Assembly (NCBI GenBank): GCA_963669175.1
Contig: OY769902.1
Coordinates: 2,400,001-2,464,000, forward strand
DNA length: 64,000 nucleotides
Source: a bacterium
GTDB lineage: Bacteria; Electryoneota; Electryoneia; Electryoneales; Electryoneaceae
Direction: 5' to 3'
The notes under the pieces were generated by a model, which searched no databases, was not told the origin of the DNA, and saw nothing but the letters and a program-made list of their open reading frames with translations. Below are positions 1-64,000 of the stretch, piece by piece. The position numbers and the translations under genes are program-made. Each line of letters starts with the position of its first letter. Position 1 is the first letter of the stretch.

Positions 1-1
1 A

Positions 2-829
2 GCCGGAGTAGTCGGCGCAGAAGACAATGACTACGACCTTGATGAAGTGTATTCGATTCAGAAGGATGGTACACTTAGCCTGAGTACAGAAGATGCGGAA
101 GTCATCTTGCGTGGCACCGACAGGAAAGATGTACACCTGGTTGTACACAGAGAGATAAATGTGACTGGTACCTTCACGAAATTCGAGCAGGAACCGTTCA
201 GCATGGAAGTGGAAGAGTCGAATGGCAACCTGATGATTCGTGAATCCGGCGGCTCTGTTTCCATATCAGGGATGTTCATTTCAGTTGAAGAGATATATAC
301 GGTGGAAGTGGAAGTCCCAAATAGTATAAACATCCGGTTGTATGGCGAAGATGATGCTATTGACATACAGGGCATCAACGGTAAAATCGCTGTCAAATGC
401 GAAGATGGTGAAGTTAAAATTGCCAACTGCGACAGCGATGAATTTGATCTTGAAATTGAAGATGGCGAGTTAGTCCTTCGAGGTGGCAGAGGTACGTTGA
501 ACGCTTTCGCTGAAGATGGTGAGATTACGGTTCTTGCAGGGAATTACAATACGATTGAAGCGGATGTGGAAGACGGTGAAATCGAGATTGAAACCTCGTT
601 GGCTGATAATGGCGAATACATGTTGAGAGCGGATGACGGTGAAATCACCTTCCGTGTAACCGAAGGCGGTGGTGATTTCCATGTTCGATTTGATGATGGC
701 AGAGGACGCGCCTCTCGTGCCTTTGAAACGGTGGAAGAGGATGACAATTACCGTCATTTCAGATTGAAGGGCGGCTCTGCTGTCGTTCGTGCGAAAGTCA
801 GCGATGGTGACGTCAAGTTCGAGAAGTAA
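2..829 (+). CDS. DUF4097-like beta-strand repeat protein (5' end outside the window)
   Basis: The frame is open from base 2 (AGVVGAEDNDYDLDEVYSIQ...). Repeated (E/D)DG(E/D)I/V/L units; ends AKVSDGDVKFEK, typical of DUF4097/adhesin beta-helix proteins. Confidence 0.65.
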   Translation, partial: AGVVGAEDNDYDLDEVYSIQKDGTLSLSTEDAEVILRGTDRKDVHLVVHREINVTGTFTKFEQEPFSMEVEESNGNLMIRESGGSVSISGMFISVEEIYTVEVEVPNSINIRLYGEDDAIDIQGINGKIAVKCEDGEVKIANCDSDEFDLEIEDGELVLRGGRGTLNAFAEDGEITVLAGNYNTIEADVEDGEIEIETSLADNGEYMLRADDGEITFRVTEGGGDFHVRFDDGRGRASRAFETVEEDDNYRHFRLKGGSAVVRAKVSDGDVKFEK

Positions 830-870
830 TAATCAAGTGGTCCACTAGCCTGTCATACGTAGTACTTTCA

Positions 871-900
871 AATCCTGCCTCAGGGCAGGATTTTTTATTT
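871..900 (+). terminator. Intrinsic terminator
   Basis: AATCCTGCC-tcag-GGCAGGATT hairpin followed by TTTTATTT, about 40 nt after the stop at 829. Confidence 0.8.
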
Positions 901-986
901 TCAGCCTTGATCACGTTGAATTCCGGGATACTGTTTGTATTTTACTTCGGGTGCTTGCTACTGCTAACTCTTTGACGGGAGATACC

Positions 987-3290
987 ATGATATTGCTGCA
1001 CAAGTTGTTCACCCCCTTCAAACTGATTCTTTTTGCCGGTCTTGTGAATCTCCTGATATCCATGACTTGTTTATCGTGGGATTATATTGGACCGTATATA
1101 CCCAGCATGCATACGTTTTCCTGGAGCGCTGCCGATACGAATGTTATCTACGCACTGCAAAACACTATAACTGACACGTGTAGCATCATGCTTAAATCAA
1201 CCAACCGTGGTCTGTCATGGCGTCCGGCAGAAGGACGTATTGACCGCTTCACCATGCATTATCCGCGAAACATATTCATCCATCCGCTTGATCCATCCAT
1301 GATCTGGGTTACAAATACGCGGGCCTTTTTTCGTACTGATGACGGGGGGCAGACCTGGAGTCGAACCCTGACTTCACTTTCCCAGATCCCTGATGGCGCC
1401 ATGTATGTATATCCGTTTGACAACAGGGTATTGTATGTGCTGATGAGTGATTTGCGCCGCAGCTACGATGATGGCGAGACCTGGACTGTGATCTATGAAA
1501 CCGGATCGGACGATTTCAGGTTTGCCATGTGTCCCACTGATCCGCACATCTTGATTGTCGTTGATGGAACAGACTTCAATCGTGAAGGTCTGGACGCAAT
1601 CTGGAACAGTAACAATGGCGGGGCGAGCTGGGAATCTGTTGACTATTCTCCCCGTGATCTCTTCGACTCCCTGGAAGTCCAGCGTCTATGGATTTATGGC
1701 AATGAGCCCACCAACCGGATGATGATTGGCGTCAGGACAAGTGAACCTTACAACACAGTCTGCCTTTTCAGCTTGAACTCAAGCCGGGACTGGTATGTAG
1801 CATGGGAGTCTGACAGACGAATGGAAAGCTATCATGTGGATTCTGAGAACTCATTATACTTAACCCTTAGAGAAGGTGTCTTTAATAGTGATATTATTGT
1901 CAGGTCGGACGATCTGGGATTATCCTGGGACACCGTTTCCACAGGGACATCCGATCACGTTGAACCAAAACATCGATCCTGCTCGGTTGTTTCCAACCCA
2001 TTGAACCCAAACACAATTCTGGTTGCGGAAGAAGCGGGTCTGTACCGGTCTCAAAACCGTGGACAGGAATTCAACCTCATTGCCCCGCACGATCTTGAAC
2101 AAAGCAGTCATCAGCTCTGGCATGATCCTCAGTATGTCGGCAGATGTCATACGATCTGGAAACAATGGTATATGATCAAGCAGGATGAACAGGCTGAATG
2201 GATTCCTATATGGCCGGGAGTTGTTTCCATGGCATTCAATCCTGATATCGCTGACAGGGTGTTCCTGGCAGGTCACGCTTTACTGACGCTGGATACGGAG
2301 TTTATGCTTCCGGATACGCTGTTGTCAGAGCACTACATGTACAGTGACATCCTGGTACACCCGGGGGATTCTACGATTTTGTTCGCGTTGGCGCATGGGG
2401 AGGACTATGACGAGGCGGGGCATGAAGCGGCCCTCCTGCGTTCACAGGATTCCGGAGCTACCTGGGACACTGTGCTGGTTGCCAATTCAGATTATATGCA
2501 ACGAGTCTGTTTTGCTGAAGATAACCCGGATCAGTTATTCTTCATTGGAGAAACGATCTGGTATTCTGATAACGGTGGCGATGAATGGCATGACGCGGGA
2601 GTCGGTGAGGAGTACCTGTACGTTGATTTCGTCAGCGCGCCTGATGATTGCTGGTTTGCACTGGTCAAAGAAGAAAATGCACCCCTGTTACTGTTGAATG
2701 TATATGTTTCCCGTGACTTCGGTGAAACGTGGGAGATAATAAACAACGAGTTGGGGTTTGAAATAATTACCGAAATTGAATGGTGGCCGGGTGAAGACCC
2801 ATGCCTGATCGCCATGTGCGGAGATACAACGCTGTACTATACCGATGATCTTGGAAGTAGCTGGAATGTGAAGCCAACCTCTCTGCCGGAGAGGGCAGGA
2901 TTATCCAACCTGTCATTTTCCCCGGATGGTTCAACCGCTTTCCTGTGTGATCCTGATAGAGGTTTTTACCGGTATGACAATTTTACTACGGATATTCAGG
3001 AAGATGCAAAATGGGCCACGCCAGCGACATTTTCACTTTCACCTGCCTGGCCAAACCCGTTTAACAGTGAGACAAGGATTGAGATCATGCTCCCGGAAGC
3101 GGGAGAGCTGGATGTGACACTTTTTAACATCCTGGGGCAGAAAGTTGCAACTTTGGAAAGAAACCGGAAGTGTAATGCGGGTATTTACACCTATGCAGTG
3201 GATGCGGCAAGTCTGGCAGCGGGTGTCTATATTCTGCGCGCTGAATGGCAAGGGTGTACCCGGTATCAACGCATTACACTACTACGCTAA
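987..3290 (+). CDS. Secreted BNR/Asp-box beta-propeller protein with T9SS type A-like C-terminal sorting domain
   Basis: Hydrophobic N-terminus; many S/T-x-D-x-G-x-T/S-W Asp-boxes (TDDGGQTW, SYDDGETW, SDDLGLSW, SRDFGETW); C-terminal AWPNPFN...FNILGQKV...AAGVYIL. ATG 987 follows GGGAGA. Confidence 0.8.
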   Translation: MILLHKLFTPFKLILFAGLVNLLISMTCLSWDYIGPYIPSMHTFSWSAADTNVIYALQNTITDTCSIMLKSTNRGLSWRPAEGRIDRFTMHYPRNIFIHPLDPSMIWVTNTRAFFRTDDGGQTWSRTLTSLSQIPDGAMYVYPFDNRVLYVLMSDLRRSYDDGETWTVIYETGSDDFRFAMCPTDPHILIVVDGTDFNREGLDAIWNSNNGGASWESVDYSPRDLFDSLEVQRLWIYGNEPTNRMMIGVRTSEPYNTVCLFSLNSSRDWYVAWESDRRMESYHVDSENSLYLTLREGVFNSDIIVRSDDLGLSWDTVSTGTSDHVEPKHRSCSVVSNPLNPNTILVAEEAGLYRSQNRGQEFNLIAPHDLEQSSHQLWHDPQYVGRCHTIWKQWYMIKQDEQAEWIPIWPGVVSMAFNPDIADRVFLAGHALLTLDTEFMLPDTLLSEHYMYSDILVHPGDSTILFALAHGEDYDEAGHEAALLRSQDSGATWDTVLVANSDYMQRVCFAEDNPDQLFFIGETIWYSDNGGDEWHDAGVGEEYLYVDFVSAPDDCWFALVKEENAPLLLLNVYVSRDFGETWEIINNELGFEIITEIEWWPGEDPCLIAMCGDTTLYYTDDLGSSWNVKPTSLPERAGLSNLSFSPDGSTAFLCDPDRGFYRYDNFTTDIQEDAKWATPATFSLSPAWPNPFNSETRIEIMLPEAGELDVTLFNILGQKVATLERNRKCNAGIYTYAVDAASLAAGVYILRAEWQGCTRYQRITLLR

Positions 3291-3346
3291 AAGGGCATTT
3301 TCGAGAAAAAAAATCGTTGTTACGAGGTGGTCATTACGGGAGGTTC

Positions 3347-3988
3347 ATGGTGAAAACACGTGTACTTCTGGTTACAATTGCTTTTCTGATGGCGAATACA
3401 GTCCTGGCCGCTGTGAAAACGCAGTACGGGATAGGATTCGGTTTCCTGACCCCATTCAATTTCGACACGGGCTATTCAGCCGAACTCAAGCTCGATCTCA
3501 TCCCGGATGGCACCCCGCACCGGTTGCGCATCGAAGCACGCTATCTGAATGCACAGAAAGAAAATGATGACACTTACAACAATGAATTCAACGAATATGT
3601 GGATGCGTTTACCCTTGAAATGGGACCGATGTTTTCCCTGCATAAAGGGGAAACACTCCGTACGTTCGTGGGACTGGGAGTCAGCTTCACCTTTGCCAAT
3701 ATTGAACGATCCGGTGAAGTTTATTCCTACAGAGATAACTCTTACACAAGTTACCCGGTTAAAAGTAACGATTCCGGCTTTGGCCCGGGATTAAGCCTCT
3801 ATTTTCAGACTGAATGGAAGTTTACCGAGAACATCCGGTACGATTTCGGCGCAGGGTTCCGTTTCGGTACCCCGCATTTCAAGGACGAGGGTGTATATGT
3901 GGATGGATATCGCTATGACTATGGTGATGATCCGTCGGTGGGTGGTTTTTTTGCCAACGTAGGATTTCTCTTTGCGCTGAATCCCTGA
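3347..3988 (+). CDS. Outer-membrane beta-barrel protein (OmpA-like/porin family)
   Basis: GGAGG RBS before ATG 3347; signal peptide; alternating amphipathic strands; C-terminal aromatic-rich strand FFANVGFLF. Confidence 0.6.
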   Translation: MVKTRVLLVTIAFLMANTVLAAVKTQYGIGFGFLTPFNFDTGYSAELKLDLIPDGTPHRLRIEARYLNAQKENDDTYNNEFNEYVDAFTLEMGPMFSLHKGETLRTFVGLGVSFTFANIERSGEVYSYRDNSYTSYPVKSNDSGFGPGLSLYFQTEWKFTENIRYDFGAGFRFGTPHFKDEGVYVDGYRYDYGDDPSVGGFFANVGFLFALNP

Positions 3989-3993
3989 TACTC

Positions 3994-5520
3994 TCAGGAT
4001 CTAGCTGCAAGGGGTAACGACACTCGGAAAGTGGAGCCTGAATTCACTTTACTCTGCACTTCTATAGAGCCGCCATGCTGCTGAATAATCGCGTAGCTGG
4101 TGGCTAGTCCCATTCCCATTCGTACACGTCTGCCTGAACGGTTAAACCCGACATCGAAGATGGTTTCCAACATCTCCATCGAGATACCCTTTCCTGTATC
4201 ACGCACTTCCACGATCAGCGACTTGTCATCGTTACTTGTTTGAATCTCTATTTTGCCACCGCCTTCAATCGCTTCCATAGCGTTTGAGATCAATTGAAGG
4301 AAAACATAGTTCAGCTCAGCCGGGTGGCCCTGGATGGTTCGGTCAGCACGATAGTCCTTCCTGATTTCAATACGATCACCCATTTCAGGTTGCAGGATTT
4401 CCAGTGTGGCGTCGAGGTTTGCATTGGCATCGATATCCTGGAATTCAGCGGCATCAAGATGAGTGAAGCGTTTCAAGCTGGAGGTCATGTTGCTGATACG
4501 TTTTCCCGCATTGCGTGTCAGGCGCAGGCTTTCACCGATAGTGGAAAACGCTCGCTTGAATTGATGTGATTCAGGCGTATCACTTTGCCAGTCCGACAAT
4601 ACTGATGCCTGCAGGAGCTTTGTGGCCTGATCAATTGTATCTGCTGAGGATAAAATTGCGCCGACAGGAGTGTTTACTTCATGGGCCACGCCTGCCGCCA
4701 ACCGTCCCAACGCGGCCATTTTTTCACTCTGGACCAACTGGAGCTGGGCTTCACGCAGGTGACGAGTGCGGTCCTCGACTTTCTGTTCAAGACCAAGGTT
4801 CAGCTCGCGTAGTTGGTCCGCATTATATTTATTAATGGTCAGGTAGAGAGTTATCGTTGCAAGTAAAATGGTCGGTTCAACACAAATCCGTGTTTCAAAA
4901 CCGAGAAGCGGGATAATGACACCAAAAATAGGTCCAGCCAAAAGTATGATGAACATCGCGATCGTGTTCAAGAGAAGAAAGCGTCTACGAACCGGGTCAC
5001 GATTCAGTTTCAACGCTGAAAACATCATCACGAACATCAGGAATTCAATGGCCATCCCGATTGACATGGCCGGAATCATCCAGAACGTATATTTCTGCTC
5101 AAAATTGCATAAGCTGCCGGTAACCTCACGTTCTACCAGGAAACCGGGGATTTGAAGACTGATGATGATGAGCAGAGCATAGGCAAGGGAGCCGTATATG
5201 TATAACCTTGCAGGTATTCCCAACAGCTTCTTGTCCATAAAATTATAAAACTCTGTGAAACTGATGACATACAACAGGGAAGTGGCAAAAATAGAACCAT
5301 TCGTCAGGTAGGGAAAACGAACCAGCAGTGCAAACTGTTCTGGCGACGCAGAGTGCGCAGTAATAACATTCGCCAGGCTGTTGGCTGCAAGATTCAACGT
5401 AAACAAGGCAAAAAAGATGTTGATGCGTTGGCCGTGGCGATTGATCAAAGCGATGATCGCCAGGACAGAATTCAGCCCGAACGTGAGGATTGAAGGGATT
5501 TCGTTAAGCTGGAACTGCAA
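3994..5520 (-). CDS. Membrane sensor histidine kinase (multi-TM N-terminus, HisKA + HATPase_c)
   Basis: About 7 hydrophobic helices; coiled coil LEQKVEDRT; H-box AGVAHEVNTP; N-box QLISNA; G1 DTGKGI; G2 GMGLA. Confidence 0.9.
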   Translation of the reverse strand: MQFQLNEIPSILTFGLNSVLAIIALINRHGQRINIFFALFTLNLAANSLANVITAHSASPEQFALLVRFPYLTNGSIFATSLLYVISFTEFYNFMDKKLLGIPARLYIYGSLAYALLIIISLQIPGFLVEREVTGSLCNFEQKYTFWMIPAMSIGMAIEFLMFVMMFSALKLNRDPVRRRFLLLNTIAMFIILLAGPIFGVIIPLLGFETRICVEPTILLATITLYLTINKYNADQLRELNLGLEQKVEDRTRHLREAQLQLVQSEKMAALGRLAAGVAHEVNTPVGAILSSADTIDQATKLLQASVLSDWQSDTPESHQFKRAFSTIGESLRLTRNAGKRISNMTSSLKRFTHLDAAEFQDIDANANLDATLEILQPEMGDRIEIRKDYRADRTIQGHPAELNYVFLQLISNAMEAIEGGGKIEIQTSNDDKSLIVEVRDTGKGISMEMLETIFDVGFNRSGRRVRMGMGLATSYAIIQQHGGSIEVQSKVNSGSTFRVSLPLAARS

Positions 5521-5658
5521 AATGCCTCTCCATTGTACCAGGTAAAGATGTGAATGAAAAGGTAAATGAATTCTGTCGTCGTTGCGAATCCGAACATTTC
5601 ACGAATAGCGTTTTGAAATGTGATTTTCAGGCGTTGACAGAATAGTATACGCTGTTCT

Positions 5659-5928
5659 TCAATCGCTTGTTTTGCCTGCTGAATTGTGCTTCGCAGCGTT
5701 GGCTGCTTGTTTCATCTGCCACAAACCTTTTTCAATCTCATTGTAATTCTCAAGGTCTGAATATATCAATGGAGTGGCGTCTATGCCTTTAGCCTGGTTG
5801 TTACGGAGCACGACGCCAGCGGCGCCCCCGGGAAAGGGAGCATAGGCAAGTGTGAGGAAGAAAAGGGCGAACCCTATAAAAGCAATGATTCCCCTGATCA
5901 CACGTTTTTGTACAGAAGATTTCGCCAC
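5659..5928 (-). CDS. Small single-pass membrane protein, probably co-transcribed with the YeiH-family gene
   Basis: 89-aa ORF with one TM helix (GIIAFIGFALFFLTLAYA), 68 nt downstream of the transporter on the same strand. Confidence 0.5.
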   Translation of the reverse strand: MAKSSVQKRVIRGIIAFIGFALFFLTLAYAPFPGGAAGVVLRNNQAKGIDATPLIYSDLENYNEIEKGLWQMKQAANAAKHNSAGKTSD

Positions 5929-5996
5929 AATATGTCCAGTGTATGTTTACCCATCAACAGCCGGTATAATTGATAATGGGGGTCAGAATCTGTGTA

Positions 5997-7511
5997 TCAG
6001 AAAACCTTCGGGAACAGGATTCCACCAAACGCCAGCCATGCAGCGAACACCGTCAGAACCAGGTTGAAGGTCTGGCCGACAACATACAGAATCAATGGCT
6101 TTCCGCCGGCCAACTGGCTACCCAGTTCACGGAAATTGGATTCCAGTCCGATCGCAACAAACGCAAGGCAGAACAGCCAGCCACGCAAGACCTTGGTCAC
6201 CGGTTTGATGAAACGGGCATTGACAACCTGGGCGCCACGCTGCATGCGTGACACTTTCGGCTTTGCAGGTTCAGTTACAGCCTGTACAGCAACTTCCGTT
6301 TCTTTTGCTTTAACAACTTCAGGTGTAGCAATTGCCTGACTCCCTGCGCCTTCTTCATGTTCGTCGATAGCGCCGGATTCCTGTGCAACTGCAGGCGCTA
6401 CGATGGAGAAAGACGGCTTAACGCTTGCTGTCTCGCTACTTTCCTTCCCAAAAATGGGTACCAGGACAAAGGAGAACAGGAGGGAGGCGCCAACAAACCC
6501 AAGGATAAATTTCGGGAAACGATACCAGATTTCCATCGCGTTCGGTTTGGGGCCGCAGGGATCACGTTCAACTTTGGTACACCAGTATATCGCGACGACA
6601 AAGGCAACCACACCTATCAGGACATTCTGTATCATCTTTACAACCGCAGCGACCTTTTCCGCTTCCGGTCCCAGCACATTTCCGGCAGCAACAACAGCGC
6701 CGGTCGCATCAATGGTCCCACCAATCCAAGCGCCCCCGATGATAGGATCCATGCCGAGTAACTTGATGAAAACAGGCATGAATACCATCATCAGCACGGT
6801 AAAGATGAGTGTAATACCAACTGCAAGCGTTAGTTCTTCCTTCTTGGCTTTTGCCGCGGCTGCGGTGGCAATGGCGGCTGATACACCGCATACCGATGTG
6901 GCCGCGGCAATAACGATCACCAGCGCTTTACTCGGGATCTTCAGGACTTTTGTACCAAAAAGGAACATGAAGATGACAACAGTGGGAGTAACGATCCAGG
7001 CAACCACCAATCCCGGCCCACCCAGTTCCAGTATCTTGCTGAAGAGAATCTCGGCGCCGAGCAAAACAAGACCGGTCTTAATATATAATTCACTTTTTGC
7101 ACCGGCCAAGAGCCATTTCGGCGTACCCACCGTATTGGAAATGAGCAGGCCGATAGCTAAAGCCCAGAAAGCATAGCCAATACCATAGGCTTTTATCTGT
7201 GCTTGGTTGGCAAACAGGTATGAGATTACGGAGATAAGAAAGACAATGGTATATCCTCCCAGGAATCTTCCTGCCTTTTCTCCCATGGCCTTTATCCCGA
7301 TGGCATTGAGTAAGCCAAGCCCAACAAACAGGATAAGAGTTGGAAGCAGGGAGCCGCTGGGGAAGACATCAAGAGGATTTGCTGTCCATCCCCCAAGCTT
7401 GGGGACGCGAGTAATAACTCCAAACACGGCGGCGGCGATCATTACTAATCCGAACCAGATTGCCCACCAGTCTTCGTGTTTGTAAAGATCCGACCAACTG
7501 GATTTCGCCAT
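5997..7511 (-). CDS. YeiH/UPF0324 family putative sulfate/sulfite exporter
   Basis: EDWWAIW N-terminus; IKTGLVLLGAE; SVCGVSAAIA; GAWIGGTIDATGAVVAAG; RFPKFILGF. Strong GGAGGGGG RBS. Confidence 0.85.
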   Translation of the reverse strand: MAKSSWSDLYKHEDWWAIWFGLVMIAAAVFGVITRVPKLGGWTANPLDVFPSGSLLPTLILFVGLGLLNAIGIKAMGEKAGRFLGGYTIVFLISVISYLFANQAQIKAYGIGYAFWALAIGLLISNTVGTPKWLLAGAKSELYIKTGLVLLGAEILFSKILELGGPGLVVAWIVTPTVVIFMFLFGTKVLKIPSKALVIVIAAATSVCGVSAAIATAAAAKAKKEELTLAVGITLIFTVLMMVFMPVFIKLLGMDPIIGGAWIGGTIDATGAVVAAGNVLGPEAEKVAAVVKMIQNVLIGVVAFVVAIYWCTKVERDPCGPKPNAMEIWYRFPKFILGFVGASLLFSFVLVPIFGKESSETASVKPSFSIVAPAVAQESGAIDEHEEGAGSQAIATPEVVKAKETEVAVQAVTEPAKPKVSRMQRGAQVVNARFIKPVTKVLRGWLFCLAFVAIGLESNFRELGSQLAGGKPLILYVVGQTFNLVLTVFAAWLAFGGILFPKVF

Positions 7512-7563
7512 TTTCCCCCTCCTTCAGCTCGCCCTGGAGCCATGGAACCAGCGTAAAACTGTT

Positions 7564-7581
7564 TGGTGAAAAAATGCACAA
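7564..7581. promoter_or_regulatory. Possible Rex-type operator
   Basis: TGGTGAAAAAATGCACAA versus the consensus TTGTGAAnnnnTTCACAA (2 mismatches), in the yeiH-dsrA divergent spacer. Confidence 0.3.
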
Positions 7582-8107
7582 TCCTGCATGACCGCCAGAG
7601 AGTAGTATATACTCCTCAAAGGTATAGGATAACAGCTCTGGAGGCAAGGGAAGGGCCTGTAATTGGCATGAATGTAACAAATGGTTTAAAACCAATGACG
7701 ACCAAACTGGAGTTGGAAGTCAGGAAAGCCTTATTTTCAGTGGTTACAAGACTTGAAGCAGATTAGTATTTCAGAGTTTTACTCTCCTAATCGGGAAAAA
7801 TTTGGCATGTGCTGTCAGAAAATGTTACCTTCACTTTCCCTGAGGCCCCTCAAGGAAGTCTTTCGGAATCGGGGAGTTGCGAGTTCGATTGGATAGAATC
7901 GGAGTTATGCTTCCCGAATCGTTCTTTTTTTCACAAGAACGTGGGCGAAGAGGCAGGTTTTGAGGGGGCGGCATTCAGACCAGAAAAGACACAAACGATA
8001 GAACGTAGGACCAAACTTCATGTAATGGGAGCGTACGTTTGTTGCAAGTCGCAAGTCTTGTGGACCTGTAATAGCTGATACGCGACGAAACGGCTTTAGG
8101 AGGAACT

Positions 8108-9301
8108 ATGCCAGAGGAGTACAAGACCCCGAAGCTTGACGAGCTGGAAAAGGGGCCGTGGCCCAGCTTCGTGAAGGAGATTAAGCTGGCGGCAAAGGAC
8201 AACGCGATGTCAAACGCGTTGCTCGGGCTGCTCGAGCGCTCCTACAACGAGCGGATTGGCCATTGGAAGCATGGCGGTATCGTAGGCGTTATGGGATACG
8301 GCGGAGGCGTGATCGGTCGTTACACCGACCTGGCGGAAGAATTCCCGGATATCTCCCACTTCCATACCCTGCGTGTCAATCAACCTTCCGGTTGGTTCTA
8401 CACATCTGAAGCATTGAACACCTTGTGCGACATCTGGGACAAGCATGGCAGTCACCTGACGAACATGCACGGTTCCACTGGCGACATCATTTTCCTCGGC
8501 ACCACAACCGAAGAACTTGAGCCGACCTTTGCAGACCTGACCAAAGCCGGTTTCGACCTTGGTGGTTCGGGTTCCGATATGCGTACCCCAAGCTGCTGCG
8601 TCGGCCCAGGCCGTTGCGAATGGGCTTGCTACGATACCCTGCAGCGCTGCTATGATATCACCATGCGCTATCAGGACGAACTGCACCGCCCGGCATTCCC
8701 GTATAAGTGGAAATTCAAGTTCTCCGGCTGCCCGAACGATTGCGTTGCTTCCATTGCACGTTCCGACATCTCCATCATCGGTACCTGGAAAGACAGCATC
8801 AAGATTGACGAAGCCGAAGTCAAGGCCTATGCTGATGGCGGCTTGGACATCTTCAACGATGTCGTACTGAATTGCCCGGCAAAATGCATGAAATATGCTG
8901 ATGGCAAGCTTGAGATCGACAACAACGACTGCCGTCGCTGCATGCACTGCCTCAACGTAATGCCGAAAGCCCTGCGTCCTGGCGACGAAAAGGGTGCGGT
9001 CATTCTCATCGGCGCCAAGGCCCCGATCGTGGAAGGCGCATTGCTCTCCAGCGTCATCATTCCGTTCCTGAACATTGATGACGAAGAAGAATTCGAAGAC
9101 TTCTGCGATCTCATCGAAGAAATGCAGGATGTCTGGTGCGAAGAAGGCAAGAACCGTGAACGTGTGGGTGAGTTCATCCAGCGTGTCGGTATGAGCAACT
9201 TCCTCGAAGCCGTCGGCCTCGAGCCCATACCGGAAATGGTCGCCTATCCGCGTGACAACCCCTATATCTTCTTCGAACAGGAAGAAGAAGAAGAAGAGTA
9301 A
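8108..9301 (+). CDS. dsrA: Dissimilatory sulfite reductase alpha subunit
   Basis: [16 protein letters not shown]; [10 protein letters not shown]; siroheme-[4Fe-4S] motif CVGPGRC...GCPNDC; ferredoxin CRRCMHC; AGGAGG RBS. Confidence 0.98.
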
Positions 9302-9363
9302 ATCGTACGGGGCGACATTACCAGTTGTTGCAGAAAAGAACCACATGCAGATAGGAGTGTAAG

Positions 9364-10449
9364 ATGGCTGAAGCCATGCAAGAACGCATTACCGATATCG
9401 GCCCGCCGGATTATAAGAAGTTCCTTCCTCCGGTGATCGAGAAGAATTACGGCCAGTGGAAGTACCATGAAATCCTGGAACCGGGGATCATGGTTCACGT
9501 AGCGGAGTCCGGTGACAAGCTCTATACCGTTCGTTGCGGTTCCCCCCGTCTGGTCTCGACCAATTCAATCCGTTTCTACACGAGCATTGCAGATAAATAT
9601 TGCGACGGTTACCTGCGTTTCACCAGCCGCCACAATGTTGAGTTCTTGACCACAGTGGAAGAGAATGCCCAGAAGATCAAAGAAGAGATGACTGCTTACG
9701 GTAACCCCGTTGGTGGTATGGGCAATTCCATCACCAGTATCGTTCACACCCAGGGTTGGGTCCACTGCCACAGTGCAGCCACGGACGCTTCCGGTGTTGT
9801 GAAGTCGGTCATGGACGAATTGTTTGAGTACTTCTCTGAAATGAAGCTTCCGGGCAAGTGCCGCATCGCGTTGGCGTGCTGCCTGAACATGTGTGGTGCG
9901 GTCCACTGCTCCGACATCGCTATTCTGGGTGTCCACACACGTCCGCCGCGCATTGATCACAACAACCTGAACAAGCTGTGTGAAATCCCGAACGTGTCGG
10001 CTTCCTGCCCGACCGCCGCGATTCGCCCGGCGACAGTCGACGGCAAGCCGTCCGTCGAAATCATTGAAGATCAGTGCATGTTCTGTGCGAACTGCTTCAC
10101 CGTCTGCCCGGCCATGCCTATGGCAAATCCGGACACTGACGGTGTTTCAATCTGGGTTGGTGGCAAGGTTTCGAACGCCCGTTGCGAACCGAAGTTCTCG
10201 AAACTGGCCGTTCCGTTCATTCCGAACAACCCGCCGCGTTGGCCTGAGGTGACCGGCGCTGTCAAGAAGATCGTGGAAGTATGGGCTGCGAATGCAAGGC
10301 CGTACGAACGTATCGGTGAATGGATCGATCGTGTTGGCTGGCCGCGTTTCTTCAAGCTGACCGGCTTCGAATTCCAGAAAGAACACATCGACGACTTCAA
10401 GTACGCTGGTCTGAGCTTCAAACGTAGCGCCCATATCACCCACGAGTAA
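9364..10449 (+). CDS. dsrB: Dissimilatory sulfite reductase beta subunit
   Basis: TDIGPP..K..LPP; HTQGWVHCH; [14 protein letters not shown]; [12 protein letters not shown]; PNNPPRWPE. Confidence 0.98.
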
Positions 10450-10464
10450 AGAGGAGGTGATACC

Positions 10465-10716
10465 ATGGCGATGACAGTAGAACAGATCGCTGATGCCATG
10501 TATAAGCAGGTCGCAGAAGCCCAGGAAATGGGCAAGAAGCTGAAGCCCGGCGACCTGACCAAGCTGATGCTTGGCGCTTATGAAGAAGATGGCGTCGACA
10601 AAAAAATGTGCAAGGCCGCGATCAAGGAACTGGTGAACAGCGGACGTTGCGTCTACACCTATTTCGGTGGCAGCTATCTTGAACTGCCCCGTAAAGAAGG
10701 CGCATCCAACGACTGA
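10465..10716 (+). CDS. dsrD: Dissimilatory sulfite reductase protein D
   Basis: 83-aa winged-helix-like protein directly after dsrB; K.AIKELVNSG..VYTYFGGSY motif; GAGGAGG RBS. Confidence 0.85.
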   Translation: MAMTVEQIADAMYKQVAEAQEMGKKLKPGDLTKLMLGAYEEDGVDKKMCKAAIKELVNSGRCVYTYFGGSYLELPRKEGASND

Positions 10717-10781
10717 TACCAGTCCGTAAGTAATTGATAACGGACTTGTTAAGATTGTTGATTTCGCAGATTGTGTCTGCT

Positions 10782-10809
10782 GCCGCTCGCTTGAGATCAA
10801 GCGAGCGGC
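10782..10809. other. Strong GC-rich stem-loop between dsrD and dsrL (no U-tract)
   Basis: GCCGCTCGCTTGA-ga-TCAAGCGAGCGGC, a 13-bp perfect inverted repeat. A weaker AGTCCGT...ACGGACT hairpin lies at 10721-10746. Confidence 0.65.
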
Positions 10810-10914
10810 GGTCGCACATTCTGGACTTCGATACCGCTGGGGGGCGGTGGGCCGCGGAAAGGTACGGTCTAACCTGACCGACGTTTCATCGCTATTGAAC
10901 TAGAGGAACGCCAG

Positions 10915-12657
10915 ATGGCAATCGCAAGAAAAGAGAAGAAGAAACTCAAGACCAAGAGTCTTGGATCCGGCTCCGGTGCGTCGACACGGTCGATGTCCGA
11001 TCTGCGACCGGATCATGTGGAAAAGCTCGCCCCCTGTATGTCCAACTGTCCCCAGGGAACTGCCGTTCGGGACGCGTTCAATATCATCCGGTTGTACGAG
11101 AAGCACGGAAAGACCAAAGAAGAGGCATACACCGACGCTTTTTACAAGTGGACAGAAAACAACCCGATGCCGGCGGTGTTGGGTCGTGTTTGCCCCCATC
11201 CGTGTGAGATCAATTGTAACCGGATTCATCGGACCGATTCGAATGAACCGGTTTCGATCAACCAGATTGAACGGTTCATTGGTGACTGGGCGCTGGAACA
11301 GAAGCTTCCGTTGGTGAAACGTGACGATGCGGAAGAGTACAGTGAAAAGGTTGCCGTGATCGGTTCCGGTCCTGCCGGACTGGGAGCTGCGTTCCATCTC
11401 GCAAAGCGTGGATACAAGGTGACGATTTTTGAAGCCTTGAAGAATCCGGGCGGTATGCTTCGGTATGGTATCCCGGCTTATCGTCTGCCTCGCGAGGTCA
11501 TCAGTGCGGAAATACAGCGCATTCTGGACCTGGGTGTCGAGCTGAAAACCGAAACCATCATCGGTAAGGATGTCCCTTACGACAAGCTCACGGAAGAGTT
11601 TGACGCCGTGTTTGTCGGTATCGGGGCGCACAAGGGCAAAATGCTGCGTGTTCCCGGTGAAGATGCGGACAATGTCCTGTCCGGTGTTGAGTTTCTGAAC
11701 CAGTTGAATTCCGGAAATCCGCCTGAAATCGGTGACAAGGTTGTCGTGGTCGGTGGTGGTGACTCGGCGATGGACGCTGCACGTTCCTGTCTGCGGATGG
11801 GCGCGGATGTGACCGTCGTTTACCGTCGTACCCGTAACGAGATGCCTGCTATTGAAGAGGATATCGTTGGCGCCGAAGATGAAGGCATCAAGTTTAACTT
11901 CCTTTGCACGCCGGTTGAAGTGTTCAAAGATGATGATAACAAGGCCACGAGCATCAAGTGCCAGAAGATGGAACTTGGTGAACCGGATGATTCCGGTCGT
12001 CGGCGCCCAGTCCCCATCGACGAATTCTTCGATCTGGACATCACATTCCTGATTCCGTCCATCAGCCAGGAACCCGACTTTGACGGGCTGGAGAACCTGA
12101 AGGCCGGACCACGTGAATGGGTCCATGCGGACGAGTTCATGCAGTCGACAGACTGTGACTGCTTCTTCCTCGCCGGTGGTGACGTGCTGGATCTTGGCCT
12201 GGTTACAACTGCGTTGGGCCAGGGCAAGCGCGCTGCACAGACCATTCACCAGCGTTTCCGCGGGCTTCCGATTCAGTTTGATTCGAAGCCGGAAGTTATT
12301 GAACCGAAAACCTGGAAGAGCGATGTGGATGGCACCGAGCACCACAACCTGCTTCCCGGTTACTTCGCCGAAACAGAACGTGTTGAAAAGCATGAACTGC
12401 CGGTTGAAGATCGTTTCAAGGATGCGGAAAAGGAAATCGTGGAGACCATCACCGAAGATGAGGTCTTCGCGGAACTTGCACGCTGTCTGAGTTGTGGGAA
12501 GTGTGTGGAATGCGGCCAGTGCTGGACGTATTGCCAGGACGCTTGTGTAGTGAAGCCTTTGAAGCCGGGCGAGAAGTACAAGTTCAAGCTCGAAAACTGC
12601 AAAGGTTGTGGCAAATGCGAGGAAGTGTGCCCCTGTGGGTACATTGACATGAAGTAG
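10915..12657 (+). CDS. dsrL: DsrL, NAD(P)H:acceptor Fe-S flavoprotein (DsrL-2-like)
   Basis: GltD-like: PCMSNCP...GRVCPHPCE; FAD GSGPAG; second Rossmann fold GGGDSA with YRR; C-terminal RCLSCGKCVECGQC and CKGCGKCEEVCPCG ferredoxin; lies inside the dsr cluster. Confidence 0.9.
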   Translation: MAIARKEKKKLKTKSLGSGSGASTRSMSDLRPDHVEKLAPCMSNCPQGTAVRDAFNIIRLYEKHGKTKEEAYTDAFYKWTENNPMPAVLGRVCPHPCEINCNRIHRTDSNEPVSINQIERFIGDWALEQKLPLVKRDDAEEYSEKVAVIGSGPAGLGAAFHLAKRGYKVTIFEALKNPGGMLRYGIPAYRLPREVISAEIQRILDLGVELKTETIIGKDVPYDKLTEEFDAVFVGIGAHKGKMLRVPGEDADNVLSGVEFLNQLNSGNPPEIGDKVVVVGGGDSAMDAARSCLRMGADVTVVYRRTRNEMPAIEEDIVGAEDEGIKFNFLCTPVEVFKDDDNKATSIKCQKMELGEPDDSGRRRPVPIDEFFDLDITFLIPSISQEPDFDGLENLKAGPREWVHADEFMQSTDCDCFFLAGGDVLDLGLVTTALGQGKRAAQTIHQRFRGLPIQFDSKPEVIEPKTWKSDVDGTEHHNLLPGYFAETERVEKHELPVEDRFKDAEKEIVETITEDEVFAELARCLSCGKCVECGQCWTYCQDACVVKPLKPGEKYKFKLENCKGCGKCEEVCPCGYIDMK

Positions 12658-12726
12658 AACCTGATTCGATAGAAGTTAGGTAAAATGACGTCCGTATAAG
12701 GGCGCCAAAGCGGAGGAGTACTACTC

Positions 12727-13050
12727 ATGGCTATGTTTTTTGAGTATGGTGACGGCAAAAAAGTCGACATCGACGAGGACGGCTTCATTCAAGAACCAGA
12801 TAACTGGAATGAAGAACTCGCGGTTGCACTGGCTGAAACCGAAGGCGTGACCGAGATGACTGATGAACACTGGCGTCTGGTCAACTATCTGCGTGACTAC
12901 TACCAGCAGTACGGGATTGCCCCGATGGTCCGCAAGCTTTGTAAAGAGACCAAGATTCCTCTCAAGCGTGTTTATGAGCTGTATCCGTCAGGCCCAGCGA
13001 AGGGCGCTTGCAAGGTCGCCGGCCTGCCGAAGCCAACCGGTTGTGTCTGA
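12727..13050 (+). CDS. dsrC: DsrC sulfur carrier
   Basis: DEDGFI...W; APMVRKL; C-terminal GPAKGACKVAGLPKPTGCV with both conserved cysteines (Cx10C). Confidence 0.96.
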   Translation: MAMFFEYGDGKKVDIDEDGFIQEPDNWNEELAVALAETEGVTEMTDEHWRLVNYLRDYYQQYGIAPMVRKLCKETKIPLKRVYELYPSGPAKGACKVAGLPKPTGCV

Positions 13051-13065
13051 TCAACTGGCGCTGAC

Positions 13066-14457
13066 ATGATATGTCCATCAATCGCGGTGGCCGGTCTGGG
13101 GGGAGACAGTGGTAAAACTCTTGTCTCACTCGGACTGGCCGCCGCGTTTTCCTCTCGCGGTTTCCGGGTCGCCCCGTTCAAGAAAGGCCCGGACTATATC
13201 GACGCTGCCTGGTTGAGCGCCGCCGGGAAACGTACGTGCCGCAACCTCGACACTTTCCTCATGGATGAAGATGTCATCCTTGATACCTGGCAACGCGAGT
13301 GCGAAGACGCCGATATCGCCATCATGGAAGGGAATCGTGGCATCTTTGACGGTATGGATGCTGCGGGAAGTCACTCTACAGCCACCCTGGCAAAGCTGGT
13401 TGGGGCGCCGGTCCTGCTGGTTATCAATGTGACCAAGATGACCCGCACCGTTGCCGCTATTGTCAAAGGTGTGCAGGCGCTTGATCCTGAATTGGATATC
13501 CTGGGCATTGTGCTGAACCGGGTCGCAGGCAAACGTCACCGTGAAGTTATAACCGAAGCGATCAGGATTGAAACCGGACTGCCGGTATTGGGCGCGATCC
13601 CCAAGCTCAAGCTGGATATGATTCCGGGCCGCCATCTCGGACTTGTCACGACCGATGAGCACCCGGACGTCGCCCAGGCCATCCGGAATGCCCGCGATGT
13701 TGCGCTGGAACACCTGGCTATCGACAGGATCGAAGTAGAACTGCGGCAACGCCCTGCTTCCATGATGCTGTCGCAATTGCGAGACAGTGCTTCAATTGCA
13801 CGTTATCAGCGTCCTGTTTGCCGTATTGGTGTGGTACGAGACGCGGCCTTTCCTTTTTACTACCCGGAAAATCTGGAAGCGTTGGAAGATGGCGGCGCGG
13901 AACTGATATATATCAGTGCGTTGAAGGATAAATCGCTGCCTGAAAACATTGATGCGCTCTATATCGGTGGCGGTTTTCCGGAAACACATTTGCCGCAACT
14001 TGCAACCAATAGGGAGTTTCTCGATTCACTGCGAGAAGCTTCGTTGGACCGGAAGTTGCCTGTTTACGCTGAATGCGGCGGGTTGATGCTGTTATGCCGC
14101 AGTCTTGAGTATAAGGGGCAGACGTGGGAGCTGGCGAATGTCTTCCCGGTTGACATCGGCTGGTCGAAAAAACCACGCGGGCATGGCTATTCGGTTGGCG
14201 TAATTGATGGTGAGAACCCGTATTATCCGGTTGGGACAGAGATCAAGGGCCATGAATTCCACTACTCGTTCATCGATAAGATGGACAATACCGCGGCGGA
14301 TGGATCTGTTGTCAACCTTCAACGTGGCAGTGGAATCGGCGATAAACGGGATGGACTGTACACAGCGAATACCCTTGCGCTGTATACGCATGTTCATGCT
14401 GCCGGACTGAAGGAATGGGCGCAGGGGATGCTGAAGGCTGCGAAATTAAGAGGGTAA
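13066..14457 (+). CDS. dsrN: DsrN, cobyrinate a,c-diamide synthase-like siroheme amidase
   Basis: GDSGKT P-loop; FKKGPDYID; EGNRG; RHLGL; AFPFYYPEN; glutaminase YAECGG and GHEFHYS; dsr context. Confidence 0.88.
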   Translation: MICPSIAVAGLGGDSGKTLVSLGLAAAFSSRGFRVAPFKKGPDYIDAAWLSAAGKRTCRNLDTFLMDEDVILDTWQRECEDADIAIMEGNRGIFDGMDAAGSHSTATLAKLVGAPVLLVINVTKMTRTVAAIVKGVQALDPELDILGIVLNRVAGKRHREVITEAIRIETGLPVLGAIPKLKLDMIPGRHLGLVTTDEHPDVAQAIRNARDVALEHLAIDRIEVELRQRPASMMLSQLRDSASIARYQRPVCRIGVVRDAAFPFYYPENLEALEDGGAELIYISALKDKSLPENIDALYIGGGFPETHLPQLATNREFLDSLREASLDRKLPVYAECGGLMLLCRSLEYKGQTWELANVFPVDIGWSKKPRGHGYSVGVIDGENPYYPVGTEIKGHEFHYSFIDKMDNTAADGSVVNLQRGSGIGDKRDGLYTANTLALYTHVHAAGLKEWAQGMLKAAKLRG

Positions 14458-14820
14458 AAGATCTTCCTCGCAAGAATTTATGCGCATTTTGAGGTAGGAG
14501 CAGCCCTTCCAAATAGTACATATGGAGTGTTTCGAATGCTTAAGACTAACGGAACACGCTACTTTTTCTACTGATCGCTTATGCTGTGTTGTTCAAGGCT
14601 TCATTTTACACATTGCTGATTTTTGTTTTAAATCACGCCAGAATGCCATCCATGTGATTTCTCATCAGTTTGAAAAAGATCTTCGTTGGCTTCAGACAGT
14701 TGTTCCCTACCTTTCGGAACCAATAGCTATTTGCTTCTTCAGTATATTAGCTATCCAACAGTAGTCTTGTTTTAAAACAATTATACAAGCAGCGTTGTAC
14801 ATTCAAGAATTACGAGTGTT

Positions 14821-17800
14821 TCAATCAGTATAACCGATTGCTATGTTTACATCATTGATGTCTACCTTTTGCTGGTGTTGAAGAAGGCTGATCGCTTTCG
14901 CAATACGTTCCTCAACATTCACACCTGTTCGTTGAAAACCGAATAGCTTTGCAGTTGCACGGATTAGCTCGTCCTTTGGAGCGCTAATCTCTTCATGAAG
15001 GATATATAGTATTGAATTGGCGATTTCCTCGACAGGAAGGTCGCTTGCATCCCTGAAGGATAGCTTGTCCTTCCCAGGAACACGGAAATCTCCATAGTTC
15101 CTTTTACTTGCCTCTCCATTCCAAAGAAATTCTCCGCTGTCTGTTTTCTGGACATAGACCTCGTTATGAGGAATAAGCTTGTGAACATATTCCACGGCTT
15201 TGGAGGTAACGCGTCCGAAATTCCAGAAGCTTGTTACTCGTCTCGCAGTAAGATTGAGACTGACCGGGGCTTCCTGTTGAACAACCTCAAGAATTTTCAG
15301 CCGGATCAGGTTTCGGTTATGGTCGAAGTAGAATTCATCAGGTTGAGCCACAATTGCGTTCACTGGCACAGGTTTGTATACAGGAAGATGGGGTGCCTTA
15401 GGGGTTGTTTCGCGGTTCTGCTCGCATTGGAAATGCTTTGTGGTTGCTTCGTTGTTGTCTGTCCTCATTCCATTTGCATGTGGTTGTATTGCTTTGGGAA
15501 CATCATTGCGAGACAGTTCTGCCTGCTCAATGGCATCCACAAGCTTTTGCATCTCATGCTGTGGGTCATTCCACCAATCGGAGGACCAGATACGGTGCAG
15601 CTTCCACCCAAGGCCACGAAGGACGGATTCACGGAGCTTATCGCGGTCCCTGGCAGTCTTGGCACGGTGGTACATGGCTCCATCACATTCTACACCAAGC
15701 AGGTAGCGGCCAGGGGCTTCAGGATCAACAACCGCAAGGTCAATACGGTATCGCGCTGTACCAACTTGTTTGTGGACCTGGTAACCGCGTCGGTCCAACT
15801 CGTTGAATACCTCCTCTTCAAAAGGCGAGTCAAAATCAGCTTCCAGGTCGAGCTGAACAGCTTCCGCGATTGCTGATGTACCACGCTGAGCGTAGTTCAG
15901 GAAAAGCTTCAAATCCTTCACACCTCTTGCCTGGGTACGTGCGAGGTCAATCTGATCAGCTTGAAGAGTAGAAAAGACCAATACTTCTCGCCTTGCTCTG
16001 GTAATAGCAACATTCAGTCTACGCTCGCCACCATCCTTGTTCATCGGTCCAAAGTTCATCGATACATTTCCAGCTAAATCTGGACCATAGCAAATGGAAA
16101 ACAGAATCACGTCTCGTTCGTCGCCCTGAACATTCTCCAAATTCTTGACGAAAACAGGTTCTACGCAACTATCTCCGAAGAAGGCTTCCAAGGATTCATC
16201 TTGACCACGTTCGATATCAAGGAGATCTTCAATCAGCTTCTGCTGTGCCTGACTGAAGGTGACAATGCCGATGGATGATTGAGAAAGCTTCTCATCATGA
16301 AGGCGCTGTATCACCTCACATACGACCGCCTTCGCTTCCGCTCGATTTGTTCTCGATTTGCCTTTATCGTAAACACCTTCTGGGACGTGAATCCATTTCA
16401 CCCCCATTCCGGTAAGATCGGAGGAGGGGAAGGTGAAGAGACGATTCCCATAGTAGTTGTAATTGCTGAAGGTGATCAGACTTTCATGACGGCTGCGGTA
16501 GTGCCAGTCCAGCGTTCGCAGCGGAATACCAGCACCGAAACATTCATCAAGGATACTCTCGATTCCCGCATCAAGGTTAAGGTCCTCATCAACGTCTTCC
16601 TCATCCGAACGGTTGAAGAAATTGGTTGGGGGAAGTTGTTTAGGGTCGCCGACCACCACCGCCTGTTTACCTCGAGCGATTGCCCCAATCGCATCCCATA
16701 CAGGAATCTGGGATGCCTCGTCAAAAACAATCAGGTCAAAGGGTGGATATTGTGAATCGAGATATTGGGCAACTGAAATCGGACTCATGAGGAGGCAAGG
16801 TTTCAATTTGGGGAGAAGACCGGGGATACTCTGAAACAATTTACGGACGGCCATGTGTGCCCGCCGTTTGTTGATCTCACGCTTCAGAATTCCCAGTTCG
16901 CTTGTCGGCATGTCAAAGTGAGAGTTGCGCGGAATCTTCTCTCCTAGTTTTGCCCTTATTAGTGCTTTTGTCAGGTCCTCGTATTTGTCGTCTATTTCTC
17001 TAAACTTCTGAATCCTTTGTTCGTGTTCAGCGGAGGAGAACTGACGAAGGACTGATTCGGAGTCAACGACGGCATTATACCACCACTCCGTATAACTTCT
17101 CTCGAAAACCCGGCGAAGCTGGGATGTTTGAATCTTGCCCGATTCATAAGCCTCGACAATCATAGACAGGTCAAGCGATATGGCTTCTTCACGCTTTCTG
17201 AGCCAGGCAGTCCAATTACGCAGTTGGTTGATGGATTTGCTCCAAAGATTGGTCTGATGCAGATGGTTTTCAATCATCCCTGTCGCGGTATTGTCACCCC
17301 AGGCTAATTCAGGAATGATGGTGGCGAGATCGATTAAAGAAGTACGCGCTTCAAAGAAATCAGTCCACGCCTGATTAAACGTCTTCAATCGGTTATAGAG
17401 CCCCCCACCCGCTCTCAGTTGATCATGTCCTTCGGTTAGAATTCTTGCCCATTTTATACGCAGATCAGATGCTTGGCCGAAATCATCTCCTGCCAAACGA
17501 TGTACGTGACTACGCAGGATATCGATCCAACAAAGAATGGATTCGACTTTATCCCAGTCTGCATCTCCATTAAGCCAATGGGATCCCAGTACTTCATTTG
17601 CTTGCACGCTGACACTATTGAGGAGATGCTGTTCACGGTGGTACTCAATAGCATCATTTAGTAGCGATTTGATCTCAACTTTCTTTGGTTTCCTTCCATC
17701 TATCGCGACTTCTGCCAATGCTTTCCGGATCGGACGCCGTTTCCACCAAGCGACCAACGCCCAAGAATCTTCCGCTTGATGTAATTGGTCCAAGTGGGCT

Positions 17801-20781
17801 TCTAAGGGTAGGCCAATAATATCATCTCTGAATCGATTCCGCACTTTAGTCCGGATCACGTCCCGGGCACGGCCATGCGTTAACCAATGTGAGATTGCTT
17901 CCTTCAACTCTGACCAAGTCGATTGAGTCAGCAAGACAGGCCGGAATGGCGGTGGATCAATAAACAGGGACGTCACTTGATCAGCAACTTTGAATTCATC
18001 CAGTGACCAGGCATTTGAAGAAACCGGGAAGAATTGGTCATCTATGGCGGCTGCAGCGGACTTCAATGCTTCACATTTGTTCTTGAATTCCAGCAGTGCT
18101 CGTTCAAGACCATCCTGCCAATGTGCAGACCAGTCAGAGAATCTCATACCAAACCAGGGATGATCGTACGGTCCACCACATGCCTTACCGGTTACAGCCA
18201 TACCATCAATACATTCGCGAAGTACGGTCAACTTTTGCCGGTTGAGTGAGTCTCGTAACACCCAGTCAAAAGGTATCCTGGGTACATCCCTCAATCCGAT
18301 CAAACGAGAAACTGCTTGAAATACGGACTCTCCTGTCGTTCGGATAGTGTGCAAGGCGTGCACATAGGTGTTCAACTCTGCACGTTTCTTTTCAAGGCGT
18401 TTGGCTTCTTCTTCCCAAATCTCCTGGCTGAACTGGGTAATAGCGTTTAAAGAGTCCGAAAGCTGACTGATGACTGATTTCTTGTCTGCTTTGTTTGAAT
18501 GAATTTCAAGGCAAAAGTCACCCAGACCGATCTGGTTCAGGCGTCTCTGGACAACGCTTAATGCGGCCATCTTCTCCGAAACGAACAGGACAGTATTCCC
18601 GATTGTCAGCGAGTGTGCGATGATGTTGGTAATCGTCTGAGATTTCCCCGTCCCGGGAGGTCCCTCCAGAACGAAGCTCCGACCTTCAGCTGCTGCAAAC
18701 ACTGCCGCAAGCTGAGAGGAGTCCGACTCAAGCGGGCAAAATGTTTCGGTCGGCTTTCTGTCATCGTCAAGTGTTTCTGGATCGGGAAACTCGCCGTCGG
18801 GATCATAGGCTTCACCTGGATGATTCACAAGATGATCAACGACATTGTTGTGTAGCAGGTCAGCTGATCGTTCTGCAATGTCACGCCACATCAGGAATTT
18901 TGCAAAGGTGAAGAAACCAACTTGGGCTTCTTTTATCACTTCCCAACGATCAATGTCTTTTACCTTCTCTTGGATCGTGCGGAAGATGAGGGGAACATCC
19001 AAACCAGATTCATCCAAGGGAAGAGGGTCCATCCCTGTGATTTCAATTCCGAAATCCTTTTTCAGCAGTTCGAGGAGGGTCACATTGATCCGTGGATCAT
19101 CAGTGATAAGCTGCAGTGTGTATCCCTGTAAAACTGATTCGCGCTTCAACTCGATGGGTAGCAGAAGCAGAGGGGCTTTGCGTGGTGTCTCACTCCCCTC
19201 TGTCTCATACCAGGATAAAAATCCCAGCGCTAGATAAAGTGCGCTCGATCCACCTTCTTCAAGCGCTGTTCGCGCGGACCTGAAGACATCAACGAGACGA
19301 CTCTTTAATTCTCCCTCTGTCAGATCGAAGTGCAGCCTCTTGGCCTGCATCTCCTCCCTAAGAGCCTTGTTAACCGCCTCATCTCCAGTACGTTGGGCGT
19401 GAACGGTTGCTGATCTTGGATCATTTATGCTGAACTCACGTAGTTTTGGTAGCAACGAGAACTTGGCGCCATCCGCCAGCATATCCTCGAGGGTTGGAAG
19501 ATCGGGACAGAGCAGAGAAAGTGTCTTCTTAGTTGGCTTAAAGTTAAGCAACCTGTTGCGAAGAGTGAGGTCAAGTAGTTTCCGTTGCCAACGATCAAGA
19601 CGCGATGCCGCTGTTTCCGTCTCTTCGACTTTACCAGTGAATTCAGTCTGGCTTGGGATGGAAGGGAGTTTCGGAGCTTGGACGCTCTGCGCCTCATTAG
19701 GCTCAGCAGAAGAGGTGGAATCAACTCTTTCTGGCAGTGGACGAACCTGAGACTTTCGTGATCGCCTGATATCAATGACGCACAGATATTTATCAACATC
19801 CTCCAGACATTTTCTTGCTTCTAAGGCAGTATGGTCAAATTCGGGGCTGGGACGTGATGTGGCAAATGTCGGGTCGAATACCACTATCTCGCGCAGATCA
19901 ACTCGCTTTCGTAGACGGATCGGGTCGAAATCAACGGGCTCATCAAAACACGCATCGTTCAGCCATGCTCCAGTAAAAGCATGTCCCTGTACAAGGACTA
20001 CCAGAGCATTCAAGCCTGCCTGTTCAAGGCATCCAGCTGCCAACAACGCTATGTCTAGGCAAGTAGCTCTTCCTGCTTCAGTGATCCGATCAGGGAAGCG
20101 AACTCGCTGCCCCTCCTCCTCAAAGCTTGCTGGTGGATTTGAATAGGTTAATCCCTGTGATCGAATAGCTTCATAAATCGCGGCAACAGTCTTGTAAGCA
20201 TTTTCAGGGTTCTGAGTCTGGTATCCTGTAAGTGAAGGATCCCCCGTCCACTGTTCCAGAATAGATGCCGTCTTTGTAAGGAAGGTGTCAATTGCCGGGT
20301 GATTGGGTAGCACGAAAGCTGCAAGGATTGAAGGAAGTGAACTAAGACCACCCCATTCATCACGTGCCAGCAGGTCTACTGGCTCCGTAGTCTCAAGGAT
20401 TAGCTCCTCACTTGCCTTGATCGCAAAATGAAGAGTGCCATGCATGCGCTCCGTTAGATTCCCAAGAAACTGAGGTGAAAGCTGCAAGTCGATAGTTTGA
20501 ATATTGAAGGTGTCCCCTGCGCCCAATTGCATAAGGTGGGTGGACCAGGGGGAAGCGTACTGCGGATCTGGATTGATAGCAAGAGTGATATCGGTGAGGA
20601 GTTGGTTGGTGTGGTTCGTTACGTGGAGGGATTTAATCACTGGGACATCATTCTGCTGCAAGGCGAAATTGATCTTCCTGTCAAGCTCAACCTCGAGCGA
20701 GACGGGGAAGGAGTCACCCTCAATGTGGATTGCTAGTTCTGAAGTCTCGAAATCATTCCCTAGGACTTGATAGTTGTCCAT
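14821..20781 (-). CDS. DUF4011 + SF1 (DNA2/NAM7-like) helicase + Vsr/MTES_1575-like endonuclease + DUF3320; Hhe-like anti-phage protein
   Basis: WQRKLLDLTLRNRLLNF (DUF4011 start); Walker A EGPPGTGKSQT; FDEASQ; VGDPKQLPP; HYRS; VQGDERD; RRLNVAITRAR; FDSPFEEEV..YRIDLAV..ECDG..YH..RD (restriction-like nuclease); C-terminal winged-helix-type segments. Confidence 0.85.
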   Translation of the reverse strand: MDNYQVLGNDFETSELAIHIEGDSFPVSLEVELDRKINFALQQNDVPVIKSLHVTNHTNQLLTDITLAINPDPQYASPWSTHLMQLGAGDTFNIQTIDLQLSPQFLGNLTERMHGTLHFAIKASEELILETTEPVDLLARDEWGGLSSLPSILAAFVLPNHPAIDTFLTKTASILEQWTGDPSLTGYQTQNPENAYKTVAAIYEAIRSQGLTYSNPPASFEEEGQRVRFPDRITEAGRATCLDIALLAAGCLEQAGLNALVVLVQGHAFTGAWLNDACFDEPVDFDPIRLRKRVDLREIVVFDPTFATSRPSPEFDHTALEARKCLEDVDKYLCVIDIRRSRKSQVRPLPERVDSTSSAEPNEAQSVQAPKLPSIPSQTEFTGKVEETETAASRLDRWQRKLLDLTLRNRLLNFKPTKKTLSLLCPDLPTLEDMLADGAKFSLLPKLREFSINDPRSATVHAQRTGDEAVNKALREEMQAKRLHFDLTEGELKSRLVDVFRSARTALEEGGSSALYLALGFLSWYETEGSETPRKAPLLLLPIELKRESVLQGYTLQLITDDPRINVTLLELLKKDFGIEITGMDPLPLDESGLDVPLIFRTIQEKVKDIDRWEVIKEAQVGFFTFAKFLMWRDIAERSADLLHNNVVDHLVNHPGEAYDPDGEFPDPETLDDDRKPTETFCPLESDSSQLAAVFAAAEGRSFVLEGPPGTGKSQTITNIIAHSLTIGNTVLFVSEKMAALSVVQRRLNQIGLGDFCLEIHSNKADKKSVISQLSDSLNAITQFSQEIWEEEAKRLEKKRAELNTYVHALHTIRTTGESVFQAVSRLIGLRDVPRIPFDWVLRDSLNRQKLTVLRECIDGMAVTGKACGGPYDHPWFGMRFSDWSAHWQDGLERALLEFKNKCEALKSAAAAIDDQFFPVSSNAWSLDEFKVADQVTSLFIDPPPFRPVLLTQSTWSELKEAISHWLTHGRARDVIRTKVRNRFRDDIIGLPLEAHLDQLHQAEDSWALVAWWKRRPIRKALAEVAIDGRKPKKVEIKSLLNDAIEYHREQHLLNSVSVQANEVLGSHWLNGDADWDKVESILCWIDILRSHVHRLAGDDFGQASDLRIKWARILTEGHDQLRAGGGLYNRLKTFNQAWTDFFEARTSLIDLATIIPELAWGDNTATGMIENHLHQTNLWSKSINQLRNWTAWLRKREEAISLDLSMIVEAYESGKIQTSQLRRVFERSYTEWWYNAVVDSESVLRQFSSAEHEQRIQKFREIDDKYEDLTKALIRAKLGEKIPRNSHFDMPTSELGILKREINKRRAHMAVRKLFQSIPGLLPKLKPCLLMSPISVAQYLDSQYPPFDLIVFDEASQIPVWDAIGAIARGKQAVVVGDPKQLPPTNFFNRSDEEDVDEDLNLDAGIESILDECFGAGIPLRTLDWHYRSRHESLITFSNYNYYGNRLFTFPSSDLTGMGVKWIHVPEGVYDKGKSRTNRAEAKAVVCEVIQRLHDEKLSQSSIGIVTFSQAQQKLIEDLLDIERGQDESLEAFFGDSCVEPVFVKNLENVQGDERDVILFSICYGPDLAGNVSMNFGPMNKDGGERRLNVAITRARREVLVFSTLQADQIDLARTQARGVKDLKLFLNYAQRGTSAIAEAVQLDLEADFDSPFEEEVFNELDRRGYQVHKQVGTARYRIDLAVVDPEAPGRYLLGVECDGAMYHRAKTARDRDKLRESVLRGLGWKLHRIWSSDWWNDPQHEMQKLVDAIEQAELSRNDVPKAIQPHANGMRTDNNEATTKHFQCEQNRETTPKAPHLPVYKPVPVNAIVAQPDEFYFDHNRNLIRLKILEVVQQEAPVSLNLTARRVTSFWNFGRVTSKAVEYVHKLIPHNEVYVQKTDSGEFLWNGEASKRNYGDFRVPGKDKLSFRDASDLPVEEIANSILYILHEEISAPKDELIRATAKLFGFQRTGVNVEERIAKAISLLQHQQKVDINDVNIAIGYTD

Positions 20782-20810
20782 TACCTAAGCCTCCATGCGT
20801 CATGTTGGTT

Positions 20811-22122
20811 CAGAACTGTCCGGTTTAACAGATCATTTTTCTTGCTGACGTAGTGTCAGCCATATTCCGTTTTCGTTTTGTTCTTTGAGATTCTTGCCAC
20901 GCATGGTTTATCGGCGTTTGCATCAACGCATGGACAGCCAGGAACACCATCAGCCGATGAGCAGTGATTGCTTGATTGGGTGCTTGTTGCTCGATGATTC
21001 GCACCATCAGGTAGGCGATCATGGCGATCCAGACCTGGATCAACACTGCATTCATGTCGGTTCCCAGGTAGGTCTTGATCTTCAGGTTCTGCTTGATCCA
21101 TTTGAAGAACAGTTCGATCTGCCAACGTTCCCGGTACAGGTCGGCAATCACCAGCGCATCCACATCAAGCAGGTTGGTCAGGAACTCAAGATCGTTGCCG
21201 GTTTCGGGATCGACGAAGCGGATCAGGCGCAACGGTTCGGGGCAGTTAACGCCGCAATCGCCGTCGAGATAACCAATCCAGTCACGTCGAACACCTGCTT
21301 TTCGGTCGCAGTGACGTCGTTCTTCATACCCGAAGCCGATGTTACGCTTGATCCGCGTGACAAAGAAAACACCTTGGTTGCATAACTGGTAGAACCAAGC
21401 GCTATCGAAGTACCCTTTGTCGAACAAGACAGTATCGCCTGGATGGAAGCGGAACTTTCGTCCCTGGGGCATATCGTGGCCTCGCGCGGCGGTCACCCTG
21501 ATGACACTTGGGATGTAGCCATCATGATCGAGCTGGGTGTGCAACTTCATCCCGCCCTTGCGTGTTCTGTATTCAGCCCAGCCGAACAGGGTCTGACACA
21601 AGGGGATCACAGTGCTGTCCAAGCTGAACAGTTTTCCGGGCACATCGAACGTATGACGCGGAAATTGATCCTTGACTGTTGCGAACAGGCTGTAGAACAG
21701 ATCGCGGTAGAACATCCAGGGAACACGAAGATTTGCCTCTGCAAGAGTAGAACGGGGCGTCTGGCGTATTCCACAGCGACGTTGTACAGGTGTCAAAGCT
21801 ACCGTCGCCTGCTCAATCTGGCGGAGCGATGGCAGTCCGGCCAGTTGCGCGAAAAGCATAACCGCGAAGTGCGCGCGGGCCGTCATCTTCCGAACACCTT
21901 TGTTGACCTGATACTGCGTAGCAAGATTATCAAAGAGCACAGGTTCAATCAGGGCAAGCATTTGCCCCAGAACAATGTTACCTTTCGCCATGGCTTGGTC
22001 CTCCGGTCGTGGTGAGAAAACTTGTGCAAAAGCAATCTCAACACACGAACCTCTGGATTCAAGCCATTATTATTTCAAGAGCTCCATGGCTCCATATGCA
22101 AATCACGAACCGGACAGTTCTG
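20811..22122 (-). mobile_element. Complete IS4-family insertion sequence (1312 bp)
   Basis: Perfect 15-bp terminal IRs CAGAACTGTCCGGTT (20811-20825) and AACCGGACAGTTCTG (22108-22122). 9-bp direct repeat ATGTTGGTT at 20802-20810 and 22123-22131. Confidence 0.95.
20825..21991 (-). CDS. IS4-family DDE transposase (DUF4372-like N-terminus)
   Basis: LDST; FDKGY; Y-RERWQIELFFKWIKQNL (IS4 YREK signature). The stop codon overlaps the IR. Confidence 0.95.
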   Translation of the reverse strand: MAKGNIVLGQMLALIEPVLFDNLATQYQVNKGVRKMTARAHFAVMLFAQLAGLPSLRQIEQATVALTPVQRRCGIRQTPRSTLAEANLRVPWMFYRDLFYSLFATVKDQFPRHTFDVPGKLFSLDSTVIPLCQTLFGWAEYRTRKGGMKLHTQLDHDGYIPSVIRVTAARGHDMPQGRKFRFHPGDTVLFDKGYFDSAWFYQLCNQGVFFVTRIKRNIGFGYEERRHCDRKAGVRRDWIGYLDGDCGVNCPEPLRLIRFVDPETGNDLEFLTNLLDVDALVIADLYRERWQIELFFKWIKQNLKIKTYLGTDMNAVLIQVWIAMIAYLMVRIIEQQAPNQAITAHRLMVFLAVHALMQTPINHAWQESQRTKRKRNMADTTSARKMIC

Positions 22123-22742
22123 ATGTTGGTTACACAATTCTGTCAATGGTGGTTGTCTTTTCTGTATGATATATTTTGATAGCATTATCATACTGAAAAT
22201 ATCTGAGAATTTAAGTACTTGACAGTATATTCAACAATATGGCTTTGCATAATTGTATTCGGTTTTGCTCAATTTGAGAGCTCAAGCAGCTTGGTGAATT
22301 AGGAATATAATTAGATTGCTTTTCTTTCTAGCTGCTCACAACTATTTGTGCAAGATATTAGCTGTCAATACGCTCCCGGAAGTCTTTGGCCTCTGGGTGA
22401 TCTTGACAGCCGAAACGCACCAATCGTCTTCACAAATTTTTGTGAGGACCCAGAGTTTTTCGAGAATTATCATATCCACGACTGTTCAAGTACTTATTCT
22501 TTGCATCCTGTAAATTCTTGCATTGTATCCTGCCCATCCTGTGAATCCATCCAAGTTGCACACCTGTAGTGAGAATCCCATTATTGTACTGTTGTCTCAT
22601 CGGTGAGACAAGTTAGTCGCATGCCCGAGACAAAAGATGATACTACCGCCTTCTAACCTATTGTAAAATAGTAAATGAAATTCAGGCACACCTCTTGCCT
22701 TTGTGTGAGGCAAAACAACAAACGAAGGTGGTGGAGGTTGCC

Positions 22743-25700
22743 ATGAAAGTGAATGAACGAGATGTGCTGACCGTGATCGCAGTGATTTTCCTTGCTTTGA
22801 TTGCGGTAGTGTCGAATTCATTGGGCCAGACCAATGTGCAGGTGTTGACTGAGCTGGCGAATGAATACGCGTTACGGGCCAACATGGAACGTGGTCCTGT
22901 ATTTCAGCGACTTCGCAGCGAAACCTCCGGGCCGATGGGGCTGATCAACATGTCTGAGAATGTTGAGCTGGTCGGTGTTGATCAGTATGGCCATCCCATG
23001 GTCCTCGCCACTACCAACCTGAACGCCGCTTACAGTGTTGGCACAAATCGTGTCTGGCCGGGTGGCGGGGCAGGTTTCGATCTTACCGGTTCCGGAACCA
23101 CGGTTAATGATCTTGCTATCTGGGATGCCGGGGCAGTGTTGACTTCACATGTCGAGTTCGGCGGACGTGTGCAGGTATTGGACGGCACAGCCTCAACACA
23201 TGCTCATGCTACCCATGTCGCCGGCACCCTGGTCGCTTCCGGAGTGAACTCTTCCGCCAAAGGCATGAGTTACGAGGCGCAACTGGGATCGTATGACTGG
23301 AATTATGATTCGGCAGAAATGGCTGCTGCGGCTTCCAACGGTTTGAATGTTTCCAACCACTCGTACGGCTATATCACCGGCTGGTATTACAACGGTAACT
23401 GGTACTGGTATGGTGATCCGACTATCTCCCAATCGGAAGACTACCACTTTGGCTTTTACACCTCGTACACACGTGAAGTGGATGAAATTGCCTACAATGC
23501 GCCCTATTACACCATCGTTAAATCCGCAGGCAACGACCGTGGCGATGGCCCAGCCGCCGGTACCGGTCATTATGTCTGGTCGAACGGTAGCTGGACCTGG
23601 AGCACACTGACACGTCCGCTCGATGGCGGCAATGACGGCTACGACTGCATCGGCTGGATCGGAACAGCGAAGAACATTATCACGGTTGGCGCTGTCAATG
23701 ATGTTGCCAACGGGTATAACCAGCCCGGTGATGTCAGCATGTCCTCTTTCAGCGGTTGGGGGCCGACGGATGACGGTCGTATCAAGCCTGATATCGTAGC
23801 GAACGGTGTCGGTCTGTATTCTTCCGTGTCCTACAGCAATTCCTCCTATGCGTCTTACAGTGGCACGTCCATGTCATCCCCGAATGCGGCGGGATCGATC
23901 AACCTCCTGTATCGCTGGTATGAAGAGACCCATGATGGCGAGACACCCCGTGCCAGCACCATCAAGGCGCTGGTGGTTCATACGGCGGATGAAGCCGGAA
24001 ACGCGCCTGGTCCGGATTACATCTACGGTTGGGGTTTGTTGAACACAGATGCTGCAGCGGAAGTAATCGCTGAAGATGCGCAGTATGACGAGAGTATACG
24101 TGAAGCTTCCCTGGCCAACCATGCCACCGATGTTTATCTGCACAGTGTCGAGCAGGATGGACCGGTTACGGTGACCATCTCCTGGACAGACCCGGCGGGC
24201 ATCGTACCGGGCGCTTCCCTGGACCCGACTACACCAAACCTTGTCAACGATCTGGATATCCGCCTGCATCACCTGGCCAGTGGGGAAGAGTATGAACCCT
24301 ATATCCTGAATCCGGCATTACCATCGTCAGCGGCAACAACGGGTGACAATACACGTGACAATGTGGAAAAGATCTACGTAGCCAACGCGCCCGCCGGAAC
24401 CTATGAAATCGAGGTTTCGCACAAGGGCTCATTGGCCGCAACGCCACAGGTGTACAGTCTTGTGGTCAGCGGTCTGGATGAACAGGCGCCCTTCGATCCG
24501 ATAAATGGCTACGTTCAGATTAACGCCAATGTGGATGTGCAACTGGATGAGCTGGTGTTCGATAATAACAACCGTGCCGCGCTGGACGAATCGGCTTCTG
24601 ATGGTTATGACGCCGGGATCGACATTTACGAACCTGGGCATCCGCCGTCAGCTTACGTCAGCGTTTACTTCCCGCATAGCGAATGGAATGCACCCCTTGG
24701 CGACAATTTTATGACTGATATCCGTAATGGATCGCAAAACCTGGGGGAAGAAGTTGAAGTATGGCGTTTCAATGTGGAAACTGATCAGATCGGTCAGACG
24801 ATAGAGCTGGAATTTTCCTGGTCCGACCTGCCCGATACAGTAGGCATCCTGCTGTATGATGTGACCGGTGAAAACTATCAGGATTTGCGTCAAACCAGTA
24901 CCTACAGCTTTACTGCGGCGAACCAGGTACATGTGTTTGATCTACGAGTAGGGGATGCAACCTCGCCGCAGCTCGCCATTACAGCTCCGACCGATGGACA
25001 GGTCTGGACAGCGGGAGAAACGCACGCCATTACCTGGGAAGTGCAGGATCAGACCCCGATCAGGTACGCCCTGGTGGATGTGTCAACCAATGGCGGGACA
25101 AGTTGGACACGTTTGGACAGCCTTGCCGGAACCGTACTGTCACACAACTGGGACACGCCTTATGAATATGTGGAAGAGGGCAGAGTGCGTGTTACGGTGG
25201 AAGACTGGCTGGGTTTTGAGGCGGTGGATGAAGTCGAGTTCTCGCTGGACAATCCCGATGGGCCGGATGTGGTCTTCACCTTCCCGGTTGAGGATGATTC
25301 ACTGATTTTCGAGGAAACCTATACGATTCAGTGGACCTATGACGTCATTCCCGGATCGCAGGTCACTTCCGCAACGCTTTCCTATTCCATCGACAACGGC
25401 GTAAACTGGCAGGTTCTTACAGATGTGCTGACCAGCCAGACAAGTTGGGACTGGACTGTTCCGGCATCCACGCCCACTAACTCCGCACGTCTGCGCATCG
25501 TGGCAACCGATACCGGTGGCAATTCTGGCAGTGGCATCTCTGATCCGTTCTGGCTGTTGTCCAACGATTTCCTCGCCACTTTCGCCGAAGGCTGGCATCT
25601 GTTCAGCCTGCCTCTGATCCCGGAAAACAATTCGGTTGGTGCGGTTATCGGGGATGATATCCAGAATGGGCTGTACATGGCGTACAGCTATTCCAGCGAT

Positions 25701-26873
25701 CAGGGCCATGCAGTCGCCGGACAGTTCGACATGGGACATGGCTACTGGCTGGGATTGGAAAATACCGGCACGGTTACCATCGATGTCACCGGGGACCGGA
25801 TGACAGACAGCACTGTGATTCCGCTGAATCGTTACTGGAACCTGATCGGTCAACCGCTTCCAGCAACGCGCCTGCTCGAGTCGCTCTGGTTCACCGACGG
25901 GCAGGAATGGCTGGCTTTCGATGATGCGGTAATAGATGGCTGGATCAGTTCAACCCTGTATGGCTACAACAACCAGACAGCTTCCTACCAGATCGCTACC
26001 GACCTTGATCCGATGGACGCACGGTGGCTCATGGCGTTGACAGATGGGATCTCGGTCATCACCTATGCCAACCCGCCTGAGAATGATGGGCAGGGCGATG
26101 GGAATGAACTGGATGAGGAAGAGCTGGATGAGCTGGAGAACTGGTTTGTCGGTTTGATCGTGACGCAAGGTGAAGTCAGCAACACTATCGCCGGATTCGG
26201 AGTTGCGGAAGATGCGACCGACGGTTTCGATGGTCAGCATGATGCCCCCGCGCCACCGCTTTCGCCCAATGGACAGGATTTGCGGGTAACCGTGTCGCAT
26301 CCGGAGTGGAATGATCACGCCGGAACATTCTACAGCCGTGATATTCGGGAAGCTTTCAAGAACGGTGAGCAACGCTGGGTATTTACAGTGACAAGCTGGG
26401 CAGCAGGTGAAGTGACTGTTCAGTTTGATGAACTGGCTGAACAGGTTCCCCAGGGATTTTCCGCCACAGCGATGCATGACGGGGGCGAAGTAAACCTGTT
26501 CGAAATGCCGCAGTTGACCTTTGCTGTGGATGGCCCCTACAGCTTTACCGTTAGCGTCTCTGCGCCGGTTAATGATGCTGCTGAGAATAATGCTGGAACC
26601 ATGCCGACCGAGTATGCTATTGAAAGTGTATATCCCAACCCGTTCAACCCGACTACACAAGTTCAGATCGGCTTGCCCGATGCGGCCGAGTTGCAGGTTG
26701 TCGTTTATAACGTGGTAGGGCAGCAGGTAGCGATGCTGGCGAACGGTCGTTATGGCGCTGGCAGTCATATCTTCTCATTCCATGCAGAAGGTTTGCCCTC
26801 AAGCATCTATTTCCTCCATGCCAAAGCGCCCGGAAAGCTTGACCAGGTACGAAAGATTGCACTGGTGCGATAG
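22743..26873 (+). CDS. Secreted S8 (subtilisin-like) serine peptidase with PPC/Ig-like domains and T9SS type A-like CTD
   Basis: Catalytic triad IWDAG / HATHVAGT / SGTSMSSP; oxyanion SAGND; DGRIKPDI; CTD YPNPFNP...YNVVGQQV. GGAGG before ATG 22743. Confidence 0.92.
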   Translation: MKVNERDVLTVIAVIFLALIAVVSNSLGQTNVQVLTELANEYALRANMERGPVFQRLRSETSGPMGLINMSENVELVGVDQYGHPMVLATTNLNAAYSVGTNRVWPGGGAGFDLTGSGTTVNDLAIWDAGAVLTSHVEFGGRVQVLDGTASTHAHATHVAGTLVASGVNSSAKGMSYEAQLGSYDWNYDSAEMAAAASNGLNVSNHSYGYITGWYYNGNWYWYGDPTISQSEDYHFGFYTSYTREVDEIAYNAPYYTIVKSAGNDRGDGPAAGTGHYVWSNGSWTWSTLTRPLDGGNDGYDCIGWIGTAKNIITVGAVNDVANGYNQPGDVSMSSFSGWGPTDDGRIKPDIVANGVGLYSSVSYSNSSYASYSGTSMSSPNAAGSINLLYRWYEETHDGETPRASTIKALVVHTADEAGNAPGPDYIYGWGLLNTDAAAEVIAEDAQYDESIREASLANHATDVYLHSVEQDGPVTVTISWTDPAGIVPGASLDPTTPNLVNDLDIRLHHLASGEEYEPYILNPALPSSAATTGDNTRDNVEKIYVANAPAGTYEIEVSHKGSLAATPQVYSLVVSGLDEQAPFDPINGYVQINANVDVQLDELVFDNNNRAALDESASDGYDAGIDIYEPGHPPSAYVSVYFPHSEWNAPLGDNFMTDIRNGSQNLGEEVEVWRFNVETDQIGQTIELEFSWSDLPDTVGILLYDVTGENYQDLRQTSTYSFTAANQVHVFDLRVGDATSPQLAITAPTDGQVWTAGETHAITWEVQDQTPIRYALVDVSTNGGTSWTRLDSLAGTVLSHNWDTPYEYVEEGRVRVTVEDWLGFEAVDEVEFSLDNPDGPDVVFTFPVEDDSLIFEETYTIQWTYDVIPGSQVTSATLSYSIDNGVNWQVLTDVLTSQTSWDWTVPASTPTNSARLRIVATDTGGNSGSGISDPFWLLSNDFLATFAEGWHLFSLPLIPENNSVGAVIGDDIQNGLYMAYSYSSDQGHAVAGQFDMGHGYWLGLENTGTVTIDVTGDRMTDSTVIPLNRYWNLIGQPLPATRLLESLWFTDGQEWLAFDDAVIDGWISSTLYGYNNQTASYQIATDLDPMDARWLMALTDGISVITYANPPENDGQGDGNELDEEELDELENWFVGLIVTQGEVSNTIAGFGVAEDATDGFDGQHDAPAPPLSPNGQDLRVTVSHPEWNDHAGTFYSRDIREAFKNGEQRWVFTVTSWAAGEVTVQFDELAEQVPQGFSATAMHDGGEVNLFEMPQLTFAVDGPYSFTVSVSAPVNDAAENNAGTMPTEYAIESVYPNPFNPTTQVQIGLPDAAELQVVVYNVVGQQVAMLANGRYGAGSHIFSFHAEGLPSSIYFLHAKAPGKLDQVRKIALVR

Positions 26874-26912
26874 ATCAGGCAGGTACAGGTCAACTTTAAA
26901 CTGGAGAACAGC

Positions 26913-29900
26913 ATGGAAGATCGAAATCTATTCAGGAGATGGTGGGAAGCAGTACAGTACTACGTCTGGACTATCCTGGCGGCGGCTGTACTGCTGCTCC
27001 TGATAGGCTTCGACCTCTATGCGCAGACCGAGTTCGAGGTTTATACCGTAGCGGATCAGTTTGACGGCGTTGCTGATGTGCTGGCTGCTGATATTGACGG
27101 CGATGAGCAGCTTGAAATCATTGCCGCATCCATGACAACCGGACGGATTGTGGCTTGGAACAGCGAACGTCAGATCGGTGAACAAGCCTACGATATCCTG
27201 GCGACTGGGCTGATCGGGATTCGTGTCCTCAAAGCGCTTGACCTGGATGACGATGGCGACATGGATCTGCTGGCGGGTATCGAAGACACGAACCGGATCA
27301 GTTGGCTCGAGAATGATGGCGCAGGCAATTTTACAGTACATGTGCTGACCTCGGAAGTTGATGGTGTTCAGGACTTTGCGACTGGCGATATCGATGATGA
27401 CGGTGATCTGGATATTGCAGCAGCAGCCAGTACAGGGAATGCGATCATCTGGCTGGAAAATGACGGTGCCCAACAGTTCGCACTTCATACTGTGATCAAC
27501 ACGTTCCCTTCCCCGCAGGCCGTGGTGTTGACTGATCTGAACGATGATGGCCGTCTTGATATTGCCGCTACCTCGCACGGTCGCAACTCGCTGACAGCCT
27601 GGTACAATCTTGGTAACGATGTTTTCCTGCAACAGTATGTGACCAATTCGCTTGGTGGCGCTGGTGATGTTGCAGCGGCCGATATGGACAACGATGGCGA
27701 TATCGATTTGCTGGCAACCGCACGCAATGCCGGGTTGGTCAACTGGTATGAGAACAACGGGTCACCGACATGGCCGGTACATCAGATTGAGCGCTGGTTT
27801 GTGGATGGAATGGAGCTGGACACAGGCGACCTGGATGCGGATGGTGACCTGGATGTTGTGGGCGTATCCGACCAGGGCAATCGTTTGTACTGGTGGCAGC
27901 AACGTGAGGATGGGAGTTTTGACCGTCACCGGCTGTTAAACCTGTTTGAAGGTGCGGCCGCGTTGCAGGTGATTGACCTGGATGGTGACAGTGACCTTGA
28001 TATCCTTGGCGCGGCCAATCGTATGGGACGGGTGGTCCGGTGTGAAAATGCGGCGTCTGAAAGCTTCGGCAATGGCATTCATGGCGATATGAGAATTGTC
28101 TTCAAGGGGTCTGTCAACGGCATCACTGATGGAAACAATGTAGCTGGTTTCGATCCGGCTGCTACGGATGGTTATGATCCGGGAACCGATATTCATGAAG
28201 CGCCGCATCCGCCGTCACAGTACATCCGCATCTCTTTCACGCATGAAGAATGGCAGTCTCGCCTGGGCGATGAGTATATGAGTGACATCCGTCGTGGTGG
28301 GGATCGCCTGCTGGACAGCGCTCATGTTTACACTTTCGAGGTAGAGACCGACCAGATTGATGAAGAAGTCTCCCTGTTCTTCAGCCTCAAGAATTATTCC
28401 GGGATCACCGGCGCGGTTCTGTATGATGCGGTGAATAGTGAATATGTCAATCTTCGCGAAACGGACACATTCAGTTTCATGGCGCGTCCTGTATCGCGTG
28501 AATTTTCCCTGCTGCTTGGTGATGAAACCGCGCCGGAAGTTGAATTCCTGTCACCCGTTGAAAATGATGTGCTGGACGCTTCAGATTCCCATGAACTTAC
28601 CTGGACACTTTTCGATGGTACCCCGGTACGACGCCAGGTGATACAGGTTTCATTAGATGGCGGAGTGACCTGGGCAACTCTGGACACCCTTTCTGCCTCA
28701 GCGCGAAGTTTCATCTGGCAACCTCCTTTTCGTTATATCGAACGTGGCAAGTTCAAATTGATTGCCGAAAACTGGGCCGGACTGATGTCGGAAACCGTGT
28801 TGAGTTTCCGTCTGGATGAGCCGGATGGTCCGAACGCCCTGTTTATTGCCCCGCAACCCGGCGATACCCTGTTCGCCGGATTCGAATACCCGGTATGCTG
28901 GAGCAACCTCGTTATCGAAGGGGCGCAAATAGCTGATGCGGCATTGTCCTATTCATCTGATGGTGGGGCCAGTTGGGATACAGTATCGGAATCCCTGGGA
29001 ACAGATACGCTCGCACAATGGGCTATCCCGGCTAACATGATGAGTAACCGTATGCTGCTGAAAGTTCAATCGGTTGATAATCACGGCAACGAAGGCAGCA
29101 GCGTTTCGCAGTTGTTTACCGTGGTTGTCAGTGAGCTGATAGGTGTATATGGCGAGGGCTGGCACCTGATGAGTTCGCCGTTTATCGCGCAGGATATGAC
29201 GCTTGCGGGACTGGTCGGGGATGATATCAGTGAAGGTCTATACCTGGCCTATCGATATTCCAGCATGCAGGGCTTTATCCCGTCAGACACACTGAACATG
29301 GGCGAGGGATTCTGGCTGGGGCTGGAAGGGACGGGCGAGGTGCCGGTGGATTTCCGTGGATTGCCGGAGCTGGACAGTACAGTATTGCCGTTACAACCGA
29401 ACTGGAACCTGGTAGGCACCGCCGAGCCGCTATCGTTGTCACTGGATCACATCCGGATTACGGATGGCGAGGACTGGAAAACCTGGACAACGGCGGTGGA
29501 TGATGGCTGGATCAGTGGTGCGCTCTATGGGTACGATCACGAAAACGGTTCCTATTCCCAGGCGGATACGTTGCGGCCCCTGCGTGGCTACTGGCTTCAT
29601 GCGCATCGTGGTGGCTTGTTCATGGTGACCTACCTGTCGTCTCCGGAAAATCTCCTGGCAAGGCAAAATGATGAAAATGGTGATGTTGACGAAGACTGGT
29701 ACGTACCGATTGTTCTCCGTCAAGGGAGCCGAATAAACCAACAGGCAGGTTTCGGCGTCCATTCATTAGCAAGTGAAGGGTACGATGCCCGTTATGACTT
29801 GCCGTCTGCACCGGTTGGACCTGAGGGAACATACCTGCGTAGCACATTGAACTGTGAAGGCTGGAACATTCCCGGTACTGATCAGTTCAATAATAACAGG

Positions 29901-30434
29901 ATCGGTCCACTGAACGCCGGCGAGAGTTTTACCTGGCCTTTTGTCCTGGAAAGCTCTGAAGATGGTGACGTGTACGTATCCTTTGTGAACGCTGTCGAGG
30001 TAATACCGCAAGGGTATTCATTGCAACTATCCATAGGGGGAGAATGGATTGACTTGGATGATTTAGCCGGTGTGACGGTTGACCTGACGAGTGAAGAACC
30101 GGTTATTATGGAGGTAAAGATCATGAGAAACGAAAACGACGTTGAGACGGCGACAGTAGACCTGCCTACCAGTTACGCACTCGAGTCCATTTACCCTAAT
30201 CCCTTCAATTCGCACGCATCGATCACGGTTGCCTTGCCGGAAACTGCGAACCTGCAGGTCCGAGTTTTCAACATGATGGGGCAACAGGTTGATCATTTGT
30301 TCCATGGTACCTTGAACGCGGGACGTCATGTGTTCATGCTCAATGGCAGTTACCTGGCCAGTGGTGTGTATATCGTACAAACACTGGTTCCCGGGCACTT
30401 GAGCGATGCCGAACGGATCGTCCTGGTGAAGTGA
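26913..30434 (+). CDS. Secreted FG-GAP/VCBS-repeat propeller protein with Ig-like stalk and T9SS type A-like CTD
   Basis: Seven D-x-D-x-D-G-D-x-D calcium-blade repeats with W.ENDG linkers; CTD YPNPFNS...ASGVY. Confidence 0.88.
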   Translation: MEDRNLFRRWWEAVQYYVWTILAAAVLLLLIGFDLYAQTEFEVYTVADQFDGVADVLAADIDGDEQLEIIAASMTTGRIVAWNSERQIGEQAYDILATGLIGIRVLKALDLDDDGDMDLLAGIEDTNRISWLENDGAGNFTVHVLTSEVDGVQDFATGDIDDDGDLDIAAAASTGNAIIWLENDGAQQFALHTVINTFPSPQAVVLTDLNDDGRLDIAATSHGRNSLTAWYNLGNDVFLQQYVTNSLGGAGDVAAADMDNDGDIDLLATARNAGLVNWYENNGSPTWPVHQIERWFVDGMELDTGDLDADGDLDVVGVSDQGNRLYWWQQREDGSFDRHRLLNLFEGAAALQVIDLDGDSDLDILGAANRMGRVVRCENAASESFGNGIHGDMRIVFKGSVNGITDGNNVAGFDPAATDGYDPGTDIHEAPHPPSQYIRISFTHEEWQSRLGDEYMSDIRRGGDRLLDSAHVYTFEVETDQIDEEVSLFFSLKNYSGITGAVLYDAVNSEYVNLRETDTFSFMARPVSREFSLLLGDETAPEVEFLSPVENDVLDASDSHELTWTLFDGTPVRRQVIQVSLDGGVTWATLDTLSASARSFIWQPPFRYIERGKFKLIAENWAGLMSETVLSFRLDEPDGPNALFIAPQPGDTLFAGFEYPVCWSNLVIEGAQIADAALSYSSDGGASWDTVSESLGTDTLAQWAIPANMMSNRMLLKVQSVDNHGNEGSSVSQLFTVVVSELIGVYGEGWHLMSSPFIAQDMTLAGLVGDDISEGLYLAYRYSSMQGFIPSDTLNMGEGFWLGLEGTGEVPVDFRGLPELDSTVLPLQPNWNLVGTAEPLSLSLDHIRITDGEDWKTWTTAVDDGWISGALYGYDHENGSYSQADTLRPLRGYWLHAHRGGLFMVTYLSSPENLLARQNDENGDVDEDWYVPIVLRQGSRINQQAGFGVHSLASEGYDARYDLPSAPVGPEGTYLRSTLNCEGWNIPGTDQFNNNRIGPLNAGESFTWPFVLESSEDGDVYVSFVNAVEVIPQGYSLQLSIGGEWIDLDDLAGVTVDLTSEEPVIMEVKIMRNENDVETATVDLPTSYALESIYPNPFNSHASITVALPETANLQVRVFNMMGQQVDHLFHGTLNAGRHVFMLNGSYLASGVYIVQTLVPGHLSDAERIVLVK

Positions 30435-30480
30435 TGAAGTGAAAAAAGTAGGCAGTGAAAAAAGTGAAAAAGGAAAACAC

Positions 30481-30505
30481 GTAGCCCGGCCATGCTTGGC
30501 CGGGA
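30481..30505 (+). repeat. GTAG-type REP-like palindrome, copy 1
   Basis: GTAG-CCCGGCCA-TGCT-TGGCCGGG-A; near-identical inverted copy at 31586-31610. Confidence 0.7.
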
Positions 30506-30514
30506 TTTCTCTCG

Positions 30515-30561
30515 AAGTTGTAAAGTTGTAAAGTTGTAAAGTTGTAAAGTTGTAAAGTTGT
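30515..30561. repeat. Octamer microsatellite (AAGTTGTA) x ~5.9
   Basis: Direct reading of the sequence. Confidence 0.95.
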
Positions 30562-30616
30562 TTTATAGAGAAACATAATATATAACTTGATTTATGAGAT
30601 TCAGGTAAATATTCTG

Positions 30617-30661
30617 TCCTAATTCCTAATTCCTAATTCCTAATTCCTAATTCCTAATTCC
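30617..30661. repeat. Heptamer microsatellite (TCCTAAT) x ~6.4
   Basis: Direct reading of the sequence. Confidence 0.95.
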
Positions 30662-30685
30662 AGCCTTTTCATTTTTAATTCTTAA

Positions 30686-31090
30686 TTAACCCAAAACCAG
30701 TACTTTTATCTGGCTTGGCACCAGTGTAATCCCCGGACAGTTTTCGCTCATCCCGTTATGGCCGGTAATGCTGGTCATGCGTTGCGAGGGGGAGCCGCCC
30801 GTGAGAATGGTCAGGCTGCCGAGCGTATGTTCCTGCGGTCCCATCACCATCCCCGACGCTACTCCCATGGCCACACCCGCGTTGTCCCCGTTGGTCATGG
30901 GTACTTCTGTCGCCTGGTTGAAGCTGGGCGTTCCCATGGTCAGTACGGTCATGGAAGCCGTGGGGGGGATGCAGGTCGGTCCCACAGATATATTCGGGTA
31001 AGGGATAGGCATAACCCCGGTCGGACCGGGAGTGTTACACGTATCCGGAAAACCGAGACTCATGCCGCCCATCATGGTTGAATGAAACAT
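30686..31090 (-). CDS. DUF4150 / PAAR-like spike tip protein (TagD-like)
   Basis: MFHSTMMGG...GFPDTCNTP....PIPYPN; TNGDNAGVA.GVASG..MG; R.TS.TGHN; N.PG..L.PSQ.KV. AGAGG RBS supports start 31090 rather than 31216. Confidence 0.88.
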   Translation of the reverse strand: MFHSTMMGGMSLGFPDTCNTPGPTGVMPIPYPNISVGPTCIPPTASMTVLTMGTPSFNQATEVPMTNGDNAGVAMGVASGMVMGPQEHTLGSLTILTGGSPSQRMTSITGHNGMSENCPGITLVPSQIKVLVLG

Positions 31091-31193
31091 GGTATCCTCT
31101 GACTTCAAGTTGTTGTCTACTTCCACGTCCAATGTGTCTGGTCGAAACCCGACAGGAGATCCCCGCCTTCGCGGGGAGTCGGGGCAAACTGCA

Positions 31194-31337
31194 ATGCTCT
31201 CATCCCAGCGACACAAACTGTTGCAGAATCACTGGTGCTCCTTTCATCCCAGCGAAGCAAACTGTCGCAGAATCACTGATGCTCTCATCCCAGCGACACA
31301 AACTGTCGCAGAATCACTGATGCTCTCATCCCAGCGA
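31194..31337. repeat. Tandem 41-44-bp repeat, 3 full units plus a partial
   Basis: Unit ATGCTCTCATCCCAGCGACACAAACTGT(C/T)GCAGAATCACTG starting at 31194, 31235 (variant), 31279 and 31320 (partial); no unique spacers. Confidence 0.9.
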
Positions 31338-31475
31338 AGGCTGGGATCCAGTCATATTGCGATTATAGAAAGAGGCTCAATACTCTCGCAAAGCAAGGTG
31401 CATTAGAAGTGATTGAGATTTTAACATGTTATAATGTCGATACCTGCCTGGATCCCAGCCTTCGCTGGGATGAGA
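31324..31475. repeat. 152-bp REP-doublet/MITE-like element with perfect 28-bp terminal inverted repeats
   Basis: TCTCATCCCAGCGAAGGCTGGGATCCAG (31324-31351) and its reverse complement (31448-31475). Each arm is itself palindromic. Confidence 0.85.
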
Positions 31476-31585
31476 TATCAACATTGAATGCCATCTCGGC
31501 ATATTCCATTCTTGTCTTTTCATAGTGATCAAAGAATGGCCGATTCTGCGCCAGCCTGCTAAACAGTCAGTCGGGCCAGACAATC

Positions 31586-31610
31586 TCCCGGCCAGGCATG
31601 GCCGGGCTAC
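31586..31610 (-). repeat. GTAG-type REP-like palindrome, copy 2 (inverted)
   Basis: The reverse complement reads GTAGCCCGGCCATGCCTGGCCGGGA, one mismatch from 30481-30505. Confidence 0.7.
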
Positions 31611-31626
31611 CCGCTGGCCAATAATG

Positions 31627-32319
31627 CTACCCCAGGTGAATCTGGTCCGCGTCGATTTTCACATTATGTTCAGCGATGGTGGTGATATCGCCGCCGTGAG
31701 TCGTCAGTTGTTCTTTGACCACGGTATGCTGGTTGCCGGCGTGGGTCTCGTCCATTTCTTCGATATCACGTCTGCTCCAGACAAACTTGGCGCTCAGGTC
31801 ACGGACAAATGTATCGACAAATTCCGCCGCAGCTTTCACATGGTCCATCTGGCTACGAACAAAGTTGCCGAAGAAATCAAAACGGTCGAATACGGCGCGT
31901 CCCCTGTCCGCATGCAGCGTCAGCTCATCGCTGGTCACCTGGATCTGTTCACTGGCGGCAATGGAAACAGCTTGCGCGGAAGACAACTCCAGGTCGCCGG
32001 CATCGGTATGCAGATGCGCCCCGGTCGGGAAACGCAACAGAGCAGGATCGGTTTCCGATTCACGTTCCAGCACGGCAAGTACGAAGTTCGGTTCACCTGT
32101 GCTGATGAGTACCGTATCGCCCTCGGACGGTTGCAACAGGCAGCTTGCAGCGAGGTAACATTTGCCGATACCCGCATCGGTACGCACCAGGAAAAGTCCG
32201 TTTTCATGCCCGATAACAGTACCGTGTTCCAGCCGTACGACTGTCTGTGCCGGAGTCGTGAGGATCGCATCCATGAGCGTGTCCTCCTTGTCTATCGAAA
32301 GGTTGTTCTGGTCGTTCAT
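31627..32319 (-). CDS. DUF3540 protein (TagC-like T6SS accessory)
   Basis: AASCLLQPSEGDTVLI...FVLAVLER signature; C-terminal KIDADQIHLG. Confidence 0.88.
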   Translation of the reverse strand: MNDQNNLSIDKEDTLMDAILTTPAQTVVRLEHGTVIGHENGLFLVRTDAGIGKCYLAASCLLQPSEGDTVLISTGEPNFVLAVLERESETDPALLRFPTGAHLHTDAGDLELSSAQAVSIAASEQIQVTSDELTLHADRGRAVFDRFDFFGNFVRSQMDHVKAAAEFVDTFVRDLSAKFVWSRRDIEEMDETHAGNQHTVVKEQLTTHGGDITTIAEHNVKIDADQIHLG

Positions 32320-33371
32320 GAGTTCACCTCAAAATCTTCTGCTTTCTGCAACTCTTTGTTGGTGCCCAGCGCCATGTTCTTGTTGGAACCATCCCAGATT
32401 GTTTTGTCCTGCTTGATGCGGTGCAGGTTGGCACGGTTCAGCTTGGTTTTGCTCAGGTTTGCGCCGGACAGGTCCGAATGTGACATATCCGCGTATTCCA
32501 TGTTACAGCCGCTGAAATTGGTGTTGCTGCACAGCGCAAGTTTTATCTGTGCCTGGTACAGGTTCGTACCGGAAAAATCAGCCGTAGTCAGGTCCGCTTC
32601 GCCCAGGCTCACACTTGGCAGGTCAGCGTTTTTCAACGAAGCGCCTTTCATTTTGCATCCGTGAAAAACAACAGCTTTACCCTTGGCATCATCGAAGGTT
32701 GCGCCTTCCAGATTACTCTCGATGAAATTCGCCTGTTGAATCGTTGCCCCGGTAAAAACAGCGCCTGAGAAGTTGGCTTTATGGGCCTGAACCATCCAGA
32801 AACGGTTGTCGCTGAAATCATAACCGGACAGGTCCATTTTGTTCAGAACGGTACGGTCATAGGTACAATGATCCAACACCAGGCCGTCTGTCACAGCCTT
32901 GTAAAAAACGGTACGTTTCAGATCGGCTTTCAGGAATTGCGTGTTGGTCAAAATGGTTTTAAAGAAAACGGCAAAGTACGCGTCGGTTTCCTCGAATATG
33001 GCATCAGTCAGATCCGCCTTGCCGAAATTGGTATGATGTGTTTTTGACTTGGTGAAGTTCGCGCCGACAAGGTTGGCCTTGACCAGGTTGGTCAGGCGCA
33101 GGTTCGAACGTCTGAAGCTGGCGCGTGGCGCGTTCATCTTGAACCAGTTTGCCTTCTCCAAATCAACATCTTCAATAATCGCTTCGGTCAGGTCGCATTT
33201 CCGGAAGGCTGCTCCTTTGATCTTTGATCCGGACAGGTTCGCACCGGTCAGGTTGCAGCTCATGAACGCCGCTCCGGTCAGGTCCATCCCGGATAAATCC
33301 ATCCCGGTCAAATCCTGCTTTTCGACAAAATCCCCTTCCCGGGTGATTTCCATGATCTCTTCGCGGGTCAT
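32316..33371 (-). CDS. Pentapeptide-repeat protein (TagB-like)
   Basis: Almost entirely A(D/N)(L/F)xx repeats; 4-nt overlaps with both neighbours. Confidence 0.92.
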   Translation of the reverse strand: MTREEIMEITREGDFVEKQDLTGMDLSGMDLTGAAFMSCNLTGANLSGSKIKGAAFRKCDLTEAIIEDVDLEKANWFKMNAPRASFRRSNLRLTNLVKANLVGANFTKSKTHHTNFGKADLTDAIFEETDAYFAVFFKTILTNTQFLKADLKRTVFYKAVTDGLVLDHCTYDRTVLNKMDLSGYDFSDNRFWMVQAHKANFSGAVFTGATIQQANFIESNLEGATFDDAKGKAVVFHGCKMKGASLKNADLPSVSLGEADLTTADFSGTNLYQAQIKLALCSNTNFSGCNMEYADMSHSDLSGANLSKTKLNRANLHRIKQDKTIWDGSNKNMALGTNKELQKAEDFEVNS

Positions 33372-36300
33372 GATTTCTCCTCCCCGGATGGCAACAGATC
33401 CGTACGACCGTCCAACTTGGTCATTTTCAGGTTCGCCCCCTTGAAATTGGTATCGCCAACCTTGGCGCTCATAAACTCAGAACCGTACAGGTTGGCATTG
33501 GACAGATCCGCGTTGGTAAGTGTCGCTTTCCTGAACGAGCCCAGGTGGATATTCGCGCCTTTCAGATCTGCCCCGGTCAAATCGCTCTTGGGAAACTTGG
33601 TCGCCGGGGCCGGGATAGCGCCGAACTTTGCACCAGGCATGCGTACCGTATCAAAAGTCGTGTTCTTCATTTTCGAGCCGGTGAAATCCGCGTCGGGCAG
33701 ATCGCAATGACGCCAATGCGCCTTGTTCAGCGTGATGCCGGTAAAATCCGGTTTCTTCAGCTCGGATTCACCGCCGATACGGCTGTTGAACATATCCGCG
33801 CCCTTGAAAGACACCGTCTCGCCCTGGGTATTCCAGATCAGGGTTTTGTGCATGGTCGCCTTGTCAAAGACCACTTTATCCATCTTGCTCTGGAACAGTT
33901 TTGCACCGCTGATATCGCCCTCGCTGAAGTTGGATTCAGCGAAATCGGCGTTGGTCAGGAGCGCCTTGGGCACCTTTGCCTTGGTGAAGTTGACCTTTTT
34001 GCAGGTCGCGCCGTCAAAAATGGCTGACGTGGCATCGGCTTCTGAGAAATTGGCTTCAGTCAGGTCGGCATCCTTGAAGATGGCGCGTGTCGCCTTGGTC
34101 TTGGACAGGTTCGCGCCGGGCATTTTCGCTTTCATAAAGACAGCGCTTTCAATCGAGGCGCCTGCCAGGCTTGCCCCGGTCAAGTCCGCTTCCAGCGCTT
34201 TGGCCTTGGTCAGGTCAGCGCCATCCAGCTTGGTGTTCTGCAGGTTGGTATTCAGCAGTTTGCCGTTTTTCATGTCCGCGCCGGAAAGGTCCAGGTTAGA
34301 CAGATCCAGGTTGCTCATCTGGCGTCCGGCCAGGCTTTTACCATCCTTGTGCATCTGGATGACATCTTCACGGGTCAACGGGCCGCAATCATTCAAATCC
34401 TTGCCATGTTTGGCTGCAAGCGCCACAGCCCACTCCGGAAGCGGCAACTTCCCGCCGCCTTTTTCCTTCAAGGCTTTCATGTTGGCCAGCTTGGCCATGC
34501 CCTTGTCGTGACGATCTTTCGATTTCGCCAGCAGGGCGGCGTGTTTGTCAGCCTGGGCGTCTATTTTCGCTTCCAGATCAGGTGTCAGCTTGCCGTGTTT
34601 TTTCAACGAGGCTTTCACCTGCTTGACATTGTCTTCGCTTCCTTTCTTGAGTGCGGCGAAGGGATCATGATCCTTGGGCGGCGGTTGCTTTGCTGCTGCC
34701 AGCATTTTGTCCGCGTCCACTGCGCCGTGCTTCGATACCGCTTTCTTGATATGTTCATCGGTTTGATCACGTTTGGCGGCAAGGGCGGATTTCAGCGCAT
34801 CCCCCTGTTTCTTCATATCTGCTATCGTGTAATCCGCTACGGCTTTCGGTCCGGCAGCACGCACTTCTGGTGGGGGAGTGTTCAGCTTCAGGGTCACCGG
34901 GTTGACCGGCTTCTGCCCATGCGCCGCGATCAGCTTCTGTTTCAGTTGCGGGGGAACCTTGTCATTCTTGAGCATCTCTTCGAAGAAAGATTTCTTTTCA
35001 GCCTTGGCCGCAGCCTTCTTGGTAGCTGCCTTGGCCTGCAACGCCTGTCCTTTTGCCGCCACTTTGCTCATTTTATCGATGGATTTGCTCATCCGTGCGA
35101 ATGAAGCCCTGACCTTCTTCTTATTGACCGGCACATGCGGTGCAATTTCATCTTTCACTTTCATTGTGGTTTCAAAGGAGGCTGAAATTCCTGCCAGCAC
35201 TCCAGCCATTTTCGCTGCCAGCGCCTGGGGATCGAAATTGGGATCCGGTTTGGAAAAGTTGAGACTGAGCAATTGATCCTTTTTCGCTTCCAGTTTTGCT
35301 TTTACCTCAGCGACTTTGACTTTGATATCTTCCGCGTCCTTCTTCGCAGCTTCTATCTTTTCCATGTCGATATCAACCGCACGATCCAGCTTTTTACGCA
35401 AGGCCGCCAGGTATTCTTCCATGGGTTTGGCTGGATCGGCCTGGCTTTCACAGTTCATATGAATGACAGCCACATCCAGCGCTTCGCTGTCCATAACTTC
35501 GGCCATGCCACGGCTGATCAGGATGCCCCGCTCATGATGAGGGAACAGCCAGACCGTGTCCATGTCCATCTTGATTTCCTTATACAGGAAAGGCGCATCG
35601 GCCGGCACAGGATGCGGCGCTTCCGTCTGGTCCGGGGTCTGGAATACGAAAATGCGCGGACGGATGCGTGGGACATTACCACCAACCACCGGTTTGTCCG
35701 GGTGCATACGGATACATTCGAACGGTTCGCCACCTTTCAGATAACCGGGCAACCACTGATCCGTAGGGGCGGCATTGAAGAAGGTCCAGTCCATATCTTC
35801 CGGGTAATAGGGGAAGCGTGTCCTGAACCAGGTATTATCATAGGTACCCAGTTTTTTCTGACGATAGGGATGCATGAAATCAAGCGGGGTGAATAGCGCC
35901 GGATCGGGTTTGTCCGAGGGCGCGCCGATCAGACGTCCGGGCAATTCAACATTGGGCAATGGAAGCAGTTGTTTATCGTTGCCCACATCCACCGGGACAG
36001 TTCCCTTGCCCATCATGTTTCGGGCATCTTCCGGCCCACCAAAAGCATGGGCCGCATCAACCGGCATTTCCGTAAATGGTTCAGGGTCCGTGATTACTGT
36101 AACACCAGCCGTATCCTTCCAATAGCGATCACCGAAAACCTGGAGTTTCTTCTCTACCGGTCCGAACCGGAATTCGACTTCCGATGCCGGAACCGGGGTT
36201 CCGCCGGTTGCATAGCAGTTGCCCTTGACCAAGACTTCGGCGGTCGTTTTCGGCATGCCATGATCCAGGGGGGAATCCGGGATCTCAGCAGGGACCAGCT

Positions 36301-36442
36301 TCCACAAATCCTGTTCCTGTAGCAGAGTCTTGGGGTCATCAAAGGCAAAGAAAACCAGGTGGCTGATGACCATATAGTGCTTATCCTGAATACCGAAATA
36401 GTTCAACAGGATGGACTGATCGTTTTCTTTGATGACTTTCAT
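33368..36442 (-). CDS. DUF2169 T6SS adaptor fused to a Lys/Ala-rich linker and pentapeptide repeats (TagAB-like)
   Basis: DHGMPK..AEVLV.G; VFGDRYW; AFGG; GTYD..W...RFP..P.D.DW.FFN.AP.DQ; MDTVWLFP; C-terminal ~300 aa of pentapeptide repeats. Confidence 0.9.
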   Translation of the reverse strand: MKVIKENDQSILLNYFGIQDKHYMVISHLVFFAFDDPKTLLQEQDLWKLVPAEIPDSPLDHGMPKTTAEVLVKGNCYATGGTPVPASEVEFRFGPVEKKLQVFGDRYWKDTAGVTVITDPEPFTEMPVDAAHAFGGPEDARNMMGKGTVPVDVGNDKQLLPLPNVELPGRLIGAPSDKPDPALFTPLDFMHPYRQKKLGTYDNTWFRTRFPYYPEDMDWTFFNAAPTDQWLPGYLKGGEPFECIRMHPDKPVVGGNVPRIRPRIFVFQTPDQTEAPHPVPADAPFLYKEIKMDMDTVWLFPHHERGILISRGMAEVMDSEALDVAVIHMNCESQADPAKPMEEYLAALRKKLDRAVDIDMEKIEAAKKDAEDIKVKVAEVKAKLEAKKDQLLSLNFSKPDPNFDPQALAAKMAGVLAGISASFETTMKVKDEIAPHVPVNKKKVRASFARMSKSIDKMSKVAAKGQALQAKAATKKAAAKAEKKSFFEEMLKNDKVPPQLKQKLIAAHGQKPVNPVTLKLNTPPPEVRAAGPKAVADYTIADMKKQGDALKSALAAKRDQTDEHIKKAVSKHGAVDADKMLAAAKQPPPKDHDPFAALKKGSEDNVKQVKASLKKHGKLTPDLEAKIDAQADKHAALLAKSKDRHDKGMAKLANMKALKEKGGGKLPLPEWAVALAAKHGKDLNDCGPLTREDVIQMHKDGKSLAGRQMSNLDLSNLDLSGADMKNGKLLNTNLQNTKLDGADLTKAKALEADLTGASLAGASIESAVFMKAKMPGANLSKTKATRAIFKDADLTEANFSEADATSAIFDGATCKKVNFTKAKVPKALLTNADFAESNFSEGDISGAKLFQSKMDKVVFDKATMHKTLIWNTQGETVSFKGADMFNSRIGGESELKKPDFTGITLNKAHWRHCDLPDADFTGSKMKNTTFDTVRMPGAKFGAIPAPATKFPKSDLTGADLKGANIHLGSFRKATLTNADLSNANLYGSEFMSAKVGDTNFKGANLKMTKLDGRTDLLPSGEEKS

Positions 36443-36480
36443 GAAAATCCTCTATCAAGGTCCACTAGTGAATGGATCCA

Positions 36481-39270
36481 CTAGAGCTTGGCCGTTACGG
36501 TATCAACTGTTTTGAGACTTACTTCGGCTTCATGTGTAAGCAACGTCGCCACACGTTGTGTCAGCGCTTCCATCTCTTGCTGCATTTCGCTGGTTTGTTG
36601 CTTGATCAGGTCAACATCCTGCCGTAACGCATGGATTTCCTGACCGCTTTCCATGATTCTCTCAAAGATGGTAAAGGAATGCAGACGGGAAGCCTCTCCT
36701 TTCGAAACCTCTTGGTTTGCCTCGGTGACAATTGGGCTCAGGTCTGAGGCGGCGCCATTCATCTGGCTCTCTTCTTCGGTCAGCTCGTCAATGGCTCCGG
36801 CTACTGTATCCTTTTCACCATCGGCAGTCGTTGTGGCTTCGGCCAGCCTGGTGTTGAGTTCGTTGATTTCCTGCTGCATCTCATCAATCTTTTCGCTGGT
36901 TTCATGCATCTTTTCATGAGCAGCATGAACATCCTCTTTTTCAAACTTCATTTCCTTGAAGTCAAATTTGTATTCATTGGCAAAACCGCTTACCATTTTG
37001 AGAAAATGCCCGAGATTTACACGTTCTTCCAGCGCACCCACGAAAGCAAATTCATTAAGAATCACTATCTTTATATAGACACCGCAGTGTATGGTAAACT
37101 CACCTTTGGTGTTGATGATAACGCCACGTTTTTCGGCCTCTTCTTCTTCCTCATCTTCGTCTTCGTCTTCGTCTTCGTCTTCTTCCTCCTCGTCATCATC
37201 ATCGTCGTCGTCGTCATCATCATCATCATCATCGCCATCATCGCCACCGTCGTCATCACCACCGTCGTCATCGCCGCCGTCGTCGTCGCCACCGTCGTCA
37301 TCGCCACCGTCGTCATCGCCGCCGTCGTCATCGCCGCCGTCGTCATCGCCGCCGTCGTCATCGCCGCCGTCGTCATCGCCGCCGTCGTCATCGCCGCCGT
37401 CGTCATCACCGCCGTCGTCATCGCCGCCGTCGTCATCACCGCCGTCGTCACCTTCGTCGCCGCCACCGCCGTCATCGCCGCCGTCGTCATCGTCGCCGTC
37501 GTCATCGCCACCGTCGTCATCGCCACCGTCACCACCTTCGTCGCCGCCACCGCCGTCACCGTCTCCATCATCCCCGGGGTTATCCAAGCTCCCTTCATCG
37601 TCATCATCTTCCGGGGCTGTGGTATCCATGGCCGAGACACTTTGATTTGACGGTTTATCATAAGCTCCTTGTGCAGGTGAAGCATTATCTGGACTGGAGT
37701 CGGAATCGTCGTCATCTCCTCGCGGATCGAATTTGTAGCCGATGGTCATGAATGTCTTCTGGTTGGGGACATGGAGGTGCATATGTTGGGAGCCCTCTTT
37801 GTCCTCCATGTGCATTTCATTTCCCGATCCTGTTTTCATCTTGCCCTGGGTCTGGTTGTCACCGGTGACCATACTGGCTGTTTCCGGGTTGGGCACCGTG
37901 CCAAGGATTACTGGTTTATCGGGATTACCGTCGATAAATCCTATTGTTACTTCGGTATCTTTGTGGAGTGGGAAATGCCAGCCGTGATCTGATCCTGCGT
38001 ACGGTTGCATCATTCGTAAATAACAACTTGCTTTCCCGCCGCTGAGTCCTGACTGATCAAAGGGCATTTTTACCTTGTAGCGTCCCTGCTCATCCAGTTC
38101 CGCATATTTCCCGCTTCCGGCAGCATCAATCTTTGCCTGAATTGTTCCATATACCCTGGTTGCATCTGTTTTCTTTTCAGGACGAAACTGCACTTCTGCC
38201 GGGATTGCGGTAAAACGGCAACTGAAGCGCTGTTTCTGCTCGCCGTCGCCATCATTCACGCTGACTCCGTCCAGTAGGTGGATAGCATGGCTTCCTTCCA
38301 GATGGACATCAGTGACCATATAGCTCCGGTTCATGTCCTCCCGGAAGTGATCAAACAGGGTGAAGGTAAAACCGGTACGGATTCCTGTTGCTGTGCTTTC
38401 GCCATGATAGAGGTCGCGACGACACAACCATTCTTCACGTCGGATCCTGGCCAGACGATTGCCTTGATCAGGGGTCTTAAAATTCTCGCCATATGAGTAC
38501 ACCATCCCCATTCCGGCCGCATCAATAGCTGATTCGGCTGTCAGGTCCAGCAACGGGGTTTCGTAGTTATACCCCTTGAGCTGAACTTTGCCCGGGATGA
38601 GACGACGCTTGTGACGGAAATTGAGGATTACCTGCTCACGTTGGAGTGTGTCCATCCCTGAAGGGGGGGAGTAGCGCAGTTGAGGCGTCTGGGCAACCGG
38701 CTTGTGAGCAATGCGGGTGTCGGTGAAAACAACACGCTCAACCGGACCATCCTGCTCGAAGAAATAATAAATGCCTTCAAACTCAAGCCATCTGTGCAGG
38801 AAATGCAGGTGGCTTTCATTGTACTGGCAAACATATTCATACGTTGGATACTCATTTTGCAGTCGGATGTCGTAATCCTGACGGGTGAATTTTGCGTCTT
38901 TCAGGATATCTTCCAGAATCTGCTTGATGGATTTGTTGAGAAAGATCTGGTTGTGGCGTGTATTGGCCAACCACCAGAGACGTGGAACAAGCTGTACTTC
39001 ATAGAGGTATTTGTCCTTCAATTCCCTGAGATGTAACGCAGAAGCGGTGATGCCATGATAGTGAATATCTTCTGTCGCTGTCTTGATTGTGATCGTGGCA
39101 TGCTGATTTACCACCGAATCCAAGTCTATATCCGGATTGTCAGAGATCAATGTGAGCGTGAACTCGTACGGCACAGAGAGCGCTTCACGCCCTTTCAGGT
39201 CAACGACTGTAAACGTGTTGGCTGGCAGTTTCCCGACGGAAAAATCAAATATTTTATCAGTACTCAGCAC
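36481..39270 (-). CDS. vgrG: VgrG/TssI spike protein 3 with Asp/Gly/Glu-rich insertion and heptad tail
   Basis: G.EALS.PY.F; QYNESHLHF..RWLE.EGIYYFF; YNYETP; ELDEQGRYKV..PFD; MQPYAG...HFPL...TEV...F..G.PD.P.I.G. Confidence 0.92.
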   Translation of the reverse strand: MLSTDKIFDFSVGKLPANTFTVVDLKGREALSVPYEFTLTLISDNPDIDLDSVVNQHATITIKTATEDIHYHGITASALHLRELKDKYLYEVQLVPRLWWLANTRHNQIFLNKSIKQILEDILKDAKFTRQDYDIRLQNEYPTYEYVCQYNESHLHFLHRWLEFEGIYYFFEQDGPVERVVFTDTRIAHKPVAQTPQLRYSPPSGMDTLQREQVILNFRHKRRLIPGKVQLKGYNYETPLLDLTAESAIDAAGMGMVYSYGENFKTPDQGNRLARIRREEWLCRRDLYHGESTATGIRTGFTFTLFDHFREDMNRSYMVTDVHLEGSHAIHLLDGVSVNDGDGEQKQRFSCRFTAIPAEVQFRPEKKTDATRVYGTIQAKIDAAGSGKYAELDEQGRYKVKMPFDQSGLSGGKASCYLRMMQPYAGSDHGWHFPLHKDTEVTIGFIDGNPDKPVILGTVPNPETASMVTGDNQTQGKMKTGSGNEMHMEDKEGSQHMHLHVPNQKTFMTIGYKFDPRGDDDDSDSSPDNASPAQGAYDKPSNQSVSAMDTTAPEDDDDEGSLDNPGDDGDGDGGGGDEGGDGGDDDGGDDDGDDDDGGDDGGGGDEGDDGGDDDGGDDDGGDDDGGDDDGGDDDGGDDDGGDDDGGDDDGGDDDGGDDDGGDDDGGDDDGGDDDGGDDGDDDDDDDDDDDDDDEEEEDEDEDEDEDEEEEEAEKRGVIINTKGEFTIHCGVYIKIVILNEFAFVGALEERVNLGHFLKMVSGFANEYKFDFKEMKFEKEDVHAAHEKMHETSEKIDEMQQEINELNTRLAEATTTADGEKDTVAGAIDELTEEESQMNGAASDLSPIVTEANQEVSKGEASRLHSFTIFERIMESGQEIHALRQDVDLIKQQTSEMQQEMEALTQRVATLLTHEAEVSLKTVDTVTAKL
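37140..37560. repeat. Coding low-complexity tandem repeat (15-bp unit encoding GGDDD, then poly-Asp and ED tracts)
   Basis: Repeated GCCGTCGTCATCGCC on the + strand; translates on the - strand as (GGDDD)n-Dn-(ED)n-En inside vgrG3. Confidence 0.95.
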
Positions 39271-39273
39271 TTT

Positions 39274-41592
39274 TTATCCCTCCTCGAGAATTTCTGCCGT
39301 AACCGAATGGAGTGCACTCATTGCGCTCTGCAATGTTGTCATCAATTGCTGCATCTCTGCCATTTGTGACTTGATCGTACTCACTGCTGTTTTCTGGCCG
39401 GCTACTTCTGTGTTCATTTCAGCCATTTCATCAACACAGGTTTTCATACCGGCCTCATTTATCCGGATTGTGTCCAGTGAGTCGGCTATCGTAGTCTTAA
39501 GATCATTCAGATATTCCTTTGTGCCATCGATTTTTTCCTTCGCTTGCGTCATCTTGGTTTCCGCGCCCGCAACCAGGGAACGTGAACCTTCCAGCCGTTC
39601 TTCCGTCTCAGCCACTGTCTGTTTGATCCCATCAATCTTGCTGGTTGATTCGGAAATCGTTTCTTTCGTTTCGCTGATATTTGTTTTTAATCCATTTACT
39701 TTATTATGAAGTTCATTCATGTCGGTGTGTACCCATTTATTGTCCGTATGGCTGGTGCATTCCAGCTCATCACGGCGTCCTCCAAGGAAACGCAGCATGA
39801 ACGGGGTGTTGATTTTTTCCTCAAAGCCACCGATAAAGACCATCTTTTCAATGAGGGCCAGGCTGTTTTTAGTAGCGGCTTCAATCTCCAGCTTGGCGCC
39901 CGCCCCAAGGGTGATGCCATGTTTTTTCAAGTCAGGCGCAAGGTCAAAATTCTTATGCAGGTTGTAGAACCACTTGGCAATGGTCTCTAGGGCTTCCCCT
40001 TGCGCCTGGGATGACTGTTGATCTGTATACATTCCCGGCGGAGGATCGTTGGGAGCGCCGATGCGTAAAAAAGAACTTGTCGCCGGGACATGGAACTGTA
40101 TGCGTTCTTCGCCCTGCTTATCTTCGAAATGCAGCTCGTTCCCTGAAGATGACCGTAGCCGTGAACGTGTCTGGTTGTCTGAATCAACCAGGCTGGGAGA
40201 TCGAGGATTTGGTGCGCTTCCGGCGATGATAGGCCGATCCGGGTCGCCATTGGTGAAAGCAATCAGGACTTCCGCGCCACGATGCAGCGGCATGTGCATG
40301 CCATGTCCGGAACCACCATAAGGTTGAATCCGTCGCAACCAGGTACTCGCTTTACCATCCTTACGGTCGGACAGATCGAATGGGAAAATGACTTTGTAAC
40401 GGCCCTGTTCATCCAGTTCCGCGTATTGACCGCTTCCGGCAGAATCGATCCAGCCCTGTATGGTGCCGTTGATCCTGGCTTTCGGGGTTTTTATCTCCGG
40501 ACGGAACTGAATATCGGATGGAATCGCCGTAAACGTATTCCTGTAATAAGGCGCCTTTTCAACTTCTGAAAGTTCGTTCTTCAGTCCGGCCACAAAGTAA
40601 GCGACCTGGTCACCTTCCATGTGGATGTCAGTTGTCAGGAAAGAACGATTCAAAGCATCACGATAGTGTCCGGTCATTTCAAAAACGAAACCGGGCAGGA
40701 TATAGGGGACAGAACTTTCCCCGTAGTACGTATCCTTTCTACAGGCCAGCTCTTCGGCACGGATCTTCGCCAAGCGAGTCCCTTCGTCCGGGGTTAGGAA
40801 GTACTCCCCGTAAGTAGTCATCTCGCCACGCCCGTTCTGATCCACATCGGCTTCCCCGATCATCGGGAGCGTCGGTTTTTCAAAGTTGTAGTCGCGGAGA
40901 GTTACTTTCTGAGGAATGAGTCGTTTTCGCTGACTGAAAACTCGAACGACCTCATCACGATGCAGGTTATCCAGGCCAGATGGGGTGGAGTATATAACCT
41001 TCGTGCCTTCTGATGCAGGCGCATGAGCTGTGCGTGTGTCGGTAAAGATGACCTTTTCGGTATCCTGACTGTGGTCGAAATAGTAGTAGATACCTTCACG
41101 TTCGCACCAGCGATTGATAAAATTGAAATGGCTTTCGCCATATTGACAGACAAACTTGTGACCGGGATGATCCTGCTGCAAGCGGAAATCATAGGCAGAT
41201 GATTCAATACGTGCGTCTTTCAGCACTCCGGACAACATTGTCTTCACATCCTGATCGAGGAATACCTGGTTGTGATGGGTATGGGACAACCACGAAAATC
41301 GCGGGGCCAGTTCCACGGTAAACTGGGCATATTCCTGGACAGTACGGTCATATTCCGCATGGGTTACGATCCCGTGGAAAGTCACATCCTGGTCGTCTCG
41401 ATGGATTATAAAACGAGCCGGACGATTGACCAGTTTTTCCGGGTCCATCGTGGCATCCGTAGTCAACAGGTGAATGGTGAAATGATACGGCTTGGATAAT
41501 GCCGCTTCTCCTGTGAAACGGACCACGAAAAAACTGTCATCTGTTCCGCTGCCTGAATAGAAGCTGAATTTTCTGTTGACAAGAATACTCAT
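39274..41592 (-). CDS. vgrG: VgrG/TssI spike protein 2 with heptad tail
   Basis: CQYGESHFNF..RW.EREGIYYYF; DYNFEKP; ELDEQGRYKVIFPFD; QPYGG..HGMHMPL..GAEV...F..GDPDRPII.G. Confidence 0.93.
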   Translation of the reverse strand: MSILVNRKFSFYSGSGTDDSFFVVRFTGEAALSKPYHFTIHLLTTDATMDPEKLVNRPARFIIHRDDQDVTFHGIVTHAEYDRTVQEYAQFTVELAPRFSWLSHTHHNQVFLDQDVKTMLSGVLKDARIESSAYDFRLQQDHPGHKFVCQYGESHFNFINRWCEREGIYYYFDHSQDTEKVIFTDTRTAHAPASEGTKVIYSTPSGLDNLHRDEVVRVFSQRKRLIPQKVTLRDYNFEKPTLPMIGEADVDQNGRGEMTTYGEYFLTPDEGTRLAKIRAEELACRKDTYYGESSVPYILPGFVFEMTGHYRDALNRSFLTTDIHMEGDQVAYFVAGLKNELSEVEKAPYYRNTFTAIPSDIQFRPEIKTPKARINGTIQGWIDSAGSGQYAELDEQGRYKVIFPFDLSDRKDGKASTWLRRIQPYGGSGHGMHMPLHRGAEVLIAFTNGDPDRPIIAGSAPNPRSPSLVDSDNQTRSRLRSSSGNELHFEDKQGEERIQFHVPATSSFLRIGAPNDPPPGMYTDQQSSQAQGEALETIAKWFYNLHKNFDLAPDLKKHGITLGAGAKLEIEAATKNSLALIEKMVFIGGFEEKINTPFMLRFLGGRRDELECTSHTDNKWVHTDMNELHNKVNGLKTNISETKETISESTSKIDGIKQTVAETEERLEGSRSLVAGAETKMTQAKEKIDGTKEYLNDLKTTIADSLDTIRINEAGMKTCVDEMAEMNTEVAGQKTAVSTIKSQMAEMQQLMTTLQSAMSALHSVTAEILEEG

Positions 41593-41625
41593 GGGTGTTT
41601 CCTTGTATTCTAACAGTCCACCGGA

Positions 41626-43893
41626 TCAGTCGCGTTCAAACAGCGCTGCGGTTTCCATATTGGTAACGTAGTTGTCAAAACCACATTCAAATGTTTCCTG
41701 TTTGATCGCATCGGCCTGCACTCGCATTGTCTTTATCTGTTCCTTCATTTCAGCCGTGCTGTCTTTCAATCCCCTGGCCAGCGAAACATTTTCGATTACT
41801 TTTAATTCTTCATCTGAGATCTTGGACATAAGCTGTTGAATTTCTTCAACAGTTCCAGCCAGTGAATCCTTGGTCTCGGACATTTCCTGCTTTGCTGCGA
41901 CAATTTTGTCTCGCTGACCATTCACGAGTTCTTTGGTATCAGCAATCTTATCTTTCACACCTACGACACTCTGGCGTGCCGCGGCTACTTTTTCTTCTGT
42001 TTCGGCCACCTTTGTCTTCAAGTCATTGATTTTATTTTCCATCTGGGTGATGTGTTTTTCCACACCCTTCAGATTCATCGTGTGCGGACTCAGGTAACTG
42101 CTGGTAATGCCAAGCGAATACTTGCCGCCAATAAGAACGCCCAGTTCGCCATTGGTGATGATTTTCTGTTCGAATCCGACACACCCCATAAAATTGTTGC
42201 CCAGGATAATTTCGTTGGACAGACCGGCATAGACATTGAGGTTCAAACCAGCAGTCATCTTGAAGCCGTCTGTATCCACCAGCGTCCAGTAAGGGGCGGC
42301 AGTTTCCCCGCCTTCCGATGCCGGGGGGGGAGGATCGTTGGGAGCGCCCATGCGGACAAACGACTTTTTCGCCGGGACATGCATCTGGATACGTTCGCTG
42401 CCTTCCTTATCCTCGAAATGCATTTGCGTCTGGTTGCCGGTTTGAATCACCGATTTTGTCTGGTTTTCTCCCTTCACCTGGGAAGGAGTGGAGGGATTAT
42501 TCACCGCTCCGGCGATGATGGGACGGTCCGGATCACCATCGGTGAAGGTGACCAGCACCTCAGTGCCCTTATGCAAGGGGAAGTGCATGCCGTGGTTGCT
42601 GCCGGTATAAGGTTGCGCCATGCGGATATAACAACTGGCCTTACCATCAGAACGCCCGGACAGGTCAAACGGCATCACAATCTTGTACCGTCCCTGTTCA
42701 TCCAGCTCTGCATACTGTCCACTGCCAGCAGCATCAATCTTCGCCTCGATCACACCCTGAATCTTCGGCTTGGGAGTTTTGCACTCGGTACGGAACTGCA
42801 AGTCACTCTCAATCGCATGGAACACATTCTTGTAATAGGGATTCTTCTCGTGTTCACTCAATCCCTGCTTGATTCCTGCGATCAGGTATCCCGCCTGGTC
42901 GCCGGACATCTCCATGCGAATCGTCAGGTATTTCCGGTTCAGGTTATCACGATTATGCTTGGCAAGGGTGAAAGTGAATCCGGGACGGATGAACGGGACT
43001 GTGCTGGCCGCATGATAGGTGTTTTTCCTGCATTGATAGCATTCGGCGCGAATTTTTGCCAGACGTTTGCCTGAATCCGGTGTTTTGTAGTGTTCGCCAT
43101 AGGTGATAATCTCGCCCAGACCATGATCGTCTACCGACGCTTCCTGGATCAGGAGGTCATCCGGCTTTTCATAGTTGTATTCCACCAACTGCACCTTGGC
43201 GGGAGTCATGTCACGACGCCAGGTGAACTGCTTTACAACCTCATCACGATGCAAAGTGTCCAGACCTGAAGGGGGGAGATAGGTGATGGTGCCGCCCTGG
43301 GGCATGTCCACATGGGCTATCTTTGTATCGGTAAGGATCAGCTTCTCTTCGCTGTCACCCTGCTCGAAGTAATAGTATATCCCTTCTCGCTCGATCCAGC
43401 GATGGACAAAATTGAAATGAGTCTCGTTGTACTGGCAGATATACGGGAAGGTATCATGGTTGCCCTGCAAACGGATATCAAAATCCTTGCTGGTTAAACC
43501 GCCATCCTTCAGGACTTTTTCCAGTATCCCCTTTACATCCTTGTCCAGGAATACCTGGTTGTGATGGGTTAATTGCAGCCACCAGAACTTGGGAACCAGC
43601 ACAGCTTCGTAGAAATAATACCCATTAAACTCACGTTCGAGGGTAAACTCAATTACAATTCCATGATAGGGAACATCCTCGCCGTCTTTACGATGAACAG
43701 TGAAAGTCGCCTTGCGCTGAACAACGCTGTCCAGATCAATATCACCGTTGGTGGAAACGAGTTGGATGGTAAACTGGTACGGTTCCGATAATCCTTCACG
43801 ACCTGTGAAACTGACCACCGCAAAGGTGTCCTCAGTCAACGCAGGTGATTTGGATGAGAATGAGAAGCGCATTTGGGACGTGTTTTCCAGCAT
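41626..43893 (-). CDS. vgrG: VgrG/TssI spike protein 1 with heptad tail
   Basis: Same VgrG motifs. Start placed at ATG 43893 (GGGGAG RBS, collinear with the paralogues); the ORF extension to 44280 overlaps tetR and is not credible. Confidence 0.93.
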   Translation of the reverse strand: MLENTSQMRFSFSSKSPALTEDTFAVVSFTGREGLSEPYQFTIQLVSTNGDIDLDSVVQRKATFTVHRKDGEDVPYHGIVIEFTLEREFNGYYFYEAVLVPKFWWLQLTHHNQVFLDKDVKGILEKVLKDGGLTSKDFDIRLQGNHDTFPYICQYNETHFNFVHRWIEREGIYYYFEQGDSEEKLILTDTKIAHVDMPQGGTITYLPPSGLDTLHRDEVVKQFTWRRDMTPAKVQLVEYNYEKPDDLLIQEASVDDHGLGEIITYGEHYKTPDSGKRLAKIRAECYQCRKNTYHAASTVPFIRPGFTFTLAKHNRDNLNRKYLTIRMEMSGDQAGYLIAGIKQGLSEHEKNPYYKNVFHAIESDLQFRTECKTPKPKIQGVIEAKIDAAGSGQYAELDEQGRYKIVMPFDLSGRSDGKASCYIRMAQPYTGSNHGMHFPLHKGTEVLVTFTDGDPDRPIIAGAVNNPSTPSQVKGENQTKSVIQTGNQTQMHFEDKEGSERIQMHVPAKKSFVRMGAPNDPPPPASEGGETAAPYWTLVDTDGFKMTAGLNLNVYAGLSNEIILGNNFMGCVGFEQKIITNGELGVLIGGKYSLGITSSYLSPHTMNLKGVEKHITQMENKINDLKTKVAETEEKVAAARQSVVGVKDKIADTKELVNGQRDKIVAAKQEMSETKDSLAGTVEEIQQLMSKISDEELKVIENVSLARGLKDSTAEMKEQIKTMRVQADAIKQETFECGFDNYVTNMETAALFERD

Positions 43894-43963
43894 GTGCAAA
43901 CTCCCCGGTTGCAGGCTGAGCGATAGGTCCACAAAATTGGGCGAAGACCTCAAGAGATCATAC

Positions 43964-43992
43964 AGTATAATACACCCTCCCAACCTTTTCAA
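43964..43992 (-). promoter_or_regulatory. Sigma70-type promoter for the vgrG operon
   Basis: The minus strand reads TTGAAA-17 nt-TATACT, about 70 nt upstream of the vgrG1 ATG. Confidence 0.6.
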
Positions 43993-44045
43993 TGGATACC
44001 CGTCACACCAACCATGAACTTGGTGAACAGATAAAAAAATGCCTC

Positions 44046-44105
44046 TTGCCGTAAAGGTAACTATGGCATATATTTGAATCAATGACCAAATTATTTTTAC
44101 AGTCA
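44046..44105 (+). promoter_or_regulatory. Sigma70-type promoter with a possible TetR operator
   Basis: TTGCCG(44046)-17 nt-TATATT(44069), followed by the palindrome TGAC-N15-GTCA (44083-44105). Confidence 0.5.
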
Positions 44106-44143
44106 CAGAAACATAAGTTACAGGCAACAGGAGAACAGGAACG

Positions 44144-44755
44144 ATGCCCAAAGCGTTTTCGGAAGAAGAACAAAACCGGATCAGGGAAGCGTTGTTGGCA
44201 TCAGGGCGGGAACGGTTCACCCGGTTTGGGGTGCGTAAGACTACAGTCGATGAGCTGACCGCGGATGCCGGGATCGCCAAGGGGACGTTTTACCGTTTTT
44301 ACGAGTCCAAGGAACTGTTATACCTCGAGGTTCTCGAAGAAGCGGAAGAACGGATTCGTGGCGGCCTGATGCAGGGGATACGTGACGGAGCAGGGGTGGG
44401 TTATGTGTTGTCGGCATTTCTGCATGGTTTGGAGCAGGAACCGCTTTTCAGCCATATCGTGCAGCCGGGTGAGATGGAATACCTGGTCAGTCGAGTCGGC
44501 GCGGAACGGTTGCAGGTTCACATGAAACGCGACCGTGAAGAGCTGCTGGACATGGTCATAGAAATGCAGCATCGCGGCGCTGTCAGTGAGAACATCGAGG
44601 CGGAAGTGCTGGTCGAGTTGCTGCGCGCCCTGATCGCGATTCCCTTGCTGCAACCACGCATGAACCTCAGTAACAAAGCCGAAGTCTATCAACTGCTGAC
44701 GTCTGCCCTTGAGGCTGGACTGGGACCGGGAGGCGACCATGCTGACCGTGAATGA
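44144..44755 (+). CDS. TetR/AcrR family regulator
   Basis: F...GVRKTTVDEL...AGIAKGTFYRFYESKE.L helix-turn-helix. Confidence 0.95.
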   Translation: MPKAFSEEEQNRIREALLASGRERFTRFGVRKTTVDELTADAGIAKGTFYRFYESKELLYLEVLEEAEERIRGGLMQGIRDGAGVGYVLSAFLHGLEQEPLFSHIVQPGEMEYLVSRVGAERLQVHMKRDREELLDMVIEMQHRGAVSENIEAEVLVELLRALIAIPLLQPRMNLSNKAEVYQLLTSALEAGLGPGGDHADRE

Positions 44756-45593
44756 CCTCAGCTATACCTATCCTGGGAACGACGCTGAAACCCTGCACGG
44801 GCTGAGTTTCGCCATCCCGAAAGGGGAGATTTTCGGCTTCCTGGGACCGTCCGGGGCCGGGAAGAGCACCACGCAGAACCTGTTGATCGGGCTGTTGAAG
44901 GGGTATCGTGGGCATGTCAATTTTGCCGGACGGGAACTCTCCGACTGGAAAAATGACCTCTACACACGTGTCGGCGTGGTCTTCGAGGTGCCCAACCTGT
45001 TCGGCAAGTTGACCGCGCTGGAGAACCTTCGTTTTTTCGGGGCGTTGTATGGAAGGATCTCCAACGATCCGCTTGAATTGCTCGAACTGGTTGGTCTGAA
45101 AGAGGACGCGGACAAGAAGGTGTCCAGCTTCTCCAAGGGCATGCGGATGCGGTTGAATTACTGCCGTGCATTTCTGCATGATCCGGAATTCCTCTTTCTG
45201 GATGAACCGACAGCCGGGTTGGACCCTGCCAATGCTCGCATTATCCGTGATCATATTCTCCGGCAGAAAGCTACGGGCAAGACCATTTTCCTGACTACTC
45301 ACAACATGCACGACGCTGATCAGTTGTGTGATCGGGTGGCGTTTATCGTGGATGGCAGGCTGGAGACCATCGCCTCGCCACGTGAGCTGAAGCTTTCCCA
45401 CGGCACCCGTCGAGTCCGGGTGGAACACCGTGTTAATGGAGGGACAGCCAGCAGGGAATTCGAGTTGGATAAACTTGCGGATAACGGCGGCTTCCTGGAC
45501 ATCCTGCGTGCGGGGAAAGTTGAGACCATTCATACCCTTGAGGCCACACTGGAAGACATTTTTATGGATGTCACCGGCAGGAGGCTGACATGA
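44739..45593 (+). CDS. ABC exporter ATP-binding subunit
   Basis: GPSGAGKST; signature FSKGM; Walker B FLDEP; H-loop TTHNM. GGAGG before ATG 44739. Confidence 0.95.
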   Translation: MLTVNDLSYTYPGNDAETLHGLSFAIPKGEIFGFLGPSGAGKSTTQNLLIGLLKGYRGHVNFAGRELSDWKNDLYTRVGVVFEVPNLFGKLTALENLRFFGALYGRISNDPLELLELVGLKEDADKKVSSFSKGMRMRLNYCRAFLHDPEFLFLDEPTAGLDPANARIIRDHILRQKATGKTIFLTTHNMHDADQLCDRVAFIVDGRLETIASPRELKLSHGTRRVRVEHRVNGGTASREFELDKLADNGGFLDILRAGKVETIHTLEATLEDIFMDVTGRRLT

Positions 45594-46318
45594 GGCTGCT
45601 ACACGCCATCCGTATGGATATGCTGCTCCAGTGGCGTCAAGGTTTCTACGCGGTATACGGCGGCCTGACTGTATTGTATATCCTGTCCATGCGGTTCCTG
45701 CCCGAGACCATCCGTATCGCCCTGTTTCCCATCATGCTGTTCTCCGATCCGGTGATGATCGGCTTTTACTTCATTGGCGGGATCGTGCTGCTGGAGAAAT
45801 CACAACGTGTGCATTCGGGTCTGTTCACCATGCCTTTACGTCTTCAGGAATACATTATTGCCAAGGTCGTCAGCCTGCTGGTGCTGGCCTTGGGCTCTAG
45901 TTTGCTGATCGCTGTGGGGACGTGGGGATTGGCGATCAACTGGTTGCCGTTGCTGACGGGCGTGATTCTGAGCAGCAGCCTGTTTACCCTGTTCGGACTG
46001 ATTTGTGTCGCTTACAGCCGCAGCCTGAACCACTACCTGATGTTATCTGCCGGGGTGATGGCGTTGACCTCGTCGCCCTTCCTGCATCATTTCGGGATCG
46101 TCAATTCCAACCTGTTCTATTTTCTGCCCACAAAGGCGTCGTTGGTGTTGCTGGACAGTGTGGTCCTGTCCACACATTGGGGCTACCTGCTGTACGCGGT
46201 CGGCTTCCTGGTTATCTGTATGGTGGTGGCGTGGTTCTGGGCGCTGCGGGTACTGAGAAATCATATCGTCTACCCTGTCCATGCGGATGCTGGGAAACAT
46301 GCTTCGGCTAAGGTGTGA
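45590..46318 (+). CDS. ABC exporter permease (Rv2687c-like fluoroquinolone-export family)
   Basis: Q.RQGFY; FSDP..IGF.FIGG.VLLEK; six TM helices. Confidence 0.75.
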   Translation: MRLLHAIRMDMLLQWRQGFYAVYGGLTVLYILSMRFLPETIRIALFPIMLFSDPVMIGFYFIGGIVLLEKSQRVHSGLFTMPLRLQEYIIAKVVSLLVLALGSSLLIAVGTWGLAINWLPLLTGVILSSSLFTLFGLICVAYSRSLNHYLMLSAGVMALTSSPFLHHFGIVNSNLFYFLPTKASLVLLDSVVLSTHWGYLLYAVGFLVICMVVAWFWALRVLRNHIVYPVHADAGKHASAKV

Positions 46319-46328
46319 GGGGGCAACC

Positions 46329-47054
46329 ATGAAAACAACCCTGACACTGGCGTGGCTGGATCTGCGCAACATCTACCGTGAGAGCATGCTGCTGATCATC
46401 GCTATGGTGCCGCTGTTTGTCACGTTGTTGATGCGTTTCGGGATACCGCCGCTGACCACGTGGTCGCTGGAGAAGGGCTTCGACCTTTCCCCGCACGTCG
46501 GATTCATCCACGCCTACCTGCTGCTGTTTCCCGGGATGATGTTGGGCATGGCGGCAGGGTATGTGCTGCTGGACGAACGTGACGAGCAGGTGCTGGCCTG
46601 GTTCAGCGTCACCCCGTTGGGCAAAAACGGCTACCTGAAGTACCGCTTGCTCAGCCCGGTGGTCCTTAGTGTGGCCTACGCCCTGGCGCTGCCGTTGATC
46701 CTGGGGCTGGGCATCGGGACGGCGCTGGTCCTGATCCCGGCGGCGTTCCTGGGCGGATTGCAGGTCATGTTTTTCATCCTTGCGATGGGCGCCTTTGCCG
46801 GGAACAAGGTGGAGGGGCTGGCGTTGGCGAAGTTCCTGAGCGTGATCTATGTTCTCCCGGTCGCGGCCTATATCTTGGGCGAGCCCTGGAAGTGGGTGTT
46901 CCTGCTGGTCCCTTCCGTCAGCGTCACCGAAACGGCGCTGGCTGCAAAAGGTGGGGAATGGGGCATGGTCGCCCTCTACCTGCCCCTCGGCATGCTGGTC
47001 CTGGCCGGGTGGCTGTTCCTGTTGAAGAAACGGTTTGTCAAGAGGATGGGGTGA
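46329..47054 (+). CDS. ABC exporter permease (Rv2686c-like)
   Basis: LLDERDE..L....VTPL...YL.YR; A.NKVEGLAL.K; six TM helices. Confidence 0.75.
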   Translation: MKTTLTLAWLDLRNIYRESMLLIIAMVPLFVTLLMRFGIPPLTTWSLEKGFDLSPHVGFIHAYLLLFPGMMLGMAAGYVLLDERDEQVLAWFSVTPLGKNGYLKYRLLSPVVLSVAYALALPLILGLGIGTALVLIPAAFLGGLQVMFFILAMGAFAGNKVEGLALAKFLSVIYVLPVAAYILGEPWKWVFLLVPSVSVTETALAAKGGEWGMVALYLPLGMLVLAGWLFLLKKRFVKRMG

Positions 47055-47058
47055 GAAA

Positions 47059-47091
47059 AACCGGGATGTTCAACGAATGAACATCCCGGTT
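47059..47091. terminator. Probable bidirectional terminator between convergent genes
   Basis: 14-bp perfect stem AACCGGGATGTTCA / TGAACATCCCGGTT, with an A-run before and T-rich sequence after. Confidence 0.75.
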
Positions 47092-47126
47092 GTATTTCAC
47101 ATTTTCCTGAATGAAAACTTCAAGAA

Positions 47127-50100
47127 CTACTTCACCATCACTATTTTTTGTGTTTTGATATAGCTACCGGCCTCCATCGTTACAAAATAGACACCGGAAG
47201 CAACAGGCAAGCCAGCCTGAGAACGACCATCCCAGATAACCTGGTGATAACCGGCATTCATCTTCCTGTTGACAAGTTGTACAACTCTCTGTCCCAGGAC
47301 ATTGTACACAGTTAGTTGTACATCTGCAGTTTTCGGGAGCGCGTAGGGCACAGTCACACTCGGATTGAACGGATTCGGGTATGCCGGTTCCAAAGCGAAT
47401 TCGGTTGGAAGTGGGCGTTCAGCTCGTGTTCTAATCCCATTATAAAAATTGTACAATGCGGCCCGAAGTTCACCGATTCTATCCTCTACTGTAATACGGC
47501 GCGTGAGAGGTGTTCCTAATCCCTGTACATGCAAGCCAGCGTTGATGATTTCTTCTTCCGCCAACTCAAGCAAATCTGTATTCGCCAGTCCAAGCTCAGC
47601 TCGAATAGAATCAGGAACTTCAATATCTTCGAGAAGCATATTTTCGTAAGTATTACGGGCGCTGGGGAAGTCAGCAAACATCAAGTATGAGGAGGCCTTT
47701 GCAAACTCGATTTCCATGTTAAAAGCAGTATCAACCGTATCACAAGGTATTCCATCCAAATAGGACGCGATATCGCCTGCATCCTCATTCATTTCTCTTT
47801 TCAGGCAACACATTGCACGTAATGCCGGTGCAAATCTGAGTTCGATAAGTTCATCCAGAATATCCTCAACTTCGGCTTGTGCTTCAGCGGAATCCATCAG
47901 CGAATACGCAAGGTCGAGCATACTCTGTGGACTGTCGTCAACTTCAAAAATCTGCCAATAGACTGAATCAGTATTTGAAGTATTTGTGTTGGCCTGGTTG
48001 CATACAATATATGTTGGAGGACTACTTGTAACGGTGAAGAAATAGTAATTATTAGGAATTTCAGTATAGTCAAAGTTACCATCAGCATTGCCGAAGTAGT
48101 TGCCGGACACATCATGTGTACCCGACTCAAGCATGGCTATCATATAGGTCGCATCTGTGGGAGTGGCATCAGTGGAGTATTTATCTATAAAATCATAATT
48201 TCTATTGTAGAAATTCCAGCTACACCCGTTGTTTACCAAGACTTGTGAATTATAAATATTAGGTAGCATGCCACGTTCCAACTCTAAAGCATTATTGGCA
48301 AGTATCAACTCATTTGAATAAGATCCATTGTTATTAACACTTGTCTGACTTTCTAATAATATTCCGGTGCCAAGATTTTCATAAATATGAGTATATAACA
48401 AATTATTAAAATAACAATCTGATGCATTAATGCCTCTATATGTATTGGGATCATCATATCCATTATATCTTATTATATTTGGATTATTACCAAAATAACC
48501 AGCACGCATATTTACTTGATTTATATTATCTAATTCAATACCATCGTAACCACAATATTGAATCGTATTTCCGTAAAGTAATGCATTGACACCATCACGA
48601 ATATCAACGCCTGTTCGTTCTATATTATACACAATACAGTCTCGAATCCATGAATTGTCACTGCTATAATAGTCGACTATACCATAGTCACAGTCTGCGA
48701 TTTTAGATTCTTGAAATTTTGTGTAATATGAGTACATTTTATATATACCATATGTGCATTGTTTAATTGTGGAATACTTTATATGAAGATCTTCATTTTG
48801 CTGCATGCATGCAACGCCAATATTCGCATCTCGGATATCGCAGTACTCAAGTGTGCTAATTTCGTCCTTTATTCCGCCCTGGAAAATAATTCCATTCCAT
48901 GAAATTCCAGAAGGATTCTCTTCAACAGGATAAAACGAAATTCGCTGACTGGATGTGCCAACAGCCACCATGCGACCAAACACCTTAATCATATATTTGC
49001 CATCAAACAGTACTCGTGTTCCTGGAAGAATTGTCAGCGTGACACCATTAGAAACAGTCACATTCCCTGTTATTCGAACCGTGCCGCTCCAGGTCGTATC
49101 CGAGGCAATTGTACCTGATAATCCAGCAATTTTAGGACGAGCACAGATGATCCGTCCTTCACCAGCTTCTAATTCAATAAAATCCATGGTATCAATACCG
49201 CAGTCATATTCAAATGAGTCTATTACCTCTTCACTAATAACATCAACTATTTCCCATGTTGTACCGTTCAACGGATCGTTAAGACCACTACTTTCAGACA
49301 AAAACACAAGCTGAATATTCTGATCACCGGCAGCAATGAAATCATCGCCCGAAGGTTGATGTGTCTTTGTGTTCACAAGATAATAATACTCTTCATTTAC
49401 ATTCTTTTCCGGCCATTTGTAGAAACCTACATATATTGTCGAATTATAGCAAAAGATAAAATCTTGATGGTAGTTGTGCCCATCCGGTCCATTATAAACA
49501 TATTCTTGATCGCCGATAATATCGTACAATTGAAATCGATAATCACGGTGACCAATACAATAGTCTATTGGAGGATATGTAGCGTTATCGCCATTTATGT
49601 CAGTGCAATGAACCCTATTTGTTGCTTCATCGTAATAACTATTATTGTCAAATAGATCCTGATAATATGTTTCAGGATACAAAGCTCTTTTCATAATTTG
49701 TTCGTGTGAATTACATGCTGTAATCCATGACAAGTTCCGAATATAGGCCAATTCTTGCCTAATACTATAACGAGAATAATTGCCGTTCGGGCTATAAAGA
49801 TGTGATATATAATCATATGGTGCTTTAGAAATTTCATAAACTGCATCTTCTCCCACATTAGTGTCGTAATAAGGATAATGTAGTATATTCTCTGGATTAC
49901 TTTCTGTCCATGGTTTTCTTAAGTTAGTTAGACTATTTGTGATATAATCAGTGCCATCCAAAGCTCCGTACCACAACATATTATCTCTAGCTTCATTATT
50001 ACAAACACTATCAATAATTGATCGCGTATAGCCATCAGGCTCACCAATAGCGTTTAAGGTGCCATAATAATAGGTTGAGGCTGGCGAATACATCATTAAT

Positions 50101-51305
50101 CCCTTGGCGCCATAGGCAAGGGCCAGGTTAGCCTCCGCACGGAATTCCGGTTCTGTTTTTCGTCGGTAACTTTTTTGAAGAAGGTCATCCATTATGTTGT
50201 AGTCATGGTAAATTCGATCTGGCATCATCATATACCAGTATTCTTTATTGCGCCCACCATCCCCTTGAACAGCATCGTTATAGATTTTGGAGGCCACCCA
50301 TTGAATGCCATACATATACTGATGAATGTCTTTTTGATACGAACCACCGTCATATGTGGAGCCATAAGTTCGAGAAGAATCAGGCGATGAAGTATCAATA
50401 TTCCAATCTTTCATTGGCGTGCTATAGGTATAAAATACATCCCATCCGTTACACTCGTCAAAAAAATCTGATCCAATCCATGGAATCATCTTTCCGTATA
50501 CTTCCAGGGAGAAGAAAGGATCATTATCGTCAAGCTCAGTTCCTGCAATTTCATTGTAATACTCAATATCTTCGTAGTGATATACACCTTCACCAGTCGA
50601 TGAAATATCTGGGGATGGCCTGGATACACCTTCAAAGGTCAAAAAATTTGCAGGATTATTACCCGTTACAATTGGTGCATTGGGATTATCGCCCCGATAA
50701 GAACGAATATCGTCGATTATTTCATTCAGGAAAGGATAAACAACTGAAACATCTAATCTTGTGAATGGAGGATCCGCCCATCGCCTGAACGGTTCCTCAC
50801 CAAGCCAGAAACCACCAAAATATGGATCATACATGGCTTGTTTGGCAATGTTTCTATATCCAACTTTAATTAAATTCATATTAGAATATGATCTGGCACT
50901 AGTAGTAATTTTGTTACCCATTTGTTTGTACATATACATTTGAGTAGCGTAATTATATAATCCATCGGGATTAATATCACAGATAATAGCATGGTTGTTG
51001 CTACCATCAAGATCTAATTCTTTCCAGAAATGAAAGGGAAGTTTAGAATTGATGATAAATGTGCTATTAAAATATTCATAGATTTCTTGCTCGTTTCTCC
51101 TAACTTCCTGTTGATTTAAATAATCTTTATCAACAATAAGCATATAAAATTCATTTTTACTTGCAGGATAATTAACCATATCATGCATATCATACGGATG
51201 AAACAATCCCAAAGGAATATCCAGCGGTCTTTCCGCATTGGATAACTGCGTTAAAGCCAGTGATAAGAATGTAATCAGCCCAATGTACCTGATCAGACAC
51301 CTCAT
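47127..51305 (-). CDS. Large secreted protein: putative GH-like TIM barrel + parallel beta-helix + helical region + T9SS type A-like CTD
   Basis: Signal peptide; GGFWLGEEP and E.RAEANLALAYGAKG.M.Y motifs; SGTI..DTTWSG...VTLTILPGT then PbH1-like repeats; CTD AYPNPFNP...WDG....G..VASGVY. Confidence 0.7.
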   Translation of the reverse strand: MRCLIRYIGLITFLSLALTQLSNAERPLDIPLGLFHPYDMHDMVNYPASKNEFYMLIVDKDYLNQQEVRRNEQEIYEYFNSTFIINSKLPFHFWKELDLDGSNNHAIICDINPDGLYNYATQMYMYKQMGNKITTSARSYSNMNLIKVGYRNIAKQAMYDPYFGGFWLGEEPFRRWADPPFTRLDVSVVYPFLNEIIDDIRSYRGDNPNAPIVTGNNPANFLTFEGVSRPSPDISSTGEGVYHYEDIEYYNEIAGTELDDNDPFFSLEVYGKMIPWIGSDFFDECNGWDVFYTYSTPMKDWNIDTSSPDSSRTYGSTYDGGSYQKDIHQYMYGIQWVASKIYNDAVQGDGGRNKEYWYMMMPDRIYHDYNIMDDLLQKSYRRKTEPEFRAEANLALAYGAKGLMMYSPASTYYYGTLNAIGEPDGYTRSIIDSVCNNEARDNMLWYGALDGTDYITNSLTNLRKPWTESNPENILHYPYYDTNVGEDAVYEISKAPYDYISHLYSPNGNYSRYSIRQELAYIRNLSWITACNSHEQIMKRALYPETYYQDLFDNNSYYDEATNRVHCTDINGDNATYPPIDYCIGHRDYRFQLYDIIGDQEYVYNGPDGHNYHQDFIFCYNSTIYVGFYKWPEKNVNEEYYYLVNTKTHQPSGDDFIAAGDQNIQLVFLSESSGLNDPLNGTTWEIVDVISEEVIDSFEYDCGIDTMDFIELEAGEGRIICARPKIAGLSGTIASDTTWSGTVRITGNVTVSNGVTLTILPGTRVLFDGKYMIKVFGRMVAVGTSSQRISFYPVEENPSGISWNGIIFQGGIKDEISTLEYCDIRDANIGVACMQQNEDLHIKYSTIKQCTYGIYKMYSYYTKFQESKIADCDYGIVDYYSSDNSWIRDCIVYNIERTGVDIRDGVNALLYGNTIQYCGYDGIELDNINQVNMRAGYFGNNPNIIRYNGYDDPNTYRGINASDCYFNNLLYTHIYENLGTGILLESQTSVNNNGSYSNELILANNALELERGMLPNIYNSQVLVNNGCSWNFYNRNYDFIDKYSTDATPTDATYMIAMLESGTHDVSGNYFGNADGNFDYTEIPNNYYFFTVTSSPPTYIVCNQANTNTSNTDSVYWQIFEVDDSPQSMLDLAYSLMDSAEAQAEVEDILDELIELRFAPALRAMCCLKREMNEDAGDIASYLDGIPCDTVDTAFNMEIEFAKASSYLMFADFPSARNTYENMLLEDIEVPDSIRAELGLANTDLLELAEEEIINAGLHVQGLGTPLTRRITVEDRIGELRAALYNFYNGIRTRAERPLPTEFALEPAYPNPFNPSVTVPYALPKTADVQLTVYNVLGQRVVQLVNRKMNAGYHQVIWDGRSQAGLPVASGVYFVTMEAGSYIKTQKIVMVK

Positions 51306-51340
51306 AACCCCCCCTTTTGTACACTGAAAATTGTTTTCTT

Positions 51341-53119
51341 TTATCGAACCAGCGTTACTTTTCTTGCTACGGTTGCATTGGTCGCAAGGCTGCGAAGTTG
51401 AACCAGGTACACACCAGAAGCATACTCGTTCGCCTGCCAGCGCCAGTTTCCCCGGCCGGATTGGGATACCTGTATCGTGTCTTTATGCACACTTTCACCG
51501 AGAAGATTGAACACGGTGAATTCATACCGGCCCGGCGCATCAATGTCATACTGTACGGTTACCGAAGAGTTGAAGGGATCAGGGTAGGCATTTACAATCG
51601 AAAAAGCCCTGGGAGAGTTAACTATGTTTGGAGACTCTTGTACCGGGTAGTCTTCTTCGGAAACCACCGTTTGTGTCATCAGGAATGCGCCGAAATAGCT
51701 ACCATCAGATTGATAGGCACAATACCAAGCCGTCAGAAATGTATCCGGAGCGCTTTTTATTGTACATAATCGGTCTGCTGGATAGATAGCGGGATTACAT
51801 AAAGAATCCGCTTCAATACCCCAGGGAAGTTCTCCCTCCCGGGATACCATCTGCGCATATGGGAATATTTGACCACGCTGGTCCCTGAAAGTGAACAACT
51901 GATAATAAGGTTCGGCAAACATTTGTGTTGCATGAGCATAAGTAACTTCACCTACATCCCATGGGGACGGGTATAACGGTTGACCATCGTAGGAACATAT
52001 ATATAGATGATTTAAATATGTTATTTCAGGATTAAATGTCAAACATACGATATATACAAAAAAACCATCTGTTGCGATATCAGCATTGCCTGTAAAACAC
52101 TGCACATCGAATGACGGATCATCAGACAACTGTCCGCCGAGAAGGAGGGTTCCGTGGGGACCATTCCGGACCAGTCCGTCCGGCCCAATATAAAAGTAAC
52201 GAAGCTCATCCACGCTTCCATTGCCGATACAATACCCGCCATTGGGAAAAGCCACTACATTGTAAGAATGGCAACTGTAATAATGTTCATTCTCTTCATC
52301 ATACGTGCTTCTGTGAATGATCGTCGGATTGTCTTCCCAGAAAACCTGCCCGTTAAGATTGACATATCGCGCCATCAGGCTGTCATGAATTTCCGTAAAA
52401 AAAGCCACACCATTGAAGGGCGATGTTACCGCGCGGCAGGTTCCCACCATGGCATCCAGATCAGGAGATACCCGGACATTGCGCCAGACCACTTCGCCAT
52501 CCGAAGTGACTCGATGCGCCATCATATACGCTATATCCTGACCATTTTCCACAGTTCCATAGTAATGCCCAACAATGATACCACCAACTCCATCAGAGGT
52601 TGTAGCCCGCCACCATTGGGTCTGCATAAAATTGGAATCTGTAGAATCATTCAGTGTGAGTTGAATGCCACGGGGACCGAAGAGACGTTCCCCTTCAGGG
52701 GAGAACCGTTGCACCCAGATGGCGTTGTTTCTTGCTTCGGTGCGTTTGCCCTCAAACACCACATAGACCTCCCCGCCCGGTGCGGGAACACAGGCGCCGA
52801 AATAGAACGCATACATCGAATCGGGATCTGCGACGAAGATGCCCTCTTCCGGCCACAACACTTCGCCGTTCCGGTTGATGTGCTGCACCTTGCATCGGGG
52901 TTCACCTGTTGCATCAGGATCATAACTGGTAAAATATACCAGGTAACACCCGCCGCTACTGTCCGGGACAAGGCCAAAGCGACTGTATATCGCGCTGTTG
53001 TAAGGAGTTACCTGCGTTCCGGAAGGCAGCCACTCGGCAAGCGCTGACAGGGAAATGGTAACAAGAAGGAATGCCACCGAAATGGCGATTCCTGGTTTGT
53101 TGTGAGAAAGATACATCAT
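51341..53119 (-). CDS. Secreted beta-propeller-like protein with T9SS type A-like CTD
   Basis: Signal peptide; repeats PDSSGG/SDGVGG...QH/QR...GE.LW; CTD AYPDPFNS...ASGVYLV. Confidence 0.72.
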   Translation of the reverse strand: MMYLSHNKPGIAISVAFLLVTISLSALAEWLPSGTQVTPYNSAIYSRFGLVPDSSGGCYLVYFTSYDPDATGEPRCKVQHINRNGEVLWPEEGIFVADPDSMYAFYFGACVPAPGGEVYVVFEGKRTEARNNAIWVQRFSPEGERLFGPRGIQLTLNDSTDSNFMQTQWWRATTSDGVGGIIVGHYYGTVENGQDIAYMMAHRVTSDGEVVWRNVRVSPDLDAMVGTCRAVTSPFNGVAFFTEIHDSLMARYVNLNGQVFWEDNPTIIHRSTYDEENEHYYSCHSYNVVAFPNGGYCIGNGSVDELRYFYIGPDGLVRNGPHGTLLLGGQLSDDPSFDVQCFTGNADIATDGFFVYIVCLTFNPEITYLNHLYICSYDGQPLYPSPWDVGEVTYAHATQMFAEPYYQLFTFRDQRGQIFPYAQMVSREGELPWGIEADSLCNPAIYPADRLCTIKSAPDTFLTAWYCAYQSDGSYFGAFLMTQTVVSEEDYPVQESPNIVNSPRAFSIVNAYPDPFNSSVTVQYDIDAPGRYEFTVFNLLGESVHKDTIQVSQSGRGNWRWQANEYASGVYLVQLRSLATNATVARKVTLVR

Positions 53120-53288
53120 TATAAATCCTCGATTTCAGGCTATTAATCTAAACTGGGAAAGATGAAATCATCGTATCCTGTATTAAACTATACTCTGAAA
53201 ACTGTTGATAGCAACGATGACAACGGAGAAAACTTGAAAAGTTTATGGCGCTGGCTATCTCATAGAGCAAAGTACGGGATAGAGTTTT

Positions 53289-53326
53289 AAAAAGACTGCC
53301 ACCCCTGGATAACAGAAGTGGCAGTT
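53289..53326 (-). terminator. Intrinsic terminator downstream of aspA
   Basis: The minus strand reads ACTGCCAC(TTCTG-loop-CAGGG)GTGGCAGT followed by CTTTTT. Confidence 0.65.
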
Positions 53327-53467
53327 CTAAATGTACAATCTATCAAAACTTCAACACAATCAAAACTATAGGTAAACACGAGCGAAACGGTTTTTTTGAA
53401 GTGTCTGAAAAGCAATTGCCCAAGAATGAAGAAAAAAATACTAACAGACGCTACAGGTTAAACTAGA

Positions 53468-55336
53468 TCACGTCAACTTATGTGGCTTGATCATGTTTTC
53501 CGGTTTCAGCATCTCGTCGAGTTCTTCCTTGCTGAGCAGGTTCCGTTCCAGTACCAGTTCGTAGACACCACGTCCGGTTTCGAGGGCTTCCTTGGCGATT
53601 TCGCTGGAGGTCTCGTAGCCGAGCACCGGGTTCAGCGCGGTAACCAGTCCGATGGAGTGTTCCACCTGGGCGCGGCAGACGTCTTCGTTGGCGGTGATGC
53701 CGTTGATGCAACGGTGGATCAGGGTCGTGATGCCGTTTTTCAACATTTCCTGGGATTCGAACAGGCTCTGTACGATCACCGGTTCCATCACATTCAGCTC
53801 GAGCTGGCCCGCTTCAGCCGCCATAGTTACCGTCAGGTCGTTGCCGATCACCTTGAAAGCGATCTGGTTGACCACTTCCGGGATGACCGGGTTGACCTTG
53901 CCGGGCATGATGGAGGAGCCGGGCTGCATCTTGGGCAGGTTGATCTCGTTGATCCCGGCGCGTGGGCCGCTGGAAAGCAGGCGCAGGTCATTGCTGATCT
54001 TGGACAGCTTGACCGCGAGACGTTTGATCGCGGAGCTATACATGACAAATGCGCCGGTGTCCTGCGTCGCTTCGACCAGGTTCTTGGCAAGGTTGACTTC
54101 CAGCCCGGTAATGTCACGTAAATGCTCAATCACCTTCTGCGGATACTCCGGGTCGGCGTTCAGGCCGGTGCCGATGGCCGTACCACCCATATTCAGCTCG
54201 AGGAACAGGTCGGCGATCTGGGTGAGACGATGAATTTCTTCTTCAATCGTCTCCGCATACGCCTCGAAGGTCTGGCCCAGTGTCATGGGCACGGCATCCT
54301 GCAACTGCGTGCGTCCCATTTTCAGGATATGGGCGAACTCTTCCGCCTTCTTCCGCAACGCTACCTCGAACTGACGCAACACCTTGACCAGCGCATGGTT
54401 GGCGTTGATCAACGCGACTTTCATCGCGGAAGGATAAGCGTCGTTGGTAGATTGCGACAGGTTGACATGGTTGTTCGGGTGGCAGTTCTGGTAATCGCCC
54501 TTTTCGTAGCCGAGGATTTCCAGCGCACGGTTAGCAATGACTTCGTTGGCGTTCATGTTAGTCGAGGTACCCGCGCCGCCTTGAATCATGTCCACGACAA
54601 AATGAGTGTGGAATTTCCCCTGCATGATCTCGCCGCAAGCCTGCACGATGGCGTCGTTGATCGGCTTGGACAACAGGCCCAGGTCATGGTTGGCGCGTGA
54701 CGCCGCCATCTTGATCGCCGCCAGGGCTTCAATGATGTTCGGGTAATGAGTCAGCGAGATGCCGCTGATGGGGAAGTTTTCCAGGGCGCGCAGGGTCTGG
54801 ATACCGTAGTAGAACTCAAAGGGCACATCACGGTAGCCCAGCAGGTCGTGCTCTTTGCGGGTACGTCCGGAGACATACTGCGCTCCAGCATCGGCAACAC
54901 GTGTGGAAGTGTGGCGCATGCGACGGCTGATCACTCGAGCCGCGCGGGACAGCACTTTGTGTCCGATTCCCGGTTCTGTGATGACAAGCTCGTTGAATTT
55001 TTCACGGTTCAGCGATAAAAGCGTCGATTTCAACATGGCGCGGCAGGAGGTGGAATGGGGATAATCATCCATCAAGGCGCCTTCACCCAGGAAATCGAAC
55101 TTGCGGAAAAATGACAACCGTTTTTCTTCACCAAAAGGTGTGCGTTTGAACAACTCTACTTCACCGTTATAGATGACATGCACATAGACGCGAGGAGCAT
55201 TTTCGGTAAAAATTACATCACCCGTATCGTATTCTAAGGTATCAACCATGGAAAGCAGACTGGAGAGTTCACGTTCGTCCAAGTCCTGGAACAGCTCAAC
55301 CTGACCAAGAAAATCTAGTTTACGCTTGGTTTCCAT
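53468..55336 (-). CDS. aspA: Aspartate ammonia-lyase with N-terminal cyclic-nucleotide-binding (Crp-like) domain
   Basis: N-terminal ~150 aa: LF..L...EL, G.VIF.E, G.V, F.GEGAL. Aspartase part: R.EHDLLG, YYGIQT.RA.ENF, QGGAGTSTNMN, KMGRTQLQDA, GSSIMPGKVNP. Confidence 0.92.
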   Translation of the reverse strand: METKRKLDFLGQVELFQDLDERELSSLLSMVDTLEYDTGDVIFTENAPRVYVHVIYNGEVELFKRTPFGEEKRLSFFRKFDFLGEGALMDDYPHSTSCRAMLKSTLLSLNREKFNELVITEPGIGHKVLSRAARVISRRMRHTSTRVADAGAQYVSGRTRKEHDLLGYRDVPFEFYYGIQTLRALENFPISGISLTHYPNIIEALAAIKMAASRANHDLGLLSKPINDAIVQACGEIMQGKFHTHFVVDMIQGGAGTSTNMNANEVIANRALEILGYEKGDYQNCHPNNHVNLSQSTNDAYPSAMKVALINANHALVKVLRQFEVALRKKAEEFAHILKMGRTQLQDAVPMTLGQTFEAYAETIEEEIHRLTQIADLFLELNMGGTAIGTGLNADPEYPQKVIEHLRDITGLEVNLAKNLVEATQDTGAFVMYSSAIKRLAVKLSKISNDLRLLSSGPRAGINEINLPKMQPGSSIMPGKVNPVIPEVVNQIAFKVIGNDLTVTMAAEAGQLELNVMEPVIVQSLFESQEMLKNGITTLIHRCINGITANEDVCRAQVEHSIGLVTALNPVLGYETSSEIAKEALETGRGVYELVLERNLLSKEELDEMLKPENMIKPHKLT

Positions 55337-55615
55337 CCTTTACTCCCGTCCGTTAAATGAAGAATCAACATGCATCGAAAATACGAGTAGCTATCGTCGA
55401 TTGAAAGCAGAGCAGGAGAACCCGTTCTCCCCAACTTCGATTTGCACCTCACCACCCCTCAGCTTATCTTCACACTAATTTGGACGTTAGAAGGTGCTTT
55501 GGTGCAAGCGACTGAAAATGCAGTATTTATATTTTCTTAGAGAATTTACCCCGCCGAGTACAGAATAAACCGGGGAATCGAACGGAACTGGTGAACATCA
55601 AGCCTTGGGTGAACC

Positions 55616-56170
55616 ATGAGTGAGAAAAAGAACGTGGTCATGGACGCAACCGCGATGAAGCGTAGTATTCGCCGGTTGGCCAGTGAGATCGTTGAACGGA
55701 ACCAGGGTATAGAAAACATCGGCCTGCTTGGGGTACGGACACGGGGTGTGTATGTCGCCCGTCGTATTGCCAAGGAAATTGAAAAGATCGAAGACACCAA
55801 TCTCCCGATCGGGGTGCTTGATATTACCCTGTACCGGGATGATTTCCGGATTCGGAAGGTAGGCCCGGGTGTGCAGGTCACGGACATTCCTTTTGACCCG
55901 GATGGCAAGACAGTGATTCTGATTGACGATGTTCTTTATACGGGACGCACCAGCCGTGCCGCGCTGGATGCCTTGATGGATTACGGTCGTCCGGGACGTG
56001 TGCAGCTTGCGGTTCTGGTAGACCGTGGACATCGTGAATTGCCGATAAAAGCTGATTTTGTTGGGATGAACATTCCGACAACATCAGGTGAAAACGTAAA
56101 AGTGCTCATGAAAGAGCAGGATGGGGAAGATGCTGTAATCCTGCTCGCAAAAGATACTTCGGAGAGCTAA
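55616..56170 (+). CDS. pyrR: Pyrimidine operon regulator/UPRTase PyrR
   Basis: LDITLYRDD; IDDVLYTGRT.RAA; VDRGHRELPI.AD.VG. Confidence 0.95.
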   Translation: MSEKKNVVMDATAMKRSIRRLASEIVERNQGIENIGLLGVRTRGVYVARRIAKEIEKIEDTNLPIGVLDITLYRDDFRIRKVGPGVQVTDIPFDPDGKTVILIDDVLYTGRTSRAALDALMDYGRPGRVQLAVLVDRGHRELPIKADFVGMNIPTTSGENVKVLMKEQDGEDAVILLAKDTSES

Positions 56171-56171
56171 G

Positions 56172-57107
56172 ATGCCGCTTTCCACCCGTCACCTCCTTGG
56201 CCTGGAGGGGATGAGCGCGGAGGACATCCAGAAGATCCTGGATGCAGCGGTGACGTTCAAAGAGATTCTGGAACGTCCCATTCCCAAAGTGCCCACCCTT
56301 CGCCACGTGACCGTGGTCAACCTGTTTTTCGAAAATTCCACTCGTACTCGTGTCAGTTTTGAACTCGCTCAAAAGCGGCTCAGTGCGGATGTCGTGAATT
56401 TTTCCGCGTCAACCTCGTCTGTGAGTAAAGGCGAATCGCTCATCGATACGGTGAAAAATATCGAAGCGATGAAGATCGACATGGTGGTGATGCGTCACCC
56501 CATGCCCGGTGCGCCTTTGCTGCTGACGCGCCATTGTACCTCGAAAGTGGTCAATGCCGGTGACGGTACCCATGAACATCCCACCCAGGCGCTCCTGGAC
56601 ATGATGACCATGCGGGAAACCTTCGGCAGCTTCGAAGGCTTGCGGGTTACTATCGTGGGCGATATCGCGCACAGTCGTGTGGCGTTGTCCAACATTCATG
56701 GCCTCAAGGCCATGGGCGCAGAAGTAGCCGTATGCGGACCGCCGACACTTATGCCGCGTCACCTGCAACGGCTCGGGGTCAAGATGTATACCGACCTCGA
56801 TGAAGCGATCGCCAATTCCGACTGCCTCAACGTGTTGCGTATTCAGCTCGAACGGCAGAAGACCGGCCTGTTCCCTTCAATCCGGGAATATCGCGCCAAC
56901 TTCGGGATTACACGCGAGCGTCTGGACAAGGCGAGGCGAGACCTGGTAATTATGCACCCCGGCCCGATGAACCGTGGGGTGGAAATCGATACGGATGTAG
57001 CGGACAGCCCGCAGAGCGTGATCCTGCAACAGGTCACCAACGGTGTGGCGGTTCGGATGGCAGTGTTGTTCCTGCTGGCAGGAGGTGAACGTGAGCTGGT
57101 CGACTAG
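56172..57107 (+). CDS. pyrB: Aspartate carbamoyltransferase catalytic subunit
   Basis: FFENSTRT; HEHPTQALLD; RIQLER; MHPGP.NRGVEI. Confidence 0.97.
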   Translation: MPLSTRHLLGLEGMSAEDIQKILDAAVTFKEILERPIPKVPTLRHVTVVNLFFENSTRTRVSFELAQKRLSADVVNFSASTSSVSKGESLIDTVKNIEAMKIDMVVMRHPMPGAPLLLTRHCTSKVVNAGDGTHEHPTQALLDMMTMRETFGSFEGLRVTIVGDIAHSRVALSNIHGLKAMGAEVAVCGPPTLMPRHLQRLGVKMYTDLDEAIANSDCLNVLRIQLERQKTGLFPSIREYRANFGITRERLDKARRDLVIMHPGPMNRGVEIDTDVADSPQSVILQQVTNGVAVRMAVLFLLAGGERELVD

Positions 57108-58446
57108 ACAAGTAGCGGATCTGATGAGCGAACGCGGCTGGTATGCTGCCAAGTCCGCCCTGGTCGCGTTACAGGGCGCACGTGTCATCGACCCGGCTTC
57201 GGACCTTGACACGGTTACTGACCTGCTCATCGATAAAGGTAAAATCGTCAAAATCGGATCGTTGACCAAGAGCGATCTGAAAGACGCGAAAGTGATCGAC
57301 CTTGAGGGGAAGATTGTTGCCCCGGGGTTCTTCGATATGCACGTTCACCTGCGTGAACCGGGCCGTGAAGACAAGGAAACCATCTTCACCGGCACCACCG
57401 CCGCTGCGGCGGGCGGCTTCACCGGGCTTTGCTGCATGCCCAACACAAACCCGACGCTGGACAATACCGGTGTGGTTCGCTGGGTGTTTGACCTGGCTTC
57501 CGGATCTCCGGTTTCGGTGTATCCTGTCGCGGCGATTACCAAGGGACGTGAAGGCAAAGAGCTGACCGAGATCAGCGACCTGTACCACGCCGGGGTACGC
57601 ATGCTGTCTGATGACGGCGACCCCGTGCTGGATGCCGGAGTTATGCGTCGCGCGCTGGAGTACAGCTCCATGCATGATATGGTCATCTCGACCCATTCAG
57701 AAGACCCGAACCTGGCCGGTGATGGTGTGATGCGTGAAGGCGAAATGTCCACACGTCTTGGCCTGAAACCCTGGCCGTCCCTGGCGGAATCGGTCATGGT
57801 CGCGCGTGATGTGCAGCTCGCCGGGTTTACCGGGGGACGTCTGCACGTGGGCCACATCTCCAGCAAAGAGTCCATCGATATGGTCCGTTGGGCCAAGAAG
57901 CAGGGCTACAAGGTTACCGCTGAGGCCACGCCGCATCATATCGCGCTGACCGATGAAGCGTGCGCGACTTACGATCCCAACTTCAAGATGAACCCGCCGC
58001 TCGGAACCGATGAGGACCGTCTGGCGGTGCTGCAAGGCTTGAAAGACGGGACCATTGACTGTATCTCGACTGATCATGCACCGCATACCATCGAAGACAA
58101 GCTGCACGAGTTCGACCGTGCGCCCAACGGCATCATCGGGCTGGAAACCTCGGTCGGTATTATCGCAAAAGAGCTGGTGCGTAAGGATATGTGGGACTGG
58201 GTGGATGTGGTCAAACACATGGCGATCAACCCGCGCAAGATCCTGCGTCTGAAACCGGCCTACATCAAGGAAGGCGCCCCGGCGGAACTGACCCTGATCG
58301 ACCCGAACCATACTTGGACCGTGGAACCGAAGAAGTTCTTCAGCAAAGCACGCAACACACCGTTCGGCGGTTGGGAACTCCCGGCCATGCCCATCGGGAT
58401 CCTGAATCGGGGGTGGATGCTAATTGCACCCCATGTGGTGGAGTAG
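57091..58446 (+). CDS. pyrC: Dihydroorotase
   Basis: DMHVHLREPG; MPNT; EATPHH; KMNPPL; TDHAPH. GTG 57091 follows GGAGG (exact start uncertain). Confidence 0.95.
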   Translation: MSWSTRQVADLMSERGWYAAKSALVALQGARVIDPASDLDTVTDLLIDKGKIVKIGSLTKSDLKDAKVIDLEGKIVAPGFFDMHVHLREPGREDKETIFTGTTAAAAGGFTGLCCMPNTNPTLDNTGVVRWVFDLASGSPVSVYPVAAITKGREGKELTEISDLYHAGVRMLSDDGDPVLDAGVMRRALEYSSMHDMVISTHSEDPNLAGDGVMREGEMSTRLGLKPWPSLAESVMVARDVQLAGFTGGRLHVGHISSKESIDMVRWAKKQGYKVTAEATPHHIALTDEACATYDPNFKMNPPLGTDEDRLAVLQGLKDGTIDCISTDHAPHTIEDKLHEFDRAPNGIIGLETSVGIIAKELVRKDMWDWVDVVKHMAINPRKILRLKPAYIKEGAPAELTLIDPNHTWTVEPKKFFSKARNTPFGGWELPAMPIGILNRGWMLIAPHVVE

Positions 58447-58469
58447 AAGTGATTCTCTTTCGAAATATG

Positions 58470-58499
58470 GCCCGGCTTTAATAGTCGGGTTTTATATTT
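58470..58499 (+). terminator. Intrinsic terminator of the pyr operon
   Basis: GCCCGGCT-loop-AGTCGGGT (with G-U pairs) followed by TTTATATTT. Confidence 0.6.
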
Positions 58500-58548
58500 G
58501 TGCTGTGTATACAAGGCGGAAGGATGGATAGAGTTTGATTGAAAAGAG

Positions 58549-58565
58549 TTAACCTTAGAGGTTAA
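58549..58565. promoter_or_regulatory. Putative HigA operator
   Basis: Perfect 7-3-7 palindrome TTAACCT-TAG-AGGTTAA, 26 nt upstream of the toxin ATG. Confidence 0.6.
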
Positions 58566-58591
58566 TAAAATATTTGCATAGTGGACTTAAT

Positions 58592-58933
58592 ATGGATATC
58601 TTATACAAGAGCCAGAAACTCAGGAAAACCTGCAATAGCATCAAAGACCTGACGAAAACTTATGGTCCTGATCAGGCGAAGGTGATCAGGCGGCGACAGG
58701 ATCAGCTACGTGCAGCTACATGCCTTGCAGACATACGAAATCTGCCGGGACATTGGCATGAGTTGACAGGGGATCGGGCTGGGACACTTGCCGTAAATCT
58801 GCGAGGTCTTACACGAATGATTTTCGAAGTGGCTGATGAACCGGTTCCGTTACTGGATGATGGTGGTTTAGACTGGAAAAGTGTGACTTCAATACGCATT
58901 CTTGAAGTGGGGGTTGACTATCATGGTGACTGA
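58592..58933 (+). CDS. higB: HigB/RelE-family toxin
   Basis: K.YG...AK.I.RR..L.AA..L.D....PG..HEL.GDR.G..AV.L....R.IFE; lies upstream of an HTH antitoxin. Confidence 0.8.
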   Translation: MDILYKSQKLRKTCNSIKDLTKTYGPDQAKVIRRRQDQLRAATCLADIRNLPGHWHELTGDRAGTLAVNLRGLTRMIFEVADEPVPLLDDGGLDWKSVTSIRILEVGVDYHGD

Positions 58934-60026
58934 AAACATAAATGAATACCTGCCAGATTCCGTAAGCTCACCCGGTGAGACCTTGTTGGAGGTTCTTGAG
59001 GAACGGGAGATGACGCAGGCAGAACTTTCCAGCCGTACAGGGCTTGCACGGAAAACGATCAACGAAATCATTAAGGGCAAGAATGCCCTTACCCCTGAAA
59101 CTGCTCTTCAGTTGGAACGCGTTTTCAATATATCAGCACGTTTCTGGAACAATCTTGAACAAAACTACCGTGAATATCTTGCTTACGCCAATGAACAGGC
59201 TGAACTGGCAAATTGCGTTGAATGGGTGAAGAAGTTTCCATTATCAGAGATGGTGCGGAAGAAGTACTTAGGCGTTTTACCGAAAGATCCAATTGTAAAA
59301 GTACGAACACTGCTTCAATTTTTCGGTGTGAGTAGTGTTGAACAATGGCGTGAAACCTACAGCAAACCACAATTTGCCTACAGAAGATCAAAGGCGTTTG
59401 AGGCTAAACCAGAACCTCTATCTGCCTGGTTGCGCATGGGTGAGATTGAATCCCAAAAGATGAATCTGAGAGCATTTGATAAGCAGCGTTTTGAAATTGC
59501 ATTGCTATCCATTCGTGATCTGACAAACGAGCCCCCTGCACGCTTTGTCACCCAGATCCAAAAGCTTTGCGCTGAGGCTGGAGTTGCGGTTGTATTTGTG
59601 CCGGAACTGAGGAACAGTACAGCCAGCGGCGCGACACGGTGGCTTTCGCCAAAACACGCATGCATCCAACTCAGCCTGCGTTATAAAACCAATGATCACC
59701 TGTGGTTTACCTTCTTCCACGAAGCGGCTCATATTCTGAAACATGGGAAAAAAGAAGTGTTCCTCGAAGTCGCTTCCGGATCTCCCGAAGGGGAAAAAGA
59801 GATGGAAGCGAACTCGTGGGCCGGAGATTTCCTAATTCCACGTGCCGCCTATAGCCAGTTTGCCAGTGCAGGGAAAAGGCGCTATACCAAAACCGAAATC
59901 AGGCATTTTGCGGCGTCTGTAGGAATCGCGCCTGGTATTGTCGTAGGACGGTTGCAGCATGACAAGTATCTTGATTTTAAGTACTGTAATGATTTGAAGG
60001 AAAAGTACAGGTGGGAGTATAGTTAG
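58923..60026 (+). CDS. higA: HigA-family antitoxin (Xre HTH) fused to an ImmA/IrrE metallopeptidase domain
   Basis: SPGETL.E.LEE..MTQ.EL..R.G...KTINEIIKG...T..TA..LE.......FW; FTFFHEAAH (HExxH) and E.EAN. Confidence 0.85.
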   Translation: MVTENINEYLPDSVSSPGETLLEVLEEREMTQAELSSRTGLARKTINEIIKGKNALTPETALQLERVFNISARFWNNLEQNYREYLAYANEQAELANCVEWVKKFPLSEMVRKKYLGVLPKDPIVKVRTLLQFFGVSSVEQWRETYSKPQFAYRRSKAFEAKPEPLSAWLRMGEIESQKMNLRAFDKQRFEIALLSIRDLTNEPPARFVTQIQKLCAEAGVAVVFVPELRNSTASGATRWLSPKHACIQLSLRYKTNDHLWFTFFHEAAHILKHGKKEVFLEVASGSPEGEKEMEANSWAGDFLIPRAAYSQFASAGKRRYTKTEIRHFAASVGIAPGIVVGRLQHDKYLDFKYCNDLKEKYRWEYS

Positions 60027-60185
60027 ATTCCAATATGGGCAGAGTCTAAATGAGAAGATTCATATTCGGCAAGGTTCTTCAACAATGTCTGAAGCGCCCT
60101 TATAGGATGCTAAGAATTCCAAATATCTTGAAAAAATAGCAGTTTATTGCGATTCGGTTCGATAGAAAAACGATGCGAGGTTAAA

Positions 60186-60848
60186 ATGGATAGTTGGTGG
60201 CAACTTGGTGAATGGTCTGGCATTAGTGGAAACGAGCTAGCAGTCTATCAAATAACATGTCCATTTTGTATGGAAAGAGGTAGCTTTACAACCGTCTATC
60301 ATGGAGAAAAGAAAAAAACAAACTCTCAGAAGAAGCTGAACTTCGATACACTTAAATGCGAAAATTGTGCGGGTTATGTGTTAGTTCTTTGGTCGGCAAG
60401 CAGTTTTAGTGGCAGTCAAGGCATGCATGGATATAAGGTTCTACCATGGCCGTTGAAATATGAAAGTTTTCCAAATCATTGGCCTGAACCTGTAGGAAGA
60501 TACTGGCTTCAAGCAAAAAGCAACATTATTGAAGAAAACTGGGATGCTGCTACCCTTATGGCAAGAAGTGCAATGCAAATTGCGCTTAGAGAAAAAGGAG
60601 CAGAAGGTAAAAATCTGAAACAGGAAATTGAAAATCTCGCTAACAAAGGTGTTTTACCACCAACAATGAAAGAATGGTCAGATCATGTTCGTGAAATAGG
60701 TAATGAATCAGCACATCCTATGCCTGACGCGGAAGCAAAGGATCAAAAGGATGCACAAGATATTATAAAATTTCTTGATTTCTTACTTGAATATCTATAT
60801 GATTTACCATTTAAGATCGGAAAATATAGATCAAGACATGAAAAATAA
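60186..60848 (+). CDS. DUF4145 (HEPN-like) protein with N-terminal zinc ribbon
   Basis: CPFC...CENC; AA..M.R...; L...I..L...G.L; REIGNESAH motif; AT-rich. Confidence 0.75.
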   Translation: MDSWWQLGEWSGISGNELAVYQITCPFCMERGSFTTVYHGEKKKTNSQKKLNFDTLKCENCAGYVLVLWSASSFSGSQGMHGYKVLPWPLKYESFPNHWPEPVGRYWLQAKSNIIEENWDAATLMARSAMQIALREKGAEGKNLKQEIENLANKGVLPPTMKEWSDHVREIGNESAHPMPDAEAKDQKDAQDIIKFLDFLLEYLYDLPFKIGKYRSRHEK

Positions 60849-61063
60849 TGATATTGAAAAGTATATTCATTATTTTATTCATTATAATCATTTCGTGGAC
60901 GACTTTGAGATCGCAGAATTTGTATATCGTGTGGTAAAGTCTTAAAAAGAACAGAAAGGGATCTACTGGAAAATCTTCAATTTATTGAATCACACAGTTT
61001 ACAGCACTCTAACACTTGTCTATATTCCCCTTGACCAAGGGATAGCCGAGTGGGAGGGGGACC

Positions 61064-61300
61064 ATGCGATTTCCTCGAATTGTACTGCTGTCATTGTGTG
61101 CCGCACTGTTTGTTGTGTCCTGTTCGGAAAATGATGAAGATGAAGCTGAGGATCTGGCGCCTGACGTGGGTGTGATCAGTCAGATCCAGACGGCCTCGTT
61201 TGCCATGGATGCCTGCGCACGTGGAACAGAGCTGTATGTCGCAGAAAACAGCGACTGGGTGAACGTGTATGATATCAGCGATCCTGCCAATCCTTTCTAA
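61064..61300 (+). pseudogene. Short, probably truncated LVIVD-repeat lipoprotein
   Basis: Lipobox VVSC; a single LYVA......VYDISDPANP repeat followed by a stop. Confidence 0.5.
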
Positions 61301-61437
61301 CTTCAGACTCAAGTCACACCGCACTTAAAGGGGAGGAATGCTCATCCCTTATCCCCCTTCGCTTTTTCCGAAAAAACATCGTATACTAGTATGCTCTGGC
61401 AGTATCGTTAGCAAAGACAGGAAATGGAGTACGAGTA

Positions 61438-61905
61438 GTGCCGGCAACAACACCAGAAATCAGGAACCGCAAGGCGTACCACGATTACTCGATCGTGGAA
61501 AAGCTCGAGGCAGGGATCTCGCTGCGGGGTACCGAAGTGAAATCAGTCCGTGAGGGCAAGGTTTCGCTACGGGACAGTTATGTCATTTTCGAAAAAGGTG
61601 AGGCCATGCTGGTCGGCATGTCTATATCCGCGTATATCAACCGTGGTTATGCCGATCATCATATTCACCGTCCACGGAAGCTTCTGCTCAAAAGACGCGA
61701 GCTGAAACGGCTGGAACGGCTGAAGCTGGAAAAGGGTATGACCATTATCCCGTTACGGATGTATTTCAATTCTCGTGGGTATGCGAAGGTTGAGATTGCC
61801 CTTGCGACAGGGAAGCGGATGTACGACAAACGCCAGACGATTGCCCAGAAAGATGCCAAGCGCGAATTACAGCGTGCCATGAAGGAGACAAACCGGTGGA
61901 AATAA
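61438..61905 (+). CDS. smpB: SsrA-binding protein
   Basis: NRKA.HDY...EAGI.L.GTEVKS.R; RKLLL; GKRMYDKR. Confidence 0.97.
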   Translation: MPATTPEIRNRKAYHDYSIVEKLEAGISLRGTEVKSVREGKVSLRDSYVIFEKGEAMLVGMSISAYINRGYADHHIHRPRKLLLKRRELKRLERLKLEKGMTIIPLRMYFNSRGYAKVEIALATGKRMYDKRQTIAQKDAKRELQRAMKETNRWK

Positions 61906-62939
61906 TCCGCACGGATGAAGGGGGCCAGATCGAACCACGGGTTCGTTTGAACGAGATCCGCAACCTCGTCGCGAAGGATATGCGTGCCTATCGGAAGCAT
62001 TACCGGCACAGTTTCCGTTCCGGAGTGTTGATCATCGATGAGATCGCGGCGTACCTGCTTGCTTCACGCGGTAAGGGCATGCGTCCCATGCTGACCCTGC
62101 TATGCGCACGTGCCTGCGGTGCGCCGGAAGAACTGCCGGACAAGACACTGACCGCCGCAATGGTGGTCGAAATGCTGCATACCGCGTCCCTGGTCCACGA
62201 TGATGTGGTGGACAGTGCGGATGAACGTCGCGGCAGAAGAACGCTGAATGTCGTATATAACAATAAGGTTGCTGTTCTGTTCGGCGATTTCATGCTGTCA
62301 CGCTCGCTGGCGGGCATGTTCGAACAACGCCGGATGGAAGTGCTGGATCTGTTCAGCGATTGCGCTTTCCGCCTGGCCAAGGGTGAACTGGTTGAGGCGA
62401 TGCGAACCCGCAACCTGGATATTGACAAGCAGACCTATTTCGAGATGGTGTCGGACAAAACGGCTTCGCTGATCAGCGCGGCCTGTCAAATGGCGCCGCT
62501 ATCACTAGGTTTGAGCGATGATTTCCGGGAACCGTTACGTCGCTATGGCGAACTGCTAGGCGTCGCGTTCCAGATTCGAGATGACCTCATTGATCTTGGC
62601 GAGGGCGGCCCGAAAGTCGGCAAACCGCTGGGGCTGGATCTGAGCCAGGCAAAAATCACTCTTCCCCTGATTCATACACTGGAACAGCTTTCCAAGGCAG
62701 AACGCAAGCGTGTGCTGATGAAACTGAAGCGCGCGAAAAAACTTGGTAAGCAGGGTAAAGTTGTTGACTTGATGGATGTAATTGAGTTGATTCGTCAGAA
62801 GAATGGGATCGAGTATTCGCAGAATGTGGCGTTGGATTATGCACGTAAGGCAGGTGAGGCGCTGGCGCCTTTACCCAACAACAAGTACGTGGAAGGTTTG
62901 ATTCGGCTGGCGAGATATGTTGCGGAGCGAAAACGATGA
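61896..62939 (+). CDS. Polyprenyl diphosphate synthase
   Basis: GK.MRP; HTASLVHDDVVD....RRG (FARM); FQIRDDLID (SARM); GK..G.D. Confidence 0.93.
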   Translation: MEIIRTDEGGQIEPRVRLNEIRNLVAKDMRAYRKHYRHSFRSGVLIIDEIAAYLLASRGKGMRPMLTLLCARACGAPEELPDKTLTAAMVVEMLHTASLVHDDVVDSADERRGRRTLNVVYNNKVAVLFGDFMLSRSLAGMFEQRRMEVLDLFSDCAFRLAKGELVEAMRTRNLDIDKQTYFEMVSDKTASLISAACQMAPLSLGLSDDFREPLRRYGELLGVAFQIRDDLIDLGEGGPKVGKPLGLDLSQAKITLPLIHTLEQLSKAERKRVLMKLKRAKKLGKQGKVVDLMDVIELIRQKNGIEYSQNVALDYARKAGEALAPLPNNKYVEGLIRLARYVAERKR

Positions 62940-63958
62940 AGAAACTACTCCTGGTCTCGATGGTAGTGGCGCTGGCGTTTACGCTGAGCGGGTGTGATCT
63001 TGGATTCCTGCCTGCCAGCCAGACACGGACTGCCATGGGCACACAGGTTACCATTACGGCTTACGAAAAATCGCCCACGCTATCGTTCAAATTTATCGAT
63101 GCGGTGATTGATTCGGCTTTTCAGGAGATTTTCCGGATCGAGAAGCTGACACGTTACGAGCAGCTCTATGACCTGAACAGCGCCGCCGGATATGAGGAAA
63201 ATGTCGTCACCGGTAAAGAGTTAAACAAGTTGATCATCCGGGCTTACGGTCTGAACGAAGCAAGTGAAGGACGCTATTGCCCTTACCTGGAACCAGCAAT
63301 CCGTTTGTGGGGATTTGATTCGGATCGCGCGGTAAAACGTGTTCCTGAATTATGGGAAGTTGACAGTGTCCTGGCAATTATGGACAGCACCTATTTCACC
63401 CAAGTGAATGATACACTGGCACGTCTCACCCCACAGGGCGCGGGATTGGATTTGTCCGGTTTTGCAAAGGGATACGCGGTAGACCGGGCTTGTTACGTGC
63501 TGCAATCGCTGGGTATCACAGCGGGAATCGTGGAAGCCGGTGGTGATTTGCGCTGTTTCGGCACCAAACCGAATGGCAAACCCTGGCAGATCGGAGTGCG
63601 TCATCCTCGTAATCTTGACAGCCTGTTTACCACGATAGAGCTGGACAGTGGCGCGGTAGCCACTTCAGGCGATTACGAGAATTATTTCGAGGTGGATGGA
63701 CGATACTATCATCATTTGCTTGACCCGATAACCGGTCAACCTTCGTATCGTTCCGCGTCAGCTACTGTGGTAGCGGCATCATGCGCCGACGCGGATGCCT
63801 GGGCAACAGCCTTCTTTGTACTCGGCCCTGAGAATGGGGTTACCATGGCGCAAAGATACAATCTGGATGCACTTATAATACGAGATATCGGTGGTGATAT
63901 TACTTCGAACGAGACCAGGGGTATGAAGCGGATGCGTTTGGATGAAGACGAGGAATAG
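62936..63958 (+). CDS. apbE: FAD:protein FMN transferase lipoprotein
   Basis: Lipobox LSGC; AMGT; DLSGFAKGYAVD; AGGD; ATSGDYE; HHLLDP.TG; ADAWATA. Confidence 0.93.
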   Translation: MKKLLLVSMVVALAFTLSGCDLGFLPASQTRTAMGTQVTITAYEKSPTLSFKFIDAVIDSAFQEIFRIEKLTRYEQLYDLNSAAGYEENVVTGKELNKLIIRAYGLNEASEGRYCPYLEPAIRLWGFDSDRAVKRVPELWEVDSVLAIMDSTYFTQVNDTLARLTPQGAGLDLSGFAKGYAVDRACYVLQSLGITAGIVEAGGDLRCFGTKPNGKPWQIGVRHPRNLDSLFTTIELDSGAVATSGDYENYFEVDGRYYHHLLDPITGQPSYRSASATVVAASCADADAWATAFFVLGPENGVTMAQRYNLDALIIRDIGGDITSNETRGMKRMRLDEDEE

Positions 63959-63961
63959 CGT

Positions 63962-64000
63962 ATGCGCATTGGTATAGTTCGGTTGAGTTCACTGGGGGAC
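63962..64000 (+). CDS. Start of a glycosyltransferase family 9 protein (LPS heptosyltransferase-like), truncated by the window end
   Basis: MRIGIVRLSSLGD is the characteristic GT9 N-terminus; only 13 codons are visible. Confidence 0.7.
   Translation, partial: MRIGIVRLSSLGD

Follow-up and report, generated by a model that had tools for sequence, protein, structure and literature searches.

A probable detached spike-supply operon for the single T6SS-i of a Candidatus Electryoneota genome

The role of the Tvp/DUF2169 accessory family in T6SS was worked out in 2025-2026. According to the work on Serratia marcescens Db10 by Monlezun, Earl & Coulthurst 2026 (PMC13373197), its Class III Tvp set consists of VgrG1-TvpAB-TvpB-TvpC-Paar1, VgrG1-dependent firing requires TvpAB, TvpB, TvpC, and Paar1, and a TvpC pre-complex is exchanged for VgrG1. 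DUF2169 is described as a chaperone of PIPY domains, with a synteny type C that includes DUF3540 (Sachar et al. 2025, PMC11883445). The accessory set is known from Serratia, Pantoea, Cronobacter, and the Burkholderia T6SS-3, -4, and -5 (PMC13373197, PMC13584744, PMC11883445); in Burkholderia, the cap TagD has no effector domain (review PMC13584744), and VgrG-5 needs its C-terminal domain for cell fusion (PMC13373197). Abby et al. 2016 (PMC4793230) reported that 35% of replicons with a T6SS-i have a vgrG and a PAAR-type gene at a distance from the main locus.

The window, meaning the whole stretch of 64,000 nucleotides that was analysed, carries seven intact minus-strand genes encoding three VgrGs, a DUF2169-pentapeptide protein, a pentapeptide protein, a DUF3540 protein, and a DUF4150 (PIPY) PAAR-like protein, all scoring far above the curated Pfam cut-offs in a profile search of the window ORFs. 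This is the content and order given in the original prediction, and the likeness it saw to tagAB/tagB/tagC/tagD is one of shared families. From upstream to downstream, the features are as follows.

43964..43992, minus strand: promoter-like site TTGAAA-17-TATACT, with 10/12 consensus matches
41626..43893, minus strand: vgrG_a, 755 aa counted from ATG 43893, ending in a tail of heptad repeats (Pfam; TIGR03361, 363 bits)
39274..41592, minus strand: vgrG_b, 772 aa (Pfam, TIGR03361)
36481..39270, minus strand: vgrG_c, 929 aa (Pfam, TIGR03361)
33368..36442, minus strand: tvpAB (tagAB), DUF2169 and, at the C terminus, a pentapeptide-repeat domain, 1024 aa (Pfam)
32316..33371, minus strand: tvpB (tagB), pentapeptide-repeat protein, 351 aa (Pfam)
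31627..32319, minus strand: tvpC (tagC), DUF3540, 230 aa (Pfam)
31091..31626, no strand: spacer filled with repeats, separating tvpC from the PAAR-like gene (repeat search)
30686..31090, minus strand: PAAR-like cap, a DUF4150/PIPY domain alone, 134 aa, with a PIPY motif and no toxin extension (Pfam)
30435..30685, no strand: downstream repeats, comprising arrays of a 7-mer and of an 8-mer, and a REP-like hairpin

From vgrG_a through tvpC, the genes are separated by at most 38 bases or overlap by 4 bases, as tvpB does with both tvpAB and tvpC, and the tandem vgrG genes lie directly upstream of tvpAB in one gene run. Based on alignment with its paralogues and on the local sequence, vgrG_a most likely starts at ATG 43893 and not at TTG 44280, while the sequence and alignment with orthologues place the most likely start of the PAAR-like gene, first listed as 30686-31216, at ATG 31090 behind AGAGGA. 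Beyond the downstream repeats lies the convergent end of a T9SS-tail FG-GAP gene.

We found that all three VgrGs match Phage_GPD and Phage_base_V (246.5, 229.8, and 266.1 bits against a Pfam cut-off of 30.1) and pass NCBIfam TIGR03361 (340-363 bits against 186), and their Pfam and PDB sequence matches indicate that the gp27 head, which contacts Hcp, is retained. TvpAB matches PF09937 (DUF2169) over residues 21-311 of 1024 (258.2 bits, cut-off 25) and PF00805 pentapeptide repeats in its C-terminal third (140.1 bits), TvpB reaches 172 bits for PF00805 over its 351 aa, and TvpC reaches 159.4 bits for PF12059 (DUF3540; cut-off 27.9). The cap scores 101.8 bits for Tox-PAAR-like/DUF4150 (PF13665) on the ORF as listed and 102.9 on the corrected start, against a cut-off of 31, and in its PIPY motif, which fits the pattern P(I/V)P(Y/F), the Tyr and the next Pro are invariant in 27 aligned sequences. 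All seven ORFs are intact both here and in the sister species, with dN/dS of 0.08-0.21 between the two (0.11 for tvpAB, 0.16 for tvpB, and 0.08 for the cap against locus L004), which indicates purifying selection.

Judged by its predicted protein families, the module matches the Class III Tvp accessory set, or DUF2169 synteny type C: the same five families stand in the same order, the cap is likewise toxin-less, and a classical toxin domain occurs in neither. VgrGs of Class III are reported at 700-800 aa (PMC13373197), and those described here, at 750-930 aa, fall within or above that range. On the other hand, Serratia has one vgrG in an operon within its T6SS cluster, whereas the window has three in tandem 2.33 Mb away from the core, and no Vai1-like immunity gene comes after vgrG here. 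In the Class III examples of PMC13373197, at least one further VgrG accompanies the Tvp-linked one, while the window holds the only spike set of its genome. Among 80 related loci examined, tvpB adjoins tvpC in 74/75, the PAAR-like gene adjoins tvpC in 74/76, a tvpAB orthologue is present in 65 of the 66 with enough upstream sequence, and vgrG is found in 55/58; core gene matches are absent from the flanks in 36 of the 45 related loci with full 10-kb flanks. The label T6SS-5-like, under which the locus was first described, is too specific for such a general Class III Tvp/synteny type C module.

As originally stated, the window itself offers no machine: a profile search of its other 28 scanned ORFs gave no match to a T6SS core, toxin, or immunity family, and no toxin, immunity, or effector-adaptor gene was found. 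The 5.45-Mb genome, however, has the complete core of a canonical T6SS-i in a single cluster at C1:4.778-4.797 Mb, with TssJ, K, L, M, TagF, TssA, B, C, Hcp, TssE (53 bits against a cut-off of 27.2), F, G, and ClpV. Inside this cluster there is no vgrG or PAAR gene, and all 13 canonical T6SS-i components are present once the window VgrG is counted. Genome-wide, there is one Hcp and one TssC, the three Phage_GPD matches all lie within the window, profile searches returned 0 PAAR_motif and 0 Phage_sheath_1, tblastn returned no further DUF2169, DUF3540, or DUF4150, and DUF1795 and Rhs were not found; the window thus holds the only three VgrGs and the only PAAR-like gene found in the genome. The T6SS-iii of Bacteroidota is without TssJ/L/M homologues and has its own TssN/O/P parts. 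We rejected this type here, as DotU/TssL, an IcmF-type TssM, and a TssJ lipoprotein are all present. Beside the core cluster lie two proteins of no assigned function; they bear Sec or lipoprotein signals, and a pair of paralogues is encoded elsewhere.

We consider it very likely that the run supplies the spikes of the only canonical T6SS-i in the genome, as an operon detached from it. Docking on a core machine encoded elsewhere had been one of two options offered from the window alone, and the genome search supports it; the other, a stand-alone spike kit with a role in adhesion, is not needed. Since the genome lacks any other VgrG or PAAR, the core machine should not fire without the window operon. 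The result is largely deflationary, in that what looked like a machine-less spike kit is better read as a spike operon separated from, but essential to, a normal T6SS-i. The module is mostly ordinary, unusual mainly for its three spikes with long coiled-coil tails and its little-known phylum. Orphan or auxiliary vgrG islands usually add spikes and toxin-immunity pairs to a cluster already having vgrG, whereas this one is the sole spike source and comes without such a pair. That the module works without a T6SS core, as an adhesin, a surface spike, or part of another contractile machine, or that it is a decaying remnant, is extremely unlikely. The distance from the core would suit such a reading, as would the 8% of small vgrG clusters reported from genomes without T6SS-i (Abby et al. 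2016, PMC4793230), but the same genome has a complete core missing exactly these parts and no phage-type sheath was found in it, while the VgrGs keep their Hcp-contacting head and the ORFs are under the constraint described above.

By analogy with Serratia, the operon would supply three alternative VgrG spikes, one minimal PIPY-type cap, and three Class III Tvp chaperones. TvpC, acting as a trimeric VgrG mimic without the gp27 head, may first form a pre-complex with the cap, TvpAB, and TvpB, and would then be replaced by a VgrG trimer. The capped spike would join the baseplate and Hcp tube of the distant core, with TvpAB and TvpB staying behind and not being carried along. In the AF2 monomer of TvpC (model pLDDT 69), residues 29-85 are modelled with confidence as an OB-fold and the rest is poor, and Foldseek ranks generic OB-folds first, followed by the phage P2 gpV spike (E 3e-3, 144 columns), with AFP, PVC, and pyocin spikes also matched at weak E-values. 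TvpC is thus predicted to be an OB-fold and spike-like protein without a gp27 domain. BLASTP detected no similarity between TvpC and VgrG_b, and this and the weak fold match count against TvpC as a VgrG mimic.

The pre-complex and exchange model was built on beta-prism tails, and the window VgrGs raise the question of where the cap sits on a coiled-coil tail. An unusually long beta-prism tail is reported to go along with Class III systems, as a correlate and not as a strict requirement. Serratia VgrG1 is predicted to have a long beta-prism tail (PMC13373197), whereas all three VgrGs here end in a heptad-repeat helix of about 150 residues (heptad z of 5.3, 7.6, and 6.2 for vgrG_a, vgrG_b, and vgrG_c), with a 3.5-residue periodicity and not the 2-residue periodicity of a beta-prism tail. 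These helices belong to C-terminal extensions of 250-420 residues past about residue 500, where the PDB and TIGR03361 matches end (about residue 504 for the PDB matches of vgrG_b), and the extensions share a plan in which a charged linker that varies between them is followed by a short beta segment and then by the heptad-repeat helix. In vgrG_b, residues 622-771 form one continuous predicted helix with pLDDT above 90 (AF2 model md18bce50774e), and in vgrG_c the heptad tail is preceded by an Asp/Gly/Glu tract of about 170 residues that includes a coding tandem array with a 15-base unit (37238-37530). Such a helix should form a trimeric coiled coil. When the vgrG_b tail was used as a query, its own orthologue was the sole match. 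Heptad tails occur in 19/25 VgrGs of the Desulfobacterota/Nitrospirota/Electryoneota branch as against 1/48 in the other branch, and strong period-2 tails were found in 19/48 of that other TvpA clade. By their periodicity, Class III VgrG tails are of two predicted kinds, beta-periodic and heptad coiled-coil, that track TvpA phylogeny; no description of the heptad type was found in the literature searched.

The extensions also qualify the term effector-less from the original prediction, which holds in that no recognisable toxin or enzyme domain was found in them by Pfam and NCBIfam, only sub-threshold coiled-coil families, but leaves out that the VgrGs bear these extensions at all. Most likely, the extension is a payload or a payload-docking part. 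The genome combines a single T6SS with three spikes and one cap, and no effector, adaptor, or Rhs gene is recognisable in it. This makes it an uncluttered case for the question, left open for VgrG1 by the Serratia work, of whether the tail of a VgrG can by itself be the payload. It is possible, though doubtful, that the tails are docking platforms for cargo effectors encoded elsewhere, one set per VgrG ("a la carte"). Coiled coils are typical protein-binding modules, and other VgrG C-terminal extensions are known to recruit cargo; the three tails here are strongly diverged (28% and 21% identity across the last 295 residues). However, cargo effectors are usually encoded beside their own VgrG, and none was found beside these, nor were DUF1795 and Rhs found in the genome, while the two proteins beside the core have the Sec or lipoprotein signals and the paralogous pair mentioned above.

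We regard it as unlikely that the Desulfobacterota/Nitrospirota/Electryoneota Class III branch is a T6SS that carries no toxin and has the spike itself for a weapon. If that were true, each VgrG trimer would bear a tethered trimeric coiled coil of roughly 20 nm, with about 150 residues in each chain, which, once fired, could act as a harpoon, an anchor, or a membrane-perturbing or membrane-fusing rod on the target envelope. Three tip specificities would come from the three paralogues, of which one has an expandable poly-Asp/Gly tether, and the system could serve cell-cell contact, not killing, in anaerobic sulfur-cycling or syntrophic lineages.

An anti-eukaryotic system of the Burkholderia T6SS-5 type, with the VgrG tails fusing the membranes of protists or other eukaryotic cells, is quite improbable. 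The accessory set equals that of vgrG-5/tagAB-5/tagB-5/tagC-5/tagD-5, down to a toxin-less TagD cap, and VgrG-5, taken by description, likewise has a C-terminal extension, the one required for fusion; long trimeric helices also recall viral fusion proteins. On the other hand, the set also serves Burkholderia T6SS-3 and -4 and is thus not T6SS-5-specific, and the tail composition contains no hydrophobic fusion-peptide-like segment. No special relationship to Burkholderia emerged, with no Burkholderia locus among the best 80 of 216 TvpC relatives and one Paraburkholderia TvpC match at 32% (E 4.7e-10).

The nearest relatives of every module protein are instead in Desulfobacterota and Nitrospirota (VgrG at most 53%, TvpA domain at most 48%, cap at most 66%). 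In the TvpA tree, the window falls among Thermodesulfobacteriota, on a long branch (0.7) of its own with L004, and TssC shares 64-73% identity with Desulfobacterota/Nitrospirota relatives. Loci from MAGs, among them those of Syntrophorhabdaceae (L007), Desulfovibrionaceae (L067, L081), and Nitrospira (L011), share the TvpA clade, the tandem vgrG copies, and the charged linker/heptad helix tail plan; in L007, TssC lies about 13 kb from the module in one cluster, whereas module and core are split here. The host was correctly expected to belong to the FCB group, and it carries dsrAB-like genes; it is a member of Ca. Electryoneota and not of Bacteroidota. Its best named PyrB match is Ca. Electryonea clarkiae (81%), and it has several T9SS-tail proteins. 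Probably the entire T6SS came in by horizontal transfer and was split afterwards, since spike kit and core are both closest to Desulfobacterota versions and both rare in the host phylum, in line with the Desulfobacterota-type kit first proposed. A proteobacterial or Desulfobacterota host with a canonical T6SS had been named as what would overturn the proposal; the canonical T6SS-i is there, but in a host of neither group. A proteobacterial-type T6SS-i with Class III Tvp chaperones is now seen in Ca. Electryoneota, a phylum absent from those listed for TvpA (PMC13373197), and no mention of T6SS was found in the published accounts of Ca. Electryoneota that were checked.

Foreign protein affinities, together with short-read contigs that break on both sides of the PAAR-like gene, could also point to a chimera of Desulfobacterota DNA joined to an FCB-group contig, but the chance of this is next to negligible. 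In the sister species, a second species of the genus, loci L004 and G001:C45 repeat the set of three vgrG and four accessory genes next to the same TetR/ABC neighbour. Moreover, one short-read contig of 13,951 bases covers the stretch from vgrG_c through vgrG_a to the ABC genes and differs nowhere (0 differences), depth stays even at about 22-25 and 29-41 in short-read runs that may be from the source sample, GC is 0.48-0.54 as in the flanks, and the contig breaks coincide with multi-copy repeats.

The promoter-like site lies in the 250-base gap between vgrG_a and the divergent TetR gene. Its match to the consensus upholds the earlier description as sigma70-like, but the region has 15 such sites against 12.2 +/- 3.8 in shuffles, an absence of excess that makes the site a lead and not evidence for the operon having its own promoter. 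Within the 536-base spacer that holds the PAAR-like gene apart from tvpC are a 41-base tandem array and REP-like hairpins, along with a terminator-like hairpin and a promoter-like site. The position of the PAAR-like gene behind these bases and their terminator-like hairpin, the 2.33-Mb distance to the core, the question of how a PIPY cap would sit on a VgrG that runs on into a coiled coil, and the failure to find an effector of any recognised class are points against the detached-operon reading. Short-read contigs break in the spacer, where word depth is high, and the sister species is without it, its tvpC and PAAR-like gene being adjacent.

All seven genes of the operon were found intact on the minus strand within 30686-43893, as originally predicted, and their families were confirmed far beyond the Pfam cut-offs, with the three VgrGs also passing NCBIfam TIGR03361 at 340-363 bits against a cut-off of 186.

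Features of the spike operon and its upstream neighbour (window positions) and of the core cluster (positions on the host contig, C1)
41626-43893, minus strand: vgrG_a, VgrG spike (Pfam, NCBIfam TIGR03361)
39274-41592, minus strand: vgrG_b, VgrG spike (Pfam, NCBIfam TIGR03361)
36481-39270, minus strand: vgrG_c, VgrG spike (Pfam, NCBIfam TIGR03361)
33368-36442, minus strand: tvpAB, DUF2169 and pentapeptide-repeat protein, 1024 aa (Pfam)
32316-33371, minus strand: tvpB, pentapeptide-repeat protein, 351 aa (Pfam)
31627-32319, minus strand: tvpC, DUF3540 protein, 230 aa (Pfam)
30686-31090, minus strand: cap, DUF4150 'Tox-PAAR-like' protein (Pfam)
44144-44755, divergent: TetR gene, with an ABC transporter, upstream of the operon
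C1 about 4,778,300-4,797,010, minus strand: complete T6SS-i core cluster

From vgrG_a to tvpC, neighboring genes are separated by at most 38 bases or overlap by 4 bases, and the three VgrGs are 41-48% identical to one another in alignment. The start of vgrG_a is likely the ATG at 43893, as the listed TTG start adds about 129 residues that are unmatched in the paralogues when the VgrGs are aligned. For cap, the most likely start is the ATG at 31090, which has AGAGGA ahead of it, gives a product of 134 aa and agrees with 26 aligned orthologues. Downstream, the operon ends convergently with the gene for an FG-GAP protein with a T9SS tail. The proposed sigma70-like promoter exists as a site at 43992-43964, but a promoter and terminator scan of the operon region gave site counts near the shuffle means, so that such sites are no more frequent there than in shuffled sequence.

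The window corresponds to C1:2,400,001-2,464,000. The host genome is a single contig of 5,447,365 bases, 95.9% complete by markers, and its core cluster encodes TssJ, TssK, TssL (DotU), TssM, TagF, TssA, TssB, TssC, Hcp, TssE, TssF, TssG and ClpV, with no vgrG or PAAR gene among them. Genome-wide, there are three Phage_GPD matches, all inside the window, one TssC, one Hcp and no PAAR_motif match, while tblastn of the genome found no further DUF2169, DUF3540 or DUF4150 gene outside the window. No family of T6SS core, toxin or immunity proteins turned up in the remainder of the window. The genome-wide counts make the operon the sole supply of spikes and cap for the only contractile machine found, and its products would dock on a core whose genes lie 2.33 Mb away. 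Of the two alternatives offered at the outset, the first, docking on a machine elsewhere, is borne out; the more exotic one, a non-toxic role such as adhesion, is not needed. With no genome-wide match to Phage_sheath_1, the phage-type sheath, and only three gpD-type matches, we dropped the idea of an eCIS or another contractile machine as partner. Separation of spike and core is common, since vgrG lies outside the main locus in 35% of T6SS-i replicons (Abby et al. 2016, PMC4793230), and a core gene occurs in the flanks of 9 of the 45 related loci that have full 10-kb flanks. HTH_3 and Peptidase_M78 (ImmA/IrrE-type) genes occur both in the window (58902-60848, followed by a DUF4145 gene) and beside clpV (L002:11592-12710, in a host stretch around the core); the second lies directly 3' of clpV, the position of vgrG in relatives, a hint that this junction is mobile or has been rearranged.

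By its gene content, we assign the operon to the recently characterised Class III Tvp, or synteny type C, accessory class. Sachar et al. 2025 (PMC11883445) show DUF2169 to be the chaperone of DUF4150 'PIPY' caps; 37% of DUF2169 genes belong to their synteny type C, which comprises a DUF2169-PRP fusion, a PRP protein, DUF3540, VgrG and DUF4150. The Class III names TvpAB, TvpB, TvpC and Paar1 are those of Monlezun et al. 2026 (PMC13373197), who report that VgrG1-dependent firing in Serratia requires all four and that VgrG1 later takes the place of TvpC in a TvpC-TvpAB-TvpB-Paar1 pre-complex. The label 'T6SS-5-like' given to the operon in the original prediction proved too narrow, since a 2026 review lists the older Burkholderia names tagAB, tagB, tagC and tagD for T6SS-3, -4 and -5 (PMC13584744). 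Published TvpC is predicted to be trimeric, having an OB-fold as well as a beta-prism but no gp27 (PMC13373197). Our monomer model of the window's TvpC, in which the OB-fold is confident, is consistent with this description, though not proof of it; among its fold matches, with E-values that are weak in each case, are gpV of phage P2 and the spikes of AFP, PVC and pyocin, and BLASTP of TvpC against VgrG_b gave no significant match. In some Desulfobacterota and Polaromonas genomes (L009, L016, L017, L050 and L069), the complete vgrG-tvpAB-tvpB-tvpC-cap module is present two or three times, the copies being arranged in tandem or face to face.

The operon had also been called effector-less, and this holds for everything recognisable, since the cap protein is a bare PIPY domain (its motif present in the alignment of cap orthologues), no gene between or after the vgrGs is fit to be a toxin or immunity protein, and the genome search found neither DUF1795 nor Rhs repeats. 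The best candidates for payload or cargo docking are the tails of the VgrGs. Serratia offers a precedent for an uncertain payload, as the VgrG1-dependent toxic activity there could not be traced to a separate protein and suspicion falls on VgrG1 (PMC13373197). Two proteins of 748 and 551 aa beside the core were dropped as effectors because they begin with lipoprotein or signal sequences, have a second, paralogous pair at 5.37 Mb (5.372-5.375 Mb) and were not found in four Desulfobacterota genomes with a related T6SS; they look like Sec-exported envelope proteins and are genus-specific. Their genes lie upstream of tssJ at G000:C1:4,798,570-4,803,972 (L003:13567-18972), where a 748-aa lipoprotein-like, a 551-aa signal-peptide and a 543-aa OmpA-domain protein are encoded, and the sister species has two such pairs.

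Similarity of the window VgrGs to solved VgrGs and to TIGR03361 stops near residue 500. Beyond this point, an alignment of 26 VgrG tails of the window's branch revealed a common plan, in which a GAPNDP motif is followed by a variable charged linker, a short beta-like segment and a predicted helix of about 150 residues. The linker is short in VgrG_a, and in VgrG_c it comprises about 170 Asp, Gly and Glu residues, encoded partly by a 15-base unit repeated about 20 times. In the AlphaFold2 model of VgrG_b, residues 622-771 run as a single uninterrupted helix (pLDDT above 90). Heptad periodicity is strong in all three window tails. The hydrophobic fraction at a and d positions is 0.75-0.76 in the three window tails compared to 0.53-0.57 after shuffling (heptad z = 5.3, 7.6 and 6.2 for VgrG_a, VgrG_b and VgrG_c), and their spectra show power at period 3.5 but not at 2. 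Pfam and NCBIfam returned coiled-coil families only, all sub-threshold.

We extended the heptad test to the related loci, taking 74 VgrG tails and assigning them to groups from the TvpA tree rather than from their own sequence; two tails of under 120 residues and any HSPs cut short by a locus end were not counted. A z of at least 3 was found in 19/25 tails of the window's TvpA clade (median 4.2) and in 1/48 tails of the Myxococcota/Pseudomonadota clade (median 1.25); since kin are not independent, these counts describe two branches and are not a statistical test. Strong period-2 signal was present in 19 of the 48 Myxococcota/Pseudomonadota-clade tails, as expected from the long beta-prism predicted for Serratia VgrG1 (Monlezun et al., PMC13373197). 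Their model places the cap at the prism's blunt end (PMC13373197), whereas the window VgrG chain continues into a linker, more beta structure and a long helix. The main text of the same paper nowhere uses the word 'coiled', and among the papers listed for VgrG and 'coiled-coil' only a 20-residue linker in an Acinetobacter VgrG came up. A word-based homologue search with residues 520-772 of VgrG_b returned only itself and an orthologue of 58% identity, and the best atlas matches to this tail (phage hypothetical proteins and Gp5_C clusters) scored 0.84-0.86, below the 0.9 lead level. The heptad-helix tail is a distinct spike variant, apparently undescribed in the literature searched, and the operon also places the Tvp accessory class in a new host phylum.

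That the host is an FCB-group sulfite reducer holds, because the best named relative of the window's PyrB is Ca. Electryonea clarkiae (81%), ahead of Calditrichaeota, KSB1 and Ignavibacteria at about 70%, NCBI places Ca. Electryonea in phylum Ca. Electryoneota of the FCB group, and the window encodes a dsrA/dsrB-like pair as well as five proteins that end in T9SS sorting tails; membership of Bacteroidota does not hold. The GTDB phylum comprises 79 species genomes, five of which have TssC. DUF3540 was found in 2 of the 41 genomes searched, those of the host and its one congener, and in 0/14 other genomes of the family and 0/25 from other families of the phylum. All module proteins are closest to Desulfobacterota versions (VgrG 53%, TvpA domain 48%, cap 66%), with lower scores against Myxococcota and Pseudomonadota versions. 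In a quick IQ-TREE tree of 68 TvpA domains (the DUF2169 part of TvpAB), the window groups with the congener locus L004 (support 100, stem 0.7), and this pair is nested in a starred clade of 21-22 rows, of which 12-13 are Thermodesulfobacteriota, two Nitrospirota and five unlabelled, with one row labelled Pseudomonadota and one Myxococcota.

Against five Desulfobacterota-type genomes with related Tvp loci, the host TssC has identities of 73%, 71%, 66%, 66% and 64%, compared to only 60%, 50% and 48% against the three other genomes of its phylum that bear a T6SS. Several relatives have the order ClpV-vgrG-tvpAB-tvpB-tvpC-cap-TssJ, and in a Syntrophorhabdaceae genome (L007) about 13 kb separate TssC from the vgrG and Tvp genes, which therefore form a single cluster. 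The simplest reading is that the genus ancestor acquired a whole Desulfobacterota-type T6SS cluster that was later broken between clpV and vgrG, with the direction of transfer inferred from distribution rather than from a rooted test. The split is older than the two sampled species: the congener (L004, G001:C45) shares all three vgrG genes and all four accessory genes at 70% nucleotide identity, and there too they stand beside the same TetR and ABC genes. Between these species dN/dS is 0.11 for tvpAB, 0.16 for tvpB, 0.21 for tvpC and 0.08 for cap, values that are rough at dS 1.1-1.9 and indicate purifying selection; dS of vgrG_b is saturated and gives no ratio.

An assembly chimera was rejected, because the congener independently supports the junction at about 44 kb and short-read contigs match with 0 differences. 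In two runs, which may represent the source sample of the assembly, 37571-45500 lies within one piece of 13,951 bases and 31447-37132 in another, both at even depth. The contigs break at repeats only, in the Asp/Gly coding array of vgrG_c and on both sides of cap, so the 30.4-30.7 kb junction is not bridged independently.

The repeats flanking cap (30435-30685 and 31091-31626) include a 41-base tandem array of 3.4 copies, arrays of 7-mers and of 8-mers, and REP-like hairpins with the pattern CCCGGCCAnGCnTGGCCGGG, which has 44 matches across the genome; the tvpC-cap spacer is absent in the sister species. The 15-base coding repeat of vgrG_c spans 37238-37530 with 89% matches, and because another acidic tract occupies this place in the sister species, tract length may differ between strains. 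Both the operon and the core cluster are dotted with multi-copy repeat elements; in the core cluster, L002:16602-16919 and L003:12875-13225 have dozens of copies genome-wide, and two 'ORFs' of 105 and 116 aa there were rejected as genes, being translated multi-copy repeats.

Elsewhere in the window, a dsr-type locus (8108-14457) encodes two NIR_SIR proteins of 397 and 361 aa, DsrA/DsrB-like, with a 580-aa GltD-like flavoprotein with Fer4_20, which we take to be DsrL-like, and a CobB/CobQ-type amidotransferase, presumably DsrN-like. At 14821-21991, the gene for a protein of 1986 aa, which combines DUF4011, AAA_11/AAA_12 helicase, MTES_1575 nuclease and DUF3320 domains, adjoins a DDE_Tnp_1 transposase gene. 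The five large proteins with T9SS C-terminal sorting domains (951-3290, 22695-30434 and 47127-53119) are of BNR/sortilin, subtilase, FG-GAP and beta-helix/NosD types and one unknown. GC content at 48-52 kb is 0.36-0.41, much below the rest of the window (0.44-0.57), and 53468-55336 encodes a 622-aa fumarase/aspartase-type lyase with an N-terminal cyclic-nucleotide-binding domain.

What the first reader, a model, noticed from the sequence alone, without database searches (positions are those of the whole stretch)
36481..43893. Three divergent VgrGs with length-matched heptad tails: candidate obligate heterotrimeric, elongated spike
Seen: three tandem vgrG paralogues share the gp27/OB core, then diverge. 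Counting by hand from an alignable Gly-led segment (DGFKM / HGITL / RGVII) to the stop gives 214, 215 and 215 aa. Each ends in about 21 uninterrupted 7-residue units that mostly start with a hydrophobic residue (e.g. INDLKTK-VAETEEK-VAAARQS; ISETKET-ISESTSK-IDGIKQT; IDEMQQE-INELNTR-LAEATTT). None has a recognisable toxin domain or the usual long gp5 needle end. Known: VgrG spikes are trimers. Inference: conserved length and register despite low identity suggests selection to co-assemble 1:1:1 into a long three-chain coiled coil or 7-residue beta-solenoid, i.e. a spike extension or molecular ruler. I do not know of a description of this architecture.
Basis: partly seen in the sequence, partly recalled or inferred. 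Interest (0 to 1): 0.85.

Follow-up and report, generated by a model that had tools for sequence, protein, structure and literature searches.

The report
Three VgrG spikes with heptad tails
Three neighbouring genes for the tip protein of a bacterial injection machine all end in a tail of the same length built from 7-residue repeats, but this fixed length is a general property of a widespread, so far undescribed subfamily of such tips and is not a sign that the three must join into one mixed spike.

Summary
Three tandem vgrG genes have tails of 214, 215 and 215 aa. Each tail is 7 octapeptide Val-Gly repeats, a short connector and about 21 heptads, in a register far beyond chance.

The obligate 1:1:1 heterotrimer reading is not supported. 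The genes sit in front of a Class III Tvp loading set: DUF2169-pentapeptide, pentapeptide, DUF3540 and a PIPY/PAAR-like protein (PMC13373197). The same tail occurs in many Desulfobacterota, Syntrophales, Acidobacteriota and other genomes.

- Of 46 arrays in front of a Tvp set, 33 are single, 5 double, 7 triple and 1 quintuple.
- Of five single-copy genomes checked, four have only one VgrG, and those four have a sheath gene.
- Tail length falls into heptad-spaced classes of about 208, 215 and 222 aa across 79 tails.
- Arrays look like repeated local duplications.

Equal length is therefore a family constant.

The fold is unresolved. Gly-rich relatives model as a gp5-like beta-prism. The window's tails look like an alpha coiled coil.

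Verdict: a new variant of a known kind, of moderate interest.

The parts
41626..43893 (-). vgrG-A, 755 aa: gp27/OB core, 20-aa linker, 214-aa tail
   Evidence: Pfam Phage_GPD 3.3e-73 and Phage_base_V 7.6e-09. Translation. The start matches orthologue P0005.
41626..42270 (-). tail of VgrG-A (214 aa plus stop): 7 octapeptide repeats, connector, about 21 heptads
39274..41592 (-). vgrG-B, 772 aa: core, 40-aa linker, 215-aa tail
   Evidence: Pfam Phage_GPD 5.6e-68 and Phage_base_V 6.4e-10. Translation.
39274..39921 (-). tail of VgrG-B (215 aa plus stop). The AF2 monomer makes residues 61-214 one helix.
36481..39270 (-). vgrG-C, 929 aa: core, acidic linker of about 190 aa, 215-aa tail
   Evidence: Pfam Phage_GPD 5e-79 and Phage_base_V 8.7e-09. 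Translation.
36481..37128 (-). tail of VgrG-C (215 aa plus stop)
37129..37713 (-). Asp/Gly/Glu low-complexity linker of VgrG-C, between the core and the tail
   Evidence: Translation. 15- and 45-nt tandem repeats at 37238-37530. The length differs in the sister species.
33368..36442 (-). tvpAB: DUF2169 fused to pentapeptide repeats, 1024 aa
   Evidence: Pfam DUF2169 1.3e-76 and Pentapeptide 1.3e-41. About 240 aa shorter in its central helical part than in relatives.
32316..33371 (-). tvpB: stand-alone pentapeptide-repeat protein, 351 aa
   Evidence: Pfam Pentapeptide 1.4e-51
31627..32319 (-). tvpC: DUF3540, 230 aa
   Evidence: Pfam DUF3540 1.4e-46
30686..31216 (-). PAAR-like DUF4150 / PIPY protein. 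The open frame is 176 aa; the likely start is at 31090 (134 aa).
   Evidence: Pfam Tox-PAAR-like 2.8e-29, with the domain starting at residue 51 of the frame. The sequence reads ...GVMPIPYPN....

Best explanation
What the genes are. The three genes are local tandem paralogues of a widespread, apparently undescribed subfamily of T6SS spike proteins. This subfamily works with a Class III Tvp loading set: TvpAB (DUF2169-pentapeptide), TvpB, TvpC (DUF3540) and a PIPY/PAAR-like cap.

Anatomy. Each protein has a gp27/OB core, a disordered linker of free length, and a C-terminal needle module. The module holds seven 8-residue Val-Gly repeats, a short connector and about 21 heptads.

Why the lengths match. 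The module's length is a family constant that changes only in steps of one heptad (about 208, 215 or 222 aa). Organisms with a single VgrG keep it as well. So it is set by something every member shares. Inferred: a trimeric needle with a flush end for the PIPY cap, of a length that fits the TvpAB/TvpB cage. It is not set by a need to match two other chains.

What the three most likely do (inferred). They give this organism's only T6SS three alternative spikes. All are loaded by one shared Tvp/PIPY set and differ in tail surface. Mixed trimers are possible, as for other VgrGs, but are not required.

Fold. Whether the heptad part in this lineage is an alpha-helical trimeric coiled coil (my estimate 0.5-0.6) or a 7-residue triple beta-prism as modelled in Gly-rich relatives (0.3-0.4) is not settled.
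For: Shown:
- Locus content matches Class III (sections 8, 10-13 of PMC13373197 read) and synteny type C (section 4 of PMC11883445 read).
- The genome has only these three VgrGs. Its one complete T6SS core cluster lies 2.35 Mb away and holds no vgrG.
- A scan of one genome per species gave 71 loci. My HMM scans found the tail in most of them, nearly always directly upstream of TvpAB-TvpB-TvpC-PAAR-like.
- 79 tails fall into three classes: 207-210 aa (13), 214-219 aa (49) and 222-224 aa (15), plus one each at 201 and 202. None lies at 203-206, 211-213 or 220-221.
- Array sizes are 33 single, 5 double, 7 triple and 1 quintuple of 46.
- Four of five single-copy genomes checked have one Phage_GPD match in the whole genome. 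All four have TssC.
- In the core tree, paralogues of one array mostly group together: window plus sister species (6 rows, support 93), P0011/12/19 (95), L033 (100), L055 (99), L020 (98), L037 (99), L049 (99).
- TvpAB is 1209-1306 aa after heptad-tail VgrGs, with two exceptions: the window genus (1024 aa) and one locus with masked bases (744 aa). After other VgrGs it is 849-957 aa, apart from one split frame of 559 aa.
- Between the two sister species the tails keep their exact length at 41-47% identity in the heptad part.

Fold evidence:
- The relative L025 gives an AF2 monomer with pLDDT about 80, no helix and no intrachain strands.
- For that model, 14 of 16 structure matches are phage, CIS or T6SS spike or baseplate entries, best Z 5.6.
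- Pfam LbR_Ice_bind scores over its cut-off in L025 and L020_1.
- The window tails have a and d hydrophobic and e and g charged.
- The AF2 monomer of the B tail has a single helix at 61-214 with pLDDT about 90.
- The best PDB sequence matches of the window tails are trimeric coiled-coil fibres: EibD at 1.2e-05, reovirus sigma-1, and P22 needle gp26 at 7.5e-04.
Against: - Within arrays the lengths agree more closely than the family spread: L041 215x3, L047 and L082 222x3, L020 215/216/215, L033 217/217/216. This is also what co-assembly would predict.
- The core tree cannot tell local duplication from old paralogy with gene conversion. The cores of L020_2/3 and of the three L035 genes are identical while their tails differ.
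- No clear link between tail class and TvpAB length was seen within the heptad-tail loci. The 'fit to the cage' step is therefore inference.
- The window's TvpAB lacks about 240 aa of the central part that relatives have. This lineage may work differently.
- A PAAR-like cap on the end of an alpha coiled coil has no precedent that I know of (recalled).
- The structure models are monomers. The B model rests on 6 sequences, and all fold-match Z values are below the tool's own level of trust.
- Counts of arrays are per locus. Kin are not independent, and some single arrays share a genome with other modules (L018, L019, L027, L039/L063).
Confidence: 0.6

Rival explanations
1. Obligate or strongly preferred A:B:C heterotrimer. 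The three tails evolved to pair only with each other and form one asymmetric fibre.
For: - Three genes sit in one operon-like array with gaps of 33 and 3 nt.
- The tail lengths are identical while tail identity is only 17-28%.
- The same 214/215/215 is kept in the sister species.
- Triple arrays recur: 7 of 46 arrays, plus a likely triplet P0011/12/19. All three of those proteins report the same longest contig length, 26947.
- Net charge differs between the helical parts: -6, -9 and -19.
- VgrG heterotrimers are known in other bacteria (passage in PMC6960284).
Against: - 33 of 46 arrays are single.
- Four of five single-copy genomes checked have one VgrG only, and those four have a sheath gene.
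- Arrays of 2 and 5 exist, and mixed length classes occur in L038 and L055.
- 215 aa is the family mode whatever the copy number.
- Triplets arose separately in several lineages by the core tree.
- In some arrays the paralogues differ strongly in make-up. L041_2 has 14 near-identical IGQHT-type heptads next to Ala/Glu-rich L041_3. That fits a common fibre poorly.
Confidence: 0.1
2. The tails are themselves the cargo. The amphipathic heptad region would be a membrane-active effector, held in the spike and shielded by the Tvp cage until delivery. The three paralogues would be three toxin variants. This follows the idea put forward for Serratia VgrG1.
For: - No effector or immunity gene is evident in the operon. 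The PIPY protein is only about 134-176 aa with no toxin domain.
- In Serratia the Class III VgrG1 pathway delivers a membrane-depolarising activity with no separate effector found. The authors suggest that a C-terminal stretch could act as an amphipathic helix (Discussion of PMC13373197).
- The window tails are strongly helix-prone and amphipathic.
- The tails diverge much faster than the cores.
Against: - No immunity candidate lies beside any of the three genes.
- The heptad region is net acidic, -6 to -19, which is unlike typical membrane-active peptides (general knowledge).
- Strict conservation of length points to a structural role.
- Nothing was tested experimentally here or, for this subfamily, in the papers read.
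Confidence: 0.15
3. Redundant duplicates with no division of labour: three interchangeable copies kept by chance or for dosage.
For: Copy number varies freely among relatives, at 1, 2, 3 or 5. All copies share one Tvp set.
Against: - The three orthologue pairs are kept intact and separate in both species of the genus, with tails at 47-57% identity and without indels.
- The paralogues differ far more in the tail (17-28% identity) than in the core (45-55%). This argues for distinct, maintained tails.
Confidence: 0.1

Closest known systems
Serratia marcescens Db10 VgrG1 with its Class III Tvp system (Monlezun, Earl and Coulthurst, EMBO J 2026, PMC13373197; abstract and sections 8, 10-13 read)
   Same: The accessory genes are the same, in the same order: DUF2169-pentapeptide TvpAB, pentapeptide TvpB, DUF3540 TvpC and a DUF4150 PAAR-like protein. 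In both, the VgrG has an unusually long C-terminal needle part and no toxin domain. The paper models a 'tip' from residue 542 of VgrG1, which is the position where the tail of VgrG-A starts here.
   Different: - Serratia has one such vgrG, modelled as a plain long beta-prism of 186 A.
- Here there are three copies.
- Here a flexible linker of 20-190 aa precedes the tail.
- Here the tail has 21 heptads with coiled-coil-like make-up.
- Here TvpAB is 1024 aa.
- I could not obtain the Serratia sequence, so whether it belongs to the heptad subfamily is not tested.
- The paper's appendix tables of prism lengths and its trees of other phyla are supplements that I could not see.
DUF2169 synteny type C and the PIPY domain (Sachar et al., J Biol Chem 2025, PMC11883445; abstract and section 4 read)
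   Same: DUF2169 is fused to pentapeptide repeats, with DUF3540 and DUF4150 nearby. The cap protein here carries PIPY in its sequence.
   Different: In the part I read, that paper does not treat the VgrG tail or tandem vgrG copies.
T4 gp5 C-terminal beta-helix and other central spikes (PDB rows 6p20, 6sjl, 9mlp, 8vom, 3vto; repeat rule recalled)
   Same: The first ~57 aa of each tail are 8-residue Val-Gly-type repeats. The heptad part of the Gly-rich relative L025 is modelled as an extended winding chain whose best matches are these spikes (Z 5.6-3.3).
   Different: The repeat here is 7 residues, not 8. The Z values are low. The window's own heptads have polar or charged residues at the position that is Thr/Ser/Asn in the Gly-rich relatives.
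Phage P22 tail needle gp26 and trimeric coiled-coil fibres (EibD, SadA, reovirus sigma-1)
   Same: The sequence profile of the window tails matches them best among solved structures (E 1.2e-05 to 8.3e-04). P22 gp26 is a cell-envelope-piercing needle made largely of a trimeric coiled coil (recalled).
   Different: The matches are weak and typical of coiled-coil composition, so they do not show common descent. gp26 is not fused to a gp27/OB hub.
Heterotrimeric VgrG spikes of Vibrio cholerae and Pseudomonas aeruginosa (as cited in PMC6960284; passage read)
   Same: Several VgrG paralogues serve one machine and can mix.
   Different: Mixing there is facultative and is not tied to matched tails. 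No evidence of mixing was obtained here.
Grass antifreeze beta-roll (Pfam LbR_Ice_bind, PDB 3ult) and heads of trimeric autotransporter adhesins (7o23 BpaC, 9u93 CbpF)
   Same: They have 7-residue x-x-N-x-V-x-G-type repeats. Gly-rich relatives score over the Pfam cut-off (53.2 and 35.1 bits against 30) and match these chains (3.1e-10 and 5.9e-07).
   Different: Those are single-chain rolls. The model of L025 shows no intrachain strands. The window tails match 3ult only at E 0.087 and have no such Pfam match.

Membership tests
VgrG / TssI spike protein | gp27-like hub (Phage_GPD) followed by a gp5 OB fold (Phage_base_V) | tested here: met
   All three genes: Phage_GPD 229.8-266.1 bits (cut-off 30.1) and Phage_base_V 36.1-39.7 bits (cut-off 23.8).
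VgrG / TssI spike protein | belongs to a genome with a T6SS core | tested here: met
   TssJ, K, L, M, A, B, C, Hcp, TssE, F, G and a ClpV-like ATPase lie in one cluster at about 4.78 Mb.
Canonical VgrG needle (DUF2345 / long gp5 repeats) | DUF2345 or Gp5_C repeats after the OB fold | tested here: not met
   No such Pfam match at E<=0.01. Only a sub-threshold Gp5_trimer_C match in B (17 bits against 30.9).
Class III Tvp system / DUF2169 synteny type C | DUF2169 fused to a pentapeptide-repeat domain (TvpAB) | tested here: met
   33368-36442: DUF2169 at residues 21-311 plus Pentapeptide.
Class III Tvp system / DUF2169 synteny type C | separate pentapeptide-repeat protein (TvpB) and DUF3540 protein (TvpC) | tested here: met
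   32316-33371 is Pentapeptide at 1.4e-51. 31627-32319 is DUF3540 at 1.4e-46.
Class III Tvp system / DUF2169 synteny type C | DUF4150 (PIPY) PAAR-like protein | tested here: met
   Tox-PAAR-like 101.8 bits (cut-off 31). PIPY is read in the translation.
Class III Tvp system / DUF2169 synteny type C | VgrG with a long beta-prism that replaces TvpC in the complex | not testable with these tools
   No trimer model was obtained. The monomer models disagree between the window (helix) and a relative (extended chain).
Parallel trimeric alpha-helical coiled coil | unbroken heptads with hydrophobic a and d and charged e and g | tested here: met
   Six tails of the genus: a is V/I/L/M 70%; d is L/M/I/A/V 63%; e is K/E/R 49%; g is E/K/R 55%. 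The register is beyond chance.
Parallel trimeric alpha-helical coiled coil | helical fold and three-chain assembly | tested here: inconclusive
   The AF2 monomer with 6 sequences gives one helix at 61-214. Position c is as conserved as a and is Gly in 21% of units. Homologous Gly-rich tails cannot be helical. No oligomer model was obtained.
gp5-like triple beta-helix (beta-prism) | Val-x-Gly repeats forming an intertwined three-chain prism | tested here: inconclusive
   The octapeptide part is present in all three. The heptad part is modelled as a spike-like extended chain only in relative L025 (Z<6). It was not modelled so for the window.
Obligate heterotrimeric fibre (as laminin or fibrinogen chains) | the different chains always occur together, and no member works alone | tested here: not met
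   33 of 46 arrays are single. Four of five single-copy genomes checked have one VgrG in all with TssC present.

The most novel reading that the evidence does not exclude
The heptad tail is a needle whose fold is not fixed. Across one homologous, length-quantised module, some lineages build a 7-residue Val-Gly triple beta-prism and others, such as this one, a trimeric alpha coiled coil. Alternatively the same chain could switch from prism to amphipathic helices on firing. That would make the spike end a spring-like or membrane-active device, with its length counted in heptads to fit the Tvp cage and PIPY cap. In organisms with three copies, mixed trimers would then give asymmetric tips.
Probability: 0.15. 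Interest if true: 0.8.

Novelty: new variant of a known kind. Interest (0 to 1): 0.5.

Why it matters
Class III Tvp systems were defined only in 2025-2026, and why their VgrGs carry long tips is an open point in those papers. This work adds four things.

- A large group of these VgrGs, in mostly uncultured anaerobes, shares a tail whose length is counted in heptads (about 208, 215 or 222 aa). That gives a concrete, measurable constraint for models of how the TvpAB/TvpB cage and the PIPY cap fit the spike.
- The subfamily spans Gly-rich beta-type repeats and coiled-coil-like repeats at constant length. This is a rare natural series for studying alpha/beta repeat transitions.
- The tail is joined to the core by a linker that can be 20 to about 700 aa long.
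- It removes an attractive but unsupported idea, the obligate heterotrimeric spike.

Tried and rejected
1. Complex prediction of the three tails together (A, B, C, with C as partner). Two jobs with 69-row family alignments failed technically (and 58/60). A third job without alignments ran and returned 'no answer': score 0.06 against a mark of 0.34, with controls not run. This is no evidence either way.
2. Word-index search with the B tail found only the sister-species orthologue.
3. The same search with a 54-tail profile in 'longer' mode found 11 proteins and was crowded by long proteins.
4. The exhaustive profile search with 6 tails was dominated by unrelated coiled-coil proteins. Only 6 of the 150 listed cover the whole tail in a VgrG-sized protein.
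5. Foldseek of the L025 model against the PDB gave 0 matches.
6. ESM Atlas features for the B tail gave only scores of 0.85, below the tool's 0.9 level. Gp5_C and Gp5_trimer_C clusters were among them. I treat this as a lead only.
7. I looked for a link between tail class and TvpAB or TvpB length. TvpB is constant at about 350 aa. TvpAB shows at most a weak trend, confounded by kinship.
8. I compared hydrophobic a/d occupancy and 3.5- against 7-residue periodicity between single-copy and array members. There was no clean separation, and Gly-rich tails can also show 3.5 periodicity.
9. Three tails with masked residues (L028, L030, L070_1; lengths 194, 179, 185) were dropped from the length histogram. 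Four VgrGs whose tail start could not be anchored (L021, L031, L068, L079) have no length.
11. I did not verify that P0011, P0012 and P0019 lie on one contig. Only the equal longest-contig length suggests it.
Full report
WHAT IS THERE. On the minus strand lie three vgrG genes head to tail. A is 41626-43893 (755 aa), B is 39274-41592 (772 aa) and C is 36481-39270 (929 aa).

Four further genes follow:
- a DUF2169-pentapeptide fusion, 33368-36442;
- a pentapeptide-repeat protein, 32316-33371;
- a DUF3540 protein, 31627-32319;
- a DUF4150 PAAR-like protein, 30686-31216, with a likely start at 31090. Its sequence reads PIPY.

All three VgrGs have Phage_GPD and Phage_base_V. None has a toxin domain or DUF2345.

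The genome holds no other VgrG. It has one complete T6SS core cluster 2.35 Mb away: TssJ, K, L, M, A, B, C, Hcp, TssE, F, G and a ClpV-like ATPase, without a vgrG.

The last ~150 aa of each run in one heptad register. Position a holds a strong hydrophobic residue in 15, 20 and 14 of 22 units. In 20000 shuffles each, 0, 0 and 3 reach these values. Cores are 45-55% identical and tails 17-28%.

The first ~57 aa of each tail are seven 8-residue Gly-ending repeats of the usual VgrG kind (sequence).

Between the core (ending ...GAPNDP) and the tail lies a linker of 20, 40 and about 190 aa. The linker of C is an Asp/Gly/Glu run encoded by 15/45-nt tandem repeats.

A second species of the genus (G001) has the same three genes with tails of 214/215/215 aa, while its C linker is shorter.

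KNOWN CONTEXT. The four downstream genes are the Class III Tvp set of Monlezun et al. 2026 (PMC13373197; sections 8, 10-13 read). They are also synteny type C of Sachar et al. 2025 (PMC11883445; section 4 read).

In Serratia, TvpAB, TvpB, TvpC and the PAAR-like protein form a pre-complex in which VgrG1 later replaces TvpC. VgrG1 is modelled with a very long beta-prism, and Class III VgrGs tend to have long prisms.

The text of that paper has no occurrence of 'coiled', 'helical' or 'heterotrimer'. A search for VgrG plus heptad gave 3 unrelated papers. A search for VgrG with coiled-coil, C-terminal extension and heterotrimer gave nothing on such a tail. One paper states in passing that VgrGs can form heterotrimers.

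THE TAIL IS A WIDESPREAD FAMILY. An exhaustive profile search with six tails listed four further VgrGs with the whole tail: P0011, P0012, P0019 and P0134. All were confirmed as VgrG by Pfam. The rest of the list were general coiled-coil proteins, some of them phage tail fibres.

A scan of one genome per species gave 71 loci. Most come from Desulfobacterota or Thermodesulfobacteriota, Syntrophales, Syntrophorhabdaceae, Desulfovibrionaceae and Acidobacteriota, with one Deferribacter.

With my own HMMs of core, tail and tail start, I found the tail in most of these loci. It lies nearly always directly upstream of TvpAB-TvpB-TvpC-PAAR-like.

In the window's own phylum the system is rare. 3 of 41 genomes searched, including the window's own, have a VgrG match. 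One of them (G036) has a different C-terminus.

LENGTH IS QUANTISED. The 79 measured tails fall into three classes:
- 207-210 aa: 13 tails;
- 214-219 aa: 49 tails;
- 222-224 aa: 15 tails.

One tail each lies at 201 and 202. None lies at 203-206, 211-213 or 220-221. Three tails with masked residues were dropped, and four could not be anchored. The classes are one heptad apart. The window's 214/215/215 is simply the modal class.

COPY NUMBER VARIES. Of 46 complete arrays in front of a Tvp set, 33 are single, 5 double, 7 triple and 1 quintuple.

Of five genomes with a single array copy that I checked, four have one Phage_GPD match in the whole genome. These are a complete Maridesulfovibrio chromosome, Desulfogranum mediterraneum, Deferribacter abyssi and a second Maridesulfovibrio. 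All four have the sheath gene. A homotrimer of this tail must therefore be functional.

Lengths mostly agree within arrays: L041 215x3, L047 and L082 222x3, L020 215/216/215, L033 217/217/216. L038 (222/215) and L055 (215/216/215/224/215) mix classes.

In a tree of the cores (105 rows), the paralogues of one array mostly group together. The groups are the window plus sister species, P0011/12/19, L033, L055, L020, L037 and L049. Arrays therefore look like repeated local duplications that inherit their length.

One caveat applies. Some arrays have identical cores with different tails (L020, L035), so gene conversion of cores could hide older paralogy.

WHAT SETS THE LENGTH. This step is inference. 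All members share the PIPY cap and the Tvp cage. A trimeric needle needs a flush end for a cap, and the cage wraps the tip in the Serratia model.

In support, TvpAB is 1209-1306 aa after heptad-tail VgrGs and 849-957 aa after other VgrGs. The exceptions are the window genus at 1024 aa, one masked locus at 744 aa and one split frame of 559 aa.

Against it, I saw no clear dependence of TvpAB length on tail class. The window's TvpAB also lacks about 240 aa of the central helical part.

FOLD. Many relatives read Phi-x-G-x-x-T-x, with one hydrophobic residue and one Gly per heptad. Examples are L025, L020, L027 and L041_2.

For the Gly-rich relatives the evidence points to a beta structure:
- The AF2 monomer model of the L025 tail (54 sequences) has pLDDT about 80, no helix and no intrachain strands.
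- Foldseek found nothing for this model.
- VIA-align listed 16 chains, of which 14 are phage, CIS or T6SS spike or baseplate entries. They include T4 gp5 helix fragments, the EAEC VgrG and the P2 and Mu spikes. All have Z of 5.6 or less, which is below the tool's level of trust.
- Pfam LbR_Ice_bind scores over its cut-off in L025 and L020_1.
- PDB sequence matches go to BpaC, a grass antifreeze protein and CbpF.

The window's tails lie at the helix-prone end of a continuum, with Gly at 3-5% and E, K, A, Q, L, M and R together at 50-56%. For them the evidence is mixed:
- Positions a and d are hydrophobic and e and g are charged.
- The AF2 monomer of the B tail (6 sequences) is one helix at 61-214.
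- The best PDB matches are trimeric coiled-coil fibres, including the P22 needle gp26.
- Against a helix, position c is as conserved as a between the sister species (54% against 52%) and is Gly in 21% of units.

I put an alpha coiled coil at 0.5-0.6 and a beta-prism at 0.3-0.4 for this lineage.

VERDICT. The three genes are a lineage-specific triplication within a new, heptad-quantised subfamily of Class III VgrG spikes. Equal tail length is a family constant and is no evidence for 1:1:1 assembly. Mixed trimers remain possible but are not needed. What the three divergent tails distinguish (cargo, target or immunity) is unknown. No effector or immunity gene is visible in the operon, as in the Serratia case.

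Noticed in passing
window 37132-37563: The acidic linker of VgrG-C is encoded by 3-, 6-, 12-, 15-, 27- and 45-nt tandem repeats. The best array is 15/45 nt at 37238-37530 with 88-89% matches. The linker is 32 aa shorter in the sister species, so it is probably unstable in length.
   Followed up: partly
window 31090-31627: The gap of about 536 nt between tvpC and the PIPY gene holds no convincing frame. It has three to four direct repeats of 41-47 nt (31192-31339) and a 31-nt inverted repeat (31324-31354 / 31445-31475, 97% complementary). It could be a regulatory or repeat element inside the operon.
   Followed up: partly
window 30481-30505 and 31586-31610: A 25-nt GC-rich sequence, itself a hairpin, occurs in inverted orientation on both sides of the PIPY gene (96% complementary, 1080 nt apart).
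   Followed up: no
window 30507-30569 and 30603-30679: Two microsatellites lie just downstream of the operon: an 8-nt unit (AAGTTGTA, about 6 copies) and a 7-nt unit (TCCTAAT, about 8 copies).
   Followed up: no
window 26913-30434 (+) and 47127-51305 (-): Two very large proteins with T9SS C-terminal sorting domains flank the region. One has FG-GAP repeats and the other a right-handed beta-helix/NosD. The second lies in a low-GC stretch (0.36 at 48-50 kb, against about 0.5 elsewhere).
   Followed up: no
window 44144-47054 (+): Upstream of vgrG-A and divergently oriented are a small regulator-like frame and three ABC exporter genes. The regulator-like frame looks TetR-like by eye and was not tested. 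The exporter genes are ABC_tran and two ABC-2/FLQE3-type permeases.
   Followed up: no
L035 6011-9961: A relative's VgrG of 1316 aa carries a linker of about 700 aa made of TPTQTV-type repeats, at the same position as the acidic linker of VgrG-C and again followed by the tail module. The three vgrG cores in this array are identical while the C-terminal parts differ.
   Followed up: partly
L041 7562-9841: One paralogue of a triple array has 14 nearly identical heptads (IGQHT-L/Q/D-T). This suggests recent repeat expansion or homogenisation within a tail of unchanged total length (215 aa).
   Followed up: no
L078 6030-8789 and L080 1561-4455: Two VgrGs have the same tail start but tails of 393 and 383 aa. 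They represent a further, longer tail form in front of Tvp genes.
   Followed up: no
window 33368-36442 compared with L025 12228-15989: The window's TvpAB aligns with a relative's at both ends (1-416 and 576-1017) but has about 160 aa in the Lys/Ala/Glu-rich centre where the relative has about 405 aa.
   Followed up: partly
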